Part shown: positions 1 through 64,000 of the stretch, in pieces
Layout of the letters: every line of letters starts with the position of its first letter
Numbering within the stretch: the first letter of the stretch is position 1
Origin: an uncultured Acidobacteriota bacterium
GTDB lineage: Bacteria > Acidobacteriota > Vicinamibacteria > Fen-336
NCBI GenBank assembly: GCA_963720545.1
Contig: OY970399.1
Coordinates: 2,816,001-2,880,000, forward strand
Length of the DNA stretch: 64,000 nucleotides
Reading direction: 5' to 3'
Program-made: the position numbers and the translations under genes
Notes under the pieces: generated by a model
What the model was told of the DNA's origin: nothing
Seen by the model: the letters and a program-made list of their open reading frames with translations, nothing else
The model's database searches: none

Positions 1-93
1 CTCGGCGGCGCGCACGTGGTGCGCGTGCACGACGTCGCCGCCATGATCCAGGTCGCGCGGGTCTGCGACGCGATTGCAGGTGGACTAGGATAG
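1..93 (+). CDS. folP: Dihydropteroate synthase, C-terminal fragment (truncated by window start)
   Basis: Frame 1 reads LGGAHVVRVHDVAAMIQVARVCDAIAGGLG*. RVHDV is the FolP C-terminal motif, and folP-cdaA synteny is common. Confidence 0.85.
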   Translation, partial: LGGAHVVRVHDVAAMIQVARVCDAIAGGLG

Positions 94-107
94 CGGCGGG
101 GGGAACA

Positions 108-932
108 GTGTTCGTCGACCACATCTTCACGACACTGCGGGCCATCGACGTTTCGTGGCTCGACCTCATCGACGTGCTGGTGGTCGCGTTCATCGTCTAC
201 CAGGTGCTGCAGCTGGTGCGCGGCACGCAGGTGGTGCAGATGGCGCTCGGCGGCTTCCTGCTGGCGATGCTCTACTGGGCGTCCAAGGCGTTCGACCTGC
301 AGACCGTCAACTGGCTGATCCGCACCTTCGTGCCGTACGTCGCCTTCGGCTTGATCGTGGTGTTCCAGTCGGAGATCCGGCGCATGCTGGCGCACCTCGG
401 CACCGGCCCGATCCGCGGCCTCGGTTCGCCGCGCCGCGCGGCCGCCGTGGACGAAGTGGTGCTGGCGGCCGCGCGCCTCAGCGCGCAGCGCACCGGCGCC
501 CTCATCGTCTTCGAGCGCAACATGGGCCTGCGCAGCTACATCGACACCGGCATCGGCCTCGACGCGCTCGTCACTTACGACCTGATCGTCAACATCTTCA
601 ACCCCGGCACGCCGCTGCACGACGGCGCCGTGATCGTGCAGTCGAACCGCATCGCCGCGGCCGCCTGCTTCCTGCCGCTCACCGTCAACCCCGAGCTGTC
701 GCGCACTCTCGGCAGCCGCCACCGCGCCGCCATCGGCGTCACCGAGGACACGGACGCCGCCGCGGTGGTGGTGTCGGAGGAGACGGGCGCCATTTCGCTC
801 GTCGAAGGCGGTCGCATCCGCAGCGGCCTCGACGGCGCCGCGCTGAAGGCCGGGCTGCGCGGGCTGCTCGAACCGGAAGCCTCGCGGCAGGGCGAGGTGC
901 CGGCGCCCGAGAACGCAGCGGCGCGGCCTTGA
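108..932 (+). CDS. cdaA: Diadenylate cyclase (c-di-AMP synthase), membrane-bound CdaA/DacA type
   Basis: Three N-terminal TM helices, then DAC motifs TPLHDGAV and GSRHRAAIG, plus VSEETG. Confidence 0.95.
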   Translation: MFVDHIFTTLRAIDVSWLDLIDVLVVAFIVYQVLQLVRGTQVVQMALGGFLLAMLYWASKAFDLQTVNWLIRTFVPYVAFGLIVVFQSEIRRMLAHLGTGPIRGLGSPRRAAAVDEVVLAAARLSAQRTGALIVFERNMGLRSYIDTGIGLDALVTYDLIVNIFNPGTPLHDGAVIVQSNRIAAAACFLPLTVNPELSRTLGSRHRAAIGVTEDTDAAAVVVSEETGAISLVEGGRIRSGLDGAALKAGLRGLLEPEASRQGEVPAPENAAARP

Positions 933-1831
933 AGCAGCTGCAGAATTCCCGCTGGCTGAAGTTCCTGAGCCTGTTGCTGGCCCTGGTCTTGTGGTTCGTG
1001 ATCGCCGGCGAGAAGACTTCGGAGCGCGGCTTCGCGGTGCCGGTCGAGTTCAGCAACCTGCCGCGCGACCTCGAGGTCGTTTCCGGCAGCCTCAACGCCG
1101 TGGACGTACGGCTGCGCGCTTCGCCGAGCGTCATGGCGCAGCTCGGTGCGCTCAACGTTTCGGCGCAGGTGGACCTCGCCGGCGCCAGCGAGGGCGAGCA
1201 CATCGTGCACCTGACGCCCGGCACCATCCGCGTGCCGTTCGGCGTGCGCGTCGTCAAGGTGCACCCGTCGCTCCTCAACCTGCGCCTCGAGCGCACCATC
1301 GAGCGCGAGGTGCCGGTGCGGCCGCGCATCGTCGGCACGCCGGCCCCGGGCCACGAGGTCACGGGGGTGGTGGCGTCGCCCCCGGCCGTGAAGATCGCCG
1401 GCCCGCGCAGCCACGTCGACCAGCTGCCGACGGTGTTCACCGAGCCGGTCGACGTCTCCGGCCTCGAAACCAACCGCGTGGTGCCCGACGTGAGCATCGG
1501 CTTCGACGATCCGGTGTTGCACGTCGAGGGCATCTCGAAGGTCACCGTGACCGCGCAGATCGGCGCGGCGCGCGCCGAGCGCACCTTCGACGGCCTGCGA
1601 CTCGAGGTGCGCGGCGGCACCGCGATGCTGACGCCGGCCTCGGTGCAGGTGGTGGTGCGCGGCCCGGCGCAGCTGTTGCGCGGCATGGCGCCCGAAGCGG
1701 TGCACGCCTACGTGGACGCGGCACAACTCTCGGGCACCGCGCGGCTGCCGGTGGCCGTGGAATTTGCACCCGGCAACACCGGTGTCGAGGTGGCGCGCCT
1801 GCTGCCCGACACGGTGGTGGCGCGCCGCTAG
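929..1831 (+). CDS. cdaR: CdaR/YbbR-like regulator of diadenylate cyclase
   Basis: TTG at 929 overlaps the cdaA stop. WLKFLSLLLALVLWFVI anchor followed by repeated YbbR-like beta domains. Lies between cdaA and glmM. Confidence 0.88.
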   Translation: MKQLQNSRWLKFLSLLLALVLWFVIAGEKTSERGFAVPVEFSNLPRDLEVVSGSLNAVDVRLRASPSVMAQLGALNVSAQVDLAGASEGEHIVHLTPGTIRVPFGVRVVKVHPSLLNLRLERTIEREVPVRPRIVGTPAPGHEVTGVVASPPAVKIAGPRSHVDQLPTVFTEPVDVSGLETNRVVPDVSIGFDDPVLHVEGISKVTVTAQIGAARAERTFDGLRLEVRGGTAMLTPASVQVVVRGPAQLLRGMAPEAVHAYVDAAQLSGTARLPVAVEFAPGNTGVEVARLLPDTVVARR

Positions 1832-1873
1832 GCCAGGAGCGAGAGTTTGGATGAAGATGGGCGACACACAACG

Positions 1874-3262
1874 ATGACCACGACCGCCAGGGACAAGAAC
1901 CGCAGGTTGTTCGGCACCGACGGCGTGCGCGGGCTGGCGAACCAGCACCCGATGACGCCGGAGATAGCGCTGCAGCTGGGCCGCGCGGTGACGCTGGTCG
2001 CCGGCCGCGGCAAGAAGCACCAGCCGCGCATCCTGGTGGGCAAGGACACGCGCCTCTCGGGCTACATGATCGAGACCGCGCTCGCCGCCGGCATCTGCTC
2101 GATGGGCGGCCGCTTCCTGCAGTGCGGCCCAATCCCGACGCCCGCGGTGGCACACCTCACCATGAACATGCGCGCCGACGCCGGCATCGTCATCAGCGCC
2201 TCGCACAATCCCTACGACGACAACGGCATCAAGATCTTCGGCGCCGACGGCTTCAAGCTGCCCGACGAAGCCGAGATGGAGATCGAGTCGCTGATGCAGG
2301 ACCCGCGGCTCCTCGACCACTGCCGCACCGGCCGCGAGATCGGCACCGCCTTCAAGCTCGAGGACGCGCGCGGCCGCTACGTGGTGTTTGCCAAGAACAC
2401 TTTTCCCAAGGACCTGTCGTTGGACGGCGTGCGGCTGGTGGTCGATGCCGCCCACGGCGCCGCCTACAAGGTCGCGCCGCTCGTGTTCCAGGAGCTGGGG
2501 GCGAAGGTCACGGCGCTGGGCGTGAAGCCGAACGGCGTCAACATCAACCGCGGCGTCGGCGCGCTGCATCCCGAGAACGTCCGCCAGGACGTGGTGAAGC
2601 GCGGCGCCGCCATCGGCATCGCCCTGGACGGCGACGCCGACCGTGTCATCGTGGTGGACGAAAAGGGCGAGGTGGTGGATGGCGACGCGGTGATGGCGAT
2701 GTGCGCGCAGCGCATGATCCTCGACCGCGAGCTGCGCAACGCCACCGTGGTCGCGACCGTGATGAGCAACATCGGCCTCGAGCGCGCGCTGCACAAGCAC
2801 GGCGCGAAGCTGCTGCGCACGCCGGTCGGCGACCGCTACGTGGTCGAGGCGATGCGCAAGGGCGGCTTCAACCTGGGCGGCGAGCAGTCGGGCCACCTGG
2901 TGTTCCTCGACCATGCCTCGACCGGCGACGGCATCATCGGCGCCCTCCAGGTGCTGGCCCTGATGATGCGCACCGGCCGGCCGCTTTCCGAGCTGAGCCG
3001 CGACGCCATGGAGCGTGTGCCGCAGGTGCTCGAGAACGTGAACCTCCCGGCGCGCAAGCCGCTCGAGGAGATGCCGGCGCTGCGCCGCGCGGCCGGCGAA
3101 GTGGAAAAGACCCTCGGCAGCGAGGGCCGCGTGCTGGTGCGCTGGAGCGGCACCGAAGCCAAGCTGCGCATCATGATCGAGGGCCCGGACCTGGCGCGCA
3201 TCGAGGGCTGGGCGCAGGACCTGGCCGCCGCCGCCCGCCGCGACCTTGGCGGTTTGGTATGA
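1874..3262 (+). CDS. glmM: Phosphoglucosamine mutase
   Basis: LFGTDGVRG, ISASHNP, DGDADR and GGEQSGH motifs. Start could also be 1847. Confidence 0.96.
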   Translation: MTTTARDKNRRLFGTDGVRGLANQHPMTPEIALQLGRAVTLVAGRGKKHQPRILVGKDTRLSGYMIETALAAGICSMGGRFLQCGPIPTPAVAHLTMNMRADAGIVISASHNPYDDNGIKIFGADGFKLPDEAEMEIESLMQDPRLLDHCRTGREIGTAFKLEDARGRYVVFAKNTFPKDLSLDGVRLVVDAAHGAAYKVAPLVFQELGAKVTALGVKPNGVNINRGVGALHPENVRQDVVKRGAAIGIALDGDADRVIVVDEKGEVVDGDAVMAMCAQRMILDRELRNATVVATVMSNIGLERALHKHGAKLLRTPVGDRYVVEAMRKGGFNLGGEQSGHLVFLDHASTGDGIIGALQVLALMMRTGRPLSELSRDAMERVPQVLENVNLPARKPLEEMPALRRAAGEVEKTLGSEGRVLVRWSGTEAKLRIMIEGPDLARIEGWAQDLAAAARRDLGGLV

Positions 3263-3290
3263 TGCCGGCCCGTCCTCCGGAGCAAGATAT

Positions 3291-3752
3291 TTGAACAGTG
3301 CGCGGTTCGAAGACCTGTCTGCTTTCGTCCTGCGCCTGGCCGGACTGGGGCTCGCTTTCTTCCACGGCCTCGGCAAGGTCCAGGCGCTCGCGAGCGGCGG
3401 CGGCGGGCGCTTCATCGAGAGCGTCGCCAGCATGGGCTTCCCGCTGCCCGCGGTCTTCGCCTGGGCCGCGGCCGCGTCGGAGTTCGTCGGCGGCCTGTGC
3501 GTGGCCTTCGGCATTCGCACGCGCGTTGCCGCGGCCTTCGCCGCAACCACCATGCTGGTCGCCGCATTCGGCCAGCACCGTACCCACTGGCAGGTGCTGC
3601 ACCTGCTGCGCGTCGACACCGAACCCGAAGCGGTCCGGGCCGCGTGGGGCTCGCCGGAGAAGGCGCTCTTGTACGCCGCCATCTTCATCGCCCTCGTCGG
3701 CCTCGGTGGCGGACGCTATTCACTGGACCGCCTCTTTGGACGGAAGGGCTGA
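3291..3752 (+). CDS. DoxX family membrane protein
   Basis: LR..G....FHG.GK, SEFVGGL...G..TR.AA and C-terminal GGGRYSLD pattern. Start uncertain (ORF opens at 3246). Confidence 0.85.
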   Translation: MNSARFEDLSAFVLRLAGLGLAFFHGLGKVQALASGGGGRFIESVASMGFPLPAVFAWAAAASEFVGGLCVAFGIRTRVAAAFAATTMLVAAFGQHRTHWQVLHLLRVDTEPEAVRAAWGSPEKALLYAAIFIALVGLGGGRYSLDRLFGRKG

Positions 3753-4510
3753 TGGAAGTCTCCGGAAAAACCGACGTCGGCCTGCGCCGCAAGCTGAACG
3801 AGGACCAGTTCCTGTTCGACGCGGACACCAGGCTTCTGGCCGTGTGCGACGGCATGGGCGGTCACAACGCTGGCGAGGTGGCCTCGCGCATCGCCATCGA
3901 AGCGCTCGCGTCGTTCATCGAACGCAGCCACAAGGAGAAGGAGATCACCTGGCCCTACGGCCTCGATCCGGCGCTCTCCTTCGACGGCAACCGCGTGCGC
4001 ACCGCCATCCAGCTCGCCAACAAGAAGGTGTACAAGGCCGCGGACAACCGCGAGGAATACACCGGCATGGGCACGACCGTGGTGGCGGCGATCGTCACCG
4101 AGAGCACCGTGACCGTGGGCTCCGCGGGCGACAGCCGCTGCTACGTCTTCCATGACGGCGAGCTGCGGCAGATCACCCGCGACGATTCGTGGGTGGCGGC
4201 GGCGGGCGCCGACGGCATCCTGAGCCCCGCGGAACTGGCGCGGCATCCGCTGCGCAACGTCATCACCAAGGCGATCGGCGCCAAGGACCAGATCGACATC
4301 GACATCGTCGAGCAGGACCTCGAGCCGGGCGACACCGTGCTGCTCTGCTCCGACGGACTGCACGCGATGATCGCCGACACCGCCATCACCGAAATCATGG
4401 CGCAGGCCGGCACGGTCGACGAGATCGCGGCCCGGCTGGTGGAAGCCGCCAACAGCGCCGGCGGCAAGGACAACATCACCGTGGTCCTGGCACGGGTCGA
4501 GGCGGTCTAG
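3752..4510 (+). CDS. PP2C-type (Stp1/PrpC-like) Ser/Thr protein phosphatase
   Basis: TDVGLRRKLNED, CDGMGGHNAGEVAS, GMGTT, GDSR, LLCSDGL and GGKDNIT motifs. Confidence 0.95.
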   Translation: MEVSGKTDVGLRRKLNEDQFLFDADTRLLAVCDGMGGHNAGEVASRIAIEALASFIERSHKEKEITWPYGLDPALSFDGNRVRTAIQLANKKVYKAADNREEYTGMGTTVVAAIVTESTVTVGSAGDSRCYVFHDGELRQITRDDSWVAAAGADGILSPAELARHPLRNVITKAIGAKDQIDIDIVEQDLEPGDTVLLCSDGLHAMIADTAITEIMAQAGTVDEIAARLVEAANSAGGKDNITVVLARVEAV

Positions 4511-4512
4511 AA

Positions 4513-5724
4513 CTGAATCGCCTCGGCCGCTACGAGATCTCCGGCAAGCTCGGCGAAGGCGCCATGGGCGTCGTCTACCGCGCCCGCGACATGAATCTCG
4601 GCCGGGTGGTGGCGCTCAAGACGCTGTCCGCCGACCTCGACGTCGACGAGCTCATCCAGAAGCGCTTCATCCGCGAGGCCGAAGCCATCGGCCGCCTCAG
4701 CCATCCCAACATCGTCGCGGTCTACGACCTTGGCAACGTCGAGGGCCGGCTGTTCATGGCGATGGAGCTGCTCGACGGCCGCGACCTGCGCCAGATCCTC
4801 GCCAGCCGGCCGCTGCCGCCGCTCGCCGAGCGGCTGCGCATCCTCATCGGCATCGCCGACGGTGTCGGTTATGCGCACTCGCGCGGCGTCGTGCACCGCG
4901 ACCTCAAGCCCGCGAACATCATCGTCACCGCCGCGGGCGCCGTGAAGATCCTCGACTTCGGCCTGGCGCGGGTGGCGGCGAGTGCCACCATCACGCGCCG
5001 CGGCATGATCATGGGCACGCCCGACTACATGTCGCCCGAGCAGGCCAGCGGCAAGGAGCTCGACCACCGCACCGACGTGTTCTCGTGCGGCTCGGTGTTC
5101 TACGAGCTCTTGACCGGCCAGAAGCCATTCAAGGGCGCAACCCTGCATTCGGTGCTGTTCCAGATCCTCGGCGACGAACCGCCGCCGCTCATCAGCCTCG
5201 AGCCTGCGGTGCCGGCGGCGCTCGCGATCCTGGTGGCCGACATGCAGCGCAAGGACCCGGCGGCCCGGCCGCAGTCGCTGCTCGAAGTGGGGGCGCGGCT
5301 GCGCCCGATCTACGCGCAGGTGCTGCGCCAGGCGCTGCCGGGCGGCGCCTTTTCCGCACGCGGCGCGAGCGAGGAAGACAGCCTGCGGCGGGTGCGCGAG
5401 CTGCTGGCGAAAGCCCGCGATTCGGCTGCCGGCGGCGACACGCGCGGCGCTCTCAACGCTGCCCACGAGGCGCTGTTCGTCGATCCCAACTCGACCGAAG
5501 CCGCCGAGGTCGCGTGGCGCACGGCCGAGGCCCGCGGTTCGGCGCGCGGCCAAGCCAAGGACCTGATGCACCCGGAGCGGCTGTCCGGGCTGGCGCAGGA
5601 CGCGGCCGTGGACCGCAACGACGACCGCAGCCGCGCGGCGGTGGAGCAGCTGGTGCTGCTGGCTCCGGACGAGCCGGCGGTCGAGGCGCTGCTGCGGGCG
5701 CGCGCCCAGCGCCGGCGTGTATAA
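4513..5724 (+). CDS. Cytoplasmic Hanks-type Ser/Thr protein kinase with helical C-terminal region
   Basis: LGEGAMGVVY, VALK, HRDLKPAN, DFGLA and GTPDYMSPEQ motifs. No canonical start between the phosphatase stop and the Gly-rich loop. CTG at 4513 is a tentative start. Confidence 0.92.
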   Translation: MNRLGRYEISGKLGEGAMGVVYRARDMNLGRVVALKTLSADLDVDELIQKRFIREAEAIGRLSHPNIVAVYDLGNVEGRLFMAMELLDGRDLRQILASRPLPPLAERLRILIGIADGVGYAHSRGVVHRDLKPANIIVTAAGAVKILDFGLARVAASATITRRGMIMGTPDYMSPEQASGKELDHRTDVFSCGSVFYELLTGQKPFKGATLHSVLFQILGDEPPPLISLEPAVPAALAILVADMQRKDPAARPQSLLEVGARLRPIYAQVLRQALPGGAFSARGASEEDSLRRVRELLAKARDSAAGGDTRGALNAAHEALFVDPNSTEAAEVAWRTAEARGSARGQAKDLMHPERLSGLAQDAAVDRNDDRSRAAVEQLVLLAPDEPAVEALLRARAQRRRV

Positions 5725-5743
5725 TTTCGAGCCCTGATATGGG

Positions 5744-6277
5744 TTGGAGGCTTTGGTGAACATGACGTCCATGATGGAAGACGAGAAGCCGTGGAAGGTC
5801 GACCTGGCGCGCAAGGCGGCGCTGCGCCGGGAGGCGGCCCTCGTCGAGGTAGAGGAGGCAATCAAGCAGACCGGATCGTTCGAGGAAGCGCTGCGCGTTT
5901 GCGTCGAGTCCCTGAAGAACAAGTTCGCGCGCTACGCGTCGGTGACCGCTTACGCGGCCGACGGCGAGGACCTCGCGATCCACGTTTCGATCGGACGTCC
6001 CGAGGGTCCGGAGCGCGTCTCGTCGAGCACCGGGCCGGTGGCGGAAGCCGCCAAGGGCCAGGGCGCCAGCATGTTCTCGACCGTCGACGGCGATTCCGCC
6101 TGGGCGACCATCGGCCTCAACACCGGCAGCGTGATGGTGGCTCCGGTGCGCACGCCCGCCGGGCTGTGGGCGATCATCGAGATCTGGAGCGACTTCCGCG
6201 ACGCCTTCACGCCCGCCGACCTCAGGCTTGCGAACCGCATCGCGGCGGCGCTGGCAGCGAAGACGCCGGCCGCCTGA
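5744..6277 (+). CDS. Stand-alone GAF-domain-like protein
   Basis: GPVAEAA...SVMVAPVR...WAIIEIWS...FTPADLRL resembles the GAF core. TATAAT at 5720-5725 upstream. Start may be 5756-5772. Confidence 0.65.
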   Translation: MEALVNMTSMMEDEKPWKVDLARKAALRREAALVEVEEAIKQTGSFEEALRVCVESLKNKFARYASVTAYAADGEDLAIHVSIGRPEGPERVSSSTGPVAEAAKGQGASMFSTVDGDSAWATIGLNTGSVMVAPVRTPAGLWAIIEIWSDFRDAFTPADLRLANRIAAALAAKTPAA

Positions 6278-6278
6278 C

Positions 6279-7181
6279 GTGAGCTCCGGCCGGAGCCTGC
6301 CAGCCGGGGTGGTCCCGCCGCTCGTCACCCCGTTCACGGCGACAGGCGACATCGACGAGCGCGCGTACCAGAAGAACTTCGAGACCTACGCCGCGCACGA
6401 CCTCGCCGGCTACCTGGTGCTGGGCTCGAACGGCGAGGCCACGAGCCTCGCCGAGGACGAGAAGCTCGCCCTCATCCGCCTGACGCGCAAGGCCGCCGGC
6501 ACGCGCACGGTGCTGGCCGGCACCGGCCTCGAGTCGACCCGGGCCACCATCGACTTCACCCGCAAGGCCGCCGACGCCGGCGCCGACATCGCGCTGGTGG
6601 TGACGCCGTTCTACTTCAAGGGGCAGATGACAGCCGCGGCCCTCACGGCCCACTACGCCGCGGTCGCCGAAGCCGCGCCGATCCCGGTGATGCTCTACAC
6701 CGTGCCGGTCTTCACCGGCATTGCGTTCCCGCCCGAGCTGATCGCAAGCGTTGGCGCCCACCGCAACGTCGTCGGCATGAAGGAATCGAGTGGCGACATG
6801 ACCCTGATGGCGCGCCTCACCGCGTCGGCACCGCCAACGTTCAAGGTGGCCTGCGGCAGCGCCACCGTCCTCTATCCGGCGCTCTGCATGGGTGCCCACG
6901 CCGGCATCATCGCCCTCGCCTGCTGCGCACCAGCCATCTCCGTGTCGCTGTTCAAAGCGTGGTCGGCCGGCAATCACGAACTGGCGCGCAAGATCCAGGC
7001 CGCAGTCACCCCGCTCGCAATCGCCGTCACGGGAACCTACGGCGTCGCCGGCCTGAAACGCGCCATGGACCTCGCCGGCATGCAGGGCGGCGCGGTCCGC
7101 TCCCCGCTCCTCCCCGCACAGCCCGACATCGACGCGGTCCTCCGCCGCCTCCTCGACGAAGCGAACGCAAGCAGCAGCTAG
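6279..7181 (+). CDS. Dihydrodipicolinate synthase family aldolase (HOGA-like)
   Basis: PPLVTPF, GSNGE, LYTVP and Schiff-base GMKESSGD motifs. GSNGE rather than the DapA GTTGE. Confidence 0.9.
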   Translation: MSSGRSLPAGVVPPLVTPFTATGDIDERAYQKNFETYAAHDLAGYLVLGSNGEATSLAEDEKLALIRLTRKAAGTRTVLAGTGLESTRATIDFTRKAADAGADIALVVTPFYFKGQMTAAALTAHYAAVAEAAPIPVMLYTVPVFTGIAFPPELIASVGAHRNVVGMKESSGDMTLMARLTASAPPTFKVACGSATVLYPALCMGAHAGIIALACCAPAISVSLFKAWSAGNHELARKIQAAVTPLAIAVTGTYGVAGLKRAMDLAGMQGGAVRSPLLPAQPDIDAVLRRLLDEANASSS

Positions 7182-7951
7182 GAGCTGTGCACTCCGCAGC
7201 GGCAAGCGCCGCTGTGGAAGCGGCCGTTGGCTTCGACCATGCCGGCCTTGCCGTACATGTCGTGAGGGCGCGCCCAGTCGGTGAGGGAGTGGTTCGGTCC
7301 GTTCTCGGCGCGGCCATTGGGCGTCATGTCGAAATACCGGTAAGGCCCCAGGAACTCCTCGCCGCCGCGGCCGAACGACGAGTAGGTGTGGAAGATCTCG
7401 CCATCCTCCTTGATGAACACGCTATCGCCGGAGAGGTCGGTCATCGGGATTTCTACGTAGCCGAAGTTGTAGAACACCGGACCTGCGGCGAGCCGTGCGG
7501 GCGTGAAGGAGACGTTGAAGTCGTAGTTGAAATCGGAGTCGAAGGAAGACACCCAGCGGATGTTCCAGCCCATGCGTTGGCGCACGGCTTCGATCTCGTC
7601 GAGCGGTGCCCGCGCGACCGCGACGTAGCTGAGGTCGTGATTCTCGAGGTGCACGAGCGAGCCGACGACGCTGTCCATCTCGAGCGAACAACCGACGCAC
7701 TGACCGACCTGGCCGGGCGCCATCATGAAGTGCTTGACGAACAGCTGGCTGCGGCCGTCGAACAGCTCGCCAAGCGAGACCTTGCCTTCCGGCGCGTCAA
7801 ACACGTATTCCTTGTCCACCCTGACCCACGGCAGCTCACGCCGCTGCGCGCTGATCCCATCGCGCTCACGCGTATACGCCTTCTCCCGCTGCAACAGCGC
7901 CTTGCGTTCCTGCAGCCACTCTTCCCGACTCGCCACCCTGTGCGACGTCAT
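7178..7951 (-). CDS. DUF899 thioredoxin-like family protein
   Basis: SREEWL.ERK.LL.REK...RRELPWV.V.K.Y, LFDGRSQL, CVGCS, and HTYSSFGRG. Strong RBS (GAAGGAGG) upstream. Confidence 0.9.
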   Translation of the reverse strand: MTSHRVASREEWLQERKALLQREKAYTRERDGISAQRRELPWVRVDKEYVFDAPEGKVSLGELFDGRSQLFVKHFMMAPGQVGQCVGCSLEMDSVVGSLVHLENHDLSYVAVARAPLDEIEAVRQRMGWNIRWVSSFDSDFNYDFNVSFTPARLAAGPVFYNFGYVEIPMTDLSGDSVFIKEDGEIFHTYSSFGRGGEEFLGPYRYFDMTPNGRAENGPNHSLTDWARPHDMYGKAGMVEANGRFHSGACRCGVHSS

Positions 7952-7987
7952 CGTTGTCGTTCCTCCTTCAACGTCCGTGCCTCGAAT

Positions 7988-8926
7988 CTAGCGCGTGAAC
8001 GGGCGGGCGGGGCTGCGCATGGTGGTGCGGGGGACGAGGACTCGCAGGGCCTTCGGGGCGAGGGAAATCTGCAACGGCGTGGTGCCTGAGGAGGGTTCGC
8101 CGTCGCGGTGAAACAACATCCCTGGTTCTTGGGCGTGGATGGTGAGCGACGGGACCTTGAAGCGGTGGTAGCGGCGCCAAGTGGAGATGGAGCGCGTGAA
8201 GAGGCGGTGGGCGTGGCTGGTGACGGCGAGGATGTTCAAGGCTTCGATTGCGACCACGTCGAGGAGGCCGTCGTCGAGTAAGGCGCCGGGTGCAATCACT
8301 GCTTCGGCACCGAACTGGGGGCCGTTGGCACACGTCACGAACAAGGCGCGGCCACTCCAGAGCGGCCTGCCTGATGCGTCGATCGCGTACTGCTTTGCGC
8401 GGTAGTTCCAGGCGACGGGGAAGCCGCGGCTGAAGTAGGAGGCGATGCCCCTGCGGCCGCCTTCGGCGCCGTGCGATTGGAAGGCCGCGCCGATCGCTGC
8501 GTCGAGGCCGGTGCCGGCCACGTTGAGGAAGGGGAGCGGCTCGGCGTCGCCCGCTTTTATGAGGCCGACGTCCATTGCGGGGCGCTCGGCGTCGCGTAAC
8601 GAGTCGACGGCGTGGCGGAAGGAGCGGATCGGGATGCGAAGTGCTCGGGCGAGGCCGTTGCCCGAGCCGAAGGGCAGGATGCCCAAGGCTGTTTGTGTGT
8701 TGATGAGGGCTTGCGCGGTCTCGTTGGCGGTGCCGTCGCCGCCGACCGAGAGGACGGTGTCGCACCCTGCGTCTATGGCTTTTAGCGCGAGTTCGCGGGC
8801 ATGGCCGGAGTGTTCGGTGTGCCAGAGCGGTACGGGTCCCCAGGGGTCCATGCCGGCCGCGAGTTCCTTCAGCGCCTTCGCCGCGCCGAAGCCGGCGCGC
8901 GGATTCACGATGGCGACGGCCTTCAC
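7988..8926 (-). CDS. Diacylglycerol/lipid kinase family protein (YegS/BmrU-like)
   Basis: IVNPRAG, GGDGTANE, PFGSGNGLAR, DDGLLDV and DGE motifs. Confidence 0.93.
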   Translation of the reverse strand: MKAVAIVNPRAGFGAAKALKELAAGMDPWGPVPLWHTEHSGHARELALKAIDAGCDTVLSVGGDGTANETAQALINTQTALGILPFGSGNGLARALRIPIRSFRHAVDSLRDAERPAMDVGLIKAGDAEPLPFLNVAGTGLDAAIGAAFQSHGAEGGRRGIASYFSRGFPVAWNYRAKQYAIDASGRPLWSGRALFVTCANGPQFGAEAVIAPGALLDDGLLDVVAIEALNILAVTSHAHRLFTRSISTWRRYHRFKVPSLTIHAQEPGMLFHRDGEPSSGTTPLQISLAPKALRVLVPRTTMRSPARPFTR

Positions 8927-8935
8927 CGTCTTCTC

Positions 8936-10024
8936 CTAGCGGGTCGAGAGCGCGCCGTCATAGACGCCGAGAGTCTCGTCCACCATGCGTTCGACAGAGA
9001 AGCTCGCGAGGAAGCGCTCGCGTCCGGCGGCGCCCCACTTCTTTCGCTGTTCCGGGCTGGCGCGTAGCACTTCGATGAGGCCGGCGGCGAGCTTCTCGGG
9101 GTCTTTCACAGGCACGAGGCGGCCGTTGACGCCGTCTATCACGACCTCGGGGATGCCGCCTGCCGCCGTAGCCACGATCGGCCGCGAGAAGCACATCGCA
9201 TCGAGCAGGCTGGTGCCGAGCCCTTCCTTCTGCGACGAGAGGCAGAAGGCGTCGAAATGCGGGATGAAGCGTTCGACGTCGGGACGAAAGCCGGCGAACA
9301 CCACCGCGGCGCCCAGGCCGAGCGCTTTGGCGCGCTCCTCGAGCTGCGGGCGCAACTGGCCCTCGCCGAACACCAGGACGCGGGCGCTCGGTTCCGCGGC
9401 CACCAGCCTCTGCGCCGCCACCAGCAGCGTCTCGTGGTCCTTCTGTTCTGTCAGCGCCGCGACGTTGCCAACCACGAAGTCGCGGTCGCCGATGCCGAAC
9501 ACCCGCAGATCGGCGCGCGTGCCCACCGCCGGACGGTCGGCGACGCCCTCATAGACGAGGTGTGTGTTGGCGCGTGGCAGGCCGCTCTCGGCGAGGATCT
9601 CGACGATGGCGCTGCTCACCGCGATCACCGCGTCGCACGCCGACAGCTTCATGCGCGAGAGGCTGCCGCGCAGCGGGTAGTCCACCCGGCGCGTGCCGAT
9701 GAGCGCGCCGTCGAAGCGCGACAGGCGCGCCGCCAGCACGCCGGCGGAGATGCCGTGCGGGTCGTGCAACTGCACCACGTCCGGGCCGTAGGCGCGCATC
9801 ACGCCGGCGAGCGCCGCCACCGATCGCGGCGACAGGTCGCCGCGGCCGAAAGCGAACGACTGGTGGTCGAGCGCTTCGGCGAGGAGGCGCGCCTCGAGCC
9901 GGCCGGCCGACGCGCAGGCGATGCGCACAGCATGGCCGCGGCTCAACTGGCCGCGCGCCGTGAGCCAGACCTGATTCTGCCCGCCCCGCCATTCGCGGGC
10001 GGTGTCGACGTGAAGGATTTTCAT
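8936..10024 (-). CDS. GT4 family glycosyltransferase
   Basis: HVDTAREWRGGQNQ and EGLGTSLLDAM...PIVATAAGGIPE motifs. Confidence 0.93.
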   Translation of the reverse strand: MKILHVDTAREWRGGQNQVWLTARGQLSRGHAVRIACASAGRLEARLLAEALDHQSFAFGRGDLSPRSVAALAGVMRAYGPDVVQLHDPHGISAGVLAARLSRFDGALIGTRRVDYPLRGSLSRMKLSACDAVIAVSSAIVEILAESGLPRANTHLVYEGVADRPAVGTRADLRVFGIGDRDFVVGNVAALTEQKDHETLLVAAQRLVAAEPSARVLVFGEGQLRPQLEERAKALGLGAAVVFAGFRPDVERFIPHFDAFCLSSQKEGLGTSLLDAMCFSRPIVATAAGGIPEVVIDGVNGRLVPVKDPEKLAAGLIEVLRASPEQRKKWGAAGRERFLASFSVERMVDETLGVYDGALSTR

Positions 10025-10027
10025 CCG

Positions 10028-10786
10028 TTACCGGATGCCGGCCCGCTGCAGGTCGCGCAGTTTCGCGATCTTGAGGAAGGAATAGAAGCTGTTGAGCCGC
10101 GAGATCGTGAAGCCGGCGGCGCCGAGCAGGAAGCCGCGGTGCAGCACGAAGTTGCGGAAGAAGGTCCATGCCGGGATGAATGCCAGCTGCCAGGCGGGCG
10201 CATGGCGCCCGTTTTGCTGCGCCTGGCGGGCCCACAGGTCGGTGTAGGTGTTCATCTTCGCCAGGTGGTGCGCGATGTCGCGGTAGGGATGGTGCTCGAT
10301 CTCGCCGCGCAGCGTCGCGACGCTGCCCTGCACCGTCACCGATTCGTGCACTGCGCCGCCGCCCCAGGTGCCAGCGGTGCGGTCGAAGAGGCGCAGCTGC
10401 AGGTCGGGGTACCAGTCGGTGGCGCGTATCCATCGCCCGAGGTAGTGCGCTGCGCGCGGCATGCGGTAGCCGCTGTCGGTGAAGCCGCGCGAGCGCAGCG
10501 CCTCGAGCTCACGGCGCAGCACGTCGCTCACCACCTCGTCGGCGTCGAGGCAGAGAACCCAGTCGTTGCTGGCCGCGGACACCGCGAAGTTGCGCTGCGC
10601 GGCGAAGCCTGGCCAGGGAGTGTTGACCAGCACGCGGGCGCCGGATTTTTCCGCAAGGTCGCGGGTGCCGTCCTCGGAGCCTGCGTCCACCACCAGCACT
10701 TCGTCGCAGAAAGCGAGGCTTTGGAGCGCGGCGCCCAGTCTCTTCTCCTCGTCCAGGGTGATGAGTACCGCGGAAACCTTCGGCAT
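10028..10786 (-). CDS. GT2 family glycosyltransferase (KdtX/WaaE-like)
   Basis: VSAVLITLDEE, VVDAGSEDGT, QRNFA, LDADE, WYPD and VHE motifs. Confidence 0.92.
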   Translation of the reverse strand: MPKVSAVLITLDEEKRLGAALQSLAFCDEVLVVDAGSEDGTRDLAEKSGARVLVNTPWPGFAAQRNFAVSAASNDWVLCLDADEVVSDVLRRELEALRSRGFTDSGYRMPRAAHYLGRWIRATDWYPDLQLRLFDRTAGTWGGGAVHESVTVQGSVATLRGEIEHHPYRDIAHHLAKMNTYTDLWARQAQQNGRHAPAWQLAFIPAWTFFRNFVLHRGFLLGAAGFTISRLNSFYSFLKIAKLRDLQRAGIR

Positions 10787-10796
10787 CGAGCACCGC

Positions 10797-10804
10797 AGTA
10801 TAGT
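10797..10804. promoter_or_regulatory. Overlapping bidirectional -10 elements (TATAGT on +, TATACT on -)
   Basis: Only 25 nt separate the divergent ATGs at 10786 and 10812. TATAGT (10799-10804) is 7 nt before the pyrE ATG, and minus-strand TATACT (10802-10797) is 10 nt before the GT2 ATG. Confidence 0.55.
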
Positions 10805-10811
10805 CTTTGGC

Positions 10812-11414
10812 ATGTCCGCAGACCTGCTGGCCCTGTGGAAGGACGCGGGCGCCCTGCTCGACGGCCACTTCCTGCTCTCCTCCGGCCTGCACTCGCCGCG
10901 CTACCTGCAATGCGCCCGGGTGCTGATGGATCCGCCGACGGCCACCCGCCTCGGCACCGAGCTTGGGGCTGCGCTGGCCGCCGCGGTGGCGCCGCGCCGC
11001 GCCACGGCGGTGGTGTCGCCGGCGCTCGGCGGCGTCATCGTGGGCCATGAAGTGGCGCGCGCGCTGGGCGTGCCGGCGCTCTTCACCGAGCGCCAGGACG
11101 GCCGCATGCTGCTGCGGCGCGGCTTTTCGCTCGGCCCGGACGACGCGGTGGTGGTCGTCGAGGACGTGATCACCACCGGCAAGTCCACGCGCGAAGTGCT
11201 CGACGTGGTGAAGGCCGCAGGCGCGTCGGTCATCGCGGTCGGCAGCCTCGTCGACCGCTCCGGCGGCAGCGGGGTCGACTTCGGCGTGCCGCGGCGCAGC
11301 CTGTTTGCACTCGACGTTCCGGCCTGGGAGCCGGCGTCGTGCCCGTTGTGCCGCGACGGCTCGCTGCCGGAAAAGCCGGGCTCGCGCAGCGCCGCTGCCG
11401 CGACCTCCGCCTGA
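10812..11414 (+). CDS. pyrE: Orotate phosphoribosyltransferase
   Basis: GHFLLSSGLHS..YLQCA, PRPP loop VVEDVITTGKS, C-terminal CPLC...KPGSR. Confidence 0.95.
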   Translation: MSADLLALWKDAGALLDGHFLLSSGLHSPRYLQCARVLMDPPTATRLGTELGAALAAAVAPRRATAVVSPALGGVIVGHEVARALGVPALFTERQDGRMLLRRGFSLGPDDAVVVVEDVITTGKSTREVLDVVKAAGASVIAVGSLVDRSGGSGVDFGVPRRSLFALDVPAWEPASCPLCRDGSLPEKPGSRSAAAATSA

Positions 11415-11431
11415 ACAGTCCCCGCATCGCC

Positions 11432-12205
11432 ATGCCCACGCGCGTCGCGCTGCGGCTCAGCTATGACGGCACCGACTTCAATGGCTGGCAGTCGCAGGCT
11501 CCGGGCAAGGCCAGGCGCACGGTGCAGGGCACCGTCGAGACAGCGCTCGCGCTCCTCTTCGACGTGGAGCGCGTGGCCGTGGTGGCTGCGGGGCGCACCG
11601 ATACCGGCGTGCACGCCCGCGCCCAGGTCGTTTCCGCCGCGCTGCCGCGCGCGATGGCGCTCGAGGAACTGGGCCGCGCCCTCAACGCAGTGCTGCCCCG
11701 CGACGTGCGCGTCACCGGCATCACCTCGGTGGGCGACGACTTCGACGCTCGCCGCGCTGCGTGCTCGAAGCTCTACCGCTACGTGCTCGACACCGCCCTC
11801 GTGCAGTCGCCGCTGCGCCGCCGCTACGCCGGCCACGCGCCGGGAGCGCTGAACCACGACGCGGTGTTCGCGGCAGCCGCGCTCTTTCTCGGCCGCCACG
11901 ACTTCGCCTCGCTGGCCTCCGCGGGCGGCTCGGTCCAGACCACCGTCAGGACCGTGACACGCTCCGAGGCCCGGTTCGAGGACGACGTGCTCATCTACGA
12001 AGTGGAGGCGAGCGGCTTCCTGCGCAAGATGGTGCGCAGCATGGTCGGCGGCCTGCTGGCCGCCGGCCGCGGTACCCACGACCGGGAGGCGCTGCAAGCC
12101 GCCCTGGAGGGCCGCGACCGGCGGCTTTGGCCCGCGCCGATAGCGGCGCGCGGGCTCACCCTGGAGCGCGTTTCCTACGAACCCCCGCTGGAATTCGGGT
12201 GGTAA
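11432..12205 (+). CDS. truA: tRNA pseudouridine(38-40) synthase
   Basis: YDGTDFNGWQ, TVQG, AGRTDTGVHA, G.HDF and FLRKMVR motifs. Confidence 0.95.
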   Translation: MPTRVALRLSYDGTDFNGWQSQAPGKARRTVQGTVETALALLFDVERVAVVAAGRTDTGVHARAQVVSAALPRAMALEELGRALNAVLPRDVRVTGITSVGDDFDARRAACSKLYRYVLDTALVQSPLRRRYAGHAPGALNHDAVFAAAALFLGRHDFASLASAGGSVQTTVRTVTRSEARFEDDVLIYEVEASGFLRKMVRSMVGGLLAAGRGTHDREALQAALEGRDRRLWPAPIAARGLTLERVSYEPPLEFGW

Positions 12206-12219
12206 CATCGAGCGCGCCC

Positions 12220-12995
<776 letters not shown>

Positions 12996-12999
<4 letters not shown>

Positions 13000-13802
13000 G
13001 CGACCTGCGCCGCCGCGTCGCCACCGCGGCGCTGACACTGCCGGCGCTCGCGGCCGCCATCTTCCTCGGACCGCCCTGGCTCGTGATGGTCGTGGCGTTT
13101 GGCTGCGGCCTCGTCGGTTACGCCGAGATCCTGACGCTCGCGGCACCTCTCGGCGCGTGGCGGCTGGCGCCAGCCGGCTTCACGCTGCTCGCCGCCGCCT
13201 TCCACGACATCGTGCGCCCCGATTCGGGGCTCATCCTGTGGCCCATCGGCCTGGTGCTGCTGCTCGCCTCGACGCTCGGCCTCGCCGGCGACCGCGAGCG
13301 AGCCATCCCGGCGGCTGCGGTCTGCGCGCTTGGCGCACTGTATGTCGGCGGGCTCACCGGCGCCATCGCCTACCTTCGGGTCGAAGCCCCGGCAGAGCAA
13401 GGCGCGTGGCGCATCCTGCTGCTGCTCGCAGCCTCGATGGGCGCAGACACGCTCGCATATTTCGGCGGGCGTTTTATCGGCCGCCGGCCGCTGGCGCCGC
13501 TGGTTTCGCCGGCCAAAACGTGGGAGGGCAGCGCCTTCAGCCTCGCGGGCGGCGCCCTGGGCGCGTGGCTCGTGGCCCGCTTCGGCATGCCTGGCGTCGA
13601 TCCACTGCACGCCTTCGTCCTCGGCCCGGCCATCGCCGCGGCGGGCACGGTGGGCGATCTGGTCGAGAGCCTGCTGAAGCGCTGGGCCGGGGCGAAGGAC
13701 AGCGGCACCTTGCTGCCCGGCCACGGCGGCATGCTCGACCGGCTCGACAGTTTGCTGTTCGGCGCAGCCGTCCTCTACTATTACTTCGTTTGGATCAATT
13801 AG
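12996..13802 (+). CDS. cdsA: Phosphatidate cytidylyltransferase
   Basis: DTLAYFGG, SPAKTWEG, GDLVESLLKR...KDSG.LLPGHGG.LDR.DS. Typical N-terminus (SDLRRRVATA) extends in frame to a CTG at 12996. First canonical start is 13083. Confidence 0.93.
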
Positions 13803-14989
13803 TTACAAGGGGCGGCAGCGCCAGGAAAGGGCTCGCCATCCTCGGATCCACGGGATCCATCGGCACCAGCACGCTCAGCGTCGTCGACTCGTTCCCCGAC
13901 CGGTTCGAGGTCGTGGCGCTGGCTGCCGGCAGCAACGTTGCCGCGCTGGCTGCGCAGGTCGCGCGCTATCGCCCGCGGGCGGTATCGGTTGCGACACACG
14001 AGGCGGCCGAGGCGCTCGGCAAGCTCGTCGACTTGTCGAGCGTGACTATCGACATCGGCGTCGGCACCGAGGGAATGATCGCGGTGGCGACGCACCCGTC
14101 AGTCTCGATGGTGGTGGCTGCAGCTGTCGGCGCGCTCGGCCTGGTGCCGACGTACCGGGCGCTGCAGGCCGGCAAGGACGTGGCGCTCGCCAACAAGGAA
14201 ACGCTGGTGATGGCGGGGGAGCTGATGGTCACCGCCGCCGCAAGGAGCGGCAGCCGCCTGCTGCCGATCGACTCCGAGCATTGCGCGCTGCACCAGTGCC
14301 TGGATGGCAAGCCGCAGGCCGAGGTCGCGCGCCTGCTTCTGACCGCCTCGGGCGGCCCGTTCCGCGAGCGCACGCGCGAGTCGCTGCAAGGCGTGACGCC
14401 GGCGGAGGCGCTGCGCCATCCCACCTGGACCATGGGCCGCAAGATCACCATCGACTCGGCGACGCTCATGAACAAGGGGCTCGAGGTGATCGAGGCGCGT
14501 TGGCTCTTCGGCATCGATGCCGACCGCATCGAGGTGGTGCTGCACCCGCAATCGGTCATCCACTCGATGGTCGAGTTCATCGACGGCACGGTGCTGGCGC
14601 AGCTGAGCGTCACCGACATGCGCGTGCCGATTCAGTACGCGCTCAGCCACCCGCAGCGCTGGCCGGGCGCGGTGCCGCGCATGGACTTCTCCCGCGCTCT
14701 GTCGCTGAGCTTCGCGCCGCCCGACCGCGATCTCTTCCCGTGCCTCGACCTCGCCTATCGCGCGCTGCGCGCCGGCGGCACGCTGCCTGCGGTGCTCAAT
14801 GCCGCGAACGAAGCCGCGGTGGCGGCGTTCCTCGACGCGCGGCTGCCGTTCCTCGAGATCGCACCCACCGTGGCCGCGGCCATGGACGAGCACGCGAACG
14901 TGCAGAACCCGGGCCTGGACGACATCCTCGCCGCCGATGCCTGGGCGCGCCAGCACGCCGCGGGCCGTATGGCGATCGCCCACCGCTGA
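13790..14989 (+). CDS. dxr: 1-deoxy-D-xylulose-5-phosphate reductoisomerase
   Basis: ILGSTGSIG, LANKE, PIDSEH, TASGGPF and HPTWTMGRKITIDSATLMNKGLE motifs. TTG start inferred. Confidence 0.96.
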   Translation: MDQLVTRGGSARKGLAILGSTGSIGTSTLSVVDSFPDRFEVVALAAGSNVAALAAQVARYRPRAVSVATHEAAEALGKLVDLSSVTIDIGVGTEGMIAVATHPSVSMVVAAAVGALGLVPTYRALQAGKDVALANKETLVMAGELMVTAAARSGSRLLPIDSEHCALHQCLDGKPQAEVARLLLTASGGPFRERTRESLQGVTPAEALRHPTWTMGRKITIDSATLMNKGLEVIEARWLFGIDADRIEVVLHPQSVIHSMVEFIDGTVLAQLSVTDMRVPIQYALSHPQRWPGAVPRMDFSRALSLSFAPPDRDLFPCLDLAYRALRAGGTLPAVLNAANEAAVAAFLDARLPFLEIAPTVAAAMDEHANVQNPGLDDILAADAWARQHAAGRMAIAHR

Positions 14990-15026
14990 CGTATTCTGGG
15001 AACCAGGTAAGGATCATCGCCACTCC

Positions 15027-16358
15027 ATGAGCTATCTCTTCAGCGTCCTCGGACTCGTCCTCATCCTCGGCATCATCATCTTCGTCCACGAGATGGGCCA
15101 CCTGCTCGCCGCCAAGGCCTTTGGCATGCGGGTGTTCGTGTTCTCGTTCGGCATGGGCAAGAGGCTCGCGGGCTTCAAGTGGGGCGACACCGATTGCCGG
15201 CTGTCGGCGCTGCCGATCGGCGGCTACGTCAAGCTCGAAGGCGAGCCGGACGACGTGGTCAGCGAGATGGCAGCGCCGACCGCGGTGGACACCTCGAGCC
15301 CGCACTACTTCCTCAACCGGCCGCGCTGGCAGCGCTTCCTCGTCTATCTGGCCGGCCCGGCGATGAACCTGCTGCTCACGTTCGCGATGTTCACGGCACT
15401 CTTCACCATCGGCTTCGGCGTCGATGCGACGTTCAGCGACACGCCGGTCATCGGCGCGGTTGCCGCCGGCTCAGTCGCCGACGCGGCCGGCCTCGAGCCG
15501 GGCGACACCATCACGGCCATTGACGGCAAGCCCCAGCCCAACTGGGAGAGTGCGCTTTACAACCTGCTGCTGCGGCCGGGTGCCGACCTGCGCCTCTCGG
15601 TGCAACGCGCCGACAGCGGCGAGCGACAGGAGGTGGTGCTGCGGCCGGGCACCGATGCCACGACGCGCACCGGCGTCACCGGAATTTCGCCGCTCGTGCG
15701 CCTCGGCCAGATCCTGCCGGACATGCCCGCCGAAGCCACCGGCTTCAGGAGCAACGACGGCGTGCTGGCGATCGCGGGGACCCCGATCGGCTCCTTCTCC
15801 GACATGGTGGCGGCGCTCGGCAAGGCGCCTGCCGGGCCACTCGAGTTCCGCGTCTATCGCGACGGGCGCATCATGACGCTCACGCCGACGCCGCGCGGCG
15901 GCAAGATCGGCGTCGCCCCGAAAATGGCCTTGCACAAGTACGGACCGGCGGGCGCCGTCTCCGCCGCGGTGCGCGAGACCTGGACGCAGACGAAAGGCGT
16001 GTTGAACCTGTTGAGAGGCCTGCTGAGCGGCCAGATGTCGTTGCGTGCGAGCCTCGCCGGACCGGTGGGCATCGCGCGCGCTTCCGGCGACGCGCTGCAG
16101 CAAGGCGCCGTGCCCACGCTCAGCATGCTCGCCATGCTGAGCATCAGCGTCGGCATACTCAACCTGTTCCCGCTGGCGCCGCTCGACGGCGGGCACCTCG
16201 CGATACTCGCGGCCGAGAGCGTAATGCGGCGCGACATCAGCCTGCGCATCAAGACCTACCTGATGAACGCCGGCGCGCTGGTGGTGCTGCTGTTGGTGGT
16301 GGTGACGCTCTATTCGGACCTGAGCAAGACCAGCCTGCTGGGGAAGTACCTGCCCTAG
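15027..16358 (+). CDS. rseP: RIP (site-2) metalloprotease with PDZ domains
   Basis: HEMGH, LPIGGYVK, AGPAMN and NLFPLAPLDGG motifs. uppS-cdsA-dxr-rseP synteny. Confidence 0.95.
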   Translation: MSYLFSVLGLVLILGIIIFVHEMGHLLAAKAFGMRVFVFSFGMGKRLAGFKWGDTDCRLSALPIGGYVKLEGEPDDVVSEMAAPTAVDTSSPHYFLNRPRWQRFLVYLAGPAMNLLLTFAMFTALFTIGFGVDATFSDTPVIGAVAAGSVADAAGLEPGDTITAIDGKPQPNWESALYNLLLRPGADLRLSVQRADSGERQEVVLRPGTDATTRTGVTGISPLVRLGQILPDMPAEATGFRSNDGVLAIAGTPIGSFSDMVAALGKAPAGPLEFRVYRDGRIMTLTPTPRGGKIGVAPKMALHKYGPAGAVSAAVRETWTQTKGVLNLLRGLLSGQMSLRASLAGPVGIARASGDALQQGAVPTLSMLAMLSISVGILNLFPLAPLDGGHLAILAAESVMRRDISLRIKTYLMNAGALVVLLLVVVTLYSDLSKTSLLGKYLP

Positions 16359-18544
16359 ATCTGCCAGGCGTACGACAGCTTCAGGAACAGCTGGCGGTCG
16401 GCGCGCAGCAGGCCGCCGGTTTCGAGGATGGCGCGGTTGTCGCCGTAGCCGAGGAACACAGCGGTCTGCCAGTTGAGCCGGTAGCTGAGGAGCGCCGAGC
16501 CCTGGAACTCGCCCGAGCGCGACGGTACCTCGAATCGATAGAGCGACGGATCGGCGTCGGTCTTCACGTACTGGCCGATGAGCCGCAGGAACAGCCGCGT
16601 GTTGAAGTTCCATGTGGCCTTCAGGCGCTGCACCTGCGCCGTGAACAGGCGGCCGCTGCCAAGCTCCGGGTCGTCCACGTCGAGCCAGTCAATCGCGCTG
16701 TTCGCCTCGAACGTGACGTGGCTCGTGGGCCTGACGATCGCCTGCACCAGCACCCGGCCGCCGGTGCCGGCGCGCGTGTTGTCGAAGTCGATCTGTTCGC
16801 CCAAGTATCCCTGCACGCCGATGCGCGAGAAGCGCCGCGACGGGTCGAACTGCAGGAAGTAAACCACCTGCTTGCGCGGCAGCACCACGCCGCTGGTGCG
16901 GACCTTCTCGAAGTTGACGTCGATCTCGCCGGTGAGGTTCTTGCGGCCCTGGAACTGCACCGCCGGGCCGAAGCGCTCGCTGACGATCCCGCCGTCGCGG
17001 TCCCAGTAGAGGTCGGCGAGCACGAACGGGCGGACGTTGTTGAAGAGTCCGCTGCGCGGAAAGATCGAGTAGCCGATCTCGGTGTCGGAGCGGCGCACCC
17101 CCACCTGCGGTACGAAGCCTTCGTCGGCGCGGAACTCCTCGGACAGGTCCTGGTAGCGCGTGCGGAAGTCCCAGGTGGTGGAGCGATGGTTCCACGCGGC
17201 CGTCAGCGCATGGCCGCGCAGCGTGCGTCCATCCCAGGTCTCCTCGAGGTCCGGCCTGCCTGGCGTTTTCGTGTCGGCGAACAGGCCCTGGAAGGTGAAC
17301 GAGTCGCGGCCGCTCGGTCGGTAGAGGATGTCGGGCCCGGCGACACGGTTGTGGCCGCCGCCGTCCACCTCACGCGCCGTCAGCAGCGCACCGATGAAGG
17401 ACGCGCCCATCTCGTAGCGCACGCGCGCGATGCCCACGGTCGACTTGAAGTCCTGCGCCACGAAGCGCGAGCCCTCCGCGCCGGGCACCACCACCAGCCC
17501 GCCGCCCTCGTCCTTGGTCACGAGCACGGTGTAAGCGGCGTTGCCGAACTTGCCGGTGGCGCGCGCCCCCCATTGCGGCGAGGTGATGGTGCGCGTGTAG
17601 AGCGCCGGGATCGGGGTCTCGAACAGGTCCACCCCCTCGAGGAAGAACGGCCGCTTCTCGGGGAACAGCAGCGCGAAGCGCTGGTTGGTGGCGATCTGCG
17701 CGACGTCGGCCTCGACCTGGCTGAAGTCGGGGTTGATGGCGCCGTCGAGCGTGGTGTTGGGGCCGGCGTTCCACTTGAAGTCGAGACCCGCGTCGGCGTC
17801 CGTTCCCTGGCTGTGCAGCGGCGTGCCCGGCGGGGTCGCGACCGCCAGGTTCTGCGCGGTGGCGAACGGCGCCAGCACGAAGTGGTTCGACGACGGCAGC
17901 GCCGCGAGGCCGCCGATTTCCTGCGAGTGGCAGATGAGGCAGTTGCTGCCGCGCGGCAGCGGCTGGGAGAAGATCGCGTAGCGGAAGGCGCGCGGATAGT
18001 TGCGCCAGATGAGCAGGCCCCAGCTCTGCGGGTCGGTGCCCGCGGCGTAGCGCAGCGACGAGAGCGGGATGCGCAGCTCGGTCTCCCAGCCGGCGGCCGT
18101 GATGCGCGAGGCGGTGTCGTAGAAGAAGTCGGGCGAGAAATCTTCGGTGCTGGTGGCATCGTTGAAGATCCCATCGCCCTGGATGCCGCGCGGGTTGACG
18201 CGGAACTCCTGCGCCGAGCGCCGGTCGTTGCGCGGGTCGATGAACACCGCGATGTTGTCGTCGGTGCCCACCACCTGGTCGCGGTCGGCGAACGGAGCGC
18301 GGATCTGCCCGGGCTCCGGATCGTCACAGCGCACGCCGACGTAGAAGTAGCGACTGTCGTACATGACATACGCGACGGTGCGCACCGTCGGCGGGCGATT
18401 GTCGCCGAACGCCGTCTCCACGAAGCTGTCGATCACCGCGGCCTCGGACCAGGCGGGTTCGTCCAGGTTGCCGTCAACGGTGATGGCGGCGTCGGTGCGG
18501 GAGACGGTGAGGGCGGCTGCGGCGAGTATCGCTAGTGCTGCCAC
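16355..18544 (-). CDS. DUF5916-type outer-membrane protein with N-terminal CBM9/DOMON-like domain (paralogue 2)
   Basis: ITVDGNLDEPAW, W..ELRIPLSSLRY, INPDFSQVEAD, FPEKRPFFLEG, and a C-terminal alternating beta-strand LFLKLSYAW. Confidence 0.82.
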   Translation of the reverse strand: MAALAILAAAALTVSRTDAAITVDGNLDEPAWSEAAVIDSFVETAFGDNRPPTVRTVAYVMYDSRYFYVGVRCDDPEPGQIRAPFADRDQVVGTDDNIAVFIDPRNDRRSAQEFRVNPRGIQGDGIFNDATSTEDFSPDFFYDTASRITAAGWETELRIPLSSLRYAAGTDPQSWGLLIWRNYPRAFRYAIFSQPLPRGSNCLICHSQEIGGLAALPSSNHFVLAPFATAQNLAVATPPGTPLHSQGTDADAGLDFKWNAGPNTTLDGAINPDFSQVEADVAQIATNQRFALLFPEKRPFFLEGVDLFETPIPALYTRTITSPQWGARATGKFGNAAYTVLVTKDEGGGLVVVPGAEGSRFVAQDFKSTVGIARVRYEMGASFIGALLTAREVDGGGHNRVAGPDILYRPSGRDSFTFQGLFADTKTPGRPDLEETWDGRTLRGHALTAAWNHRSTTWDFRTRYQDLSEEFRADEGFVPQVGVRRSDTEIGYSIFPRSGLFNNVRPFVLADLYWDRDGGIVSERFGPAVQFQGRKNLTGEIDVNFEKVRTSGVVLPRKQVVYFLQFDPSRRFSRIGVQGYLGEQIDFDNTRAGTGGRVLVQAIVRPTSHVTFEANSAIDWLDVDDPELGSGRLFTAQVQRLKATWNFNTRLFLRLIGQYVKTDADPSLYRFEVPSRSGEFQGSALLSYRLNWQTAVFLGYGDNRAILETGGLLRADRQLFLKLSYAWQI

Positions 18545-20787
18545 GCGTAGGACATCTTAACGAACAGCTGCCGATCCACCTTGTCCAGGCGATTGGACTG
18601 GTCGAGCGCGCGATTGTCGCCGTAGCCGAGGAACAGCGCGCTCTGCCAATTGAGGCGGTAGCCGACGAGCACCGAGCCCTGGAAGTCACCTTCGCGGCGG
18701 CGCACCTCGGAGATGTAGAGCAGCGGATCGCGATGCGTGTCCACCCACTGGCCGATGGCGCGCACGAACAGGCGGCGGTCGAAGTTCCACGTGGCCTTGA
18801 GCCGCTGCACCTGCGCGGTGAACAGCCGGCCGCTGCCGAGCAGCGGATCGTCCACGTTCAGCCATTCGCGCGAGCTGACGAGCTCGAGGCTCAGGTGGAT
18901 CGTGGGCCGGATGCGGGCGGTGATGTTGGCCGCGCCGCCGCGGCCCTGGCGGGTGTTCTCGAAGTCGACCTGCTGGCCGAAGTAGCCCTGCGCGCTGATG
19001 CGCGGCAGCCGCCGCGACGGGTCCACCTGCACCAGGTAGGTCACCTGGTTGACGTCGAACAGCACGCCGCCGGTGCGCACCTTGTCGAAGGCGCCGCCGA
19101 CGTTGATGTAGGAATTCTTCTTGCCGAAGCCGACGAAGTTGCCGGCGAGATGCTGGTTGATGGTGGCGCCTTCGCGGTCGCGGGTCAGCTCGCCGATGAG
19201 TTGCGGGTTCAGCAAGCTGAAGAACGACTTCGTCTTGTAGATGGTGCCGCCGAATGCGAGGAACGCCTGGCGGTAGCCCACCTGCGGCACGAAGCCGTTG
19301 TCGGCGCGGAAACCGTCGCCGAAGTCGTTGTAGCGCGCGGTCACGCCGTAGCTGCGCGCGGTGCGGTCCCATTGCACCGTGAGCGCGTGCGAGCGCAGCT
19401 TGCGTCCGTCCCATTCGTCGGCGAGCTGCGGGCGCACCGGCGTCTCGGTGTTGCTGTAGAGAAACTGGCCGCCCACCTGGTCGCCGCCGTGACGCCACTG
19501 AAAGTCGGGGCCGGCGACCACGTTGTGCCCGCCGCCGTCCACCGCGCGGCCGGTGGCGAGGAAGCCGACGAACGAGGCGCCGAGGTCGGTGCGCACCCGC
19601 GCCACGCCGACCTTGGAGCGGAAGTCCTGCGCCGCGAACTCGGAGCCGGTGGGACCGGGCAGGATCACGAGGCCGCCGCCGCGGTCTTCCGCGCCGAACA
19701 CCGTGTAGCTGGTCGAACCCGCCTTGCCGGTGGCGCGCCCGCCCCATTGCGGCGAGGTCAGGGTGCGCGTGTAGACCGCCTGGATCGGCGTGTCGAAGAG
19801 GTCGAAGCCCTCGAGGAAGAACGGCCGCTTCTCCGGGAAGAAGAGCGCAAAGCGGTTGTTGACCGCGATCTGCGCGACGTCGGCCTCGACTTGCGAGAAG
19901 TCGGGCCGGATGGTCGCGTCGAGAGCCAGGTTGCTGCCGAAGTTGAACTTCACGTCGAGACCCGCGTCGGCGTCGCCGCGCGTCGGCCCCAGCGGCGCGC
20001 CCGGCTCCGGTGCCGTCGCGATGCCCTGCACCGCGACGTAGGGCGCAATCACGATGTGGTTCGACGACGGCAGGTTGCTGATGCTGCCGAGCACGCTCGA
20101 GTGGCAGACGATGCAGTTGTAATCGCGCGGGATCGGGCTGCTGAAGATCGAATAGCGCCGGTCGCGCGGGTAGTTGCGGCGCAGCAGGATGCCCCAGCCC
20201 TGCGAGTCGCCCTTGCCGTAGCGCAGCGACGAAAGCGGAATGCGCAGCTCCGCCTCCCAGCCCTGCGCAGAGATCTTCGCGGCGCTGTCGAAGTAGAAGT
20301 CGGGCGAAAGGTTCTCCAGACCGGTGGCGTCGTTGAAGATGGCGTCTGCCTGCACCCCGCGCGGCGTGACGCGGAACAGCTGCGCGGTGCGCCGGTCGTT
20401 GCGCGCGTCGATCATCACCGTGACGTAGTCGTCGGCGGTCGAGACGGTGTCGCGGTCGGTGAACGGCGCGCGGATCTTGCCGGGGTCCGGGTCGGCGCAG
20501 CGAAAGCCGACGTAGATGTACTTGTCGTCGTAGAGCAGGTAGCCGAGCGTATCGACCATCGGCTTGCGGTTGTCGCCGAAAGCCGTCTCGTAGAACGTGT
20601 CCACCAGGGTGGCGGCGCCCCAGACGCTGTCGTCGAGCGAGCCGTCGATCACCGGGCTTTGCGACGCGCGCGCCAGGCTGAGCGCTGCGGGACTGGGCAG
20701 GGGAGTTGGAGCGGGAGCCGGTGCCGGCGCCTGGCCGGGCGCAGGTGCAGCAATAACGAACCCGAGAATGTAGGCGAGGGTATTCAC
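18532..20787 (-). CDS. DUF5916-type outer-membrane protein with N-terminal CBM9/DOMON-like domain (paralogue 1)
   Basis: PVIDGSLDDSVW, IRPDFSQVEAD, FPEKRPFFLEG, LFVKMSYAW. Colinear with the neighbouring paralogue. GTG start inferred. Confidence 0.82.
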   Translation of the reverse strand: MNTLAYILGFVIAAPAPGQAPAPAPAPTPLPSPAALSLARASQSPVIDGSLDDSVWGAATLVDTFYETAFGDNRKPMVDTLGYLLYDDKYIYVGFRCADPDPGKIRAPFTDRDTVSTADDYVTVMIDARNDRRTAQLFRVTPRGVQADAIFNDATGLENLSPDFYFDSAAKISAQGWEAELRIPLSSLRYGKGDSQGWGILLRRNYPRDRRYSIFSSPIPRDYNCIVCHSSVLGSISNLPSSNHIVIAPYVAVQGIATAPEPGAPLGPTRGDADAGLDVKFNFGSNLALDATIRPDFSQVEADVAQIAVNNRFALFFPEKRPFFLEGFDLFDTPIQAVYTRTLTSPQWGGRATGKAGSTSYTVFGAEDRGGGLVILPGPTGSEFAAQDFRSKVGVARVRTDLGASFVGFLATGRAVDGGGHNVVAGPDFQWRHGGDQVGGQFLYSNTETPVRPQLADEWDGRKLRSHALTVQWDRTARSYGVTARYNDFGDGFRADNGFVPQVGYRQAFLAFGGTIYKTKSFFSLLNPQLIGELTRDREGATINQHLAGNFVGFGKKNSYINVGGAFDKVRTGGVLFDVNQVTYLVQVDPSRRLPRISAQGYFGQQVDFENTRQGRGGAANITARIRPTIHLSLELVSSREWLNVDDPLLGSGRLFTAQVQRLKATWNFDRRLFVRAIGQWVDTHRDPLLYISEVRRREGDFQGSVLVGYRLNWQSALFLGYGDNRALDQSNRLDKVDRQLFVKMSYAWQH

Positions 20788-20879
20788 TTTGCGGGTTGGA
20801 GGGCCCCGAAGACGAGGGGAGTGTCGCAGAGGACCCTGCATAATGTAAAGCCGCAATGATTCTGTAACATGCAGATTCG

Positions 20880-21500
20880 ATGAGCCTTCACGTCGTCCAG
20901 CACCCACTCGTCGAGGACGTTCTCGCGCGCCTGCGCGACAAGGGCACCCCGTCCGACAAGTTCCGGCGCCTGGCGCACCGCGTCTCGCTGCTGCTGATCG
21001 CCGAGGCGACGCGCGACCTGCCGCTCGCCGACGTGCGCGTCGAGACCCCGCTCGAGATCGCGACCGCCCGCCAGATCCCCACGCGTGTCGTCGCGGTGCC
21101 GGTGCTGCGCGCCGGTCTCGGCATGCTGGAGGCGTTCCTCGAGCTGGTGCCTTTCGCGCAGGTGGGCTACTTCGGCCTCGAGCGCAACGAGCAGACAGCG
21201 GTTGCGCGGCGCTACTACGAAAAGATCCCCGGCGACCTCGGCACCGCCGTGGTGTTCCTGCTCGACCCGATGCTCGCGACCGGCGGCTCCGCGGCCATGG
21301 CCGTCGAGGGCCTGCAGGAGCTGGGCGCGCGCGAGATCCGGCTGCTCTCGATCGTCGCCGCGCCCGAGGGCGTCGCGCATCTCGCGAAGGTGGTGCCGAA
21401 CGCCCGCATCTACACCGCGGCGCTCGACCGCGCCCTGAACGAGCGCAAGTACATCGTGCCCGGGCTCGGCGACTTCGGCGACCGTCTCTACGGCACCTAG
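20880..21500 (+). CDS. upp: Uracil phosphoribosyltransferase
   Basis: PVLRAGLGM, DPMLATGGS and YIVPGLGDFGDR motifs. Confidence 0.97.
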   Translation: MSLHVVQHPLVEDVLARLRDKGTPSDKFRRLAHRVSLLLIAEATRDLPLADVRVETPLEIATARQIPTRVVAVPVLRAGLGMLEAFLELVPFAQVGYFGLERNEQTAVARRYYEKIPGDLGTAVVFLLDPMLATGGSAAMAVEGLQELGAREIRLLSIVAAPEGVAHLAKVVPNARIYTAALDRALNERKYIVPGLGDFGDRLYGT

Positions 21501-21557
21501 CGCCGGACGCAGGTTTCCTGCGTGCAACCTGGGCGGCGACGCTATACTCCTTCCTGA

Positions 21558-21836
21558 ATGCGCCTGACGACGAACGAGATCGAGTACGTTTCCCGCAAGC
21601 TGGTGAAGACGCTGGTCGCCGACGGCTCCATCGAGGTCGACAACACCGAGCGCGTTGTGGCGGGCATCGCCAGGGCGATGACCGAGGAGCTCGCGGTCGA
21701 GGATCGGCTGAACGACGAAGTCCGCGCCGCGCTCTCCGAGCACACCGGCACCATGGAGCGTTCCGACATCACCTACACCGACATGTTCAAGGCGCTGAAA
21801 CGCAAGATGGCCAAGGAGAAGGGGGTCATCCTGTGA
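21558..21836 (+). CDS. DUF507 family protein
   Basis: MRLT...IEYVS, EDRLNDEVR and MFKALKRKMAKEKGVIL match the DUF507 pattern. Confidence 0.75.
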   Translation: MRLTTNEIEYVSRKLVKTLVADGSIEVDNTERVVAGIARAMTEELAVEDRLNDEVRAALSEHTGTMERSDITYTDMFKALKRKMAKEKGVIL

Positions 21837-22117
21837 AGCTGTCGCGCGAGAAGTCGATCAAGCTCTCGCACGTGGTGCTCGACTACCTGCTGCAGGACGA
21901 CGGCGTCGAGTACTTCGACGAGCCGCAGGAGCTGCGCGGCAAGGTGTTCCACATGATCGAGGCGGAGATGCGCGCCGACGAAGCCATCGATGCGCTCGCG
22001 CGCCGCAAGATCGAGAGCCAGCGCCGCGACATCCCCGAAGGCTCGTCCGAGTGGGAAGTCCTCTATCGCAAGTATTACGAAGAGGAGACGGCCAAGCACC
22101 GCAAGGTGATGCCGTAG
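21833..22117 (+). CDS. DUF507 family protein
   Basis: MKLSREKSIKLSH and RRKIESQRRDIPEGSSEWEVLYRKYYEEE match the second DUF507 type, which is usually paired. Confidence 0.78.
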   Translation: MKLSREKSIKLSHVVLDYLLQDDGVEYFDEPQELRGKVFHMIEAEMRADEAIDALARRKIESQRRDIPEGSSEWEVLYRKYYEEETAKHRKVMP

Positions 22118-22119
22118 GG

Positions 22120-23088
22120 TTGCGGCCCAGGAGCGTCCTCGTCGCCGGCGCTGTCTTGTTCCTGGGCCTGGCCGTCCTCTGTGTCTACCAGACAGCGGGC
22201 CGCGTTGTGGCGACGCGGGGCGCGGGCGAAGCGCCGACGCTGGTGGCATCGTGGGGCAGCGCCGGCGTCACGCTCTCCGGCGCCGTTTCAGCGGTAGACC
22301 ACGAACGCATCCTCGCCGCCGCCAGGAAATCCTTCGGCAACGAGCGCGTCACTGCTGTGCAGCTGCGCGCCGAGCCGCGGGCGGCCGCCCTCTTCGACCT
22401 GGCCGAACTCCTGGCGACCGCGCCGCGCACCGTCACCGAAGGCGTGCTCGAGGTGGACGACAAGAAGCTGCGCATCAGCGGCAGCGTGCCTACGGAAGCG
22501 GCACGCGCCGACCTGGCCGCGGCGCTCGGCGGCATCACCGGGCCGGCGCTGCGCATCGTCGACGACATGACGGTGACGGAAACGCCGCATGTCGCCGAGG
22601 CTGCCGCCGCGACGGCCGAACCGGCGGGTGAACCGGTCGAATCGAGCGCGCCACCCGCGGCCAGCGCCGCGCCGCAGCCAGGCGCCAAACCGAAGCCGAA
22701 GCCAACGGCACGCCCCGCGCCCGATCTCGAGACGGCGATCGCCGCCATCCTCGACGACCGGCCCATCGAATTCGCGCTCGGCAGCGCCATGCTCACGGCG
22801 CGCAGCCGCCGCACGCTCGACCAGGTGGTGCCGCTGTTGAAGAAGAACCCACGTGCGCACTTGCTGGTGGCCAGCCACACCGACATCTGGGGCGGCACCG
22901 CGCACAACAAGCTGCTCAGCCAGAAGCGTGCCGACGCCGTGGTGGCGCACTTCGTGCGCCGCGGCCTCGACCGCCGGCGCTTCACCGCCGTCGGCTACGG
23001 CGAGACGCGGCCAATCGCGACGGGCCGCACGGTCAAGGACATCTCGCGCAACCGGCGCACGGAGATCCACGTGCAAAAGGGGAGGTGA
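22120..23088 (+). CDS. Membrane-anchored BON-like plus OmpA C-terminal peptidoglycan-binding protein
   Basis: N-terminal TM, two VTLSGAV/LRISGSVP BON-like repeats, Pro/Ala linker, and OmpA-C motifs HTD..G....N..LSQKRA.AV, GYGETRP, NRRTEI. Confidence 0.85.
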   Translation: MRPRSVLVAGAVLFLGLAVLCVYQTAGRVVATRGAGEAPTLVASWGSAGVTLSGAVSAVDHERILAAARKSFGNERVTAVQLRAEPRAAALFDLAELLATAPRTVTEGVLEVDDKKLRISGSVPTEAARADLAAALGGITGPALRIVDDMTVTETPHVAEAAAATAEPAGEPVESSAPPAASAAPQPGAKPKPKPTARPAPDLETAIAAILDDRPIEFALGSAMLTARSRRTLDQVVPLLKKNPRAHLLVASHTDIWGGTAHNKLLSQKRADAVVAHFVRRGLDRRRFTAVGYGETRPIATGRTVKDISRNRRTEIHVQKGR

Positions 23089-23091
23089 CAG

Positions 23092-23805
23092 TTGCTCTCG
23101 GTGGTTTCCCAGATCCTCCTGTACCTGTTCGCGGCGGCGCTCCTCGGCTTCGGCGTCGGCTACCTCTATCGCCGCCAGCAGACGGCCGCCGACTCGGCCG
23201 CCGCCGAGCTCGAGGCGCAGATCCGCAACGAGTCGCGCGACCAGGAACTACAGTCGTTGCGCCGCGACGCCGAGATGAAGAAGACCGCCGTCGAGGCGCT
23301 GCAGACAAAGCTCGACTCGGCAGAGGTGAAGCGCCTCGGCCTCGAAGGCACGGTCGCCGAGCGTGAGGCGCGCATCCGCGAGCTGCGCGGCGAGCTGGCG
23401 GCGAACCAGGCCGGCGCCGAGAAGGAAGTGGACGCGTTGCGCGCCCGCCTCAAGGAAGCGCACGACGAGCAGAAGGCGCGCGCGAAGAACACCGGCGACC
23501 TCGAAGCCGCCGCCGCCAAGGCCCGCTCCGCCTTCGAGGCGCGCGACAAGGAAGCCGCCGAACTGCGCGCCCGCCTCTCGGAAAGCGAAGCCCTGCAAAA
23601 AGACCTGCGCGCCCAGGCCGCCCGCCTCCGCGACCTCGAACGCAAGGGCATCGAAGCCCAGCAGCACGGCCAGTCCCGCGAACTCCAAAGCGACGACGCC
23701 CGCCTCCAGGAACTCGAGTCCCGCTTCCAGCACCAGCTCGACACCAAAACCGCCGAGCTAGACCGCCTCCGCAGGCGAATCTTGGAACTGGAAGGCGGCG
23801 ACTAG
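23092..23805 (+). CDS. Membrane-anchored coiled-coil protein
   Basis: Single N-terminal TM then heptad-rich E/R/K/A/L sequence. GGAGG RBS upstream. Confidence 0.75.
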   Translation: MLSVVSQILLYLFAAALLGFGVGYLYRRQQTAADSAAAELEAQIRNESRDQELQSLRRDAEMKKTAVEALQTKLDSAEVKRLGLEGTVAEREARIRELRGELAANQAGAEKEVDALRARLKEAHDEQKARAKNTGDLEAAAAKARSAFEARDKEAAELRARLSESEALQKDLRAQAARLRDLERKGIEAQQHGQSRELQSDDARLQELESRFQHQLDTKTAELDRLRRRILELEGGD

Positions 23806-23807
23806 CT

Positions 23808-24213
23808 ATCGAGAGATTGGCTGTCTCCCGTCCAATCTCTCGATTTCCGTTGTTCCGTTAATCCGTTTCCCGAGCGCTTGCGACAGCATCCGTTCTCCCG
23901 AGGCGCGCGAGCGCGCCGAGGGATCCCAGAGTCCGTTCCTTCGTCCGTTCCCAGGCGCTTGCGACAGCGTTCGTTTTTTCAAAATCATCGACGAATTGGC
24001 CGTCTCTCCGCCCAATTCGTCGATTACCTGTGTCCGGACACAGTAATCGACGGATTGGGGGGGACGCTACCCGTCATGATTGACGCAACCGCCTGGGAAA
24101 CGGAAAACAACCGTTGTCGCAAGCGCCTGGGGAAGGGACTAAGGAAAGGAAATCGACGGATTGGTCAGGGACAGCCAGCCAATCCGTCGATGACGGCAAT
24201 CCGTCGATGACGG
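23808..24213. repeat. Intergenic cluster of REP-like hairpin/box repeats in inverted arrangement
   Basis: 13-bp-stem hairpins at 23808-23844, 23987-24024 and 24152-24191. Box TCCGTT(T/C)CCCAGGCGCTTGCGACAGC forward at ~23861 and ~23944 and reversed at ~24081 and ~24115. Lies between convergent genes. Confidence 0.85.
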
Positions 24214-24255
24214 GGTCCCTCGATCGCGGCGCGAGCGCTGCACTCCTCGGGAAAA

Positions 24256-24984
24256 CTAGAACCTAATCGTCAAACCTCCACCTGCAGACAGGCCGCCCGC
24301 TTTGACGTCGGCGCCGCCTTCGGAGATGGTCGCGGTGCTGTAGCGGCCGCGCAGGCCGAGGCCGACCGAGTTGCTGAACCAGAAGTCGAGGCCGGCGCCG
24401 GCGTTGAAGCCGATCTTGTTCTTCTTGATCGCAAGCGGTTCGATGCCGTTCACCGTGATCTCGTCGTGGGGATAGAGCGACGTGTAGTCGACGCGGGCGA
24501 GGCCCTGGGTGTCCACCCTGAAGTAGGTGGGCCCGGCGAAGATCGAGAAGCCGACGCGGCCATTGCCCGAGGAGTTGAGGACGAGGTCGAGGTGGATCGC
24601 CTGTTCGGAGAAAGCGACGTCGGTGGTGGCCGTGCCGGTGCGCGGCTGGTTGAAGAAGAACGGATGCGGCACCGAGGCGGTCACCTCGACCTCGTTCTTG
24701 CGGCTGGTGCTGTGGAAGCCCACCGCGACGCCGACGTTCGGCGAGAAGTCGAACTCCAGGCTGCCGTCGAAGCCAGCACCCTTCTTCCGTGAGAAGGACG
24801 CGGTGGCGGTGGTCATCTCCTGGTTCTCTGGGTAGCTGACGCTCTGGTCGAAGGATGACGACGTCAGAAAATACGCGGCGCCCGCGTAGAGGCGGAGTTT
24901 CTGCGTCTTTGCGGGCTGCGCGGCTGCCGAGCCCGCGGTGAGCAAGCCGCAGAACAGCGCGGCGACGGCGATGAAACTCTTCAT
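24256..24984 (-). CDS. Outer-membrane beta-barrel protein
   Basis: Signal peptide MKSFIAVAALF...AAA, amphipathic strands (GFNAGAGLDFWF), C-terminal Phe (GGGLTIRF). Confidence 0.8.
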   Translation of the reverse strand: MKSFIAVAALFCGLLTAGSAAAQPAKTQKLRLYAGAAYFLTSSSFDQSVSYPENQEMTTATASFSRKKGAGFDGSLEFDFSPNVGVAVGFHSTSRKNEVEVTASVPHPFFFNQPRTGTATTDVAFSEQAIHLDLVLNSSGNGRVGFSIFAGPTYFRVDTQGLARVDYTSLYPHDEITVNGIEPLAIKKNKIGFNAGAGLDFWFSNSVGLGLRGRYSTATISEGGADVKAGGLSAGGGLTIRF

Positions 24985-25004
24985 TGCGATTGTCTCCTGA
25001 GATC

Positions 25005-26669
25005 TCAATTGACGCCGACCGCGGTCCACGCCTGCGTGATCGCCTGTTCGACCGACGGTGTCGAGCCATAGAGATCGCGCGCCGCCTGAATCGTGGCCAC
25101 GCGCGCCGTTGCGAAGTTGGCTCCGGCCGGCAGGTTGGTGAACGCGGTGTACATCACCTTCTCGATCTGCTCGCGGTTGGCGGCGCCGACGCCCTGCACG
25201 GATAGGTGCGACACCCGGTTGGTTCCGCCTTCGATCGCGAGGTAGTAGACGTGATTGGGGATCCCGGAATTGGTGTGCACGCCGCCGTTGTCGACTGAAC
25301 CGAGGAAGCGAATCGAATAGTGATCGGGATCGCCGAACGCCTGCGGATTCTGCATGGAACGGAGTCCACCCGGAGTGAAGATGTCCTCGGCATTCAGGTA
25401 ATCGGCGCGCGCCGGCTGAAAGAAGAACTCGACGGACGTGCCCATCATGTCGGAGAACGACTCGTTGAGTGCGCCCGATTCGTTCTCGTAGATCAGGCCC
25501 GACGTGTAGTCGGTGACGCCGTGGGTCAGCTCATGGCCCACGACGTCGATGGCGCCCGCCCAGTAATCGACGTGTTGGCGGCTCGGAATCACTACGAAAT
25601 TGTCCGGCAGGCCTTCGCCGTACATCATCACGCCGCCACCGAGATAGGCGGCGTTCAGGTAGAAGTCGCCGACGATTCCGTCGGGGTAGATCCCGATGTC
25701 CGCCCGGTTCACGGGGTGAACGATGCTGCGAATCGCCAAGTTGGCATTGTCGAGCCCTCGCCGGCCGAAGCGCTTGAAGTAATAGTCGTAGGTGAACCCG
25801 GAATAGGCGTGGGCATCGACGTTCGCGGCATCTGTCCAGGTGTTGTCGGCGTCGACCGCCAGGTCGGCGTCGACGAACCCGGCGATGAAGGCGCTGAATG
25901 TCGGCGCATCGAGAATGTTGAGCACCTTGAAGAGGTCGCCGCGATAGTCGTAGGTGTAGATGCGCGGCGGGCGCAGCAGGTCGGCAGCGTTGTAGCCAGC
26001 ACCCTGCTTGCGCACGCTGAGCTTCTTCTGGTCGTGAATGACGCCCGTGCCCGTGCCGACGGCCGAGTCGGTGACCGACTGCGCCTGGAGGTCCGTGTAC
26101 GAATGTGCCACCGCGCCGGTTGCGGCGTCGATGAAGTACATGCGGATGTCGAACTCGGTGGCGCTCGAGATCAGGGCGCGGACCCGGTACGCGAGGACAT
26201 AGCTGCCGTCCTGCCGTGGGTAGATGACGAGCTGCGGCCCGGCATCCCGGCCGAACGGCTTGCCACCAAGCCGTGCCACAGCGGTCTCGGCCTCGCGCGC
26301 GCTGATGCGGGGGTTCACGTTGAGACCGATGCCGTCGTGGACGGTGCCGAGGATCGAGACGACGCCCTGCGCGCCGACCTGGCGGACGATTTCGCCGCCA
26401 AAGATCGGCACTCCCTTGTAGGTTTGCACCATGCGCTCGTGCTGGCGGCCTGCGACCAGCGCGTCGTTGTCGACGCGCGCGATGTGCAGCGTGCCTTCGC
26501 CCAGCATGCGCTCGACCGCGGCGTCCGCGGAGCCAAGTTCCTGTGCGCTCGAGGCCGACGAAAGCGTCAGGCGTTTTTCTGCCGCGGCGGCATTGGGGGC
26601 GAGAAAGGCGATTGCGGCGAAGAAGCTGGCGCCGCACAGTCCTGCGGTGGATACCGTCCTGAGTCTCAT
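25005..26669 (-). CDS. Secreted M4 (thermolysin-like) zinc metalloprotease with FTP/PepSY propeptide
   Basis: Signal peptide, QTYKGVPIFG propeptide, YFIDAATG, HELTH, GALNESFSD and DNGGVHTNSGIPN. AGGAGG RBS. Confidence 0.95.
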   Translation of the reverse strand: MRLRTVSTAGLCGASFFAAIAFLAPNAAAAEKRLTLSSASSAQELGSADAAVERMLGEGTLHIARVDNDALVAGRQHERMVQTYKGVPIFGGEIVRQVGAQGVVSILGTVHDGIGLNVNPRISAREAETAVARLGGKPFGRDAGPQLVIYPRQDGSYVLAYRVRALISSATEFDIRMYFIDAATGAVAHSYTDLQAQSVTDSAVGTGTGVIHDQKKLSVRKQGAGYNAADLLRPPRIYTYDYRGDLFKVLNILDAPTFSAFIAGFVDADLAVDADNTWTDAANVDAHAYSGFTYDYYFKRFGRRGLDNANLAIRSIVHPVNRADIGIYPDGIVGDFYLNAAYLGGGVMMYGEGLPDNFVVIPSRQHVDYWAGAIDVVGHELTHGVTDYTSGLIYENESGALNESFSDMMGTSVEFFFQPARADYLNAEDIFTPGGLRSMQNPQAFGDPDHYSIRFLGSVDNGGVHTNSGIPNHVYYLAIEGGTNRVSHLSVQGVGAANREQIEKVMYTAFTNLPAGANFATARVATIQAARDLYGSTPSVEQAITQAWTAVGVN

Positions 26670-26795
26670 TGGTCCTCCTGGCGAAGACCTGCAATCTAAC
26701 CCAATTTGCGCGTCGAGAACGCAAACGATTCGCGGTAAGATCGCTGCGCTTTTAGCCGCGATTTTCTTGCGCTGCGACCCTGTGACAACGGTTAG

Positions 26796-27442
26796 ATGAC
26801 CCAGATCTTTCATCGCAGCACCAACACGGTGGCGAAAGCCAGCATTTTCGGCGGGATTTTCCTGCTGGGCGGTGGTGTTGCGCTGGCGCTGGCACTGGCG
26901 CGCTCGCCCTACGCAACCAGGCAAGGGCTGCCGCTGAACCAGCCGATCCCCTTCAGCCACGTGCACCACGTCGCCGGCATCGGCATCGACTGCCGCTACT
27001 GTCACACGACCGTCGAAAAGGCGGCGGTCGCGAGCATCCCGCCCACCAAGACCTGCATGAACTGCCACTCGCAGATCTGGAAGGACAGCCCGGTGCTCGA
27101 GCCGGTGCGCGCCAGCTTTCGCAACAACACCGCGATCGCGTGGACCAAGGTCAACGACCTGCCCGACTTCGTGTACTTCAACCACAGCGCGCACGTGAAC
27201 AAGGGCGTCGGCTGCACCACCTGTCACGGCCGTGTCGACCAGATGCCGCTGATGGTGCAGGCACAGCCGCTGACGATGGAATGGTGCCTCGACTGCCACC
27301 GCGACCCGGCGAAGTACGTCCGGCCCAAGGAAGAGGTGTTCAACGTGGCCTACGAGCCGCCTGCGGATCAGGACGTGCTCGGCCGCAAGCTCGTCGCCGA
27401 GTACCACATCAACACCCGCACCAGCTGCTCGACGTGCCACCG

Positions 27443-27446
<4 letters not shown>
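26796..27446 (+). CDS. actA: Alternative complex III pentaheme cytochrome c subunit
   Basis: TM anchor, QPIPFSH, five CxxCH motifs (CRYCH, CMNCH, CTTCH, CLDCH, CSTCH) and LPDFVYFNH. Confidence 0.93.
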
Positions 27447-30533
<3,087 letters not shown>

Positions 30534-30541
<8 letters not shown>

Positions 30542-31922
30542 CAGCACCGATCCCTGGGGCGACAAGGCCCCGGTCATCGAGCCGGGGCACGACTTCGCCA
30601 CGGTCACCGACAAGATCGCGAGCATCGTGCTGCGCGGCCGGCAGCCACTCGCCTGGTGGATCGGCGTCTCGATCTCGCTGCTGCTGCTGATGATGCTGCT
30701 GTTCAGCCTCGGCCGTACCTGGTGGCCAAGGGCGTCGGCATGTGGGGCATCCGCGTCCCGGTTGGCTGGGGATTCGGCATCATCAACTTCGTCTGGTGGA
30801 TCGGCATCGGCCACGCCGGCACGCTGATCTCGGCGATCCTGCTGTTGTTCCGCCAGCAGCTGGCGCACTTCGATCAACCGCTTCGCCGAGGCCATGACGC
30901 TGTTCGCGGTGGCCTGCGCGGCGATCTATCCCATCTTCCACACCGGCCGGCCGTGGCTCGCGATCTACTGGCTGCTGCCATACCCCAACACCATGGGGCT
31001 GTGGCCGAACTTCCGCAGCCCGCTCATCTGGGACGTGTTCGCGGTCTCGACCTACGCCACCGTCTCGGCGATGTTCTGGTTCATCGGCCTCATCCCCGAC
31101 CTGGCGACCCTGCGCGACCGCGCCACCAACACGCTTCGCGCGCATCGTGTACGGCATGCTGTCGATGGGCTGGCGCGGCTCGGCGCGCCACTGGCACAAC
31201 TACGAAACCGCCTACCTGCTGATGGCAGGACTGTCGACGCCGCTGGTGCTGTCGGTGCACACGGTGGTGAGCTTCGACTTCGCGGTCGGCATCGTTCCCG
31301 GCTGGCACGCCACCATCTTCCCGCCCTACTTCGTCGCCGGCGCCATCTACGCCGGGTTCGCCATGGTGCTGACGCTCGCCATCCCGCTGCGCCGCATCTA
31401 CGGCCTCGAGGGCTTCATCACCATGCGCCACCTCGACAACATGGCGAAGGTCATGCTCGCGACCGGCCTGATCGTCGGCTACGGCTATTCGATGGAAGCG
31501 TTCATGGCGTGGTACAGCGGCAACCCGTTCGAGCGCTTCATGATGTGGAACCGCATGTTCGGCAAGCCTTCGGCGTCTTGTACTGGGCGCTCATCTTCTG
31601 CAACGTCATCACCATCAACACGCTGTGGTCGCGGCGCCTGCGCAACAGCATCGCCTGGCTGTTCGGCGTGTCGCTCATCGTCAGCGTCGGCATGTGGCTG
31701 GAGCGCTTCGTCATCATCGTCATCAGCCTGCACCGCGACTTCCTGCCGTCGTCCTGGGGCATCTTCAAGGGCACGATCTACGACTGGTCGATGTTCCTCG
31801 GCACCATCGGCCTGTTCCTGACCCTGTTCTTCCTGTTCGTGCGGGTGCTGCCGGCCATCTCGATCTTCGAGATGCGCACGCTGGTTCCGGGCGCGCAGCC
31901 GAAGGAAGGCGGCCACGAATGA
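30534..31922 (+). CDS. actC: Alternative complex III ActC (NrfD/PsrC-family quinol-binding membrane subunit), about four apparent frameshifts
   Basis: [57 protein letters not shown] and GMWLERF spread over frames. Shifts near 30712, 30860, 31134 and 31565. Confidence 0.9.
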
Positions 31923-32463
31923 CCGGCCGCGGCGACCTCTACGGCCTCATGGTCGAGTTCCACGACCCGCACGCCGCGGTGGAGGCGGCGCGCGCGGTGA
32001 CCGCCGCGGGCTACAAGAAGGTCGACGCCTACTCGCCTTATCCGAACGAGGAGCTGTCCGAGGCGCTGCAGTTGCCGAAGTCGCACGTGCCGAAGCTGGT
32101 GCTGCTTGGCGGGTGTCTTCGGCCTGCTCGGCGGGTATGGCCTCGAGTACTGGGCGTCGGCAATCGCCTATCCCGATGAACATCGGCGGCCGTCCGTACC
32201 ACAGCTGGCCGGCCTTCATCCCGCCGGCGTTCGAGACCACCATCCTGGTGGCGGCGGCGTTCGCCGTCCTCGGCATGCTGGCGCTGAACGGCCTGCCGCA
32301 GCCGTACCATCCGGTCTTCAACGTGCCGGCGTTCGCGCTCGCAAGCCGCGACAAGTTCTTCGTCTGCATCGAGTCGAAGGACGCGAAGTTCGAACGCGGC
32401 GGCACCCGGCGCTTCCTCGAATCGCTGCACGGCCAGAGCGGTGTCTACGATGTCGAGCACTGA
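31919..32463 (+). CDS. actD: Alternative complex III ActD (DUF3341), apparent frameshifts
   Basis: YGLMVEF, GYKKVDAYSPYP, NIGGRPYHSWPAFIP..FE.TIL and LNGLPQPYHPVF. Shifts near 32110 and 32175. Confidence 0.87.
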
Positions 32464-32464
32464 G

Positions 32465-33053
32465 ATGAGGGCGAAGCGCCTGCTGCGCGCTGCTGCGCTG
32501 CTTCTCGACAGCGCTCGTGGCGGGCGGCTGCCGGCAGGACATGCACGACCAGCCGCGCTACAAGCCCTATGCGCAGAGCGAATTCTGGGGCGACGACCGC
32601 TCGGCGCGGCCGCTGCCCGAGGGCACGGTGGCGCGCGGCTTCCTGCGCGCCGATGCGGCGTTCTACACCGGCAAGGAGGACGGGGCCTTCGTGGCCTCGT
32701 TCCCGCTCGCGGTGGACGAGGCGTTGCTGCAGCGCGGCCGGCAGCGCTTCGACATCTACTGCACGCCGTGCCACGGCCGCACCGGCGCCGGCAACGGCAT
32801 GGTGGTGCAGCGCGGCCTGAAGCAGCCGCCGTCCTTCCACGTCGCGCGCCTGCGCGACAGCCCGCCCGGCTACTTCTTCGACGTGATGACGAACGGCTTC
32901 GGCGCCATGCAGGACTACGCCGCCGCCATCGAACCGAAGGATCGCTGGGCGATTGCCGCGTACCTGCGCGCATTGCAGTTCAGCCAGGCCGCGGCACCCG
33001 CGGACGTGCCGGCGGCCACGCCGGCCAGCCCCGCCGCGGAGGCGCACGAATGA
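32465..33053 (+). CDS. actE: Alternative complex III ActE monoheme cytochrome c lipoprotein (frameshift in signal region)
   Basis: Lipobox-like AGGC-RQDMHDQPRY, GTVARG, CTPCH and DRWAIAAYLRALQ. Confidence 0.88.
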
Positions 33054-34247
33054 CGTCGAGCGAGCGCACCATTCCGCCGGGCGTCGCCGCGGTGCAGCGC
33101 CTCGGCATGGCCGCGGGCGTCCTCGGCGTCCTGGGCTGCGCCGCCGGCTTGTTCCTGCAGCCCGCGCAGTTCTTCCGCTCGTACCTCTTCGGATTCCTGT
33201 TCTGGGCGTTCCTCGCCTTCGGCGCCACCGCGCTGCTGATGATCCAGCACCTCTCCGGCGGCATGTGGGGGCTCGTCAACCGCCGCATGCTCGAAGCCGC
33301 GAGCCGCACGGCACCGGTGGTGGCGCTGCTCTTCATCCCGGTGGCGCTGGGCATCTCGTCGATCTATCCGTGGGCGCATCCGCAGGACGTGCCCGAGATC
33401 GTGCGCCTCAAGCTCGGCTACCTGAACGCGCCGTTCTTCACCTTGCGCGCCGCCGCCTACTTCTTCCTCTGGATGGTCGTCACTTTGTTCCTCAACAAGT
33501 GGTCGCTGCAAGCAGGACCGCGAGCCGAGTGCAGGCGCTCAGCTACCGCCTCGAGAACCTCTCCGGCGCTGGCCTCGTGCTGCTGGCGTTCGTTACTACC
33601 TTCGCCTCGATCGACTGGGCGATGTCCCTCTCGCCCGACTGGTTCTCGACCATCTACGGCGTGCTCTTCATGGTCGGCGGCCTGTTGTCTCGGCGTGGTC
33701 TTTCGTCATCCTGCTGATCGCCGTCTGGGGCGACGACGCAGCCGTTCGATCGCGTCTGCGAAGCCCGGACTTCATCCAGGACATGGGCAAGTTCCTGCTG
33801 ACCTTCATCATGCTGTGGGCCTACATGCACCTCTCGCAGTTCCTCATTATCTGGTCCGGGAACCTGCCCGAGGAGATCCCCTGGTACCTGAACGCGCATG
33901 AGCGGGCGCCTACATGTACCTGGGACAGGCGCTCGTGGTGCTTCACTTCGCCCTGCCGTTCCTGATACTGCTGTCGCGCGATTTGAAGCGCGTGCGCAAG
34001 AAGCTCGCCGATGGTCGCGGGCCTGGTCTTCGTCATGCGCGCCTTCGAACTGCTGTGGATCATCGGCCCGCGAGATCCACGGGGCGTCGTGGTGCACTGG
34101 CTGGACGTCGCGGCCTGGGCGGCGGTCGGCGGCATCTGGGTGTGGTTCTTCACCCAGCAGCTCAAGAACCGGCCGATGCTGCCGCTCGGCGAACCCGAGC
34201 ATCCGCGAATTGCTCGAGTGCCAAGGCGGAGGCACCAGGCGCGATGA
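33050..34247 (+). CDS. actF: Alternative complex III ActF membrane subunit, several apparent frameshifts
   Basis: FFRSYL, QHLSGGMWG...R, YLNAPFF, SIDWAMSL..WFSTIYG, DMGKFLL...WAY...SQFLIIWSGNLPEEIPWY. 3' end approximate. Confidence 0.85.
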
Positions 34248-34718
34248 CCACGACGCAGCACGGGCACGGCTACCGACGGCTCCCGCTCGAATCCGCACGT
34301 GCGCTACGAAACCGTAGACATCGACGGCTCGCCGATCATGCGCTCGGCCGTATACCTGTTCGTCATCCTGACCATGGTGCTGGCGCTCCTCTGGTTCTTC
34401 TTTGGCTTCCTCACGCGCCGCGAAGCCGCCGCGCAGCCGCCGCCACGGCCGATCGCCTTTCCCGCGGACCGCCGGCCGCCGCTGCCGAACCTGCTCATCG
34501 ACGAGCCGAAGAACCTGAAGGAGTTCCGCGCGAGCGAGGATGCGCTGCTGCATTCCTCGGGCACGGTCGATCCGGCGCCCGCCGGCGGCGGTGAGCCCGT
34601 GATGCGCATCCCCATCGACGACGCGATCCGCATCGTGGCGAAGCGTGGGCTGCCTACGCGCAGCACGCCGTCGGCGTCACCAAGCGCGACGCCGTCGCCC
34701 GCAAAGGCGAGCCACTGA
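34244..34718 (+). CDS. ActG-like single-TM accessory subunit (frameshift near N-terminus)
   Basis: RYE..DI, a TM helix, PP.P.L..DE...L..FR..E...L and MRIPIDDAI. Located between actF and sco. Confidence 0.65.
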
Positions 34719-35559
34719 TGACCATGCGCCGCCTGCTCGCCGTCATTCATCCTCGTCGCAGCCGCGCTGCCTGCGATGCGCACGCGCAGGTGCCGGCGCC
34801 GCCGCCGCCGCCGGTGGACCTGAAGCCACCGATCAGCGCGCAGATCGGCTGGGACCAGAAGCTCGGCACCACCCTACCGATGGACGTGGCTTTCCGCGAC
34901 GAATCGGGCGCCACGGTTGCGCTCGGCGATTACTTCAAGGGCAAGCCGGTGGTGCTCTCCTTCAACTATTACGAATGCCCGATGCTGTGCAAGGTGCAGC
35001 TGCAAGGCTTCCTCTCGGCGCTGGGCGTCCTCAGCTTCGACGCCGGGCGGGAGTTCGAGGTGCTGACCGTGAGCATCAACCCCGCCGACGGTCCGGGCGA
35101 GGCGGCGCGCTACAAGAAGGGCTACATGGACCGCTATAGGCGGCCCACCGCGAGCGCCGGCTGGCATTTCCTCACCGGCGACGAAGCCGCCATCAAGCAC
35201 CTCGCCGATGCCGCCGGCTTCCGCTACGCCTGGGACGAGGAGACCAAGCAGTACGCGCACCCGGCCGGGATCATGGTGCTGACGCCGGAAGGGCGCATCG
35301 CGCAGTACCTCTACGGCATCGAGTATGCGCCGCGCGACCTGCGCCTTGCGCTCGTCGAGGCTTCGAACGGCAAGATCGGCAACCGCATCGACCAGGCGGT
35401 GCTCTACTGCTACCGCTACGATCCCGCCACCGGCCGCTACGGCGCCGCCATCATGCGCATCCTGCGCACGCTCTCGGTGCTGACGCTCGCGGCGTTCGCC
35501 GCCTTCTTCCTGGCGATGCGCCGGCGCGAACAGCGCCTTGCCGCCGCGAGGGCAGCCTC

Positions 35560-35563
<4 letters not shown>
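34718..35563 (+). CDS. SCO family copper chaperone
   Basis: CPMLC (CxxxC), WHFLTG, YAHPAG and YLYGIEY motifs. Adjacent to coxB. Confidence 0.9.
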
Positions 35564-36515
<952 letters not shown>

Positions 36516-36519
<4 letters not shown>

Positions 36520-38141
36520 CGAGCGAAGTGCGCGAAGCGCCCCGGCGGAACTACCTCAACACCGAATACGGTGTGTGGTCGTGGCTCCTCACCAAGGATC
36601 ACAAGCGGATCGCCATCCTCTATCTCGCGGTGATCACGCTGATGTTCGCGATCGGGGGCTTCTACGCGATGCTGATCCGCGTCGAGCTGCTGACGCCGCA
36701 GGGCGACCTGATGAGCTCCGAGACCTACAACCGTGCGTTCACCGCGCACGGCATCATCATGGTGTTCTTCTTCCTGATCCCGTCGATCCCCGCGGTGCTC
36801 GGCAACTTTCTCATCCCCCTGATGATCGGCGCCAAGGACCTGGCGTTCCCGAAGATCAACCTGCTGAGCTGGTACCTGTACGTGATCGGCTCGGGCTTCG
36901 CGCTCGCCGCCATCCTGAGCGGCGGCCTCGACACCGGCTGGACCTTCTACACCCCCTACAGCACCTCGTTCGCGAACGGGGCCGTGACCACTGCCGCGCT
37001 CGGCGTGTTCATCGCCGGCTTCTCCTCGATCCTCACCGGCTTCAACTTCATCGTCACCATCCACAAGATGCGCGCCCCGGGCCAGACGTGGTTCCGGCTG
37101 CCCCTCTTCGTCTGGGCGCACTACGCCACTTCGATCATCCAGGTTCTCGGCACGCCGGTGATCGCGGTGACCATCCTGATGGTCGCGCTCGAGCGCGTCT
37201 TCCACTTCGGCTTCTTCGACCCGGCACGCGGCGGCGACCCGGTGCTGTTCCAGCACCTCTTCTGGTTCTACTCGCACCCGGCGGTCTACATCATGATCCT
37301 GCCGGCGATGGGTGTGGTCAGCGAGCTGGTCACGTGCTTCTCGCGCAAGCGCATCTTCGGCTACGGCCTGATCGCCGCCTCGAGCTTCGGCATCGCCATC
37401 ATCGGCTTCTTCGTCTGGGCGCACCACATGTTCGTCGCCGGCATCTCGGTGTACTCGGCGATGGTGTTCTCGGCGCTCAGCTTCCTGGTCGCGATCCCGT
37501 CGGCGATCAAGGTGTTCAACTGGACCGCCACCCTCTACAAGGGCTCGATCTCGTACCAGACGCCGATGCTGTACGCGCTCGGCTTCATCGGCCTGTTCAC
37601 GATCGGCGGCCTCACCGGCCTGTTCCTCGCCACCCTCGGCGTCGACGTGCACGTCACCGACACCTACTTCATCATTGCCCACTTCCACTACATCATGGTG
37701 GGCGGCGCCATCATGGGCTACCTCGGCGGGCTGCACTTCTGGTGGCCGAAGATCACCGGCCGCATGTATCCCGAGTGGTGGTCGCGGGTCTCCGCGTTCC
37801 TGGTGTTCTTCGGCTTCAACCTCACGTTCTTCCCGCAGTTCATCCTCGGCTACCTCGGCATGCCGCGCCGCTACCATGCCTACCCCGACGAGTTCCAGGT
37901 GCTGAACGTGATGTCGACCGCGGGCGCCTCGATCCTCGCGGTCGGCTACCTGCTGCCGATGTTCTACTTCGCCTGGTCGATGCGCTACGGCAAGCTGGCG
38001 CCCGCCAACCCGTGGCCCGCCACCGGCCTCGAGTGGACGACGCCGTCGCCGCCGCCGCCCGACAATTTCGAGGAGACCCCGACCGTCACCGGCGAGGTCT
38101 ACGACTACAGGCACCTGCCGAAGGAGCTGTACCTTGGCTGA
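36516..38141 (+). CDS. coxA: Cytochrome c oxidase subunit I, type A2
   Basis: [21 protein letters not shown] (A2 YS signature), WAHHMF, AHFHY and GMPRRY. Confidence 0.97.
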
Positions 38142-38796
38142 CGACCTCGCGCTGCGGCATCACTTCGCCACCGTCGAGCAGCAGAAGGCCGCGTCGACGC
38201 TCGGCATGTGGGTGTTCATCGCCCAGGAAGTGCTGTTCTTCGGCGGCCTGTTCGGCGCGTACGCCGTCTACCGCAACCTCTACTTCGATGCGTTCGCGGC
38301 CAGCAGCCACCACCTCGACCTGAAGCTCGGCTTCATCAACACGCTGGTGCTCATCGGCAGCAGCCTGACGATGGCGATGGGCGTGCATGCCGCGGCGCTC
38401 GGCAAGCCGAAGCAGATCGTCGCCTGGATCCTCGCCACGGTCGGGCTCGGCGGCGTGTTCCTCAGCATCAAGGTGGTGGAGTACGCCGACAAGTTCCATC
38501 ACCACCTGGTGCCCGGCCCGCACTTCAGCGCCGAGTCGCTCGGCCTCACCGGCGTGGCCGCGCAGCACGCGCAGATCTTCTACTCGCTGTACTTCGCGAT
38601 GACCGGGCTGCATGCGGCGCACATGATCATCGGCATCCCGATCCTGCTGCTGACCGCGTTCTTCGCCTGGCGCGGGCGCTACTCGGTTGAGTACCACACC
38701 CCGGTCGAGCTCGTCGGCCTGTACTGGCACTTCGTCGACATCATCTGGATCTTCCTCTTCCCGCTCCTCTACCTCATCGGCCACAGGACCTTCTGA
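38134..38796 (+). CDS. coxC: Cytochrome c oxidase subunit III
   Basis: [28 protein letters not shown] and GLYWHFVD motifs. Confidence 0.94.
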
Positions 38797-38798
38797 AC

Positions 38799-39077
38799 AT
38801 GTCGAGCCACATCGTCCCGGTCAGGATCTACATCACGGTGTTCCTCGCCCTGGTCGTCGGTACCATGCTCACGGTGTATGCCGCCACCCACGACTTTGGC
38901 ATGTTCAATACACCCGTCGCGCTGCTGATCGCGTTCTCGAAAGCGACCCTGGTGGTGCTGTTCTTCATGCACGTGAAGTACAGCGACAGCCTGACGCGGC
39001 TCTGGGTGGTCGCCGGCATCGCGTTCCTGCTGATCCTCTTCCTGCTCACCGGCTCGGACTACATCACCCGCCACTGA
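38799..39077 (+). CDS. coxD: Cytochrome c oxidase subunit IV family protein
   Basis: Three TM helices with KATLVVLFFMHVKY. Confidence 0.88.
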   Translation: MSSHIVPVRIYITVFLALVVGTMLTVYAATHDFGMFNTPVALLIAFSKATLVVLFFMHVKYSDSLTRLWVVAGIAFLLILFLLTGSDYITRH

Positions 39078-39078
39078 T

Positions 39079-39516
39079 TTGGAACGCAAAAAGGCCCGCT
39101 GGCGGCGTGAGTTCGCGGCGAGCGCCGAGACCGGCAGCATCTCGCCGGTGGTCCGCTCGGTGATGAAGCTGATCGCCGAGCACCGCGCGCTGCCGCGCCG
39201 CCGCCACGACGTGGAGCTGGCGCTGCGCGAAGCGCTCGCGAACGCCATCGTCCACGGCAGCCACAAGGACCCAGGCAAGCAGGTCCACGTCGCGGTCAGC
39301 GGGGATCGCGAACGCATCCGGATCATGGTGCGCGACGAAGGCCCCGGCTTCGACTACCGCCGCCCACCCGACCCGCTCGAAGCCGAGCGCATCCACGCCC
39401 ATCACGGCCGCGGCATCTTCCTCATCCGCCGCCTCATGGACCAGGTCCGCTTCGCCCAGGGCGGCCGCGAAATCCGCATGTGGAAGGAAGAGAAGCGCCG
39501 CAGCCGGAAGCGCTGA
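39079..39516 (+). CDS. RsbW-like anti-sigma factor / HATPase_c domain protein
   Basis: ELALREALANAIVHG (N box), VRDEGPGFD (G1) and HGRGIFLIRRLMD (G2). Confidence 0.85.
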   Translation: MERKKARWRREFAASAETGSISPVVRSVMKLIAEHRALPRRRHDVELALREALANAIVHGSHKDPGKQVHVAVSGDRERIRIMVRDEGPGFDYRRPPDPLEAERIHAHHGRGIFLIRRLMDQVRFAQGGREIRMWKEEKRRSRKR

Positions 39517-39526
39517 GCGGCGCCTA

Positions 39527-40951
39527 CTACTGCTGCGGCTGTTGTTGTTGGGCTGCCGCGGCCTCCGCGCCAGACTCGGACTGCCAGCCGCCGCCTAGCG
39601 CGCGGTAGAGGTTCACCACCGCGAGGAGCTGGTCGCGGCGGGTGCGGGCGAGGTTGATTTCGGCGGGGAACAGCTGCTGCTGGGCGTCGAGGACCTCGAA
39701 GTAGGCCGAGAGGCCCGAGGTGTAGCGCAGGTTGGCGAGGCGTACCGCCTCAGTGAACGCTCGGACCGTGCGGGTGCGCTGCTCTTCGGTTTCGACCAGG
39801 CGGGTACGGTCGACGAGTGCCGTCGAGACCTCGACGAGGGCGTTCGTCACCGCCCGCTCATAAAGGACGCGGCTCTGTTCGTAGCGGGCCACCGCGGCAG
39901 CGTGGTTACGGCGCAGGGCGCCGCCGGTGAAGATCGGGCCGGTGAGGGACGGCTCGAGGTTCCAGGCCTTGCCCGAGGAGAACAGGTCGCCCAGTTCCTT
40001 GCTGACGTTGCCGAAGAAGCCGGTGAGGCTGAGGGTGGGGAAGTAGCGCGCCTTCGCTTCGCCAACCAGGGCGTTGGCCGAGCGCAGCGCCTGCTCGCTT
40101 TCGCGAATGTCGGGGCGGCGCTCGAGGAGCTCCGCAGGCAGTCCCGGCGGGATATCTGGTGGCCGCTCCGTCGCGGCCGTATCCCGCTCGATCGGGTGCG
40201 GCGGCTGGCCGAGGAGGAACGAGATCTGGTTCTCGCGCGCCGCGATCGCGCGCTCGATCTCGGGGATCTGAGCCGCCACCTCGCCAAGCGCCGCTTCGGC
40301 GCGGGCGGTCTCGAGCGCGGAGGCGGCGCCGCCGGTGAGCCGCCGGTCGAAGAGGCGATAGGTGTCCTCGAACGCGACGGTGGTGCGCCGCGCGATCGCA
40401 AGCTCGGCGTCCAGCTCGCGCAGATCGAAATAGGCAGTGGCGACGTCGGCGATCAACGACACCGCCACACCGCGGCGCGCGTCTTCGCTCGCAAAATAGT
40501 TTGCGAGCGCCGCCTCGTTCTGCCTGCGGATCCGGCCCCACAAGTCGAGCTCCCAGCTGAAGCCGACGTTCGCGGTGTACACGGTGCGCACCGGCTGCGC
40601 CGCGTTCGCCACCTGGTCCACGTGTTCGCGCCTCACGGAGCCGGAGTAGCCGACGCTCGGGAACAGGTCGGCGCGCGAGACTCCGTAGAGAGCGCGCGCT
40701 TCGGCCACGCGCGCCGCGGCGAGGCGTGCGTCGAAGCCTTGCGCGAGCGCCTGTTCGATGAGCTGCTTCAGCACGGGGTCGTTGAACACGTCCCACCACG
40801 GCACGCTCGCGAGCGTGCGTGCTTCAGCGGCGCTTTCTTCTGCGCCGGCATACTTTGGCGGCAGGTTCAGCGGCGGGCGCTCGTACTTTGGCCCTACGGC
40901 GCAGGCGCTGCTTGCGGCCGCCAGCGCCAGGACCAGGGCCGTGCGCTTCAC
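39527..40951 (-). CDS. RND efflux outer-membrane factor lipoprotein (NodT/OprM-like)
   Basis: Lipobox SAC-AVGP.Y.RP, WWDVFNDP.L, WELDLWGR, LLERRPDI and LYRALGGGW. Confidence 0.94.
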   Translation of the reverse strand: MKRTALVLALAAASSACAVGPKYERPPLNLPPKYAGAEESAAEARTLASVPWWDVFNDPVLKQLIEQALAQGFDARLAAARVAEARALYGVSRADLFPSVGYSGSVRREHVDQVANAAQPVRTVYTANVGFSWELDLWGRIRRQNEAALANYFASEDARRGVAVSLIADVATAYFDLRELDAELAIARRTTVAFEDTYRLFDRRLTGGAASALETARAEAALGEVAAQIPEIERAIAARENQISFLLGQPPHPIERDTAATERPPDIPPGLPAELLERRPDIRESEQALRSANALVGEAKARYFPTLSLTGFFGNVSKELGDLFSSGKAWNLEPSLTGPIFTGGALRRNHAAAVARYEQSRVLYERAVTNALVEVSTALVDRTRLVETEEQRTRTVRAFTEAVRLANLRYTSGLSAYFEVLDAQQQLFPAEINLARTRRDQLLAVVNLYRALGGGWQSESGAEAAAAQQQQPQQ

Positions 40952-43900
40952 TTCTGTTCCGCCTCGCGGTGCTTGCCGGAGCGCTTCTCGATCCATACGA
41001 ACAGCAGCGGGATGAGGAAGATCGCGATGCCGGTGGCCGCCAGCATTCCGGTAATCACCGCGGTGCCCATGACCTGGCGGCCGTTGGCGCCGGCGCCGCT
41101 GGCGAGCCACAACGGCACGCAGCCGAGCACGAAGGCGAAGGAGGTCATGAGGATGGGCCGCAGCCGCAGGCGCGCGCCTTCGAGCGCCGCGTCGGTGAGG
41201 CTCTTGCCCTGCTCGTAGCCGTCCTTGGCGAACTCCACGATCAGGATCGCGTTCTTGGCGGCGAGGCCGATGAGCATGACGAGGCCGATCTGGCCGAAGA
41301 CGTCGAGCGACATGCCGCGCGCCAACAGGCCGAGGAAGGCGCCGACCACCGCGATCGGCACCGACAGCAGCACGCTGAAGGGCAGGGACCAGCTCTCGTA
41401 GAGGGCCGCGAGGATCAGGAACACGAAGCCGATCGAGAGCCCGAACACGATGCCGCTGCGGCCGGCGGCCTTCTTCTCCTGGTAGGAGAGGTCGCTCCAG
41501 TCGTAGCTCATCTCGAGCGGCAGCACCTGCGCCGCCACTTCCTCCATGGCGGCCATCGCCTGCCCGGAGCTGTATCCCGGCGCCGGCTGCCCGGTGATCT
41601 GCGCGGCGCGGAACAGGTTGAAGCGCTGCGTGTACTCGGGGCCAAACAGGCGCCTGGTGCTCACCACTGTCGAGAGGGGCACCATGGTGCCGTCGCCGTT
41701 GCGCACGTGGAACAGGCCGATGTCCTCGGGGGTGAGGCGGTCCTCGGCCTCGGCCTGCAGGAACACCCGCCACTGCCGGCCGAAGCGGTTGAACTGGTTG
41801 ATGTAGAGGCCGCCGAGGAATGCCTGCAGCGTCTGGTAGACGTCGCCGACGGCGACGCCCTGCTTCAGCACCTTTTCCTTGTTGACCTCGGCGTACACCT
41901 GCGGCACCGCGGCGCGGAACGGCGCGTTGACGTTGGCAAGCTCGGGGCGCGCACGCGCCGCCTCCAGCATCTTCTGCAGGTTCTGGTAAAGGAAATCGAC
42001 GGTGCCGCCGCTGCGGTCCTCGAGCCAGAACGAGAAGCCGCCGGTGGAGCCGATGCCGGGAATGGCCGGCGGCGCGAACGCGAACGCGACCGCCTCGTTC
42101 ACCTGCGCGCGCAGCGCCTTGTTGAGACGCGCCATGATCGCAACCGAGGTGGCGCGGCGCTCGTCCCAGGGCGCCAACGAGACGAAGAAGAACGCCTGGT
42201 ATGACGACGAGGTGCGGGTGAGAAGGCTGAAGCCGTTGATGGTCGCATAGCCCGCGACGCCTTCGGTGTCTTTCAGCATGCCTTCGATCTTGCGCGTCAC
42301 CTGGAGGGTGCGCTGGAACGATGCGGCGTCGGGCAGTTGCACGTTCATCAGGAAGAACGCCTGGTCTTCATCCGGTATGAAGCCCGTCGGCAGCTTGCGA
42401 CCGAGCCCCGCGGCGAGCAGCGCGAATGCCGCGAGGATGGCGAAGCCGATGCCGGCCTTGCGGATGAGGCGCCCCGAGAGCGACACGTAGCCGTCGGTCG
42501 CGCGCGCGAACCAGCGGTTGAAGGCGGCGAAGAAGCGGCCGAGGGGGCCGCGCGACTCGGTGCGCGGCCGCAGCAGCATGGCCGAGAGCGCCGGCGACAG
42601 CGTCAGCGCGTTGAACGCGGAGATCAGCACCGAGATCGCGATGGTGCCGGCGAACTGCTTGTTGAGCTGTCCCTGGATGCCGCCCATCAGGCCGATGGGT
42701 ATGAAGACGGACGACAGCACCAGTGCGATGCCGACCACGGGGCCCGAGACCTCGGACATCGCCTTCAACGTGGCGTCGCGGGCGCTCATGCCCTCCTCGA
42801 TGTGGTGCTCCACCGCTTCCACCACCACGATCGCGTCGTCGACCACCAGGCCGATCGCGAGCACCAGGCCGAAGAGCGACAACGTGTTGATCGAAAAGCC
42901 GAGCAGCGGGAAGAACGCGAACGTGCCGATGAGCGACACCGGCACCGCGATGAGGGGGATGAGGGTGGCGCGCCAGTTCTGCAGGAACAGGAACACCACC
43001 ATGATGACGAGTACCATCGCGATCACCAGCGTCACGGCGATCTCGTGTATGCCCGCGGTCACCGGCCGGCTGGTGTCCACAGAGACCGCGTATTCCATGT
43101 CGCTGGGGAATCGCGTCTTCAAGCCGTCCATCGCCGCCTTCAGGCCGTTAGCCACCTGCAGCGCGTTGGCGCCCGGCGCCAGGTACGCGGCGACCAGCGC
43201 GGCGGGGCGGCCGTTGAAGCGCGACGACTGGTTGTAGTTGAGGGCGCCCAGCTCGATGCGGGCGACGTCCTTGAGGCGCACCACCGAGCCCTGCGGGTCG
43301 ATGCGCACCACCACGTCCCCGAACTGTTCAGCGGTCACCAGGCGACCCTGCACGCGCACGGTGTAGGTGAGCTGCTGCCCGGGCGGCGCCGGCTCGCCGC
43401 CGACCTTGCCGGCGGGGTTGACGTTGCTCTGCTGCTGCACCGCGCGCACCAGGTCAGGCACGGTCAGGCCCAGCCGTGCCAGCTTGTCCGGCTTCACCCA
43501 GATGCGCATCGAGTATTCGGACAGACCGAAGTTCGTCACCTGGCCGACGCCCGGCACGCGGTAGAGCGCATCGTTGATGTTGATGAGCGCGTAGTTGCCG
43601 AGGAACAGGGCGTCGTAGGTCTGGTTCGGCGAGTAGACGGCGAAGATCAGGAGCGGCAGGCCGACGGTGCTGCGATAGGTGAGGCCGAACTGGCTGACGT
43701 CGGGCGGCAGGTTGGGCTGCGCCTGCGAGACCCGGTTCTGCGCGTTCACCTGGTTGATGTTGGGCTGGGTGCCGAGGTCGAAGGTGACGATCAGCGTCAT
43801 CGAGCCGTCGTTGGCGTTCGTCGACTGCATGTAGAGCGCGCGGTCGACGCCGTTCATCTGCTGCTCGAGCGGCGTCGCCACCGACTGCTCGATGGTGGTG

Positions 43901-44061
43901 GCATCGGCGCCCGTGTAGGTCGTCTGGATCTGGATCTGCGGCGGGATGATGTCGGGGAACTGCGCCACCGGCAACCCGCTGGCGCTCACCAGGCCGAGGA
44001 TCACCGTGATGATGGCAATGACCATGGCGACGATCGGCCGGTCGACGAAGAACCGTGACAT
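40948..44061 (-). CDS. HAE1-family RND efflux permease (AcrB/BepE-like)
   Basis: 1037 aa. FFVDRPI, AIGLVVDDAIVVVE, GLAAKNAILIVEFA and RLRPILMTS motifs. Confidence 0.96.
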   Translation of the reverse strand: MSRFFVDRPIVAMVIAIITVILGLVSASGLPVAQFPDIIPPQIQIQTTYTGADATTIEQSVATPLEQQMNGVDRALYMQSTNANDGSMTLIVTFDLGTQPNINQVNAQNRVSQAQPNLPPDVSQFGLTYRSTVGLPLLIFAVYSPNQTYDALFLGNYALININDALYRVPGVGQVTNFGLSEYSMRIWVKPDKLARLGLTVPDLVRAVQQQSNVNPAGKVGGEPAPPGQQLTYTVRVQGRLVTAEQFGDVVVRIDPQGSVVRLKDVARIELGALNYNQSSRFNGRPAALVAAYLAPGANALQVANGLKAAMDGLKTRFPSDMEYAVSVDTSRPVTAGIHEIAVTLVIAMVLVIMVVFLFLQNWRATLIPLIAVPVSLIGTFAFFPLLGFSINTLSLFGLVLAIGLVVDDAIVVVEAVEHHIEEGMSARDATLKAMSEVSGPVVGIALVLSSVFIPIGLMGGIQGQLNKQFAGTIAISVLISAFNALTLSPALSAMLLRPRTESRGPLGRFFAAFNRWFARATDGYVSLSGRLIRKAGIGFAILAAFALLAAGLGRKLPTGFIPDEDQAFFLMNVQLPDAASFQRTLQVTRKIEGMLKDTEGVAGYATINGFSLLTRTSSSYQAFFFVSLAPWDERRATSVAIMARLNKALRAQVNEAVAFAFAPPAIPGIGSTGGFSFWLEDRSGGTVDFLYQNLQKMLEAARARPELANVNAPFRAAVPQVYAEVNKEKVLKQGVAVGDVYQTLQAFLGGLYINQFNRFGRQWRVFLQAEAEDRLTPEDIGLFHVRNGDGTMVPLSTVVSTRRLFGPEYTQRFNLFRAAQITGQPAPGYSSGQAMAAMEEVAAQVLPLEMSYDWSDLSYQEKKAAGRSGIVFGLSIGFVFLILAALYESWSLPFSVLLSVPIAVVGAFLGLLARGMSLDVFGQIGLVMLIGLAAKNAILIVEFAKDGYEQGKSLTDAALEGARLRLRPILMTSFAFVLGCVPLWLASGAGANGRQVMGTAVITGMLAATGIAIFLIPLLFVWIEKRSGKHREAEQK

Positions 44062-44070
44062 CGCGAGCCG

Positions 44071-45168
44071 CTACTGCTTGACCTTGACCGTGACCCCGGG
44101 CTTCACGAACTGCAGCCCGGTGACGATCACTTTCTCGCCTTCCTTCACGCCTTTCAGGACCACCCACTCCTCGTCGATGCGCGGGCCGAGCTCGACGTTG
44201 CGCATGTCCACCTTGCTGTCGCCGCCCACCACCGCAACGCGCTGCCCGCCCTGCAGCTCGATCACCGCCTTCTGCGGCACCAGCAGCGCGCCCGGCACCA
44301 CCTCCATGTCGGCGCGCACCCGCGCGTATTGGCCGGGGCGCAGGACGTGCTGCGGATTGGGGAAGAGCCCCTTGATCGTCATGGTGCCGGTGCGCGGGTC
44401 CACCTCACGGTCGGCATTGATACCGCGGCCGGGCAGCGAATAGGTGGTGCCGTCGTCGAGGATCAGGTGCAGGACCGGGCCTTCCATGGTGGTCGCGTAG
44501 GTGGCGCGGTTGATGCGCAGCGCGCGCCGCATGTATTCCTGCTCGCTGATGCCGAAAGTCACCCGGATCGGGTCCACGGTTGAGACCGTCGTCATGACGG
44601 TCGTCGGCCCGACGAGCGCGCCCACCTGGGTGTTGGCGATGCCGACGATGCCGTCGATCGGCGAGGTGACAGTGGTCCAGTTGAGGTTCAGGGACGCCTG
44701 GTCACGCGCCGCGCGCGCCGACGACAGCGCCGCTGTGGCATTGCGCTGCGCCGAGACCGCATCGTCCACTTCCTGCTGGCTGACGGCGTGCTCGGCCGCG
44801 AGCGGCGTGAAGCGCTCGACGTCCTTGTCGGTCTTGGCCAGCACCGCCTCGGCCTGGCCCACGGCGCCCTGCGCCTGCTCCAGCGAGGCGCGGAAAGCGC
44901 GCGTATCGATCTGGAAGAGCGGCGCGCCGGCCTTGACGAACTGCCCTTCCTTGTAAAGAAGGCGCAGCAGGTAGCCCTCGACGCGCGGCCGGATGTCGGC
45001 GTTGACCGAGCCGTCGAGCGTCCCGATCCACTCGTTCTGGTTGGGGACGTCGCGCTTCACGACCGGTGCGACTTCGACCTCGGGCGGCGCCGCCGCGGGC
45101 GCGGGGGTCTTGCGGCACGCGGGGAAAAACACGACGAGCACGGCTATCGACCACGCCGATTTTTTCAT
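44071..45168 (-). CDS. RND efflux periplasmic adaptor (MFP)
   Basis: Lipoprotein signal, IRPRVEG, SPIDG and LRPGQYARV. Upstream of the RND permease. Confidence 0.94.
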   Translation of the reverse strand: MKKSAWSIAVLVVFFPACRKTPAPAAAPPEVEVAPVVKRDVPNQNEWIGTLDGSVNADIRPRVEGYLLRLLYKEGQFVKAGAPLFQIDTRAFRASLEQAQGAVGQAEAVLAKTDKDVERFTPLAAEHAVSQQEVDDAVSAQRNATAALSSARAARDQASLNLNWTTVTSPIDGIVGIANTQVGALVGPTTVMTTVSTVDPIRVTFGISEQEYMRRALRINRATYATTMEGPVLHLILDDGTTYSLPGRGINADREVDPRTGTMTIKGLFPNPQHVLRPGQYARVRADMEVVPGALLVPQKAVIELQGGQRVAVVGGDSKVDMRNVELGPRIDEEWVVLKGVKEGEKVIVTGLQFVKPGVTVKVKQ

Positions 45169-45225
45169 TGCATCCCTGGAGAGCAGTCTTCGATTGTAGC
45201 TCCCGTTTTCCCGACGCGCGGCGGC

Positions 45226-45255
45226 TTGACCATACATTCACGTGAAAGGTAACCT
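45226..45255 (+). promoter_or_regulatory. Candidate sigma70-type promoter for the second act module with an embedded palindrome
   Basis: TTGACC (45226-45231)-N18-TAACCT (45250-45255), with perfect palindrome TTCACGTGAA at 45237-45246. Confidence 0.4.
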
Positions 45256-45313
45256 CGCGCGACGTCATAGAAATGTCGGAGTCGGCGGCACACGGATCGC
45301 AATATGAGGTTCC

Positions 45314-45961
45314 TTGGCCCAGATTTTCCCCCGCTCACTGAACCGGCTCCCCTTGTACCTGGCCCTCGCGGGTGTGCTGGTGCCGAGCACCGCCGTCGCC
45401 TTCGTCTGGTACTACTTTTCGCCGCGATTCACCGACGTCGGCTACCAGCCTGAACAGCCGGTTCCCTACAGCCACAAGCTGCATGTCGGCGAGCTGCGCC
45501 TCGACTGCCGCTATTGCCACGCCTCGGTCGAGAAATCGTCGGTTGCGAACGTGCCGCCCACCCAGGCCTGCATGAACTGCCACCAGCTGGTGATGCGCGA
45601 CAGCGAGAAGCTGAAGCCGATCCGCGACAGCGCCGCCTCCGGCCAGCCGATGCGCTGGGTGCGCGTCCACAAGCTGCCCGAATACGCGTACTTCAACCAC
45701 CGCGCGCACATCAGCGCCGGGGTGGGGTGCGTCAGCTGCCACGGGCGCATCGACGAGATGGAAGTGGTGCACCAGGAGCAGCCGCTGTCGATGGGCTGGT
45801 GCCTCGACTGCCACCGCAACCCCGCACCCAACCTGCGGCCCCTGTCCGAGATCACCAACATGACGTGGCGGCCGGCGCGCGACGCCAAGGCCCGCGAACA
45901 GCAGATCGCGGCATTGCGACCTGTCCATCCGCCGCAAGACTGCACGGGGTGCCATCGATGA
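45314..45961 (+). CDS. actA: ActA-like pentaheme cytochrome c (second copy)
   Basis: QPVPYSH, five CxxCH motifs (CRYCH, CMNCH, CVSCH, CLDCH, CTGCH) and LPEYAYFNH. Confidence 0.92.
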   Translation: MAQIFPRSLNRLPLYLALAGVLVPSTAVAFVWYYFSPRFTDVGYQPEQPVPYSHKLHVGELRLDCRYCHASVEKSSVANVPPTQACMNCHQLVMRDSEKLKPIRDSAASGQPMRWVRVHKLPEYAYFNHRAHISAGVGCVSCHGRIDEMEVVHQEQPLSMGWCLDCHRNPAPNLRPLSEITNMTWRPARDAKAREQQIAALRPVHPPQDCTGCHR

Positions 45962-48911
45962 GTTCGGCTTCGTCCACGACGCCCGAATACTGGCGCAGCC
46001 TCGGCGGGCTTGCCGGCAGCGACGAGTCGCGCGAGTACCGCGAGCGCGAGTTCCCGGAAGGCGCGTCGGAAGCGCCCGACGTGCTGACGCGGCGCCAGGC
46101 CCTCACCCTCATGGGTGCGTCGGTTTCGCTCGCGAGCCTGGCCGCCTGCCGGCGCCCCACCGAGCACATCGTGCCCTACGTCAACGCGCCCGAGCAGGTG
46201 ATCCCCGGCGTGCCGCGCCACTACGCGACCACCATGCCCTCGGGCACCAGCGCTTACGGCCTCGTGGTCGAGAACCACGAGGGCCGGCCCACCAAGATCG
46301 AAGGCAACGAACTGCATCCCGCGACCCTCGGCTCGTCGAGCGCCCGCGTCCAGGCCGCGGTCCTCGACCTCTACGACCCCGACCGGTCGCCGTTCGTCAC
46401 GAGCAGGGGCGAGGCCACCAACTGGGACGCATTCGTGAACGCCTGGAAGGTGCGGACGAAGGCGCACGCCGACGACGGCGGCGCATCGCTCGCGCTGCTG
46501 CTGCCGCCCTCCGCGTCGCCAACCCTGTTCCGCGGCGTCGACGCCTTCCGCAAGGCGTTTCCGCAGGCGCTGGTGGTGGTGGCCGGTCCGGTGACCGACC
46601 GCAACGTCCATGCCGGCGTCGCACGCGCCGCCGGGCGCGCGCTCCTGGGCGTGCACCATTTCGACAAGGCGCGCGCGGTGCTCGCGATCGACTCCGACTT
46701 CCTCAACACCGACGCCGAGATGATCCGCAACACGCGCGGCTACGCCGCGGCGCGGCGCCTCGCGAAGGCCGACGACTCGATGGTCCGCTTGTGGTCGGTG
46801 GAGGCCGTCTTCTCCAACACCGGGGCCAACGCCGACCATCGCCTGCGGGTGCCGGCACGCAGCATTCCCGCTGTGGTCGCAGCGCTCGCGGCCGAGCTGG
46901 GCGCGGCGCCTGCCGCCGCCCTGCCCGAGGGTGTCGATGCGGCATGGATCAAGGCGGCGGCGGCCGACCTCACGGCACACAAGGGCGCCTCGCTCGTCGT
47001 CGCCGGGCCGCGCCAGCCGCCGGCGGTGCACGCCGCGGTGCTGGCACTGAACCAGCGCCTCGGCAACCTCGGCGCGACGCTCGAGTATCACGAGCCCGTG
47101 GATGCGCTGCTGCCCACCCCCGGCGGTCTCGCCGAGCTGACGACGGCGCTCGGCGCCGGACGCGTGAAGACGCTGGTGATCGCCGGGGGCAACCCCGCCT
47201 ACGACGCGCCGGCCGATCTCGACTTCCCGAACGCGGCGAAAAAGGCGGAAGAAGTCATCCACCTCGGCCTGCACCGCGACGAGACTGGCCAGCTTGCCAA
47301 TTGGCACATCCCGCAGGCGCACTTTCTCGAGTCGTGGGACGATGCGCGCGCGAGCTGTGGCACGCTGAGCGTGGTGCAGCCGATGATCCTGCCGCTCTAC
47401 TCCGGCAAGAGCACGGCCGAACTGTTGCACCTGCTGGCGTCGTCCGAATCGAAGGCCGCCTACGACCTGGTGCGCGAGACCTGGCAGGGACTGCTCGGCG
47501 CCGACTTCGAGAAGAAGTGGCGCCGCGTCCTGCACGACGGCGTGCTTGGCGGCAGCGCGTTGCCCGCGGTGGCGGTCGCGGCCGGGAACGCGGCATCCGT
47601 CCGCCGGCGAACTCGCCGCGCTGTCGGCACCCGCCGCAGGCGACCTCGACCTCGTGTTCGCGGCCTGCCCAAAGGTCGGCGACGGCAGTGCTGCCAACAA
47701 CCCGTGGCTGCAGGAGCTGCCCGATCCGCTCACCAAGGTCACCTGGGACAACCCGCTGCTCGTCAGCCCGAAAACCGCCGCGGCCAAGGGGCTGAAGGAC
47801 GGCGACATCGTCAAGGTGGAGGCCGGCGGCCGCAGCCTCGAGCTGCCGATCTTCCGCGTTCCCGGCATGGCCGAGCGGACCGCGGTCGCGGTACTCGGCT
47901 ATGGCCGCAGCAGCGCCGGCCGGGCCGCGAACGGCGTCGGCTTTGCCACATATGCCCTGCGCGCGGCGGCGCAGATGGACCTCACCCCCGCCGTCATCAG
48001 CGGGACGGGGCGCAACTATGCCCTGGCGCAGACGCAGGAGCACGGCAGCATGGACGGCCGTTCCATCGTGCGCAGCGCGAGCCTCGCCGCCTATCGCAAG
48101 AACCCGAAATTCGCCGCCGACCACGAGGAGCTCGTTCTCCCTGTGGAAGGAGCACGAGTACAAGAGCAAGCCGCAGTGGGGGATGGTGATCGACCTCGGC
48201 TCCTGCACCGGCTGCAACGCCTGCGCGGTGGCGTGCCAGAGCGAGAACAACATTCCGGTGGTCGGCCGCGACCAGGTGAGCCGCGGCCGCGAGATGGCCT
48301 GGATCCGCATCGACCGCTACTTCACCGGCGAACCCGAGGATGCCGGCGCCGTGTTCCAGCCGGTGCCGTGCATGCAGTGCGAAAACGCGCCTTGCGAACA
48401 GGTCTGTCCGGTGGCGGCGACGGTGCACGACGCCGAAGGCCTGAACGCGATGGTCTACAACCGCTGCATCGGCACCCGCTATTGCTCGAACAACTGCCCC
48501 TACAAGGTGCGCCACTTCAACTTCTACAACTACACCAAGGACACGCCCGAGCTGTTCAAGATGGCGAACAACCCGGACGTCACGGTGCGCGCCCGCGGCG
48601 TGATGGAGAAGTGCACCTACTGCGTGCAGCGCATCAGCGAGGCGCGCATCGACGCGCGGCTCGGGGGACGCGAGCTGAAGGACGGCGACGTCAAGACCGC
48701 GTGCCAGCAGGCGTGCCCGGCCGAAGCGATCCGCTTCGGCGACATCCTCGACCAGCAGAGCGCCGTCGCCACGGCGCGCGCCAGCGACCGCAACTACTCC
48801 CTGCTCGCAGAGCTCAACACCAAGCCGCGCACCACCTACCTGGCGCGCGTGCGCAACCCCGACCCGGCGCTCGAGCCGGAGAAAGACGCGCCGGCGGAGG
48901 AACATGCATAG
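45958..48911 (+). CDS. actB: ActB-like Tat-exported Fe-S protein (second copy), two apparent frameshifts
   Basis: [56 protein letters not shown] and RGVMEKC. Shifts near 47602 and 48132. Confidence 0.9.
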
Positions 48912-49542
48912 TTCGCCGGTCCTGCGCGGCGCGGCCATCGCGCTGCTGGTGGTCACCACCGGGTGCCGTGGCTGCCGCTCGTCGCAGCCGCCGATCCACG
49001 TCAACCCGAGCATGGATCACCAGCCGAAGTACCTGCCGCAGGCGGAAAGCGACTTCTTCTACGACGGCATGACCATGCGCCAGCCGGTGCCCGGCACGGT
49101 GGCGCGCGGCGAGTTGCGCGAGGACACGGTGCTGTTCGACGGCAAGGACGCGGCCGGCGCCATCGTCGCCAACTCGCCGCTGGCGCAGACGCCGGAACTG
49201 CTGGCGCGCGGCGCCGACCGCTACCACATCTATTGCGAGCCGTGCCACGACGCGCGCGGCGACGGCAAGGGCATCCTGTTCGTGCGCGGCAACATCCCGA
49301 CCGCGTCGCTGCACGATCCGACCAAGACCGCGACCGACGGCCACATCTTCGACGTCATCACCAACGGTCAGGGGCTGATGCCCGCCTACAAGTGGCCGCT
49401 GCCGCCCGAGGATCGCTGGGCCATCATCGCCCACGTCCGCGAGCTGCAGCGCGTGCGCGCCGAGCAGGTGGCAAGCGGCGCGGAAGCGGCGCCCGCCCCG
49501 GCGGCGCCCGCCGCAGAGCCGCCCGCCGGAGCGGTGAAATGA
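48904..49542 (+). CDS. ActE-like monoheme cytochrome c lipoprotein
   Basis: Lipobox TTGC, PPIH.NP.M..QPKY, GTVARG, CEPCH and [13 protein letters not shown]. Confidence 0.85.
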
Positions 49543-51401
49543 ACATCAGGATCACGCGCACCCGCCTGGCGGTCGGAACGCTGCTCGTCACCGGGGTGAT
49601 GTTCGCCGGTGCGGTCGGCCTGGTGCGCACGCTGACCAACCAGGAATACCACGCTCCGGTGATCGCGGAGAAGACCGATTCCGCCGCAGCGCCGCGCGAG
49701 CAGGCGCTGAAGGATGCTTCCGAAGCGCGCCTCAAGTCGGAGCGGGAACGTCCCTACAAGGACGACGAGTACCGTGCCTTCCCGATGGTGGGCAGCCGCG
49801 TCGCGGTCTGGATCATCGCCCAGCTGCACCTGCTGTTCGCGGCATTCGTGCTGGCGGTGCCGCTGTTCGCGCTCATCATCGAGTTCATCGGCTTCCTCAA
49901 GAAAGACAAGCGCTTCGACCGGCTCGCCTACGAATTCACCAAGCTGCTGTCGGTTTCGTTCTCGCTCACCGCCACCTTCGGCGCCTTCCTGCTGTTCATG
50001 CTGGTGGTCCTGTACCCGAAGTTCATGGTGTACCTGACGCACGTGTTTTCACCGACCTTCGCACCCTACGTCGGCCTTTTCTTCTTCGAGGCGTTCTTCC
50101 TCTACACGTACTACTACGGCTGGGGAAAGTTCTCGCCAAAGGTGCACCTGTTCCTCGGCCTCTGCCTCAACCTGGTCGGCACCGGCATCATGCTGATCGC
50201 GAACGCGTGGCTCACGTTCATGACGACGCCCGCCGGCGTCTCCGAGAGCGGTGCCGTCATCAGCACCTGGGACGCCGTCCACAACTACACCTGGATGCCG
50301 ATCAACATCCACCGCATCATCGCGAACGTCGCGTTCGGCGGCTCGGTGGCGGCCGCATACGCTGCCTTCAAGTACCTGGGAGCCACCACCGACGAGGAGC
50401 GCGCCCAGTACGACTGGATGGGCTACATCGGTAACTTCATCGCCATCTGCGCGTTCCTGCCGCTGCCGTTCGCCGGCTACTGGCTGGCGTCGGAGATCTA
50501 CGCCTACTCGCAGACCCTTGGCCTCACGATGATGGGCGGCGCCTTCTCGTGGCTGTTCATCATCCAGGCGGTGCTCATCGGCAACCTGTTCCTCGGCGCC
50601 AACTATTACCTGTGGCTCGGCATGGGCCGGGTGGACGCCTCGCGCCGCTTCCAGGGCTACATCAAGTACCTGCTCATCGTCATCGCCATCTGCTTCGCCA
50701 TCTGGGGCACGCCGCGCTCGATCATCGCCACCGTCTCCGAGACGCGCGCGATGGGCGGCGCTTCGCACCCGCAGCTCGGCTACCTCGGCGTCATGTCGGC
50801 GAAGAACACCGCGGTCAACATCCTCATCCTCACCACCTACGTGAGCTTCCTGCTGTACCGCCGTTCCGGGCGCGTGCCGACAGTCTCGTGGGCGCGGCTC
50901 GGCAACATCGCGCAAGGCGCAATCGCGCTGCTGGCGGGCGGCATCGTCATCTTCCTCGGCATCTACGGCTACTTCGTCGAGGCGAAGGTGCGCATAGGAT
51001 TTTCCGTGCCCCAGGTGGGGTCGGTGCTGACCGCCATGATCGTGGTGACGATCATCGACGTGTTCATGTACCGAAACGCGCGCGACCTGGGTGAAATCCA
51101 CTGGGGGCGCATCCACCCGATCTCGCAGTACGTGCTCATCTTCCTCGCGGTCACGTTCACGTGGCTGATGGGGCTCATGGGCTACGTGCGCTCGGGCCTG
51201 CGCCAGCACTGGCACGTCTACGGCATCATGCGCGACACCTCGGTCGACGCATTTACGCCGACGCTCGGCTTCGCCACTCGCATCGTCTCGGTGACGGTGC
51301 TGCTCTTCTTCATGCTCATCGGCTTCGTGTTCTGGCTCGCGAGCCTCTCCGACCACGACCCCACCGCCGATTCGGGGCATGGCCACGGGAACAAGTCGTG
51401 A
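49539..51401 (+). CDS. Cytochrome bd subunit I (CydA)-like protein lacking the Q-loop (bd-like oxidoreductase)
   Basis: 620 aa polytopic protein. QLHLLFAAFVLAVP, FFFEAFFLY.Y.YGW, ANAW..FM.TP.G, IHRIIAN and GYVRSGLRQHW.VYG echo CydA motifs. No KLAAxE quinol motif and no cydB nearby. Confidence 0.82.
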   Translation: MNIRITRTRLAVGTLLVTGVMFAGAVGLVRTLTNQEYHAPVIAEKTDSAAAPREQALKDASEARLKSERERPYKDDEYRAFPMVGSRVAVWIIAQLHLLFAAFVLAVPLFALIIEFIGFLKKDKRFDRLAYEFTKLLSVSFSLTATFGAFLLFMLVVLYPKFMVYLTHVFSPTFAPYVGLFFFEAFFLYTYYYGWGKFSPKVHLFLGLCLNLVGTGIMLIANAWLTFMTTPAGVSESGAVISTWDAVHNYTWMPINIHRIIANVAFGGSVAAAYAAFKYLGATTDEERAQYDWMGYIGNFIAICAFLPLPFAGYWLASEIYAYSQTLGLTMMGGAFSWLFIIQAVLIGNLFLGANYYLWLGMGRVDASRRFQGYIKYLLIVIAICFAIWGTPRSIIATVSETRAMGGASHPQLGYLGVMSAKNTAVNILILTTYVSFLLYRRSGRVPTVSWARLGNIAQGAIALLAGGIVIFLGIYGYFVEAKVRIGFSVPQVGSVLTAMIVVTIIDVFMYRNARDLGEIHWGRIHPISQYVLIFLAVTFTWLMGLMGYVRSGLRQHWHVYGIMRDTSVDAFTPTLGFATRIVSVTVLLFFMLIGFVFWLASLSDHDPTADSGHGHGNKS

Positions 51402-51949
51402 GGGTGCCGGTGGTCGTCAAGATCGGCGTGCTGACCATCGCCACCACCAGCTTCTACATGTTCATCGGCCAGCTGGTGCCGCAGAAGGAAGTGCACCCGC
51501 CGAAGGAGACCGCCCTCAAGAAGGAGATGGGCGAGGCCGAGCTGGTGCAGGCGGGCCACCAGATCATGGAAGGCAAGGGGCTGTGCTTCACCTGCCACAC
51601 CATCGGCAAGTCGGGTGCCTTGCGCTTTCCCGACCTCGCCGGCATCGGCGCGCGCGCCGGGACGCGGGTGCCGGGCCTCAACGACGTCCAGTACCTGGCG
51701 CAGTCGATCTACGAGCCGAGCCATTTCATCGTGCCCGGCTTCAACCCCGGCATGCCGGTCATCAACAAGCCGCCCATCGGCCTCACCGACCAGGAAATCC
51801 TGGCCGTGATCGCCTGGCTGCAGAGCCAGGGCGGCAAGGTGAGCGTGACACTCAACTCGAAGGTGTGGCCGCTCGATGCTGCCGGCGCGGCGCCCGCTGC
51901 CGACGCGGCGGCCCCGGCGGCGTCGCCGGCAGCGGAGCCGAAGACCTAG
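51398..51949 (+). CDS. Membrane-anchored monoheme cytochrome c
   Basis: N-terminal TM, CFTCH, YLAQSIYEP..FIVPGF and GMP. Confidence 0.87.
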   Translation: MRVPVVVKIGVLTIATTSFYMFIGQLVPQKEVHPPKETALKKEMGEAELVQAGHQIMEGKGLCFTCHTIGKSGALRFPDLAGIGARAGTRVPGLNDVQYLAQSIYEPSHFIVPGFNPGMPVINKPPIGLTDQEILAVIAWLQSQGGKVSVTLNSKVWPLDAAGAAPAADAAAPAASPAAEPKT

Positions 51950-51953
51950 CGCC

Positions 51954-52781
51954 ATGACCTTCCTGTTCTTCAACCTGCCGATCCTGCTCGCCGTGATCGC
52001 GGCGTGGCTGCTGCTGCGGTGGCGCAAGGCCGGCAGCTTCACCTGGACGCTCGCCATCTGGATCGGGATGTTCCTGATCTTCCGCCTCGGCTTCGCGGTG
52101 CCGATCCCGCTCTCGGTGATCCTCCTCTACATGGGCATCGTCTCGCTGGCGCTGACCGCGTACGTGACGTCCGACTCGGAGCGGCGCACGGCGTTTGCCG
52201 CGCCGATCCTGTCGCTGGTGCTCGATCCCGCAAAGAAGCTGTTGCTCGCCGGTGTGCTGGTGCTGCTGCCGGCGCTCGCCGTCGCCGGCGCCTGGCTCAG
52301 CACCCGCGAGAAGCTCGAGGCGCCGGGCTTCGGCCGCACCGTGCACCCGGCGCCGCCCGACACCATCACCGTGCACGACAAGAGCGTCGACCTCGTCAAG
52401 GGCCACAACCCGCTGCGCGAGCTTGAGACCACGAACCCGGAACAGTTCAAGCAGCACCTCGCCAACGGCCGCAAGACGTACTACCAGAACTGCGTCTTCT
52501 GCCACGGCGACGACATGGCCGGCGACGGCATGTTCATCCACGGCCTCAACCCGATCCCGACCAACTTCACCGACAAGGGCAACATCCCGCAACTGCAGGA
52601 GACGTTCCTCTTCTGGCGCATCTCCAAGGGCGGCCCGGGACTACCGGCCGAGGGCGGCCCGTGGGATTCGGCTATGCCCGCGTGGGAGAGGTTCCTGAGC
52701 GAAGAGCAGATCTGGGAAGTGATCCTGTTCGTCTACGACTACACCGGCTACCGGCCGCGAGCCTCGGAGGCGCACGAATGA
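51954..52781 (+). CDS. Multi-TM membrane protein with C-terminal monoheme cytochrome c
   Basis: About four hydrophobic helices, then CVFCHG and SAMPAW. Confidence 0.85.
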   Translation: MTFLFFNLPILLAVIAAWLLLRWRKAGSFTWTLAIWIGMFLIFRLGFAVPIPLSVILLYMGIVSLALTAYVTSDSERRTAFAAPILSLVLDPAKKLLLAGVLVLLPALAVAGAWLSTREKLEAPGFGRTVHPAPPDTITVHDKSVDLVKGHNPLRELETTNPEQFKQHLANGRKTYYQNCVFCHGDDMAGDGMFIHGLNPIPTNFTDKGNIPQLQETFLFWRISKGGPGLPAEGGPWDSAMPAWERFLSEEQIWEVILFVYDYTGYRPRASEAHE

Positions 52782-54421
52782 TCGGCCGCGGCACCTTCGT
52801 GCGCGTCTTGCTGGCGGCCGCCGTCGCGGGCAGCCCGGCGATCCTCGCGAACGACCTCGACACCGGCAAGAAGGTCTACGACAAGAACTGCGCGCAGTGC
52901 CACGGCGACGCGGGCGACGGCAACGGCGTGGCGGCAGCGCACCTGCGGCCACGGCCCCGCGACTTCACGAGCGGCAAGTTCAAGCTGCGCACCACGCCCT
53001 CGGGCGCGCTGCCGACGGACGACGACCTGAAGCGCGTCATCCGCAAGGGCATGCCGTACACCACGATGCCGGCGTGGCCGAATCTCAGCGACGCCGAGGT
53101 CAACGGCGTCGTGATGTACGTGAAGAAATTCCACGACGGTTTCGCCGACCCGACACAGGCGCCCAAGCCCATCGACCTGCCGGCGGCGCCCGCGTTCAGC
53201 AAGGAGTCGGCGCAGAAGGGCCGCCAGATCTACGTGGACAACGGCTGCGTGCGCTGCCACGGCGACTCCGGGCGCGGCGAAGGGCCGTCCGGCCCGACGC
53301 TCGCGGACGACGCCGGCCATCCGCTGCGCGCGGCCGACCTCAACTACCGCTGGACGTTCCGCGGCGGCCCGACGCGCGAGGACATCTTCCGCACCTTCAG
53401 CACCGGGGTGAACGGCACGCCCATGCCGTCCTTCTACGATTCGCTGAAACCCGAGGAGCGCTGGAACCTCACCGACTACATCTACTCGCTGGGCGATGCC
53501 GACCTGCCGAACTACGCGACGCTGCTGGTCGCAAAGGCGGCCAGCGAAGACCTCGACGTCGCCAAGGGGGCTTCGCTCTTCGATGCGGCGCCGATGGCTC
53601 GCTTCCCGCTCGTCGGCCAGATCATGGAGCCCGGCAGGGCGTTTTCGCCGTCCTCGACGGCGGTCGAGGTCAAGGCGGTCTACGACGGCGCGCGCATCGC
53701 CTTCCTGGTGCGTTGGCACGACATCCAGGCGGACACCACCGGCAAGAATTCGCCGATGCTGGAGGTGCCGCTCGAGGAAGAGTCGTCGTCGGCCGCGCCT
53801 GCCCCTGCAGCTGGCGGCGCTGAGGATCCCTTCGCCGCGGAAGCGGCCGCGCCGGCCCCGGCGGCCGCAGCGCCGGCCGATCCGTGGGGAGACGCCGGCG
53901 CCGAAGGCGCTGCTTCGGGCTCCGCCACGGAGTTCTCCGATGCAGTCGCGATGCAGATTCCGGTGGCGCCGCCCGACGGCCCAGCCAAGCCCTACTTCCT
54001 GTTCGGCGACGGCTCGCGCGCAGTGGACCTGTGGTTCCTGGACACCGCCCAGAAGCGGGTCCACCAGTACGTCGGCCGCGGCACCGGGGCCTTGACGCTC
54101 GCCGAAGGCAGCGAGGTGGACGGCAGCGCCACCTACGCGAACGGCGAGTGGTCGGCGATCTTCATCCGCGACCTGCGCTCGACCAACAGCATCTCGTTCG
54201 CGGAAGGCGGCTACGTGCCCATCTCGTTCTCGGTCTGGGACGGGCTCGACCGCGAGCGCGGCAGCCGCCGCGCCATCACGCAGTGGTTCTACGTGTACCT
54301 CGACCCGATGGAGAAGCCGTCGGCCATCGTGCCGATCGTCACCGCCGGTGCCGCAGTGCTGTTGCTCGAGCTTCTCGGCGTGTTCCTGATCCGCCGCGGC
54401 CGCGCTCGCGCGGCGGCTTGA
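52778..54421 (+). CDS. Diheme cytochrome c fused to an ethylbenzene-dehydrogenase-gamma/DOMON-like domain, C-terminal TM anchor
   Basis: Signal peptide, CAQCH and CVRCH each with a downstream MP, then IAFLVRWHD, FSDAVAMQIP, GEWSAIFIR.L and PISFSVWDG...ER, and a C-terminal TM. Confidence 0.8.
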   Translation: MIGRGTFVRVLLAAAVAGSPAILANDLDTGKKVYDKNCAQCHGDAGDGNGVAAAHLRPRPRDFTSGKFKLRTTPSGALPTDDDLKRVIRKGMPYTTMPAWPNLSDAEVNGVVMYVKKFHDGFADPTQAPKPIDLPAAPAFSKESAQKGRQIYVDNGCVRCHGDSGRGEGPSGPTLADDAGHPLRAADLNYRWTFRGGPTREDIFRTFSTGVNGTPMPSFYDSLKPEERWNLTDYIYSLGDADLPNYATLLVAKAASEDLDVAKGASLFDAAPMARFPLVGQIMEPGRAFSPSSTAVEVKAVYDGARIAFLVRWHDIQADTTGKNSPMLEVPLEEESSSAAPAPAAGGAEDPFAAEAAAPAPAAAAPADPWGDAGAEGAASGSATEFSDAVAMQIPVAPPDGPAKPYFLFGDGSRAVDLWFLDTAQKRVHQYVGRGTGALTLAEGSEVDGSATYANGEWSAIFIRDLRSTNSISFAEGGYVPISFSVWDGLDRERGSRRAITQWFYVYLDPMEKPSAIVPIVTAGAAVLLLELLGVFLIRRGRARAAA

Positions 54422-54822
54422 ACCCGACACCGAAAGCAACCGTCGAGACGCTTCTGCGCCGCGAATGGCGCCTCGACCGTTCCTTCGAGGCGGTCGTCGT
54501 CGCCCTGGTCGGCAGCTTCCTGTTCGTCTACTTGCTCGGTCATCTCGGCAGTGCCGCGCCGGTATCTCTTTACCTGATCGCGCCCTGGTTGCCGTTCCTC
54601 CTGCTCGCGTGTTACGCGTGGTACGTGGTCGAGGCGATCCTGACCGCCCGCGCGGTCGGCCGCAGCCCGTGGCTCATCGGCGCGTGGCTCCTCGCCGCGC
54701 CGTTCCTGTCGCTGCTGCCCATCCCCGTAGTGGCTTTGGTCCTGCAGGCATCGCCCCTGATCCTGAAGTTCATCCTGGCGCGCGAGCTGCGCGCGCAAAT
54801 TCACCAGCAGACCTTCGACTGA
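54418..54822 (+). CDS. Hypothetical small polytopic membrane protein
   Basis: TTG overlaps the upstream TGA. 134 aa, highly hydrophobic. Confidence 0.6.
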   Translation: MNPTPKATVETLLRREWRLDRSFEAVVVALVGSFLFVYLLGHLGSAAPVSLYLIAPWLPFLLLACYAWYVVEAILTARAVGRSPWLIGAWLLAAPFLSLLPIPVVALVLQASPLILKFILARELRAQIHQQTFD

Positions 54823-54824
54823 CC

Positions 54825-55056
54825 TCATCGACGGATTGGCTGCCGTTCCGTCCAATCCGTCGATTTCCGTTGATCCGTTCCCCAGGCGCTTGCGTCGGTC
54901 ATCGACGGATTGGCTGCCGTTCCGTCCAATCCGTCGATTTCCGTTCTTGTCGTTCCCCAGGCGCTTGCGTCGGTCATCGACGGATTGGCTCCGGTTCCGT
55001 CCAATCCGTCGATTTCCGCTGATCCGTTCCCCAGGCGCTTGCGTCAGCATCCGTTC
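54825..55056. repeat. Tandem array of three 74-75-bp hairpin+box units (same family as 23808-24213)
   Basis: ATCGACGGATTGG-N12-CCAATCCGTCGAT starts at 54827, 54901 and 54976, each followed by TTCCG...CGTTCCCCAGGCGCTTGCGTC. Confidence 0.92.
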
Positions 55057-55101
55057 CGTCCTTGTCGCTGATTGTCGCCGCGGGCTTGGTAGGATCGGCA
55101 G

Positions 55102-55539
55102 ATGATCCGAGAGCTTGTGGACGAGGGCGACGTGCGCCGCAGCTACGACGTCATGCGCGAGCTGCGCGGCAACCTGTCCGAGGATGACTACGTGGCGCAG
55201 GTGGCGCGGCAGCGCGGCGAAGGCTACCGGCTGGCCGTGGTCGAGGACGAGAAGGACGGCACGATGACAGCGGCTGCCGGCTTCCGCATCCGCGAGATGC
55301 TGTTCCAGGGCCGCCACCTCTACGTGGACGACCTGGTGACCGCCGAGACCGAGCGCTCCAAGGGCCACGGCGATGCGCTCCTCACCTGGCTGCTGCAGCT
55401 CGCCGCGCACGAATCCTGCACGGCCCTGGAGCTCGACTCGGGGGTGCAGCGCGCCCGCGCCCACGCCTTCTACTTCTCGCAGGGAATGCACATCGCCGCC
55501 TACCACTTCGCTCTCGACCTGCCGGGCAAGGACCGCTAG
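55102..55539 (+). CDS. GNAT family N-acetyltransferase
   Basis: LYVDDLVT....RSKGHG and LELDSGVQRARAHAFY motifs. Confidence 0.92.
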   Translation: MIRELVDEGDVRRSYDVMRELRGNLSEDDYVAQVARQRGEGYRLAVVEDEKDGTMTAAAGFRIREMLFQGRHLYVDDLVTAETERSKGHGDALLTWLLQLAAHESCTALELDSGVQRARAHAFYFSQGMHIAAYHFALDLPGKDR

Positions 55540-55543
55540 CGCC

Positions 55544-57211
55544 ATGCCGCCGGGCGAACCCCTCCAGGCCGACGACTTGCCGCAGGTGCTGGGCGAGATC
55601 TTCCCGACGCTCTCGGCGGCGCAGATCGCCGCGATCGAGCCGCTCGCCGAGGAGCGCAGCTTCGCCGACGGCGATCACATCTGGGAGCAGGGCGACCGCA
55701 ACAACCCGATGTTCGTGGTGCTCGAAGGCGGCATCGAGATCATCTCGGGCAAGGAGCAGGCGGTCACGGTGCACAAGAAGGGTGGCTTCAGCGGCGACGT
55801 GGACCTGCTGTCGGGCCGCCCGGCGGTGGTGCGGGCGCGCGCCAAGGGCGCGACCCGGGTGCTGCAGCTGCCGGCCGCCAGGCTGCGCGAGCTGGTGCAG
55901 ACCAACTCGGAGCTGATGGAGGTGTTCCTCAAGGCCTTCATGCTGCGGCGCGTGGCCCTCGTGTCGTTGGGCGCCGGCAACGTGGTGCTGATCGGCTCGG
56001 CGCACTCGCCGGGGACGTTGGCACTTCGGGAGTTCCTGAGCCGCAACAACCAGCCCTTCACCTATATCGACCTGGACGTGGACGCCGACGTCCAGCAGAC
56101 GCTCGACAGCTTCGGCGTCGGCGTCGCCGACGTGCCGGTCTTCATCTGCCGCGGCGAACGGGTGCTGCGCAAGCCGACGGTGCAGGAAGCGGCCGAGTGC
56201 CTGGGGCTCGATCGCTTCGACGAGGACGTGGTGCGCGACGTGGTGGTGATCGGCGGCGGTCCGGCCGGGCTCGCCGCCGCCGTCTACGGCGCTTCCGAGG
56301 GCCTCGATACGCTGGTGGTGGAAGCAAACGCGCCCGGCGGCCAGGCCGGCTCCAGCTCGCGCATCGAGAACTACCTCGGGTTCCCGGTCGGCATCACCGG
56401 CCAGAAGCTGACCGAGCGGGCGATCGTGCAGGCGGAGAAGTTCGGCGCCGAGGTGGCGGTGGCGCGCACCGCGGTGAAGCTCGTCTGCCAGCGCCGCCCG
56501 TACGTCGTGGACGTCGGCGGCGCGCTGGTGAAGGCGCGCACCGTGGTGATCGCGACCGGCGTGCAGTACCGCAAGGCGGAGATCCCGAACCTCGCGCGCT
56601 TCGAGGGGCTCGGCGTCTATTACAGCGCCACCCACATCGAGGCGATGGTGTGCGGCGGCGAGGAAGTGATCGTGGTCGGCGGCGGCAACTCGGCCGGCCA
56701 GGCGGCGGTGTTCCTCGCGTCGAACCGTTGCCGGGTGCAGATGCTGGTGCGCGGCCCGTGCCTCGCCGCCAGCATGTCGCGGTACCTGGTGCACCGCATC
56801 GAGGAGACGCCGAACATCGCGCTGCAGACGCACGCGCAGATCGAGTCGTTCGACGGCGACGAGACGCTTCGCGCGGTCACCTGGCGCGTACGCAACGGCA
56901 GCGACGAGGTGACGACGCGCGACGTGCGCCACGTGTTCTTCATGACCGGCGCCATTCCCAACACCGACTGGCTGCAAGACTGCCTGGCGCTCGACGAGAA
57001 GCGCTTCGTCAAGACCGGGCCCGACCTGTCGCAGGCCGAGCTGGAGGCCGCGCGCTGGCCGCTGCAGCGCCCGCCGCTGCTGTTCGAAACCAGCCTGCCC
57101 GGCGTGTTCGCGGTCGGCGACGTGCGCGCCAACAGCGTCAAGCGCGTTGCGGCGGCGGTGGGCGAGGGCTCGGTGTGCGTGCAGCTCGTCCACAAGGTGC
57201 TGGCCGAGTAG
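55544..57211 (+). CDS. cNMP-binding domain fused to a thioredoxin-reductase-like FAD-dependent oxidoreductase
   Basis: N-terminal CAP-like domain (IWEQGD...FVVLEGGIEI...GDVDLL...R), then GGGPAGLAAA, GGQAGSSSRIENYLGFP, GGGNSAGQ and GVFAVGDVR. Confidence 0.9.
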   Translation: MPPGEPLQADDLPQVLGEIFPTLSAAQIAAIEPLAEERSFADGDHIWEQGDRNNPMFVVLEGGIEIISGKEQAVTVHKKGGFSGDVDLLSGRPAVVRARAKGATRVLQLPAARLRELVQTNSELMEVFLKAFMLRRVALVSLGAGNVVLIGSAHSPGTLALREFLSRNNQPFTYIDLDVDADVQQTLDSFGVGVADVPVFICRGERVLRKPTVQEAAECLGLDRFDEDVVRDVVVIGGGPAGLAAAVYGASEGLDTLVVEANAPGGQAGSSSRIENYLGFPVGITGQKLTERAIVQAEKFGAEVAVARTAVKLVCQRRPYVVDVGGALVKARTVVIATGVQYRKAEIPNLARFEGLGVYYSATHIEAMVCGGEEVIVVGGGNSAGQAAVFLASNRCRVQMLVRGPCLAASMSRYLVHRIEETPNIALQTHAQIESFDGDETLRAVTWRVRNGSDEVTTRDVRHVFFMTGAIPNTDWLQDCLALDEKRFVKTGPDLSQAELEAARWPLQRPPLLFETSLPGVFAVGDVRANSVKRVAAAVGEGSVCVQLVHKVLAE

Positions 57212-57311
57212 CGCCGTGCGGGCCGCCATGGCGGCGCCCGCTCGCGATGGACCGCCGCCGGGCCGCCGCGCGTTCGCGCGTGTCTGGCCCGGCGACAGGC
57301 GACGACAAGGG

Positions 57312-57935
57312 CTAGATCGGCAGACCGTTATACTCGCGAGCGACGGGCACGAGCTGCTCCAGCACCACCTCCGCCGGAACTGCCTGGCCGACCGGCAGCT
57401 TCAGGCGCGGATCGTCCACGATCGGCGTCAGCAAGAGAGCCTTCTCCACCCGCCGTGCGATGAAATAGAGGTTGAGCGCGGGGACGCGCACCACGAAATC
57501 GGCCGCGCCCGCCTGGCGATACCGGGCAAGTTCGCGAGCCAGTGCTGCGTTGCCGAAGCTCGACGGTTTGAAACGCCCCTCCAGCCCGACGATGGTGACG
57601 GACGAGCGGACCTCGCCGCGCACCGCCACGGGGTAAATCGTCTGGCTGCTCTTCGTCAGCATCCCGTTCACATCGGCGCCCTTTTCAAAGCGGGTCAACT
57701 GGTCGAGGCCGACGTTCTGCACCTCGAGCGGCGGAGTGAGAACGGCCTGTTTCACGTCATCGGCGCTCTCGAAGCCGAGATCGCGGTAGTTCTGGCCGTT
57801 CACCAGCTGCTGCAACACCGAAAGTGCGTCCGCCGCCGCCTGGGCAGGATCGCTGGCCGGCGGCTTTGCGGGTTGCTCCCGTTGGCAGGCCATCGCGAGG
57901 ATCAGCGTACACGGCGCTAGCCACATTGGTTTCAT
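57312..57935 (-). CDS. Hypothetical lipoprotein
   Basis: MKPMWLAPCTLILAMAC lipobox. Starts 1 nt after the protease stop. Confidence 0.7.
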   Translation of the reverse strand: MKPMWLAPCTLILAMACQREQPAKPPASDPAQAAADALSVLQQLVNGQNYRDLGFESADDVKQAVLTPPLEVQNVGLDQLTRFEKGADVNGMLTKSSQTIYPVAVRGEVRSSVTIVGLEGRFKPSSFGNAALARELARYRQAGAADFVVRVPALNLYFIARRVEKALLLTPIVDDPRLKLPVGQAVPAEVVLEQLVPVAREYNGLPI

Positions 57936-57936
57936 G

Positions 57937-58542
57937 TTACGAGCCTCCCGTGTAGGTGATGTCGTAGTAGTCGTTCCAGTGCGAGTGGTCGTAACCTGCT
58001 CCACCGACGTAGTTGTCGTACGTGTAGACCTCCTGGACGCCGCCGTTTTCGGCCAGCTGTGGATTGCTCGGCGGCCAGGGGTTGTTGACGCTGACGTAGT
58101 TCGTGCCGTTGATCGTCACGTAGCCCGTTGCGACCATCATGTGCCCGCCGCCTCCGTTCCAGTGCCATGCGAACGCGAAAGGCCGTTGCGCGCAGTGAAT
58201 CTGGCTGCGCAGCTGGGCCCAGGTGAGCGGTGCATCGGAAGTGACCTTGGCGGTGAAGCTGTACTTTTCGTACTCGGGCCAGCCGCCCTGCACGCAGGCG
58301 TTCGGCACCGGATTGTTGCAGCAGTCGTTGCGCCCGAAGCGGCGGTTCGCCTCGTCGCACTGCACTACGCTCGAAGCAGGGTGCAGGTGATTCATGGTCA
58401 TCTGGCCGCTCGCGGCCCAGCACCACATGTTCGTTTGCTGGCCGCGCAAGGTGACGGGCAGCGCGGCGATGTTAGGCGGATTGCAGCAGCCTGCCATGGC
58501 CAGCAGCAAGGGCAGGTTTACTGCCCACGAGATCCTCGCCAT
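57937..58542 (-). CDS. Papain-like cysteine peptidase lipoprotein (C39-like/AvrRpt2-like)
   Basis: Lipobox MAGC, QQTNMWCWAAS (Cys), GGGHMMV (His), VNNPWP (Asn). AGGAGG RBS. Confidence 0.75.
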   Translation of the reverse strand: MARISWAVNLPLLLAMAGCCNPPNIAALPVTLRGQQTNMWCWAASGQMTMNHLHPASSVVQCDEANRRFGRNDCCNNPVPNACVQGGWPEYEKYSFTAKVTSDAPLTWAQLRSQIHCAQRPFAFAWHWNGGGGHMMVATGYVTINGTNYVSVNNPWPPSNPQLAENGGVQEVYTYDNYVGGAGYDHSHWNDYYDITYTGGS

Positions 58543-58675
58543 ACGGCTCCTCCTTCTGTTCGTCGACGGAGGGGGTCCAATCGGAACGTTGGCGCGAAGA
58601 TACGCCCGGCGGCAGTTGCAAGGCTTCACGAATTCCTAAGGATTGAAGCATTCGGCTAGTCTCCGCCCAAGGACC

Positions 58676-59665
58676 ATGCGCGGAACTCTGGCGCTACAGT
58701 GTCTGCTTGGCACGGCGCTGCTGGCGTCGGCCGGCGACCAAACCCGGTACACACCGACTCCTGGCCAGCTTGTTCGCCTCAACGACGGCAAGCCGATCCT
58801 GTCGCCTTCGGGCACCGGGTTCGCCGCGAAGGGCACCTTCAACCCAGCCGTGGTCCGTCACGCCGATCGGTTCGTCATGCTGTACCGCGCGCAGGACGCG
58901 CAGGGAATTTCGCGTCTGGGCTACGCGGAGAGCAGCGACGGCATCGCCTTCACGCCAGCGCCCGCGCCGGTGCTCTCGCCGGAAGCGCCTTACGAGCGCG
59001 GCGGCGGCGTCGAGGACCCGCGCCTGGTGCTGATTGGCGACACCTACTACCTCACCTACACCGCCTACAACGGCAAGGACGCGCAGCTGGCGCTCGCGAC
59101 CTCGCGCGACTTGCGCAGCTTCGAGCGCAAGGGCGTGATCCTGCCGGCCTACAAGGGCCGCTGGAACGTGAACTGGACGAAGTCGGGAGCGATCCTCGCC
59201 GAGCGTGTCGGCGGCCGCCACTGGATGTACTTCATGGCCGACGCGCGCGGCGCGCATGACCAGACGGGCGTTGCCTGGTCGGACGACCTCGTCCACTGGC
59301 ACGAGCCGCTCGCAGCGCCGGTGCTGCCGCGCCGCCCGGGCCGCTTCGACTCGCGCGTGGTCGAGCCCGGTCCGCCGCCGCTGCTCACGCCGCACGGCAT
59401 CCTGCTCTTCTACAACGCCGCCGACGACGCTCTCGTGTACCGCACCGGCTGGGCTCTCTTCGACCGTGACGATCCCACGAAGCTGCTGGCGCGCTCGGAC
59501 GAGCCGCTGTTCGCGCCGGAAACCGAGTGGGAGAAGGTCGGGCAGGTGCCGAACGTGGTGTTCGTCGAGGGCCTCGTGGTGGAACCCGCACGCTGGCTCC
59601 TCTATTACGGCGCCGCCGACACGCACGTCGGCGTCGCATCGGTGCCGCCGCCCACCTGGCGCTGA
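58676..59665 (+). CDS. GH130-like five-bladed beta-propeller glycosidase/phosphorylase with signal peptide
   Basis: FNPAV, MLYRA, GVEDPRL, YYLTYTAY, WEKVGQVPNVVF and YYGAADT motifs. Confidence 0.88.
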   Translation: MRGTLALQCLLGTALLASAGDQTRYTPTPGQLVRLNDGKPILSPSGTGFAAKGTFNPAVVRHADRFVMLYRAQDAQGISRLGYAESSDGIAFTPAPAPVLSPEAPYERGGGVEDPRLVLIGDTYYLTYTAYNGKDAQLALATSRDLRSFERKGVILPAYKGRWNVNWTKSGAILAERVGGRHWMYFMADARGAHDQTGVAWSDDLVHWHEPLAAPVLPRRPGRFDSRVVEPGPPPLLTPHGILLFYNAADDALVYRTGWALFDRDDPTKLLARSDEPLFAPETEWEKVGQVPNVVFVEGLVVEPARWLLYYGAADTHVGVASVPPPTWR

Positions 59666-59675
59666 CCTAAAGCGC

Positions 59676-61202
59676 CTACAAGGACCGCGCGGCCCACCAC
59701 TCGCGGGCGCGTTCCTGGGTCCACGGCGCGGCGAATGGAATCTCCGCGAGGGCGAGCGCCAGGTCGCGCGCCGCGGGGCGCGCCTGTGGGTCCTTGGCGA
59801 GGCACGACAGCACCAGGGCGTCGAGCTGCGGCGGAATCGCCTGCGCTGCGCGGCGCGACGGCGCGACCGGCTGCATGTGGATGTGTTGGGAGATGACCGC
59901 CATGGCATTTTCGCCGGGGAAGACCAGCTGGCCGGTGAGCAGCCAGTAGGCGACGCAGCCTGCGGCGTACACGTCGGCGCGGCCATCGATGGCGGTGCCC
60001 ATTGCCTGCTCGGGCGCCATGAACGCCGGCGTTCCGTGGACGGCGTTCTCGCGGGTGAGCGCGGCGTCGTTGGCCGAAGCTTCGTGTGCGGCGTCCTGCG
60101 GCGCCTTGACGATGCCGAAGTCGAGCACCTTGACGAAGTCGAATTCCTCACCGTAGTGGCAGAGGAAGATGTTGGCTGGCTTGACGTCGCGGTGCACCAG
60201 GCCACGCGACTCCGCTTCCGACAGGGAATGGCACACCTGCCGCAGGATGAAGACCGCGCGCTCGGGGCTGACGGCCCCGTGGCGCTTCACCAGCGCGTCG
60301 ATGTCGAGCCCGTCGAGCAGCTCCATCACGTAGTAGAAGGCGCCGTCGGCGGCAACCCCGAAGTCGAAGAGGTCCACCGTGTGCGGCGAGCGCAGTTCGG
60401 CGATCACCTGCGCCTCGCGCTCGAAGCGCCGCAGCGCTTCGCCCGACACGCCCGGGCGCGGGTCGCCCGTGACCGACGGGCGGATCAGCTTGATGGCCGC
60501 CGGCCGCGCCAAGAACCGGTGGCGGGCGCGCCACACCTCGCCCATGCCACCCTGGCCCAGCTTTGCCTCGAGGCGATAGGCGCCCAGTTCCCGGGCCAAA
60601 GACACCGCGCGGCGCAGGCGGTGGACGACACGCGAGCCCATGGCGGCGAACACCACGGCGATGGCGGAGCCGACCACCACGTTCACGTAAGCCGCGGCGC
60701 CCGCCACCAGCTGGCCGCCGCGATCGAGGAGGAAGAGGGCCATCGGCTGCATGGCGGCCGAGGCGAGCGCCGCCGCCAGCATGCGCCGCGGCGCCGCCGG
60801 CACGATCAGCGGGAAGAGGATGATCACGGCCGGCACCCACGTCAGGTTCGGCAACATGCCGGTGTCGTGGAAGTACTCCCAGTACGTGCGAAGCGCCAGC
60901 CAGAAGCAGAGCGCGACCTCGTAGAAGAGGCCGGCGTCGAGCAGCCGGGCCGCCTCACGGATGACCCGCCCGCTGCGCGCCGCGAACCCGAGGCACAACG
61001 ACAGGGCCACCACCACGAGGTCGCCGAGGTAGAACGGCAGGTCCGCGAGATAGCCGGGTTCGAGCGGCCGCCCGCCGGTGCGCGCCAGCACCCACGTGAG
61101 CGCGTAGAAGAAAGGATCGATGGCGAACGCGAACGCCATCAGCAGGGCGAGGAGCCCGAGGCGCCGCCGGCCCTCCTCGAGCATGTCGGCGGGCAGCGGC
61201 AC
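59676..61202 (-). CDS. Membrane-bound Ser/Thr protein kinase (N-terminal multi-TM region)
   Basis: LGQGGMGEVW, AAIK, HRDVKPAN, DFG and GTPAFMAPEQ. The frame stays open upstream to about 61283. Confidence 0.93.
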   Translation of the reverse strand: MPLPADMLEEGRRRLGLLALLMAFAFAIDPFFYALTWVLARTGGRPLEPGYLADLPFYLGDLVVVALSLCLGFAARSGRVIREAARLLDAGLFYEVALCFWLALRTYWEYFHDTGMLPNLTWVPAVIILFPLIVPAAPRRMLAAALASAAMQPMALFLLDRGGQLVAGAAAYVNVVVGSAIAVVFAAMGSRVVHRLRRAVSLARELGAYRLEAKLGQGGMGEVWRARHRFLARPAAIKLIRPSVTGDPRPGVSGEALRRFEREAQVIAELRSPHTVDLFDFGVAADGAFYYVMELLDGLDIDALVKRHGAVSPERAVFILRQVCHSLSEAESRGLVHRDVKPANIFLCHYGEEFDFVKVLDFGIVKAPQDAAHEASANDAALTRENAVHGTPAFMAPEQAMGTAIDGRADVYAAGCVAYWLLTGQLVFPGENAMAVISQHIHMQPVAPSRRAAQAIPPQLDALVLSCLAKDPQARPAARDLALALAEIPFAAPWTQERAREWWAARSL

Positions 61203-61293
61203 CGACGAAGAAGACGACGCGCCGCCGTCTTCCGCGCTGCCGCGCTCGGGGCGCAGCAGCGTGACGTCTTGTGGTTCGCTCAGGTCCTTCGGG

Positions 61294-62106
61294 CTACTGC
61301 CAGGCGTCGCCGGACTCGGCGTCGGACTTCAGCTGCGCCTGCTGCTCGTCCATCCACTTCTGGTAGCCCTCGGCGGTGTCCACCGTGACGAAGCCGCGCA
61401 TGCGGTAGTGGCCGAGGCCGCACAGCTGCGCGCAGCCGATCTCGTATTGGAAGTCGGCCTTGCCAGTGCGCTGGCGCATCTCTTCAGTGGTGACGTCCGG
61501 CACGAACCACACCGGGATCGTCAGCCCCGGCACCGCGTCCTGCTTGATGCGCATCTCCCAGAGGGCAAACGAGTGGATGACGTCCTTGCTCGACAGCTCG
61601 ATCAGCACCGGCTTGTTCGCCGGCAGGTAGAGCTGGTTGATGGTGGTGACGTCGTCCTTCGCGTGCGGGTCGGTGCGGTCGAGGCCGAGCGGGTTGGTGG
61701 AGGCGTCGATGAGCGAGTTGTCGCGCCGCCCGAACTCGCCGTCCGGCCCCGGGTAGTGGATGTTCCAGGCGAACTGCTCGCCGATCACGTGGACCACCGT
61801 CGCATCGGCGCGCGGCGGCAGGTTCTCGACGCGCTCGGCCCACAACGGGAACGAGAGGCCGATGAGCAGGAAGGCTTCGGCGACCGCGACCGCCACCTCG
61901 AGATAGGTGGACGCCTTGCTCTTGACGCCGGCGTAGTCGGCCACCGGGTTGGCACCCTTGCGGAAGCGGAACAGGGCAAACAGGAAGAAGCCGCCCCAGC
62001 CGACGAACAGCGCCAGCATTATCCAGTGGACGACCGCGGTCGCCTGATCGAGGGCCAGGCCGTGGGCCGAGGCGAGCTGCGGGAATCCGAGCCAGCGGGT
62101 CATCAT
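61294..62106 (-). CDS. coxB: Cytochrome c oxidase subunit II (no fused cytochrome c)
   Basis: QFAWNIHYPG, SKDVIHSF and CuA motif CAQLCGLGHYRM. Confidence 0.94.
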   Translation of the reverse strand: MMTRWLGFPQLASAHGLALDQATAVVHWIMLALFVGWGGFFLFALFRFRKGANPVADYAGVKSKASTYLEVAVAVAEAFLLIGLSFPLWAERVENLPPRADATVVHVIGEQFAWNIHYPGPDGEFGRRDNSLIDASTNPLGLDRTDPHAKDDVTTINQLYLPANKPVLIELSSKDVIHSFALWEMRIKQDAVPGLTIPVWFVPDVTTEEMRQRTGKADFQYEIGCAQLCGLGHYRMRGFVTVDTAEGYQKWMDEQQAQLKSDAESGDAWQ

Positions 62107-62318
62107 CGGGCGTTCGCTCCGGTTACGAGCCGCAGGCGCGGCTGCGCGTTGGCGGCGGCCAGCTTCGCGTGCTTGCGCAGGTGCAGGAAGAAGGCGACGA
62201 ACGCCCCCTGGATGCAGGCGGTGATGCCGAGCAGCAGCCAGATGCCGAGCCGCGCCGCGTCGACCATGGGACCGTCGGCCTGGCCCAGGCAGGCCGTGCA
62301 GGCGATGAGCGCGTTCAC
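62103..62318 (-). CDS. Small CxxC-containing membrane protein in cox operon
   Basis: GTG overlaps the upstream stop. IACTACLG then a TM helix. Stop overlaps the coxB start. Confidence 0.6.
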   Translation of the reverse strand: MNALIACTACLGQADGPMVDAARLGIWLLLGITACIQGAFVAFFLHLRKHAKLAAANAQPRLRLVTGANAR

Positions 62319-62512
62319 GAGACCCCCTTGTTCTTCTTCAGGAAATGAATTTCGTAGGCGATGAGCGCCAGCCCGACGAGGGCCGCGCCCAGGGCGCCGC
62401 CGAGCCGCGCGGCGCTGTCCACCGGCAGCATCTGGTAGCACCACGCGGCGACGAAGAAAGACAGCAGCACCGAGGCGCTGATGAACACGAGGTGAAAGCC
62501 GCGCAGCGTCAT
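62315..62512 (-). CDS. Small two-TM hypothetical protein in cox operon
   Basis: MTLRGFHLVFISASVLL..., translationally coupled on both sides. Confidence 0.6.
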   Translation of the reverse strand: MTLRGFHLVFISASVLLSFFVAAWCYQMLPVDSAARLGGALGAALVGLALIAYEIHFLKKNKGVS

Positions 62513-62820
62513 CAGTGGATCAGGTGGATGCTGCCCTTGTCGCCGAGGACCGGCGCGAGCAGCAGGACGAAGAACATGAAGACCGTGAGCGCCAGCACGA
62601 AGTAAATGAGCTTCTTCTCGGCGATGAGGTGCATGAACCACGCGCACACCAGCGAGCCCTTGACGAGCGCGATGCCGAGCGCCAGCGTGATCGCGAACTT
62701 GTGCGGCAGGTGCAGGAAATAGGCGCCGACCGTGAAGCCGGTCAGCGCCAGCAGCGCCCCGAACACGAACAGCGCCGAGCGCACGTGCCGGTCGAGGGCC
62801 GCGGTGTCGTTATGGTCCAT
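62512..62820 (-). CDS. coxD: Cytochrome c oxidase subunit IV family protein
   Basis: VFGALLALT and IALVKGSLVCAWFMHL motifs. Confidence 0.88.
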   Translation of the reverse strand: MDHNDTAALDRHVRSALFVFGALLALTGFTVGAYFLHLPHKFAITLALGIALVKGSLVCAWFMHLIAEKKLIYFVLALTVFMFFVLLLAPVLGDKGSIHLIH

Positions 62821-62837
62821 GGTTTCTTTCTAAGCCT

Positions 62838-63428
62838 CTAGAGCAGGTAAAGGATGGGAAAGAGGAAGATCCAGACGAGGTCCACGAGGTGCCAGAAGAG
62901 CCCCGCATTCTCGACCCGGTTGGTGAAATGCACGGGGTCGGTGTGGTACAGCTTCGACCCCGGACCCAGCAGGTAGCCGTTCACGATCATGCCGCCGATC
63001 ACGTGCAGTCCGTGCAGGCCGGTGAGCGTGAAGTAGATGGCGAGGAACGTGTTGGTGTGCGGCAGGTAGCCGTGGTGGAACTTCGCCTCGTACTCGACAT
63101 ACTTGATGCCGAGGAAGATGAAGCCGGCGAGGATCGTGAGACCCATGTAGATGTTGAACTTGCCCTTGTCGCGGCGCGCCACGGCGGCCCAGGCGAGCAC
63201 CACCGTGATCGACGAGCTGATGAGCACCACGGTGTTGACCGTGGCGAGCGGGATGTTCAGGTAGGTGGCTCCGGGCGGCCAGGACGCGGCACCGACGCGC
63301 AGCATGATGTAGGACGCGAACAGCGCGCCGAACAGCATCACCTCGGAGGCGAGAAAGAGCCAGATGCCGATCTTGCCGTTGGTGAGCCCGGTGTCGGGCC
63401 GGGCGTGGACGGTGTAGGGGATTTCCAT
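62838..63428 (-). CDS. coxC: Cytochrome c oxidase subunit III
   Basis: GIWLFLASEVMLFGALF, YFTLTGLHGLHV and GLFWHLVD motifs. Confidence 0.93.
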   Translation of the reverse strand: MEIPYTVHARPDTGLTNGKIGIWLFLASEVMLFGALFASYIMLRVGAASWPPGATYLNIPLATVNTVVLISSSITVVLAWAAVARRDKGKFNIYMGLTILAGFIFLGIKYVEYEAKFHHGYLPHTNTFLAIYFTLTGLHGLHVIGGMIVNGYLLGPGSKLYHTDPVHFTNRVENAGLFWHLVDLVWIFLFPILYLL

Positions 63429-63432
63429 CGCC

Positions 63433-64000
63433 TTAGGCCTTTCCTTCCGCTTCCCACTGGGGCGAATAGTCGCGCGGTGCGCCGGGGACCGAATACTCGT
63501 AGGGCCCGCGGTAGACCTCGACCGGGGTGAGGAAGTTGCCGTGCGGCGGCGGCGACGGCGCCGCCCATTCGAGGGTGGTCGCCTGCCACGGGTTGTCGCC
63601 GACCTTCTTGCCCTTGAAGGCGCTGTAGAAGAAGTTGGCGATGAACACGAGCTGCACGAGGCCCAGGCTCCAGGCGCCGATCGAGGACACCACGTTCCAG
63701 TGCAGGACGTGCTGCGCGTGCGCGTAGGTGGCGCCGCCGTCATAGAGGCGCCGCGACACGCCGGCGAGCCCCATGATGAAGAACGGCATGAAGATCACGT
63801 TCATGAAGATGATCGAGCCGGCGAAGTGGATCTTGCCGAGCGTCTCGTTCATCTGCCGTCCGGTCGCCTTCGGGAACCAGTAGTAGATGCCGGCGAACAG
63901 GCCGAAGATGGTGCCCGGCGCGACCACGTAGTGGAAGTGGCCGATGACGTAGAGGGTGTCGTGCAGGTGGATGTCGGTGGCGGTGAGGCCGAGCGGCAGG
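63433..64000 (-). CDS. coxA: Cytochrome c oxidase subunit I, C-terminal part (truncated by window end)
   Basis: DIHLHDTLYVIGHFHY, YYWFPK, GVSRRLY and NPWQATTLEW...PPPHGNF. Confidence 0.93.
   Translation of the reverse strand, partial: LPLGLTATDIHLHDTLYVIGHFHYVVAPGTIFGLFAGIYYWFPKATGRQMNETLGKIHFAGSIIFMNVIFMPFFIMGLAGVSRRLYDGGATYAHAQHVLHWNVVSSIGAWSLGLVQLVFIANFFYSAFKGKKVGDNPWQATTLEWAAPSPPPHGNFLTPVEVYRGPYEYSVPGAPRDYSPQWEAEGKA

What the first reader, a model, noticed from the sequence alone, without database searches (positions are those of the whole stretch)
45314..54421. Hybrid respiratory module: ACIII periplasmic arm coupled to a quinol-site-less bd-like subunit and a 10-heme wire
Seen: seven tightly coupled genes (stop/start overlaps or gaps of 4 nt or less). 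They are ActA (5 CxxCH), ActB, ActE-like (1), a 620-aa CydA-like protein, cyt c (1), a multi-TM cyt c (1) and a diheme cyt c/DOMON-like fusion (2), for 10 c-type heme motifs in total. There is no actC, actD or actF and no cydB. Known: ActC carries the ACIII quinol site and canonical bd needs CydB. Similar bd-like oxidase, ACIII part and diheme-c/heme-b-domain clusters are described in Nitrospirota (nitrite and Mn(II) oxidisers), with unresolved function. Inference: this is a non-canonical complex with no evident quinol-reactive subunit, fed by periplasmic cytochrome c or Fe-S electrons or borrowing ActC/F from the first cluster. It sits in an organism whose other genes look Acidobacteriota-like, which could imply unrecognised lithotrophy or high-affinity O2/NO reduction.
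Basis: partly seen in the sequence, partly recalled or inferred. Interest (0 to 1): 0.85.

Follow-up and report, generated by a model that had tools for sequence, protein, structure and literature searches.

The report
Split complex III beside bd-like oxidase
In a soil acidobacterium, the electron-wire half of a respiratory complex (alternative complex III) is encoded with a never-purified cytochrome-bd-like membrane protein, while a matching quinol-binding half lies in a facing operon 7-15 kb away, so the halves likely assemble into one complex that would feed this putative oxygen reductase.

Summary
The seven-gene operon and its 10 CxxCH motifs are real: actA, actB, actE, a 14-helix CydA-family protein, two monoheme cytochromes and a diheme/EB_dh protein. 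actB is in three frames here, probably assembly error; reads for this stretch stayed unchecked. The genome (Acidobacteriota, sister to Vicinamibacterales) has no cydB and one CydA-family gene. That protein lacks the Q-loop and fits the known but uncharacterised OR-N1/N2 'bd-like' type (Nitrospira NIDE0901, Manganitrophus TO_1); no tree placement was done. The 'quinol-blind' reading is unlikely: just beyond the window a facing operon encodes exactly the missing actC-actD-actF, without actA/B/E, before a cupredoxin-like gene and a heme-c-free aa3 oxidase. Its ActC keeps the quinol-site residues. Both halves resemble Rhodothermus ACIII; the complete first cluster resembles another type. Best reading: a second ACIII split over two operons, likely feeding the bd-like protein. 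O2 reduction is unproven: E74, E99 and E445 are missing. No NXR/Nar or RuBisCO; a decaheme-porin conduit exists elsewhere. I found no paper on this layout; this scan noted it before in other genomes. New variant of known kinds.

The parts
45314..45961 (+). actA, pentaheme cytochrome c with one N-terminal helix, Rhodothermus-like type
   Evidence: 5 CxxCH; PF14522, QrcA-like; 42% to first-cluster ActA; about 53% to 6f0k_A vs about 44% to 8k9e_A, counted by hand
45958..48911 (+). actB, Tat-exported molybdopterin-like scaffold fused to the Fe-S domain; three frames in this assembly (breaks near 47590 and 48125)
   Evidence: TIGR04519, PF01568, 4Fe-4S models; 15 Cys in the C-terminal piece; 51% over 951 columns to first-cluster ActB
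48904..49542 (+). actE, monoheme cytochrome c, likely lipoprotein (signal ending TTGC, by eye)
   Evidence: 1 CxxCH, distal Met159 candidate; 46.5% to first-cluster ActE; about 53% to 6f0k_E vs about 39% to 8k9e_E, by hand
49539..51401 (+). CydA-family 'bd-like' protein, 620 aa, about 14 helices, no Q-loop; OR-N1/N2-like
   Evidence: PF01654 residues 86-323; 13 hydrophobic segments over 1.3 plus one at 1.26; H19=H97, E107=E184, H126=H203; only CydA-family gene in the genome
51398..51949 (+). membrane-anchored monoheme cytochrome c
   Evidence: 1 CxxCH, PF00034, one hydrophobic segment
51954..52781 (+). four-helix membrane protein with C-terminal monoheme cytochrome c
   Evidence: 1 CxxCH, PF13442, 4 hydrophobic segments
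52778..54421 (+). diheme cytochrome c fused to an EB_dh (DMSO reductase II gamma-like) domain, with C-terminal anchor; 'alt_NxrC'-like architecture
   Evidence: 2 CxxCH, PF09459 over cut-off, TIGR03477 under cut-off; architecture described for Nitrospina
61294..64000 (-). 3' part (coxB without heme c, two small genes, coxD, coxC, end of coxA) of the facing operon; its 5' part lies beyond the window at G000:C1 about 2885245 to 2880000: actC, actD, actF, cupredoxin-like gene, coxA; no actA/B/E
   Evidence: short-read contigs span the actC-actD-actF junctions
26796..39077 (+). first cluster: complete actABCDEF, SCO-like gene and caa3 oxidase (comparison set, different sequence type)

Best explanation
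The operon encodes the periplasmic arm (ActA, ActB, ActE) of a second alternative complex III that likely assembles on the ActC, ActD and ActF encoded in the facing operon 7-15 kb downstream, and would pass quinol-derived electrons through the three membrane-anchored c-type cytochromes to a bd-like (OR-N1/N2-type) membrane protein predicted to reduce O2. Proposed path: quinol at ActC (His139/Ser164/Asp169 equivalents present, shown), Fe-S clusters of ActB, five hemes of ActA, ActE (path known from solved ACIII structures), then monoheme and diheme cytochromes, then hemes b of the CydA-like protein (inferred). The same ACIII probably also supplies the heme-c-free aa3 oxidase of the facing operon through its cupredoxin-like protein (inferred). 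The cell would thus have a standard ACIII-caa3 chain plus a second ACIII with two outlets. Shown: gene content, complementarity, sequence type, residue states. Inferred: assembly across operons, direction of flow, the acceptor.
For: Complementarity: the finding has A, B, E only; the facing operon has C, D, F only, with no CxxCH protein. The genome's three NrfD-family loci are first-cluster ActC, this orphan ActC, and a Psr-like enzyme with its own Mo and Fe-S subunits. Type match: orphan ActC pieces score 283.7 and 271.5 bits on 6f0k_C vs 233.8 and 218.6 on 8k9e_C; orphan ActF 289.4 vs 218.6. First-cluster ActA, ActC piece and ActE score best on 8k9e (253.5 vs 215.2; 207.4 vs 189.1; 146.8 vs 139.5). 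The finding's ActA and ActE are closer to 6f0k by hand count (about 53% vs 44% and 53% vs 39%). Orphan ActC keeps H139, S164 and D169 (H139 and S164 roles; the His/Asp quinol pair). Its frame breaks coincide with indels in short-read contigs from 3 studies. In solved ACIII, ActB and ActA heme 1 pack on ActC and ActD. No bc1 cytochrome b in the genome. The CydA-like protein has the size, missing Q-loop, one-residue deletion before E107 and lone-gene context described for OR-N2, and its partners match TO_1.
Against: No direct evidence of co-expression or binding. Type assignment rests on four solved structures and, for the finding's proteins, on hand counts. Codon usage does not link the two halves more than it links others. 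The CydA-like protein lacks E74, E99 and E445, and no M393 equivalent could be fixed (candidates M331, M332, M419). H186=H258 rests on a by-eye register that neither the MAFFT alignment nor the ungapped scan recovered. No OR-N enzyme has been shown to reduce O2. actB is broken in this assembly and its reads stayed unchecked. Tree placement, cross-genome synteny and structure were not done.
Confidence: 0.55

Rival explanations
1. The CydA-like protein is not an O2 reductase but a heme-b membrane relay or a quinone-reactive anchor that replaces ActC for this ActABE arm, possibly running in reverse.
For: E74, E99 and E445 are absent. It follows actE directly with overlapping stop/start. A quinone-interacting, ACIII-like role for bd-like proteins was floated for Nitrospina.
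Against: It would leave an intact-looking orphan ActC/D/F of the matching type without a partner. No Q-loop motif. ActB and ActA dock on the NrfD fold, not the CydA fold.
Confidence: 0.17
2. A quinol-blind terminal module fed from the periplasm: electrons from an outer-membrane conduit enter through the diheme/EB_dh protein and go to O2, with ActABE as an extra wire.
For: TO_1 of Manganitrophus is proposed to take periplasmic electrons. The genome has a DmsE/MtrA-type decaheme, an MtrB/PioB porin, a monoheme and a membrane tetraheme in one cluster.
Against: No NarG/NxrA-type gene over cut-off, no RuBisCO; the ATP-citrate-lyase search was uninformative. The conduit lies 1.7 Mb away and its direction is unknown. 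Without ActC the Fe-S end of ActB has no donor. By recalled EbdC consensus (not tested by a call) the Met/Lys heme-b ligands look replaced (FLFG, ERGSRR).
Confidence: 0.12
3. ActA/B/E of this operon swap onto ActC/D/F of the first cluster, and the orphan actCDF does something else.
For: The paralogs are 42-51% identical, so cross-assembly cannot be excluded.
Against: The first cluster has its own A, B and E and is of a different sequence type; the orphan set would have no arm.
Confidence: 0.1
4. A decaying locus: actB is truly frameshifted and the arm is non-functional, or the junction is a mis-assembly.
For: Two breaks in actB; 10 of 84 candidate breaks fall in this 100-kb bin, the highest of 41 bins. 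Reads for this operon stayed unchecked.
Against: Candidate breaks also hit genes recognisable as recA, aspS, ileS and sucC/D (names by eye). Breaks in the orphan actC/actD coincide with indels in short-read contigs. All motifs and tight junctions are intact; GC3 0.91-0.93 matches the genome's 0.92.
Confidence: 0.06

Closest known systems
Respiratory alternative complex III, Rhodothermus marinus type (ActABCDEF, PDB 6F0K)
   Same: Pentaheme ActA, fused Fe-S ActB, monoheme ActE here; ActC, ActD, ActF in the facing operon; all lean towards 6f0k; quinol-site residues kept.
   Different: Genes split A-B-E and C-D-F over two facing operons; the arm is linked to a bd-like module, the membrane half to a cupredoxin-like gene and a heme-c-free aa3 oxidase rather than caa3.
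OR-N1/OR-N2 cytochrome bd-like proteins (Murali, Gennis, Hemp, bioRxiv 10.1101/2021.01.16.426971); Nitrospira NIDE0901; TO_1 of Ca. Manganitrophus
   Same: About 14 helices, His19 kept, no quinol-site Q-loop, no CydB, single cydA-like gene; partners are two cytochromes c and an EB_dh-domain protein.
   Different: Preceded by actA-actB-actE; no second CydA paralog for a CydAA' pair (such a pair is proposed for Nitrospirales and Nitrospinota); host has no NXR.
ACIII plus OR-N5 CydAA' clusters of Nitrospirales (PMC12342949) and TO_3 of Ca. Manganitrophus
   Same: ACIII genes directly upstream of bd-like genes.
   Different: Those keep actC and actD in the cluster, lack actF, split actB, and use two 10-helix OR-N5 subunits; here actC/D/F are elsewhere, actB is fused and there is one 14-helix subunit.
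Canonical cytochrome bd quinol oxidase (E. coli CydAB)
   Same: N-terminal helices align (23% over 145 aa); H19, E107 and H126 kept.
   Different: No CydB, no Q-loop K252/E257, no E74, E99 or E445; five more helices.

Membership tests
Alternative complex III | Pentaheme ActA, Fe-S ActB with non-catalytic Mo-type scaffold, monoheme ActE | tested here: met
   actB in three frames in this assembly
Alternative complex III | NrfD-type ActC with quinol site, plus ActD and ActF, in the same gene cluster | tested here: not met
   absent from 45314-54421
Alternative complex III | A free ActC/D/F set in the genome with quinol-site residues | tested here: met
   orphan operon, H139/S164/D169 equivalents present
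Alternative complex III | The six subunits assemble and oxidise quinol | not testable with these tools
   needs purification and assay
Quinol-oxidising cytochrome bd (qOR) | Q-loop with K252/E257, and a CydB or CydA' partner | tested here: not met
   no motif; PF02322 0 matches; one PF01654 gene
bd superfamily | First four helices with His19 ligand | tested here: met
   PF01654 85.6 bits over cut-off 26.2; H97
bd superfamily | Proton-channel E99/E107 and second active-site ligand E445 | tested here: not met
   E107 kept (E184); E99, E74 and E445 not kept; whether OR-N2 members normally keep them was not visible (supplements not seen)
OR-N1/OR-N2 | 14 transmembrane helices, no quinol site, no own CxxCH | tested here: met
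   13 segments plus one weaker, K+R bias 24 vs 11 for alternating loops, 0 CxxCH; crude hydropathy only
OR-N1/OR-N2 | Phylogenetic placement in the OR-N2 (or N1) clade | not tested
   no homolog set or tree; stayed unchecked
OR-C | Heme c motifs in a C-terminal extension of CydA, eight helices | tested here: not met
   0 CxxCH in the CydA-like protein
TO_1 module (Nitrospirota) | bd-like protein with two cytochromes c and a periplasmic cytochrome b-type protein | tested here: inconclusive
   gene content fits; heme b binding doubtful (TIGR03477 under cut-off); orthology not tested

The most novel reading that the evidence does not exclude
Acidobacteriota have a modular, branched respiratory supercomplex in which one ACIII, encoded as two separately regulated halves, feeds a CydB-less 14-helix bd-like enzyme that reduces O2 (or NO) at an active site without the canonical E445 ligand, and alternatively a blue-copper-fed aa3 oxidase. 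This would be the first quinol-linked context for an OR-N2-type enzyme outside nitrite and manganese oxidisers.
Probability: 0.35. Interest if true: 0.75.

Novelty: new variant of a known kind. Interest (0 to 1): 0.5.

Why it matters
OR-N 'bd-like' proteins are the presumed terminal oxidases of Nitrospira, Nitrospina and Mn oxidisers, yet none has a shown activity or subunit composition. A single copy wired to a recognisable electron source, in a host without NXR, gives a defined donor to test it with and argues that a CydAA' pair is not required. It also suggests ACIII can be encoded as two modules, so window-scale annotation will wrongly call such complexes incomplete or quinol-blind.

Tried and rejected
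Read support for the operon and the actB breaks: stayed unchecked. Homolog search, OR-N tree, cross-genome synteny and structure or complex prediction for the seven proteins: not done, so these stay open. No RNA holder listed. Codon usage did not discriminate between partner operons. My first CxxCH census missed low-scoring genes and wrongly suggested no porin-cytochrome conduit; corrected. The ATP-citrate-lyase search rang in 0 of 14 controls and is uninformative. MAFFT of two sequences is unreliable beyond residue 230; the ungapped scan placed H19, E74, E107 and H126 as top hits but not H186, K252, E257 or M393. The RpoB tree is the quick method, from 22 of 75 returned loci (24 chosen, 2 dropped for stops) out of a scan of 1/64 of the collection, so it gives class-level placement only. 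Not held: the ISME J version of Murali et al. and its supplements and the PMC id I tried for the Mn-oxidiser Nature paper; Fig. 1 and the supplements of Murali et al. may already show this operon. PMC9386147 (passages) describes other ACIII-like clusters, not this one. The promoter/terminator scan gave nothing usable.

Full report
Observation. The ORF list and translations show seven genes on the + strand from 45314 to 54421 with junction gaps of -4, -8, -4, -4, +4 and -4 nt and ten CxxCH motifs: five in ActA, one each in ActE and two membrane cytochromes, two in the last protein. Pfam and NCBIfam support ActA, ActB, a monoheme ActE-like protein, a CydA-family protein matched only over residues 86-323, two cytochromes c and a diheme protein with an EB_dh domain. 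actB runs through three frames, with breaks near 47590 and 48125; read through with X it aligns over 951 columns at 51% with the first cluster's ActB. Read support for this operon stayed unchecked. Indirect evidence favours assembly error. A codon-based scan found 84 candidate breaks among 3555 coding segments (some are simply adjacent genes), including genes recognisable by eye as recA, aspS, ileS and sucC/D.

Host and respiratory inventory. The genome is one 4.09-Mb contig, 94.8% complete. Its RpoB falls within Acidobacteriota as sister to four Vicinamibacterales (SH-aLRT 95, quick tree of 23 rows). It has no CydB match, one CydA-family gene, no bc1-type cytochrome b, two A-type heme-copper oxidases, no NarG/NxrA-type gene over cut-off and no RuBisCO. 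It does have NrfH with an NrfA-like protein, a Psr-like Mo enzyme, and a decaheme + MtrB-type porin + monoheme + tetraheme cluster. A facultative, low-oxygen lifestyle is a fair inference; lithoautotrophy is not shown.

The missing half is next door. PF03916 has five matches at three loci: the first cluster's ActC, the Psr-like enzyme, and a gene at G000 about 2885245-2883750 on the minus strand. That gene heads an operon facing the finding: actC, actD, actF, a protein with a C-x2-H-x2-M cupredoxin-like motif, coxA, coxC, coxD, two small genes and a coxB with CuA but no heme c. It has no actA, actB or actE. Short-read contigs from four runs of three studies, laid on this second operon, span the actF-actD-actC junctions and carry indels at the places where the assembly's actC and actD change frame (12 of 22 indel rows shown; each rests on one contig of depth 4-7 in one to four runs; two runs may be the source study).

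The halves match in type. Against the four solved ACIII sequences, orphan ActC and ActF score best on 6f0k (R. marinus, named), whereas first-cluster ActA, ActC and ActE score best on 8k9e (Chloroflexus, name recalled). The finding's ActA shares the NRLP, VWYYFSP and PYSH-x2-HVG motifs with 6f0k_A. By hand count on the printed alignments it is about 53% identical to 6f0k_A and about 44% to 8k9e_A; ActE about 53% and 39%. To the genome's own first-cluster paralogs they are 42% and 46.5%. Orphan ActC keeps the equivalents of His139, Ser164 and Asp169. PMC8076601 (passages) names His139 and Ser164 for the quinone site, and PMC7439408 (passages) shows the His/Asp pair binding menaquinol and ActB and ActA heme 1 packing on ActC and ActD. 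An ActABE arm without ActC would have no electron entry, so pairing with the orphan set is the economical reading. It remains inference.

The bd-like protein. Against E. coli CydA it aligns over the first helices (23% over 145 aa). H19, E107 and H126 map to H97, E184 and H203; E74 maps to L152 and E99 to P176 or Y177, with a one-residue gap before the region. There is no Q-loop motif, and the only glutamates after residue 401 are E481 and E519, so E445 is absent at the GYVRSGLRQHW motif. H258 is the likely H186 equivalent by an N-x8-H-x8-G register seen by eye; automatic alignments did not recover it. Hydropathy gives 13 segments plus a weaker one, and a 14-helix topology puts 24 K+R inside against 11 outside. 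The Murali preprint (10.1101/2021.01.16.426971; parts 1-4 of 6 read, figures and supplements not seen) gives 14 helices for OR-N1/N2, 10 for OR-N3-5, and says OR-N2 often occurs without a second cydA. PMC3578206 (passages) describes the same 14-helix protein with mono- and diheme cytochromes and 'alternative NxrC' proteins. The Manganitrophaceae preprint (10.1101/2021.11.15.468770, passages) defines TO_1 as a bd-like protein, two cytochromes c and a periplasmic cytochrome b. The right half of the operon is therefore a TO_1-like module by content; clade membership was not tested. PMC10839748 (passages) states that activity and composition of OR-N enzymes are unconfirmed.

Mechanism. Most likely: quinol to orphan ActC, ActB Fe-S clusters, ActA hemes, ActE, the operon's cytochromes c, then hemes b of the bd-like protein and O2, with a side branch through the cupredoxin-like protein to the aa3 oxidase (about 0.55 overall; about 0.7 for the pairing alone, about 0.6-0.7 for O2 reduction given the pairing). 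Rivals: a non-oxidase, relay or quinone-reactive role for the bd-like protein (0.17); periplasm-fed module (0.12); use of first-cluster ActCDF (0.10); decay or artefact (0.06).

Comparison and novelty. Both modules are known. ACIII next to bd-like genes is also known, as actABCDE with two OR-N5 subunits in Nitrospirales (PMC12342949, passages) and TO_3. I found no paper describing actABE joined to a single 14-helix bd-like module with actCDF in a separate operon (searches; listings only, except the papers named; PMC8115632 and 10.1101/138586 passages, add nothing on this). The library lacks most subscription papers and the Murali supplements, which may show it. Earlier notes of this scan report the same layout in other genomes, three of them with the same split reading. 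I had recorded that reading before opening them; they are unchecked leads, and distribution was not tested here.

Verdict. A real, tightly coupled operon; not a quinol-blind hybrid but most likely half of a split ACIII fused to an uncharacterised bd-like module. New variant of a known kind; interest 0.5.

Noticed in passing
G000:C1:1170230-1174650 (L092:1732-6133, minus strand): DmsE/MtrA-type decaheme, frame-broken MtrB/PioB porin, monoheme cytochrome c and membrane tetraheme in one cluster (MtoAB-MtoD-CymA-like layout, names recalled), with atypical codon usage.
   Followed up: partly
L093:4512-6469 (G000 about 842500-844470, minus strand): nrfH plus an NrfA-like protein with five CxxCH motifs (no CxxCK counted), under the NrfA cut-offs.
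   Followed up: partly
L015:4272-4990 (G000 about 2881270-2881990, minus strand): Exported protein with a C-x2-H-x2-M loop between actF and coxA; a candidate blue-copper donor for the heme-c-free aa3 oxidase.
   Followed up: partly
window 54825-55045: Three tandem copies of a 74-nt unit (92% matches) with internal palindromes, downstream of the operon.
   Followed up: no
window 26796-34715: First-cluster actB, actC, actD and actF are each broken into several frames, while the cox genes beside them are intact.
   Followed up: partly
L013:8038-12403: Fe-S/NrfD fusion followed by a PsrA/PhsA-like molybdoenzyme, next to a rhodanese/hydrolase-like gene (by eye): a sulfur-oxyanion reductase candidate.
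   Followed up: no
L015:8468-19713: Upstream of the orphan actC: DUF2442, Mrp/NBP35 ATPase, and three proteins with PCP_red domains (alone, with Usp, with radical SAM).
   Followed up: no
window 55102-61202: Between the two operons: GNAT acetyltransferase, cNMP-binding thioredoxin-reductase-like protein, a small protein with a weak Peptidase_C70 match, GH130 and a membrane Ser/Thr kinase.
   Followed up: no
   Followed up: no
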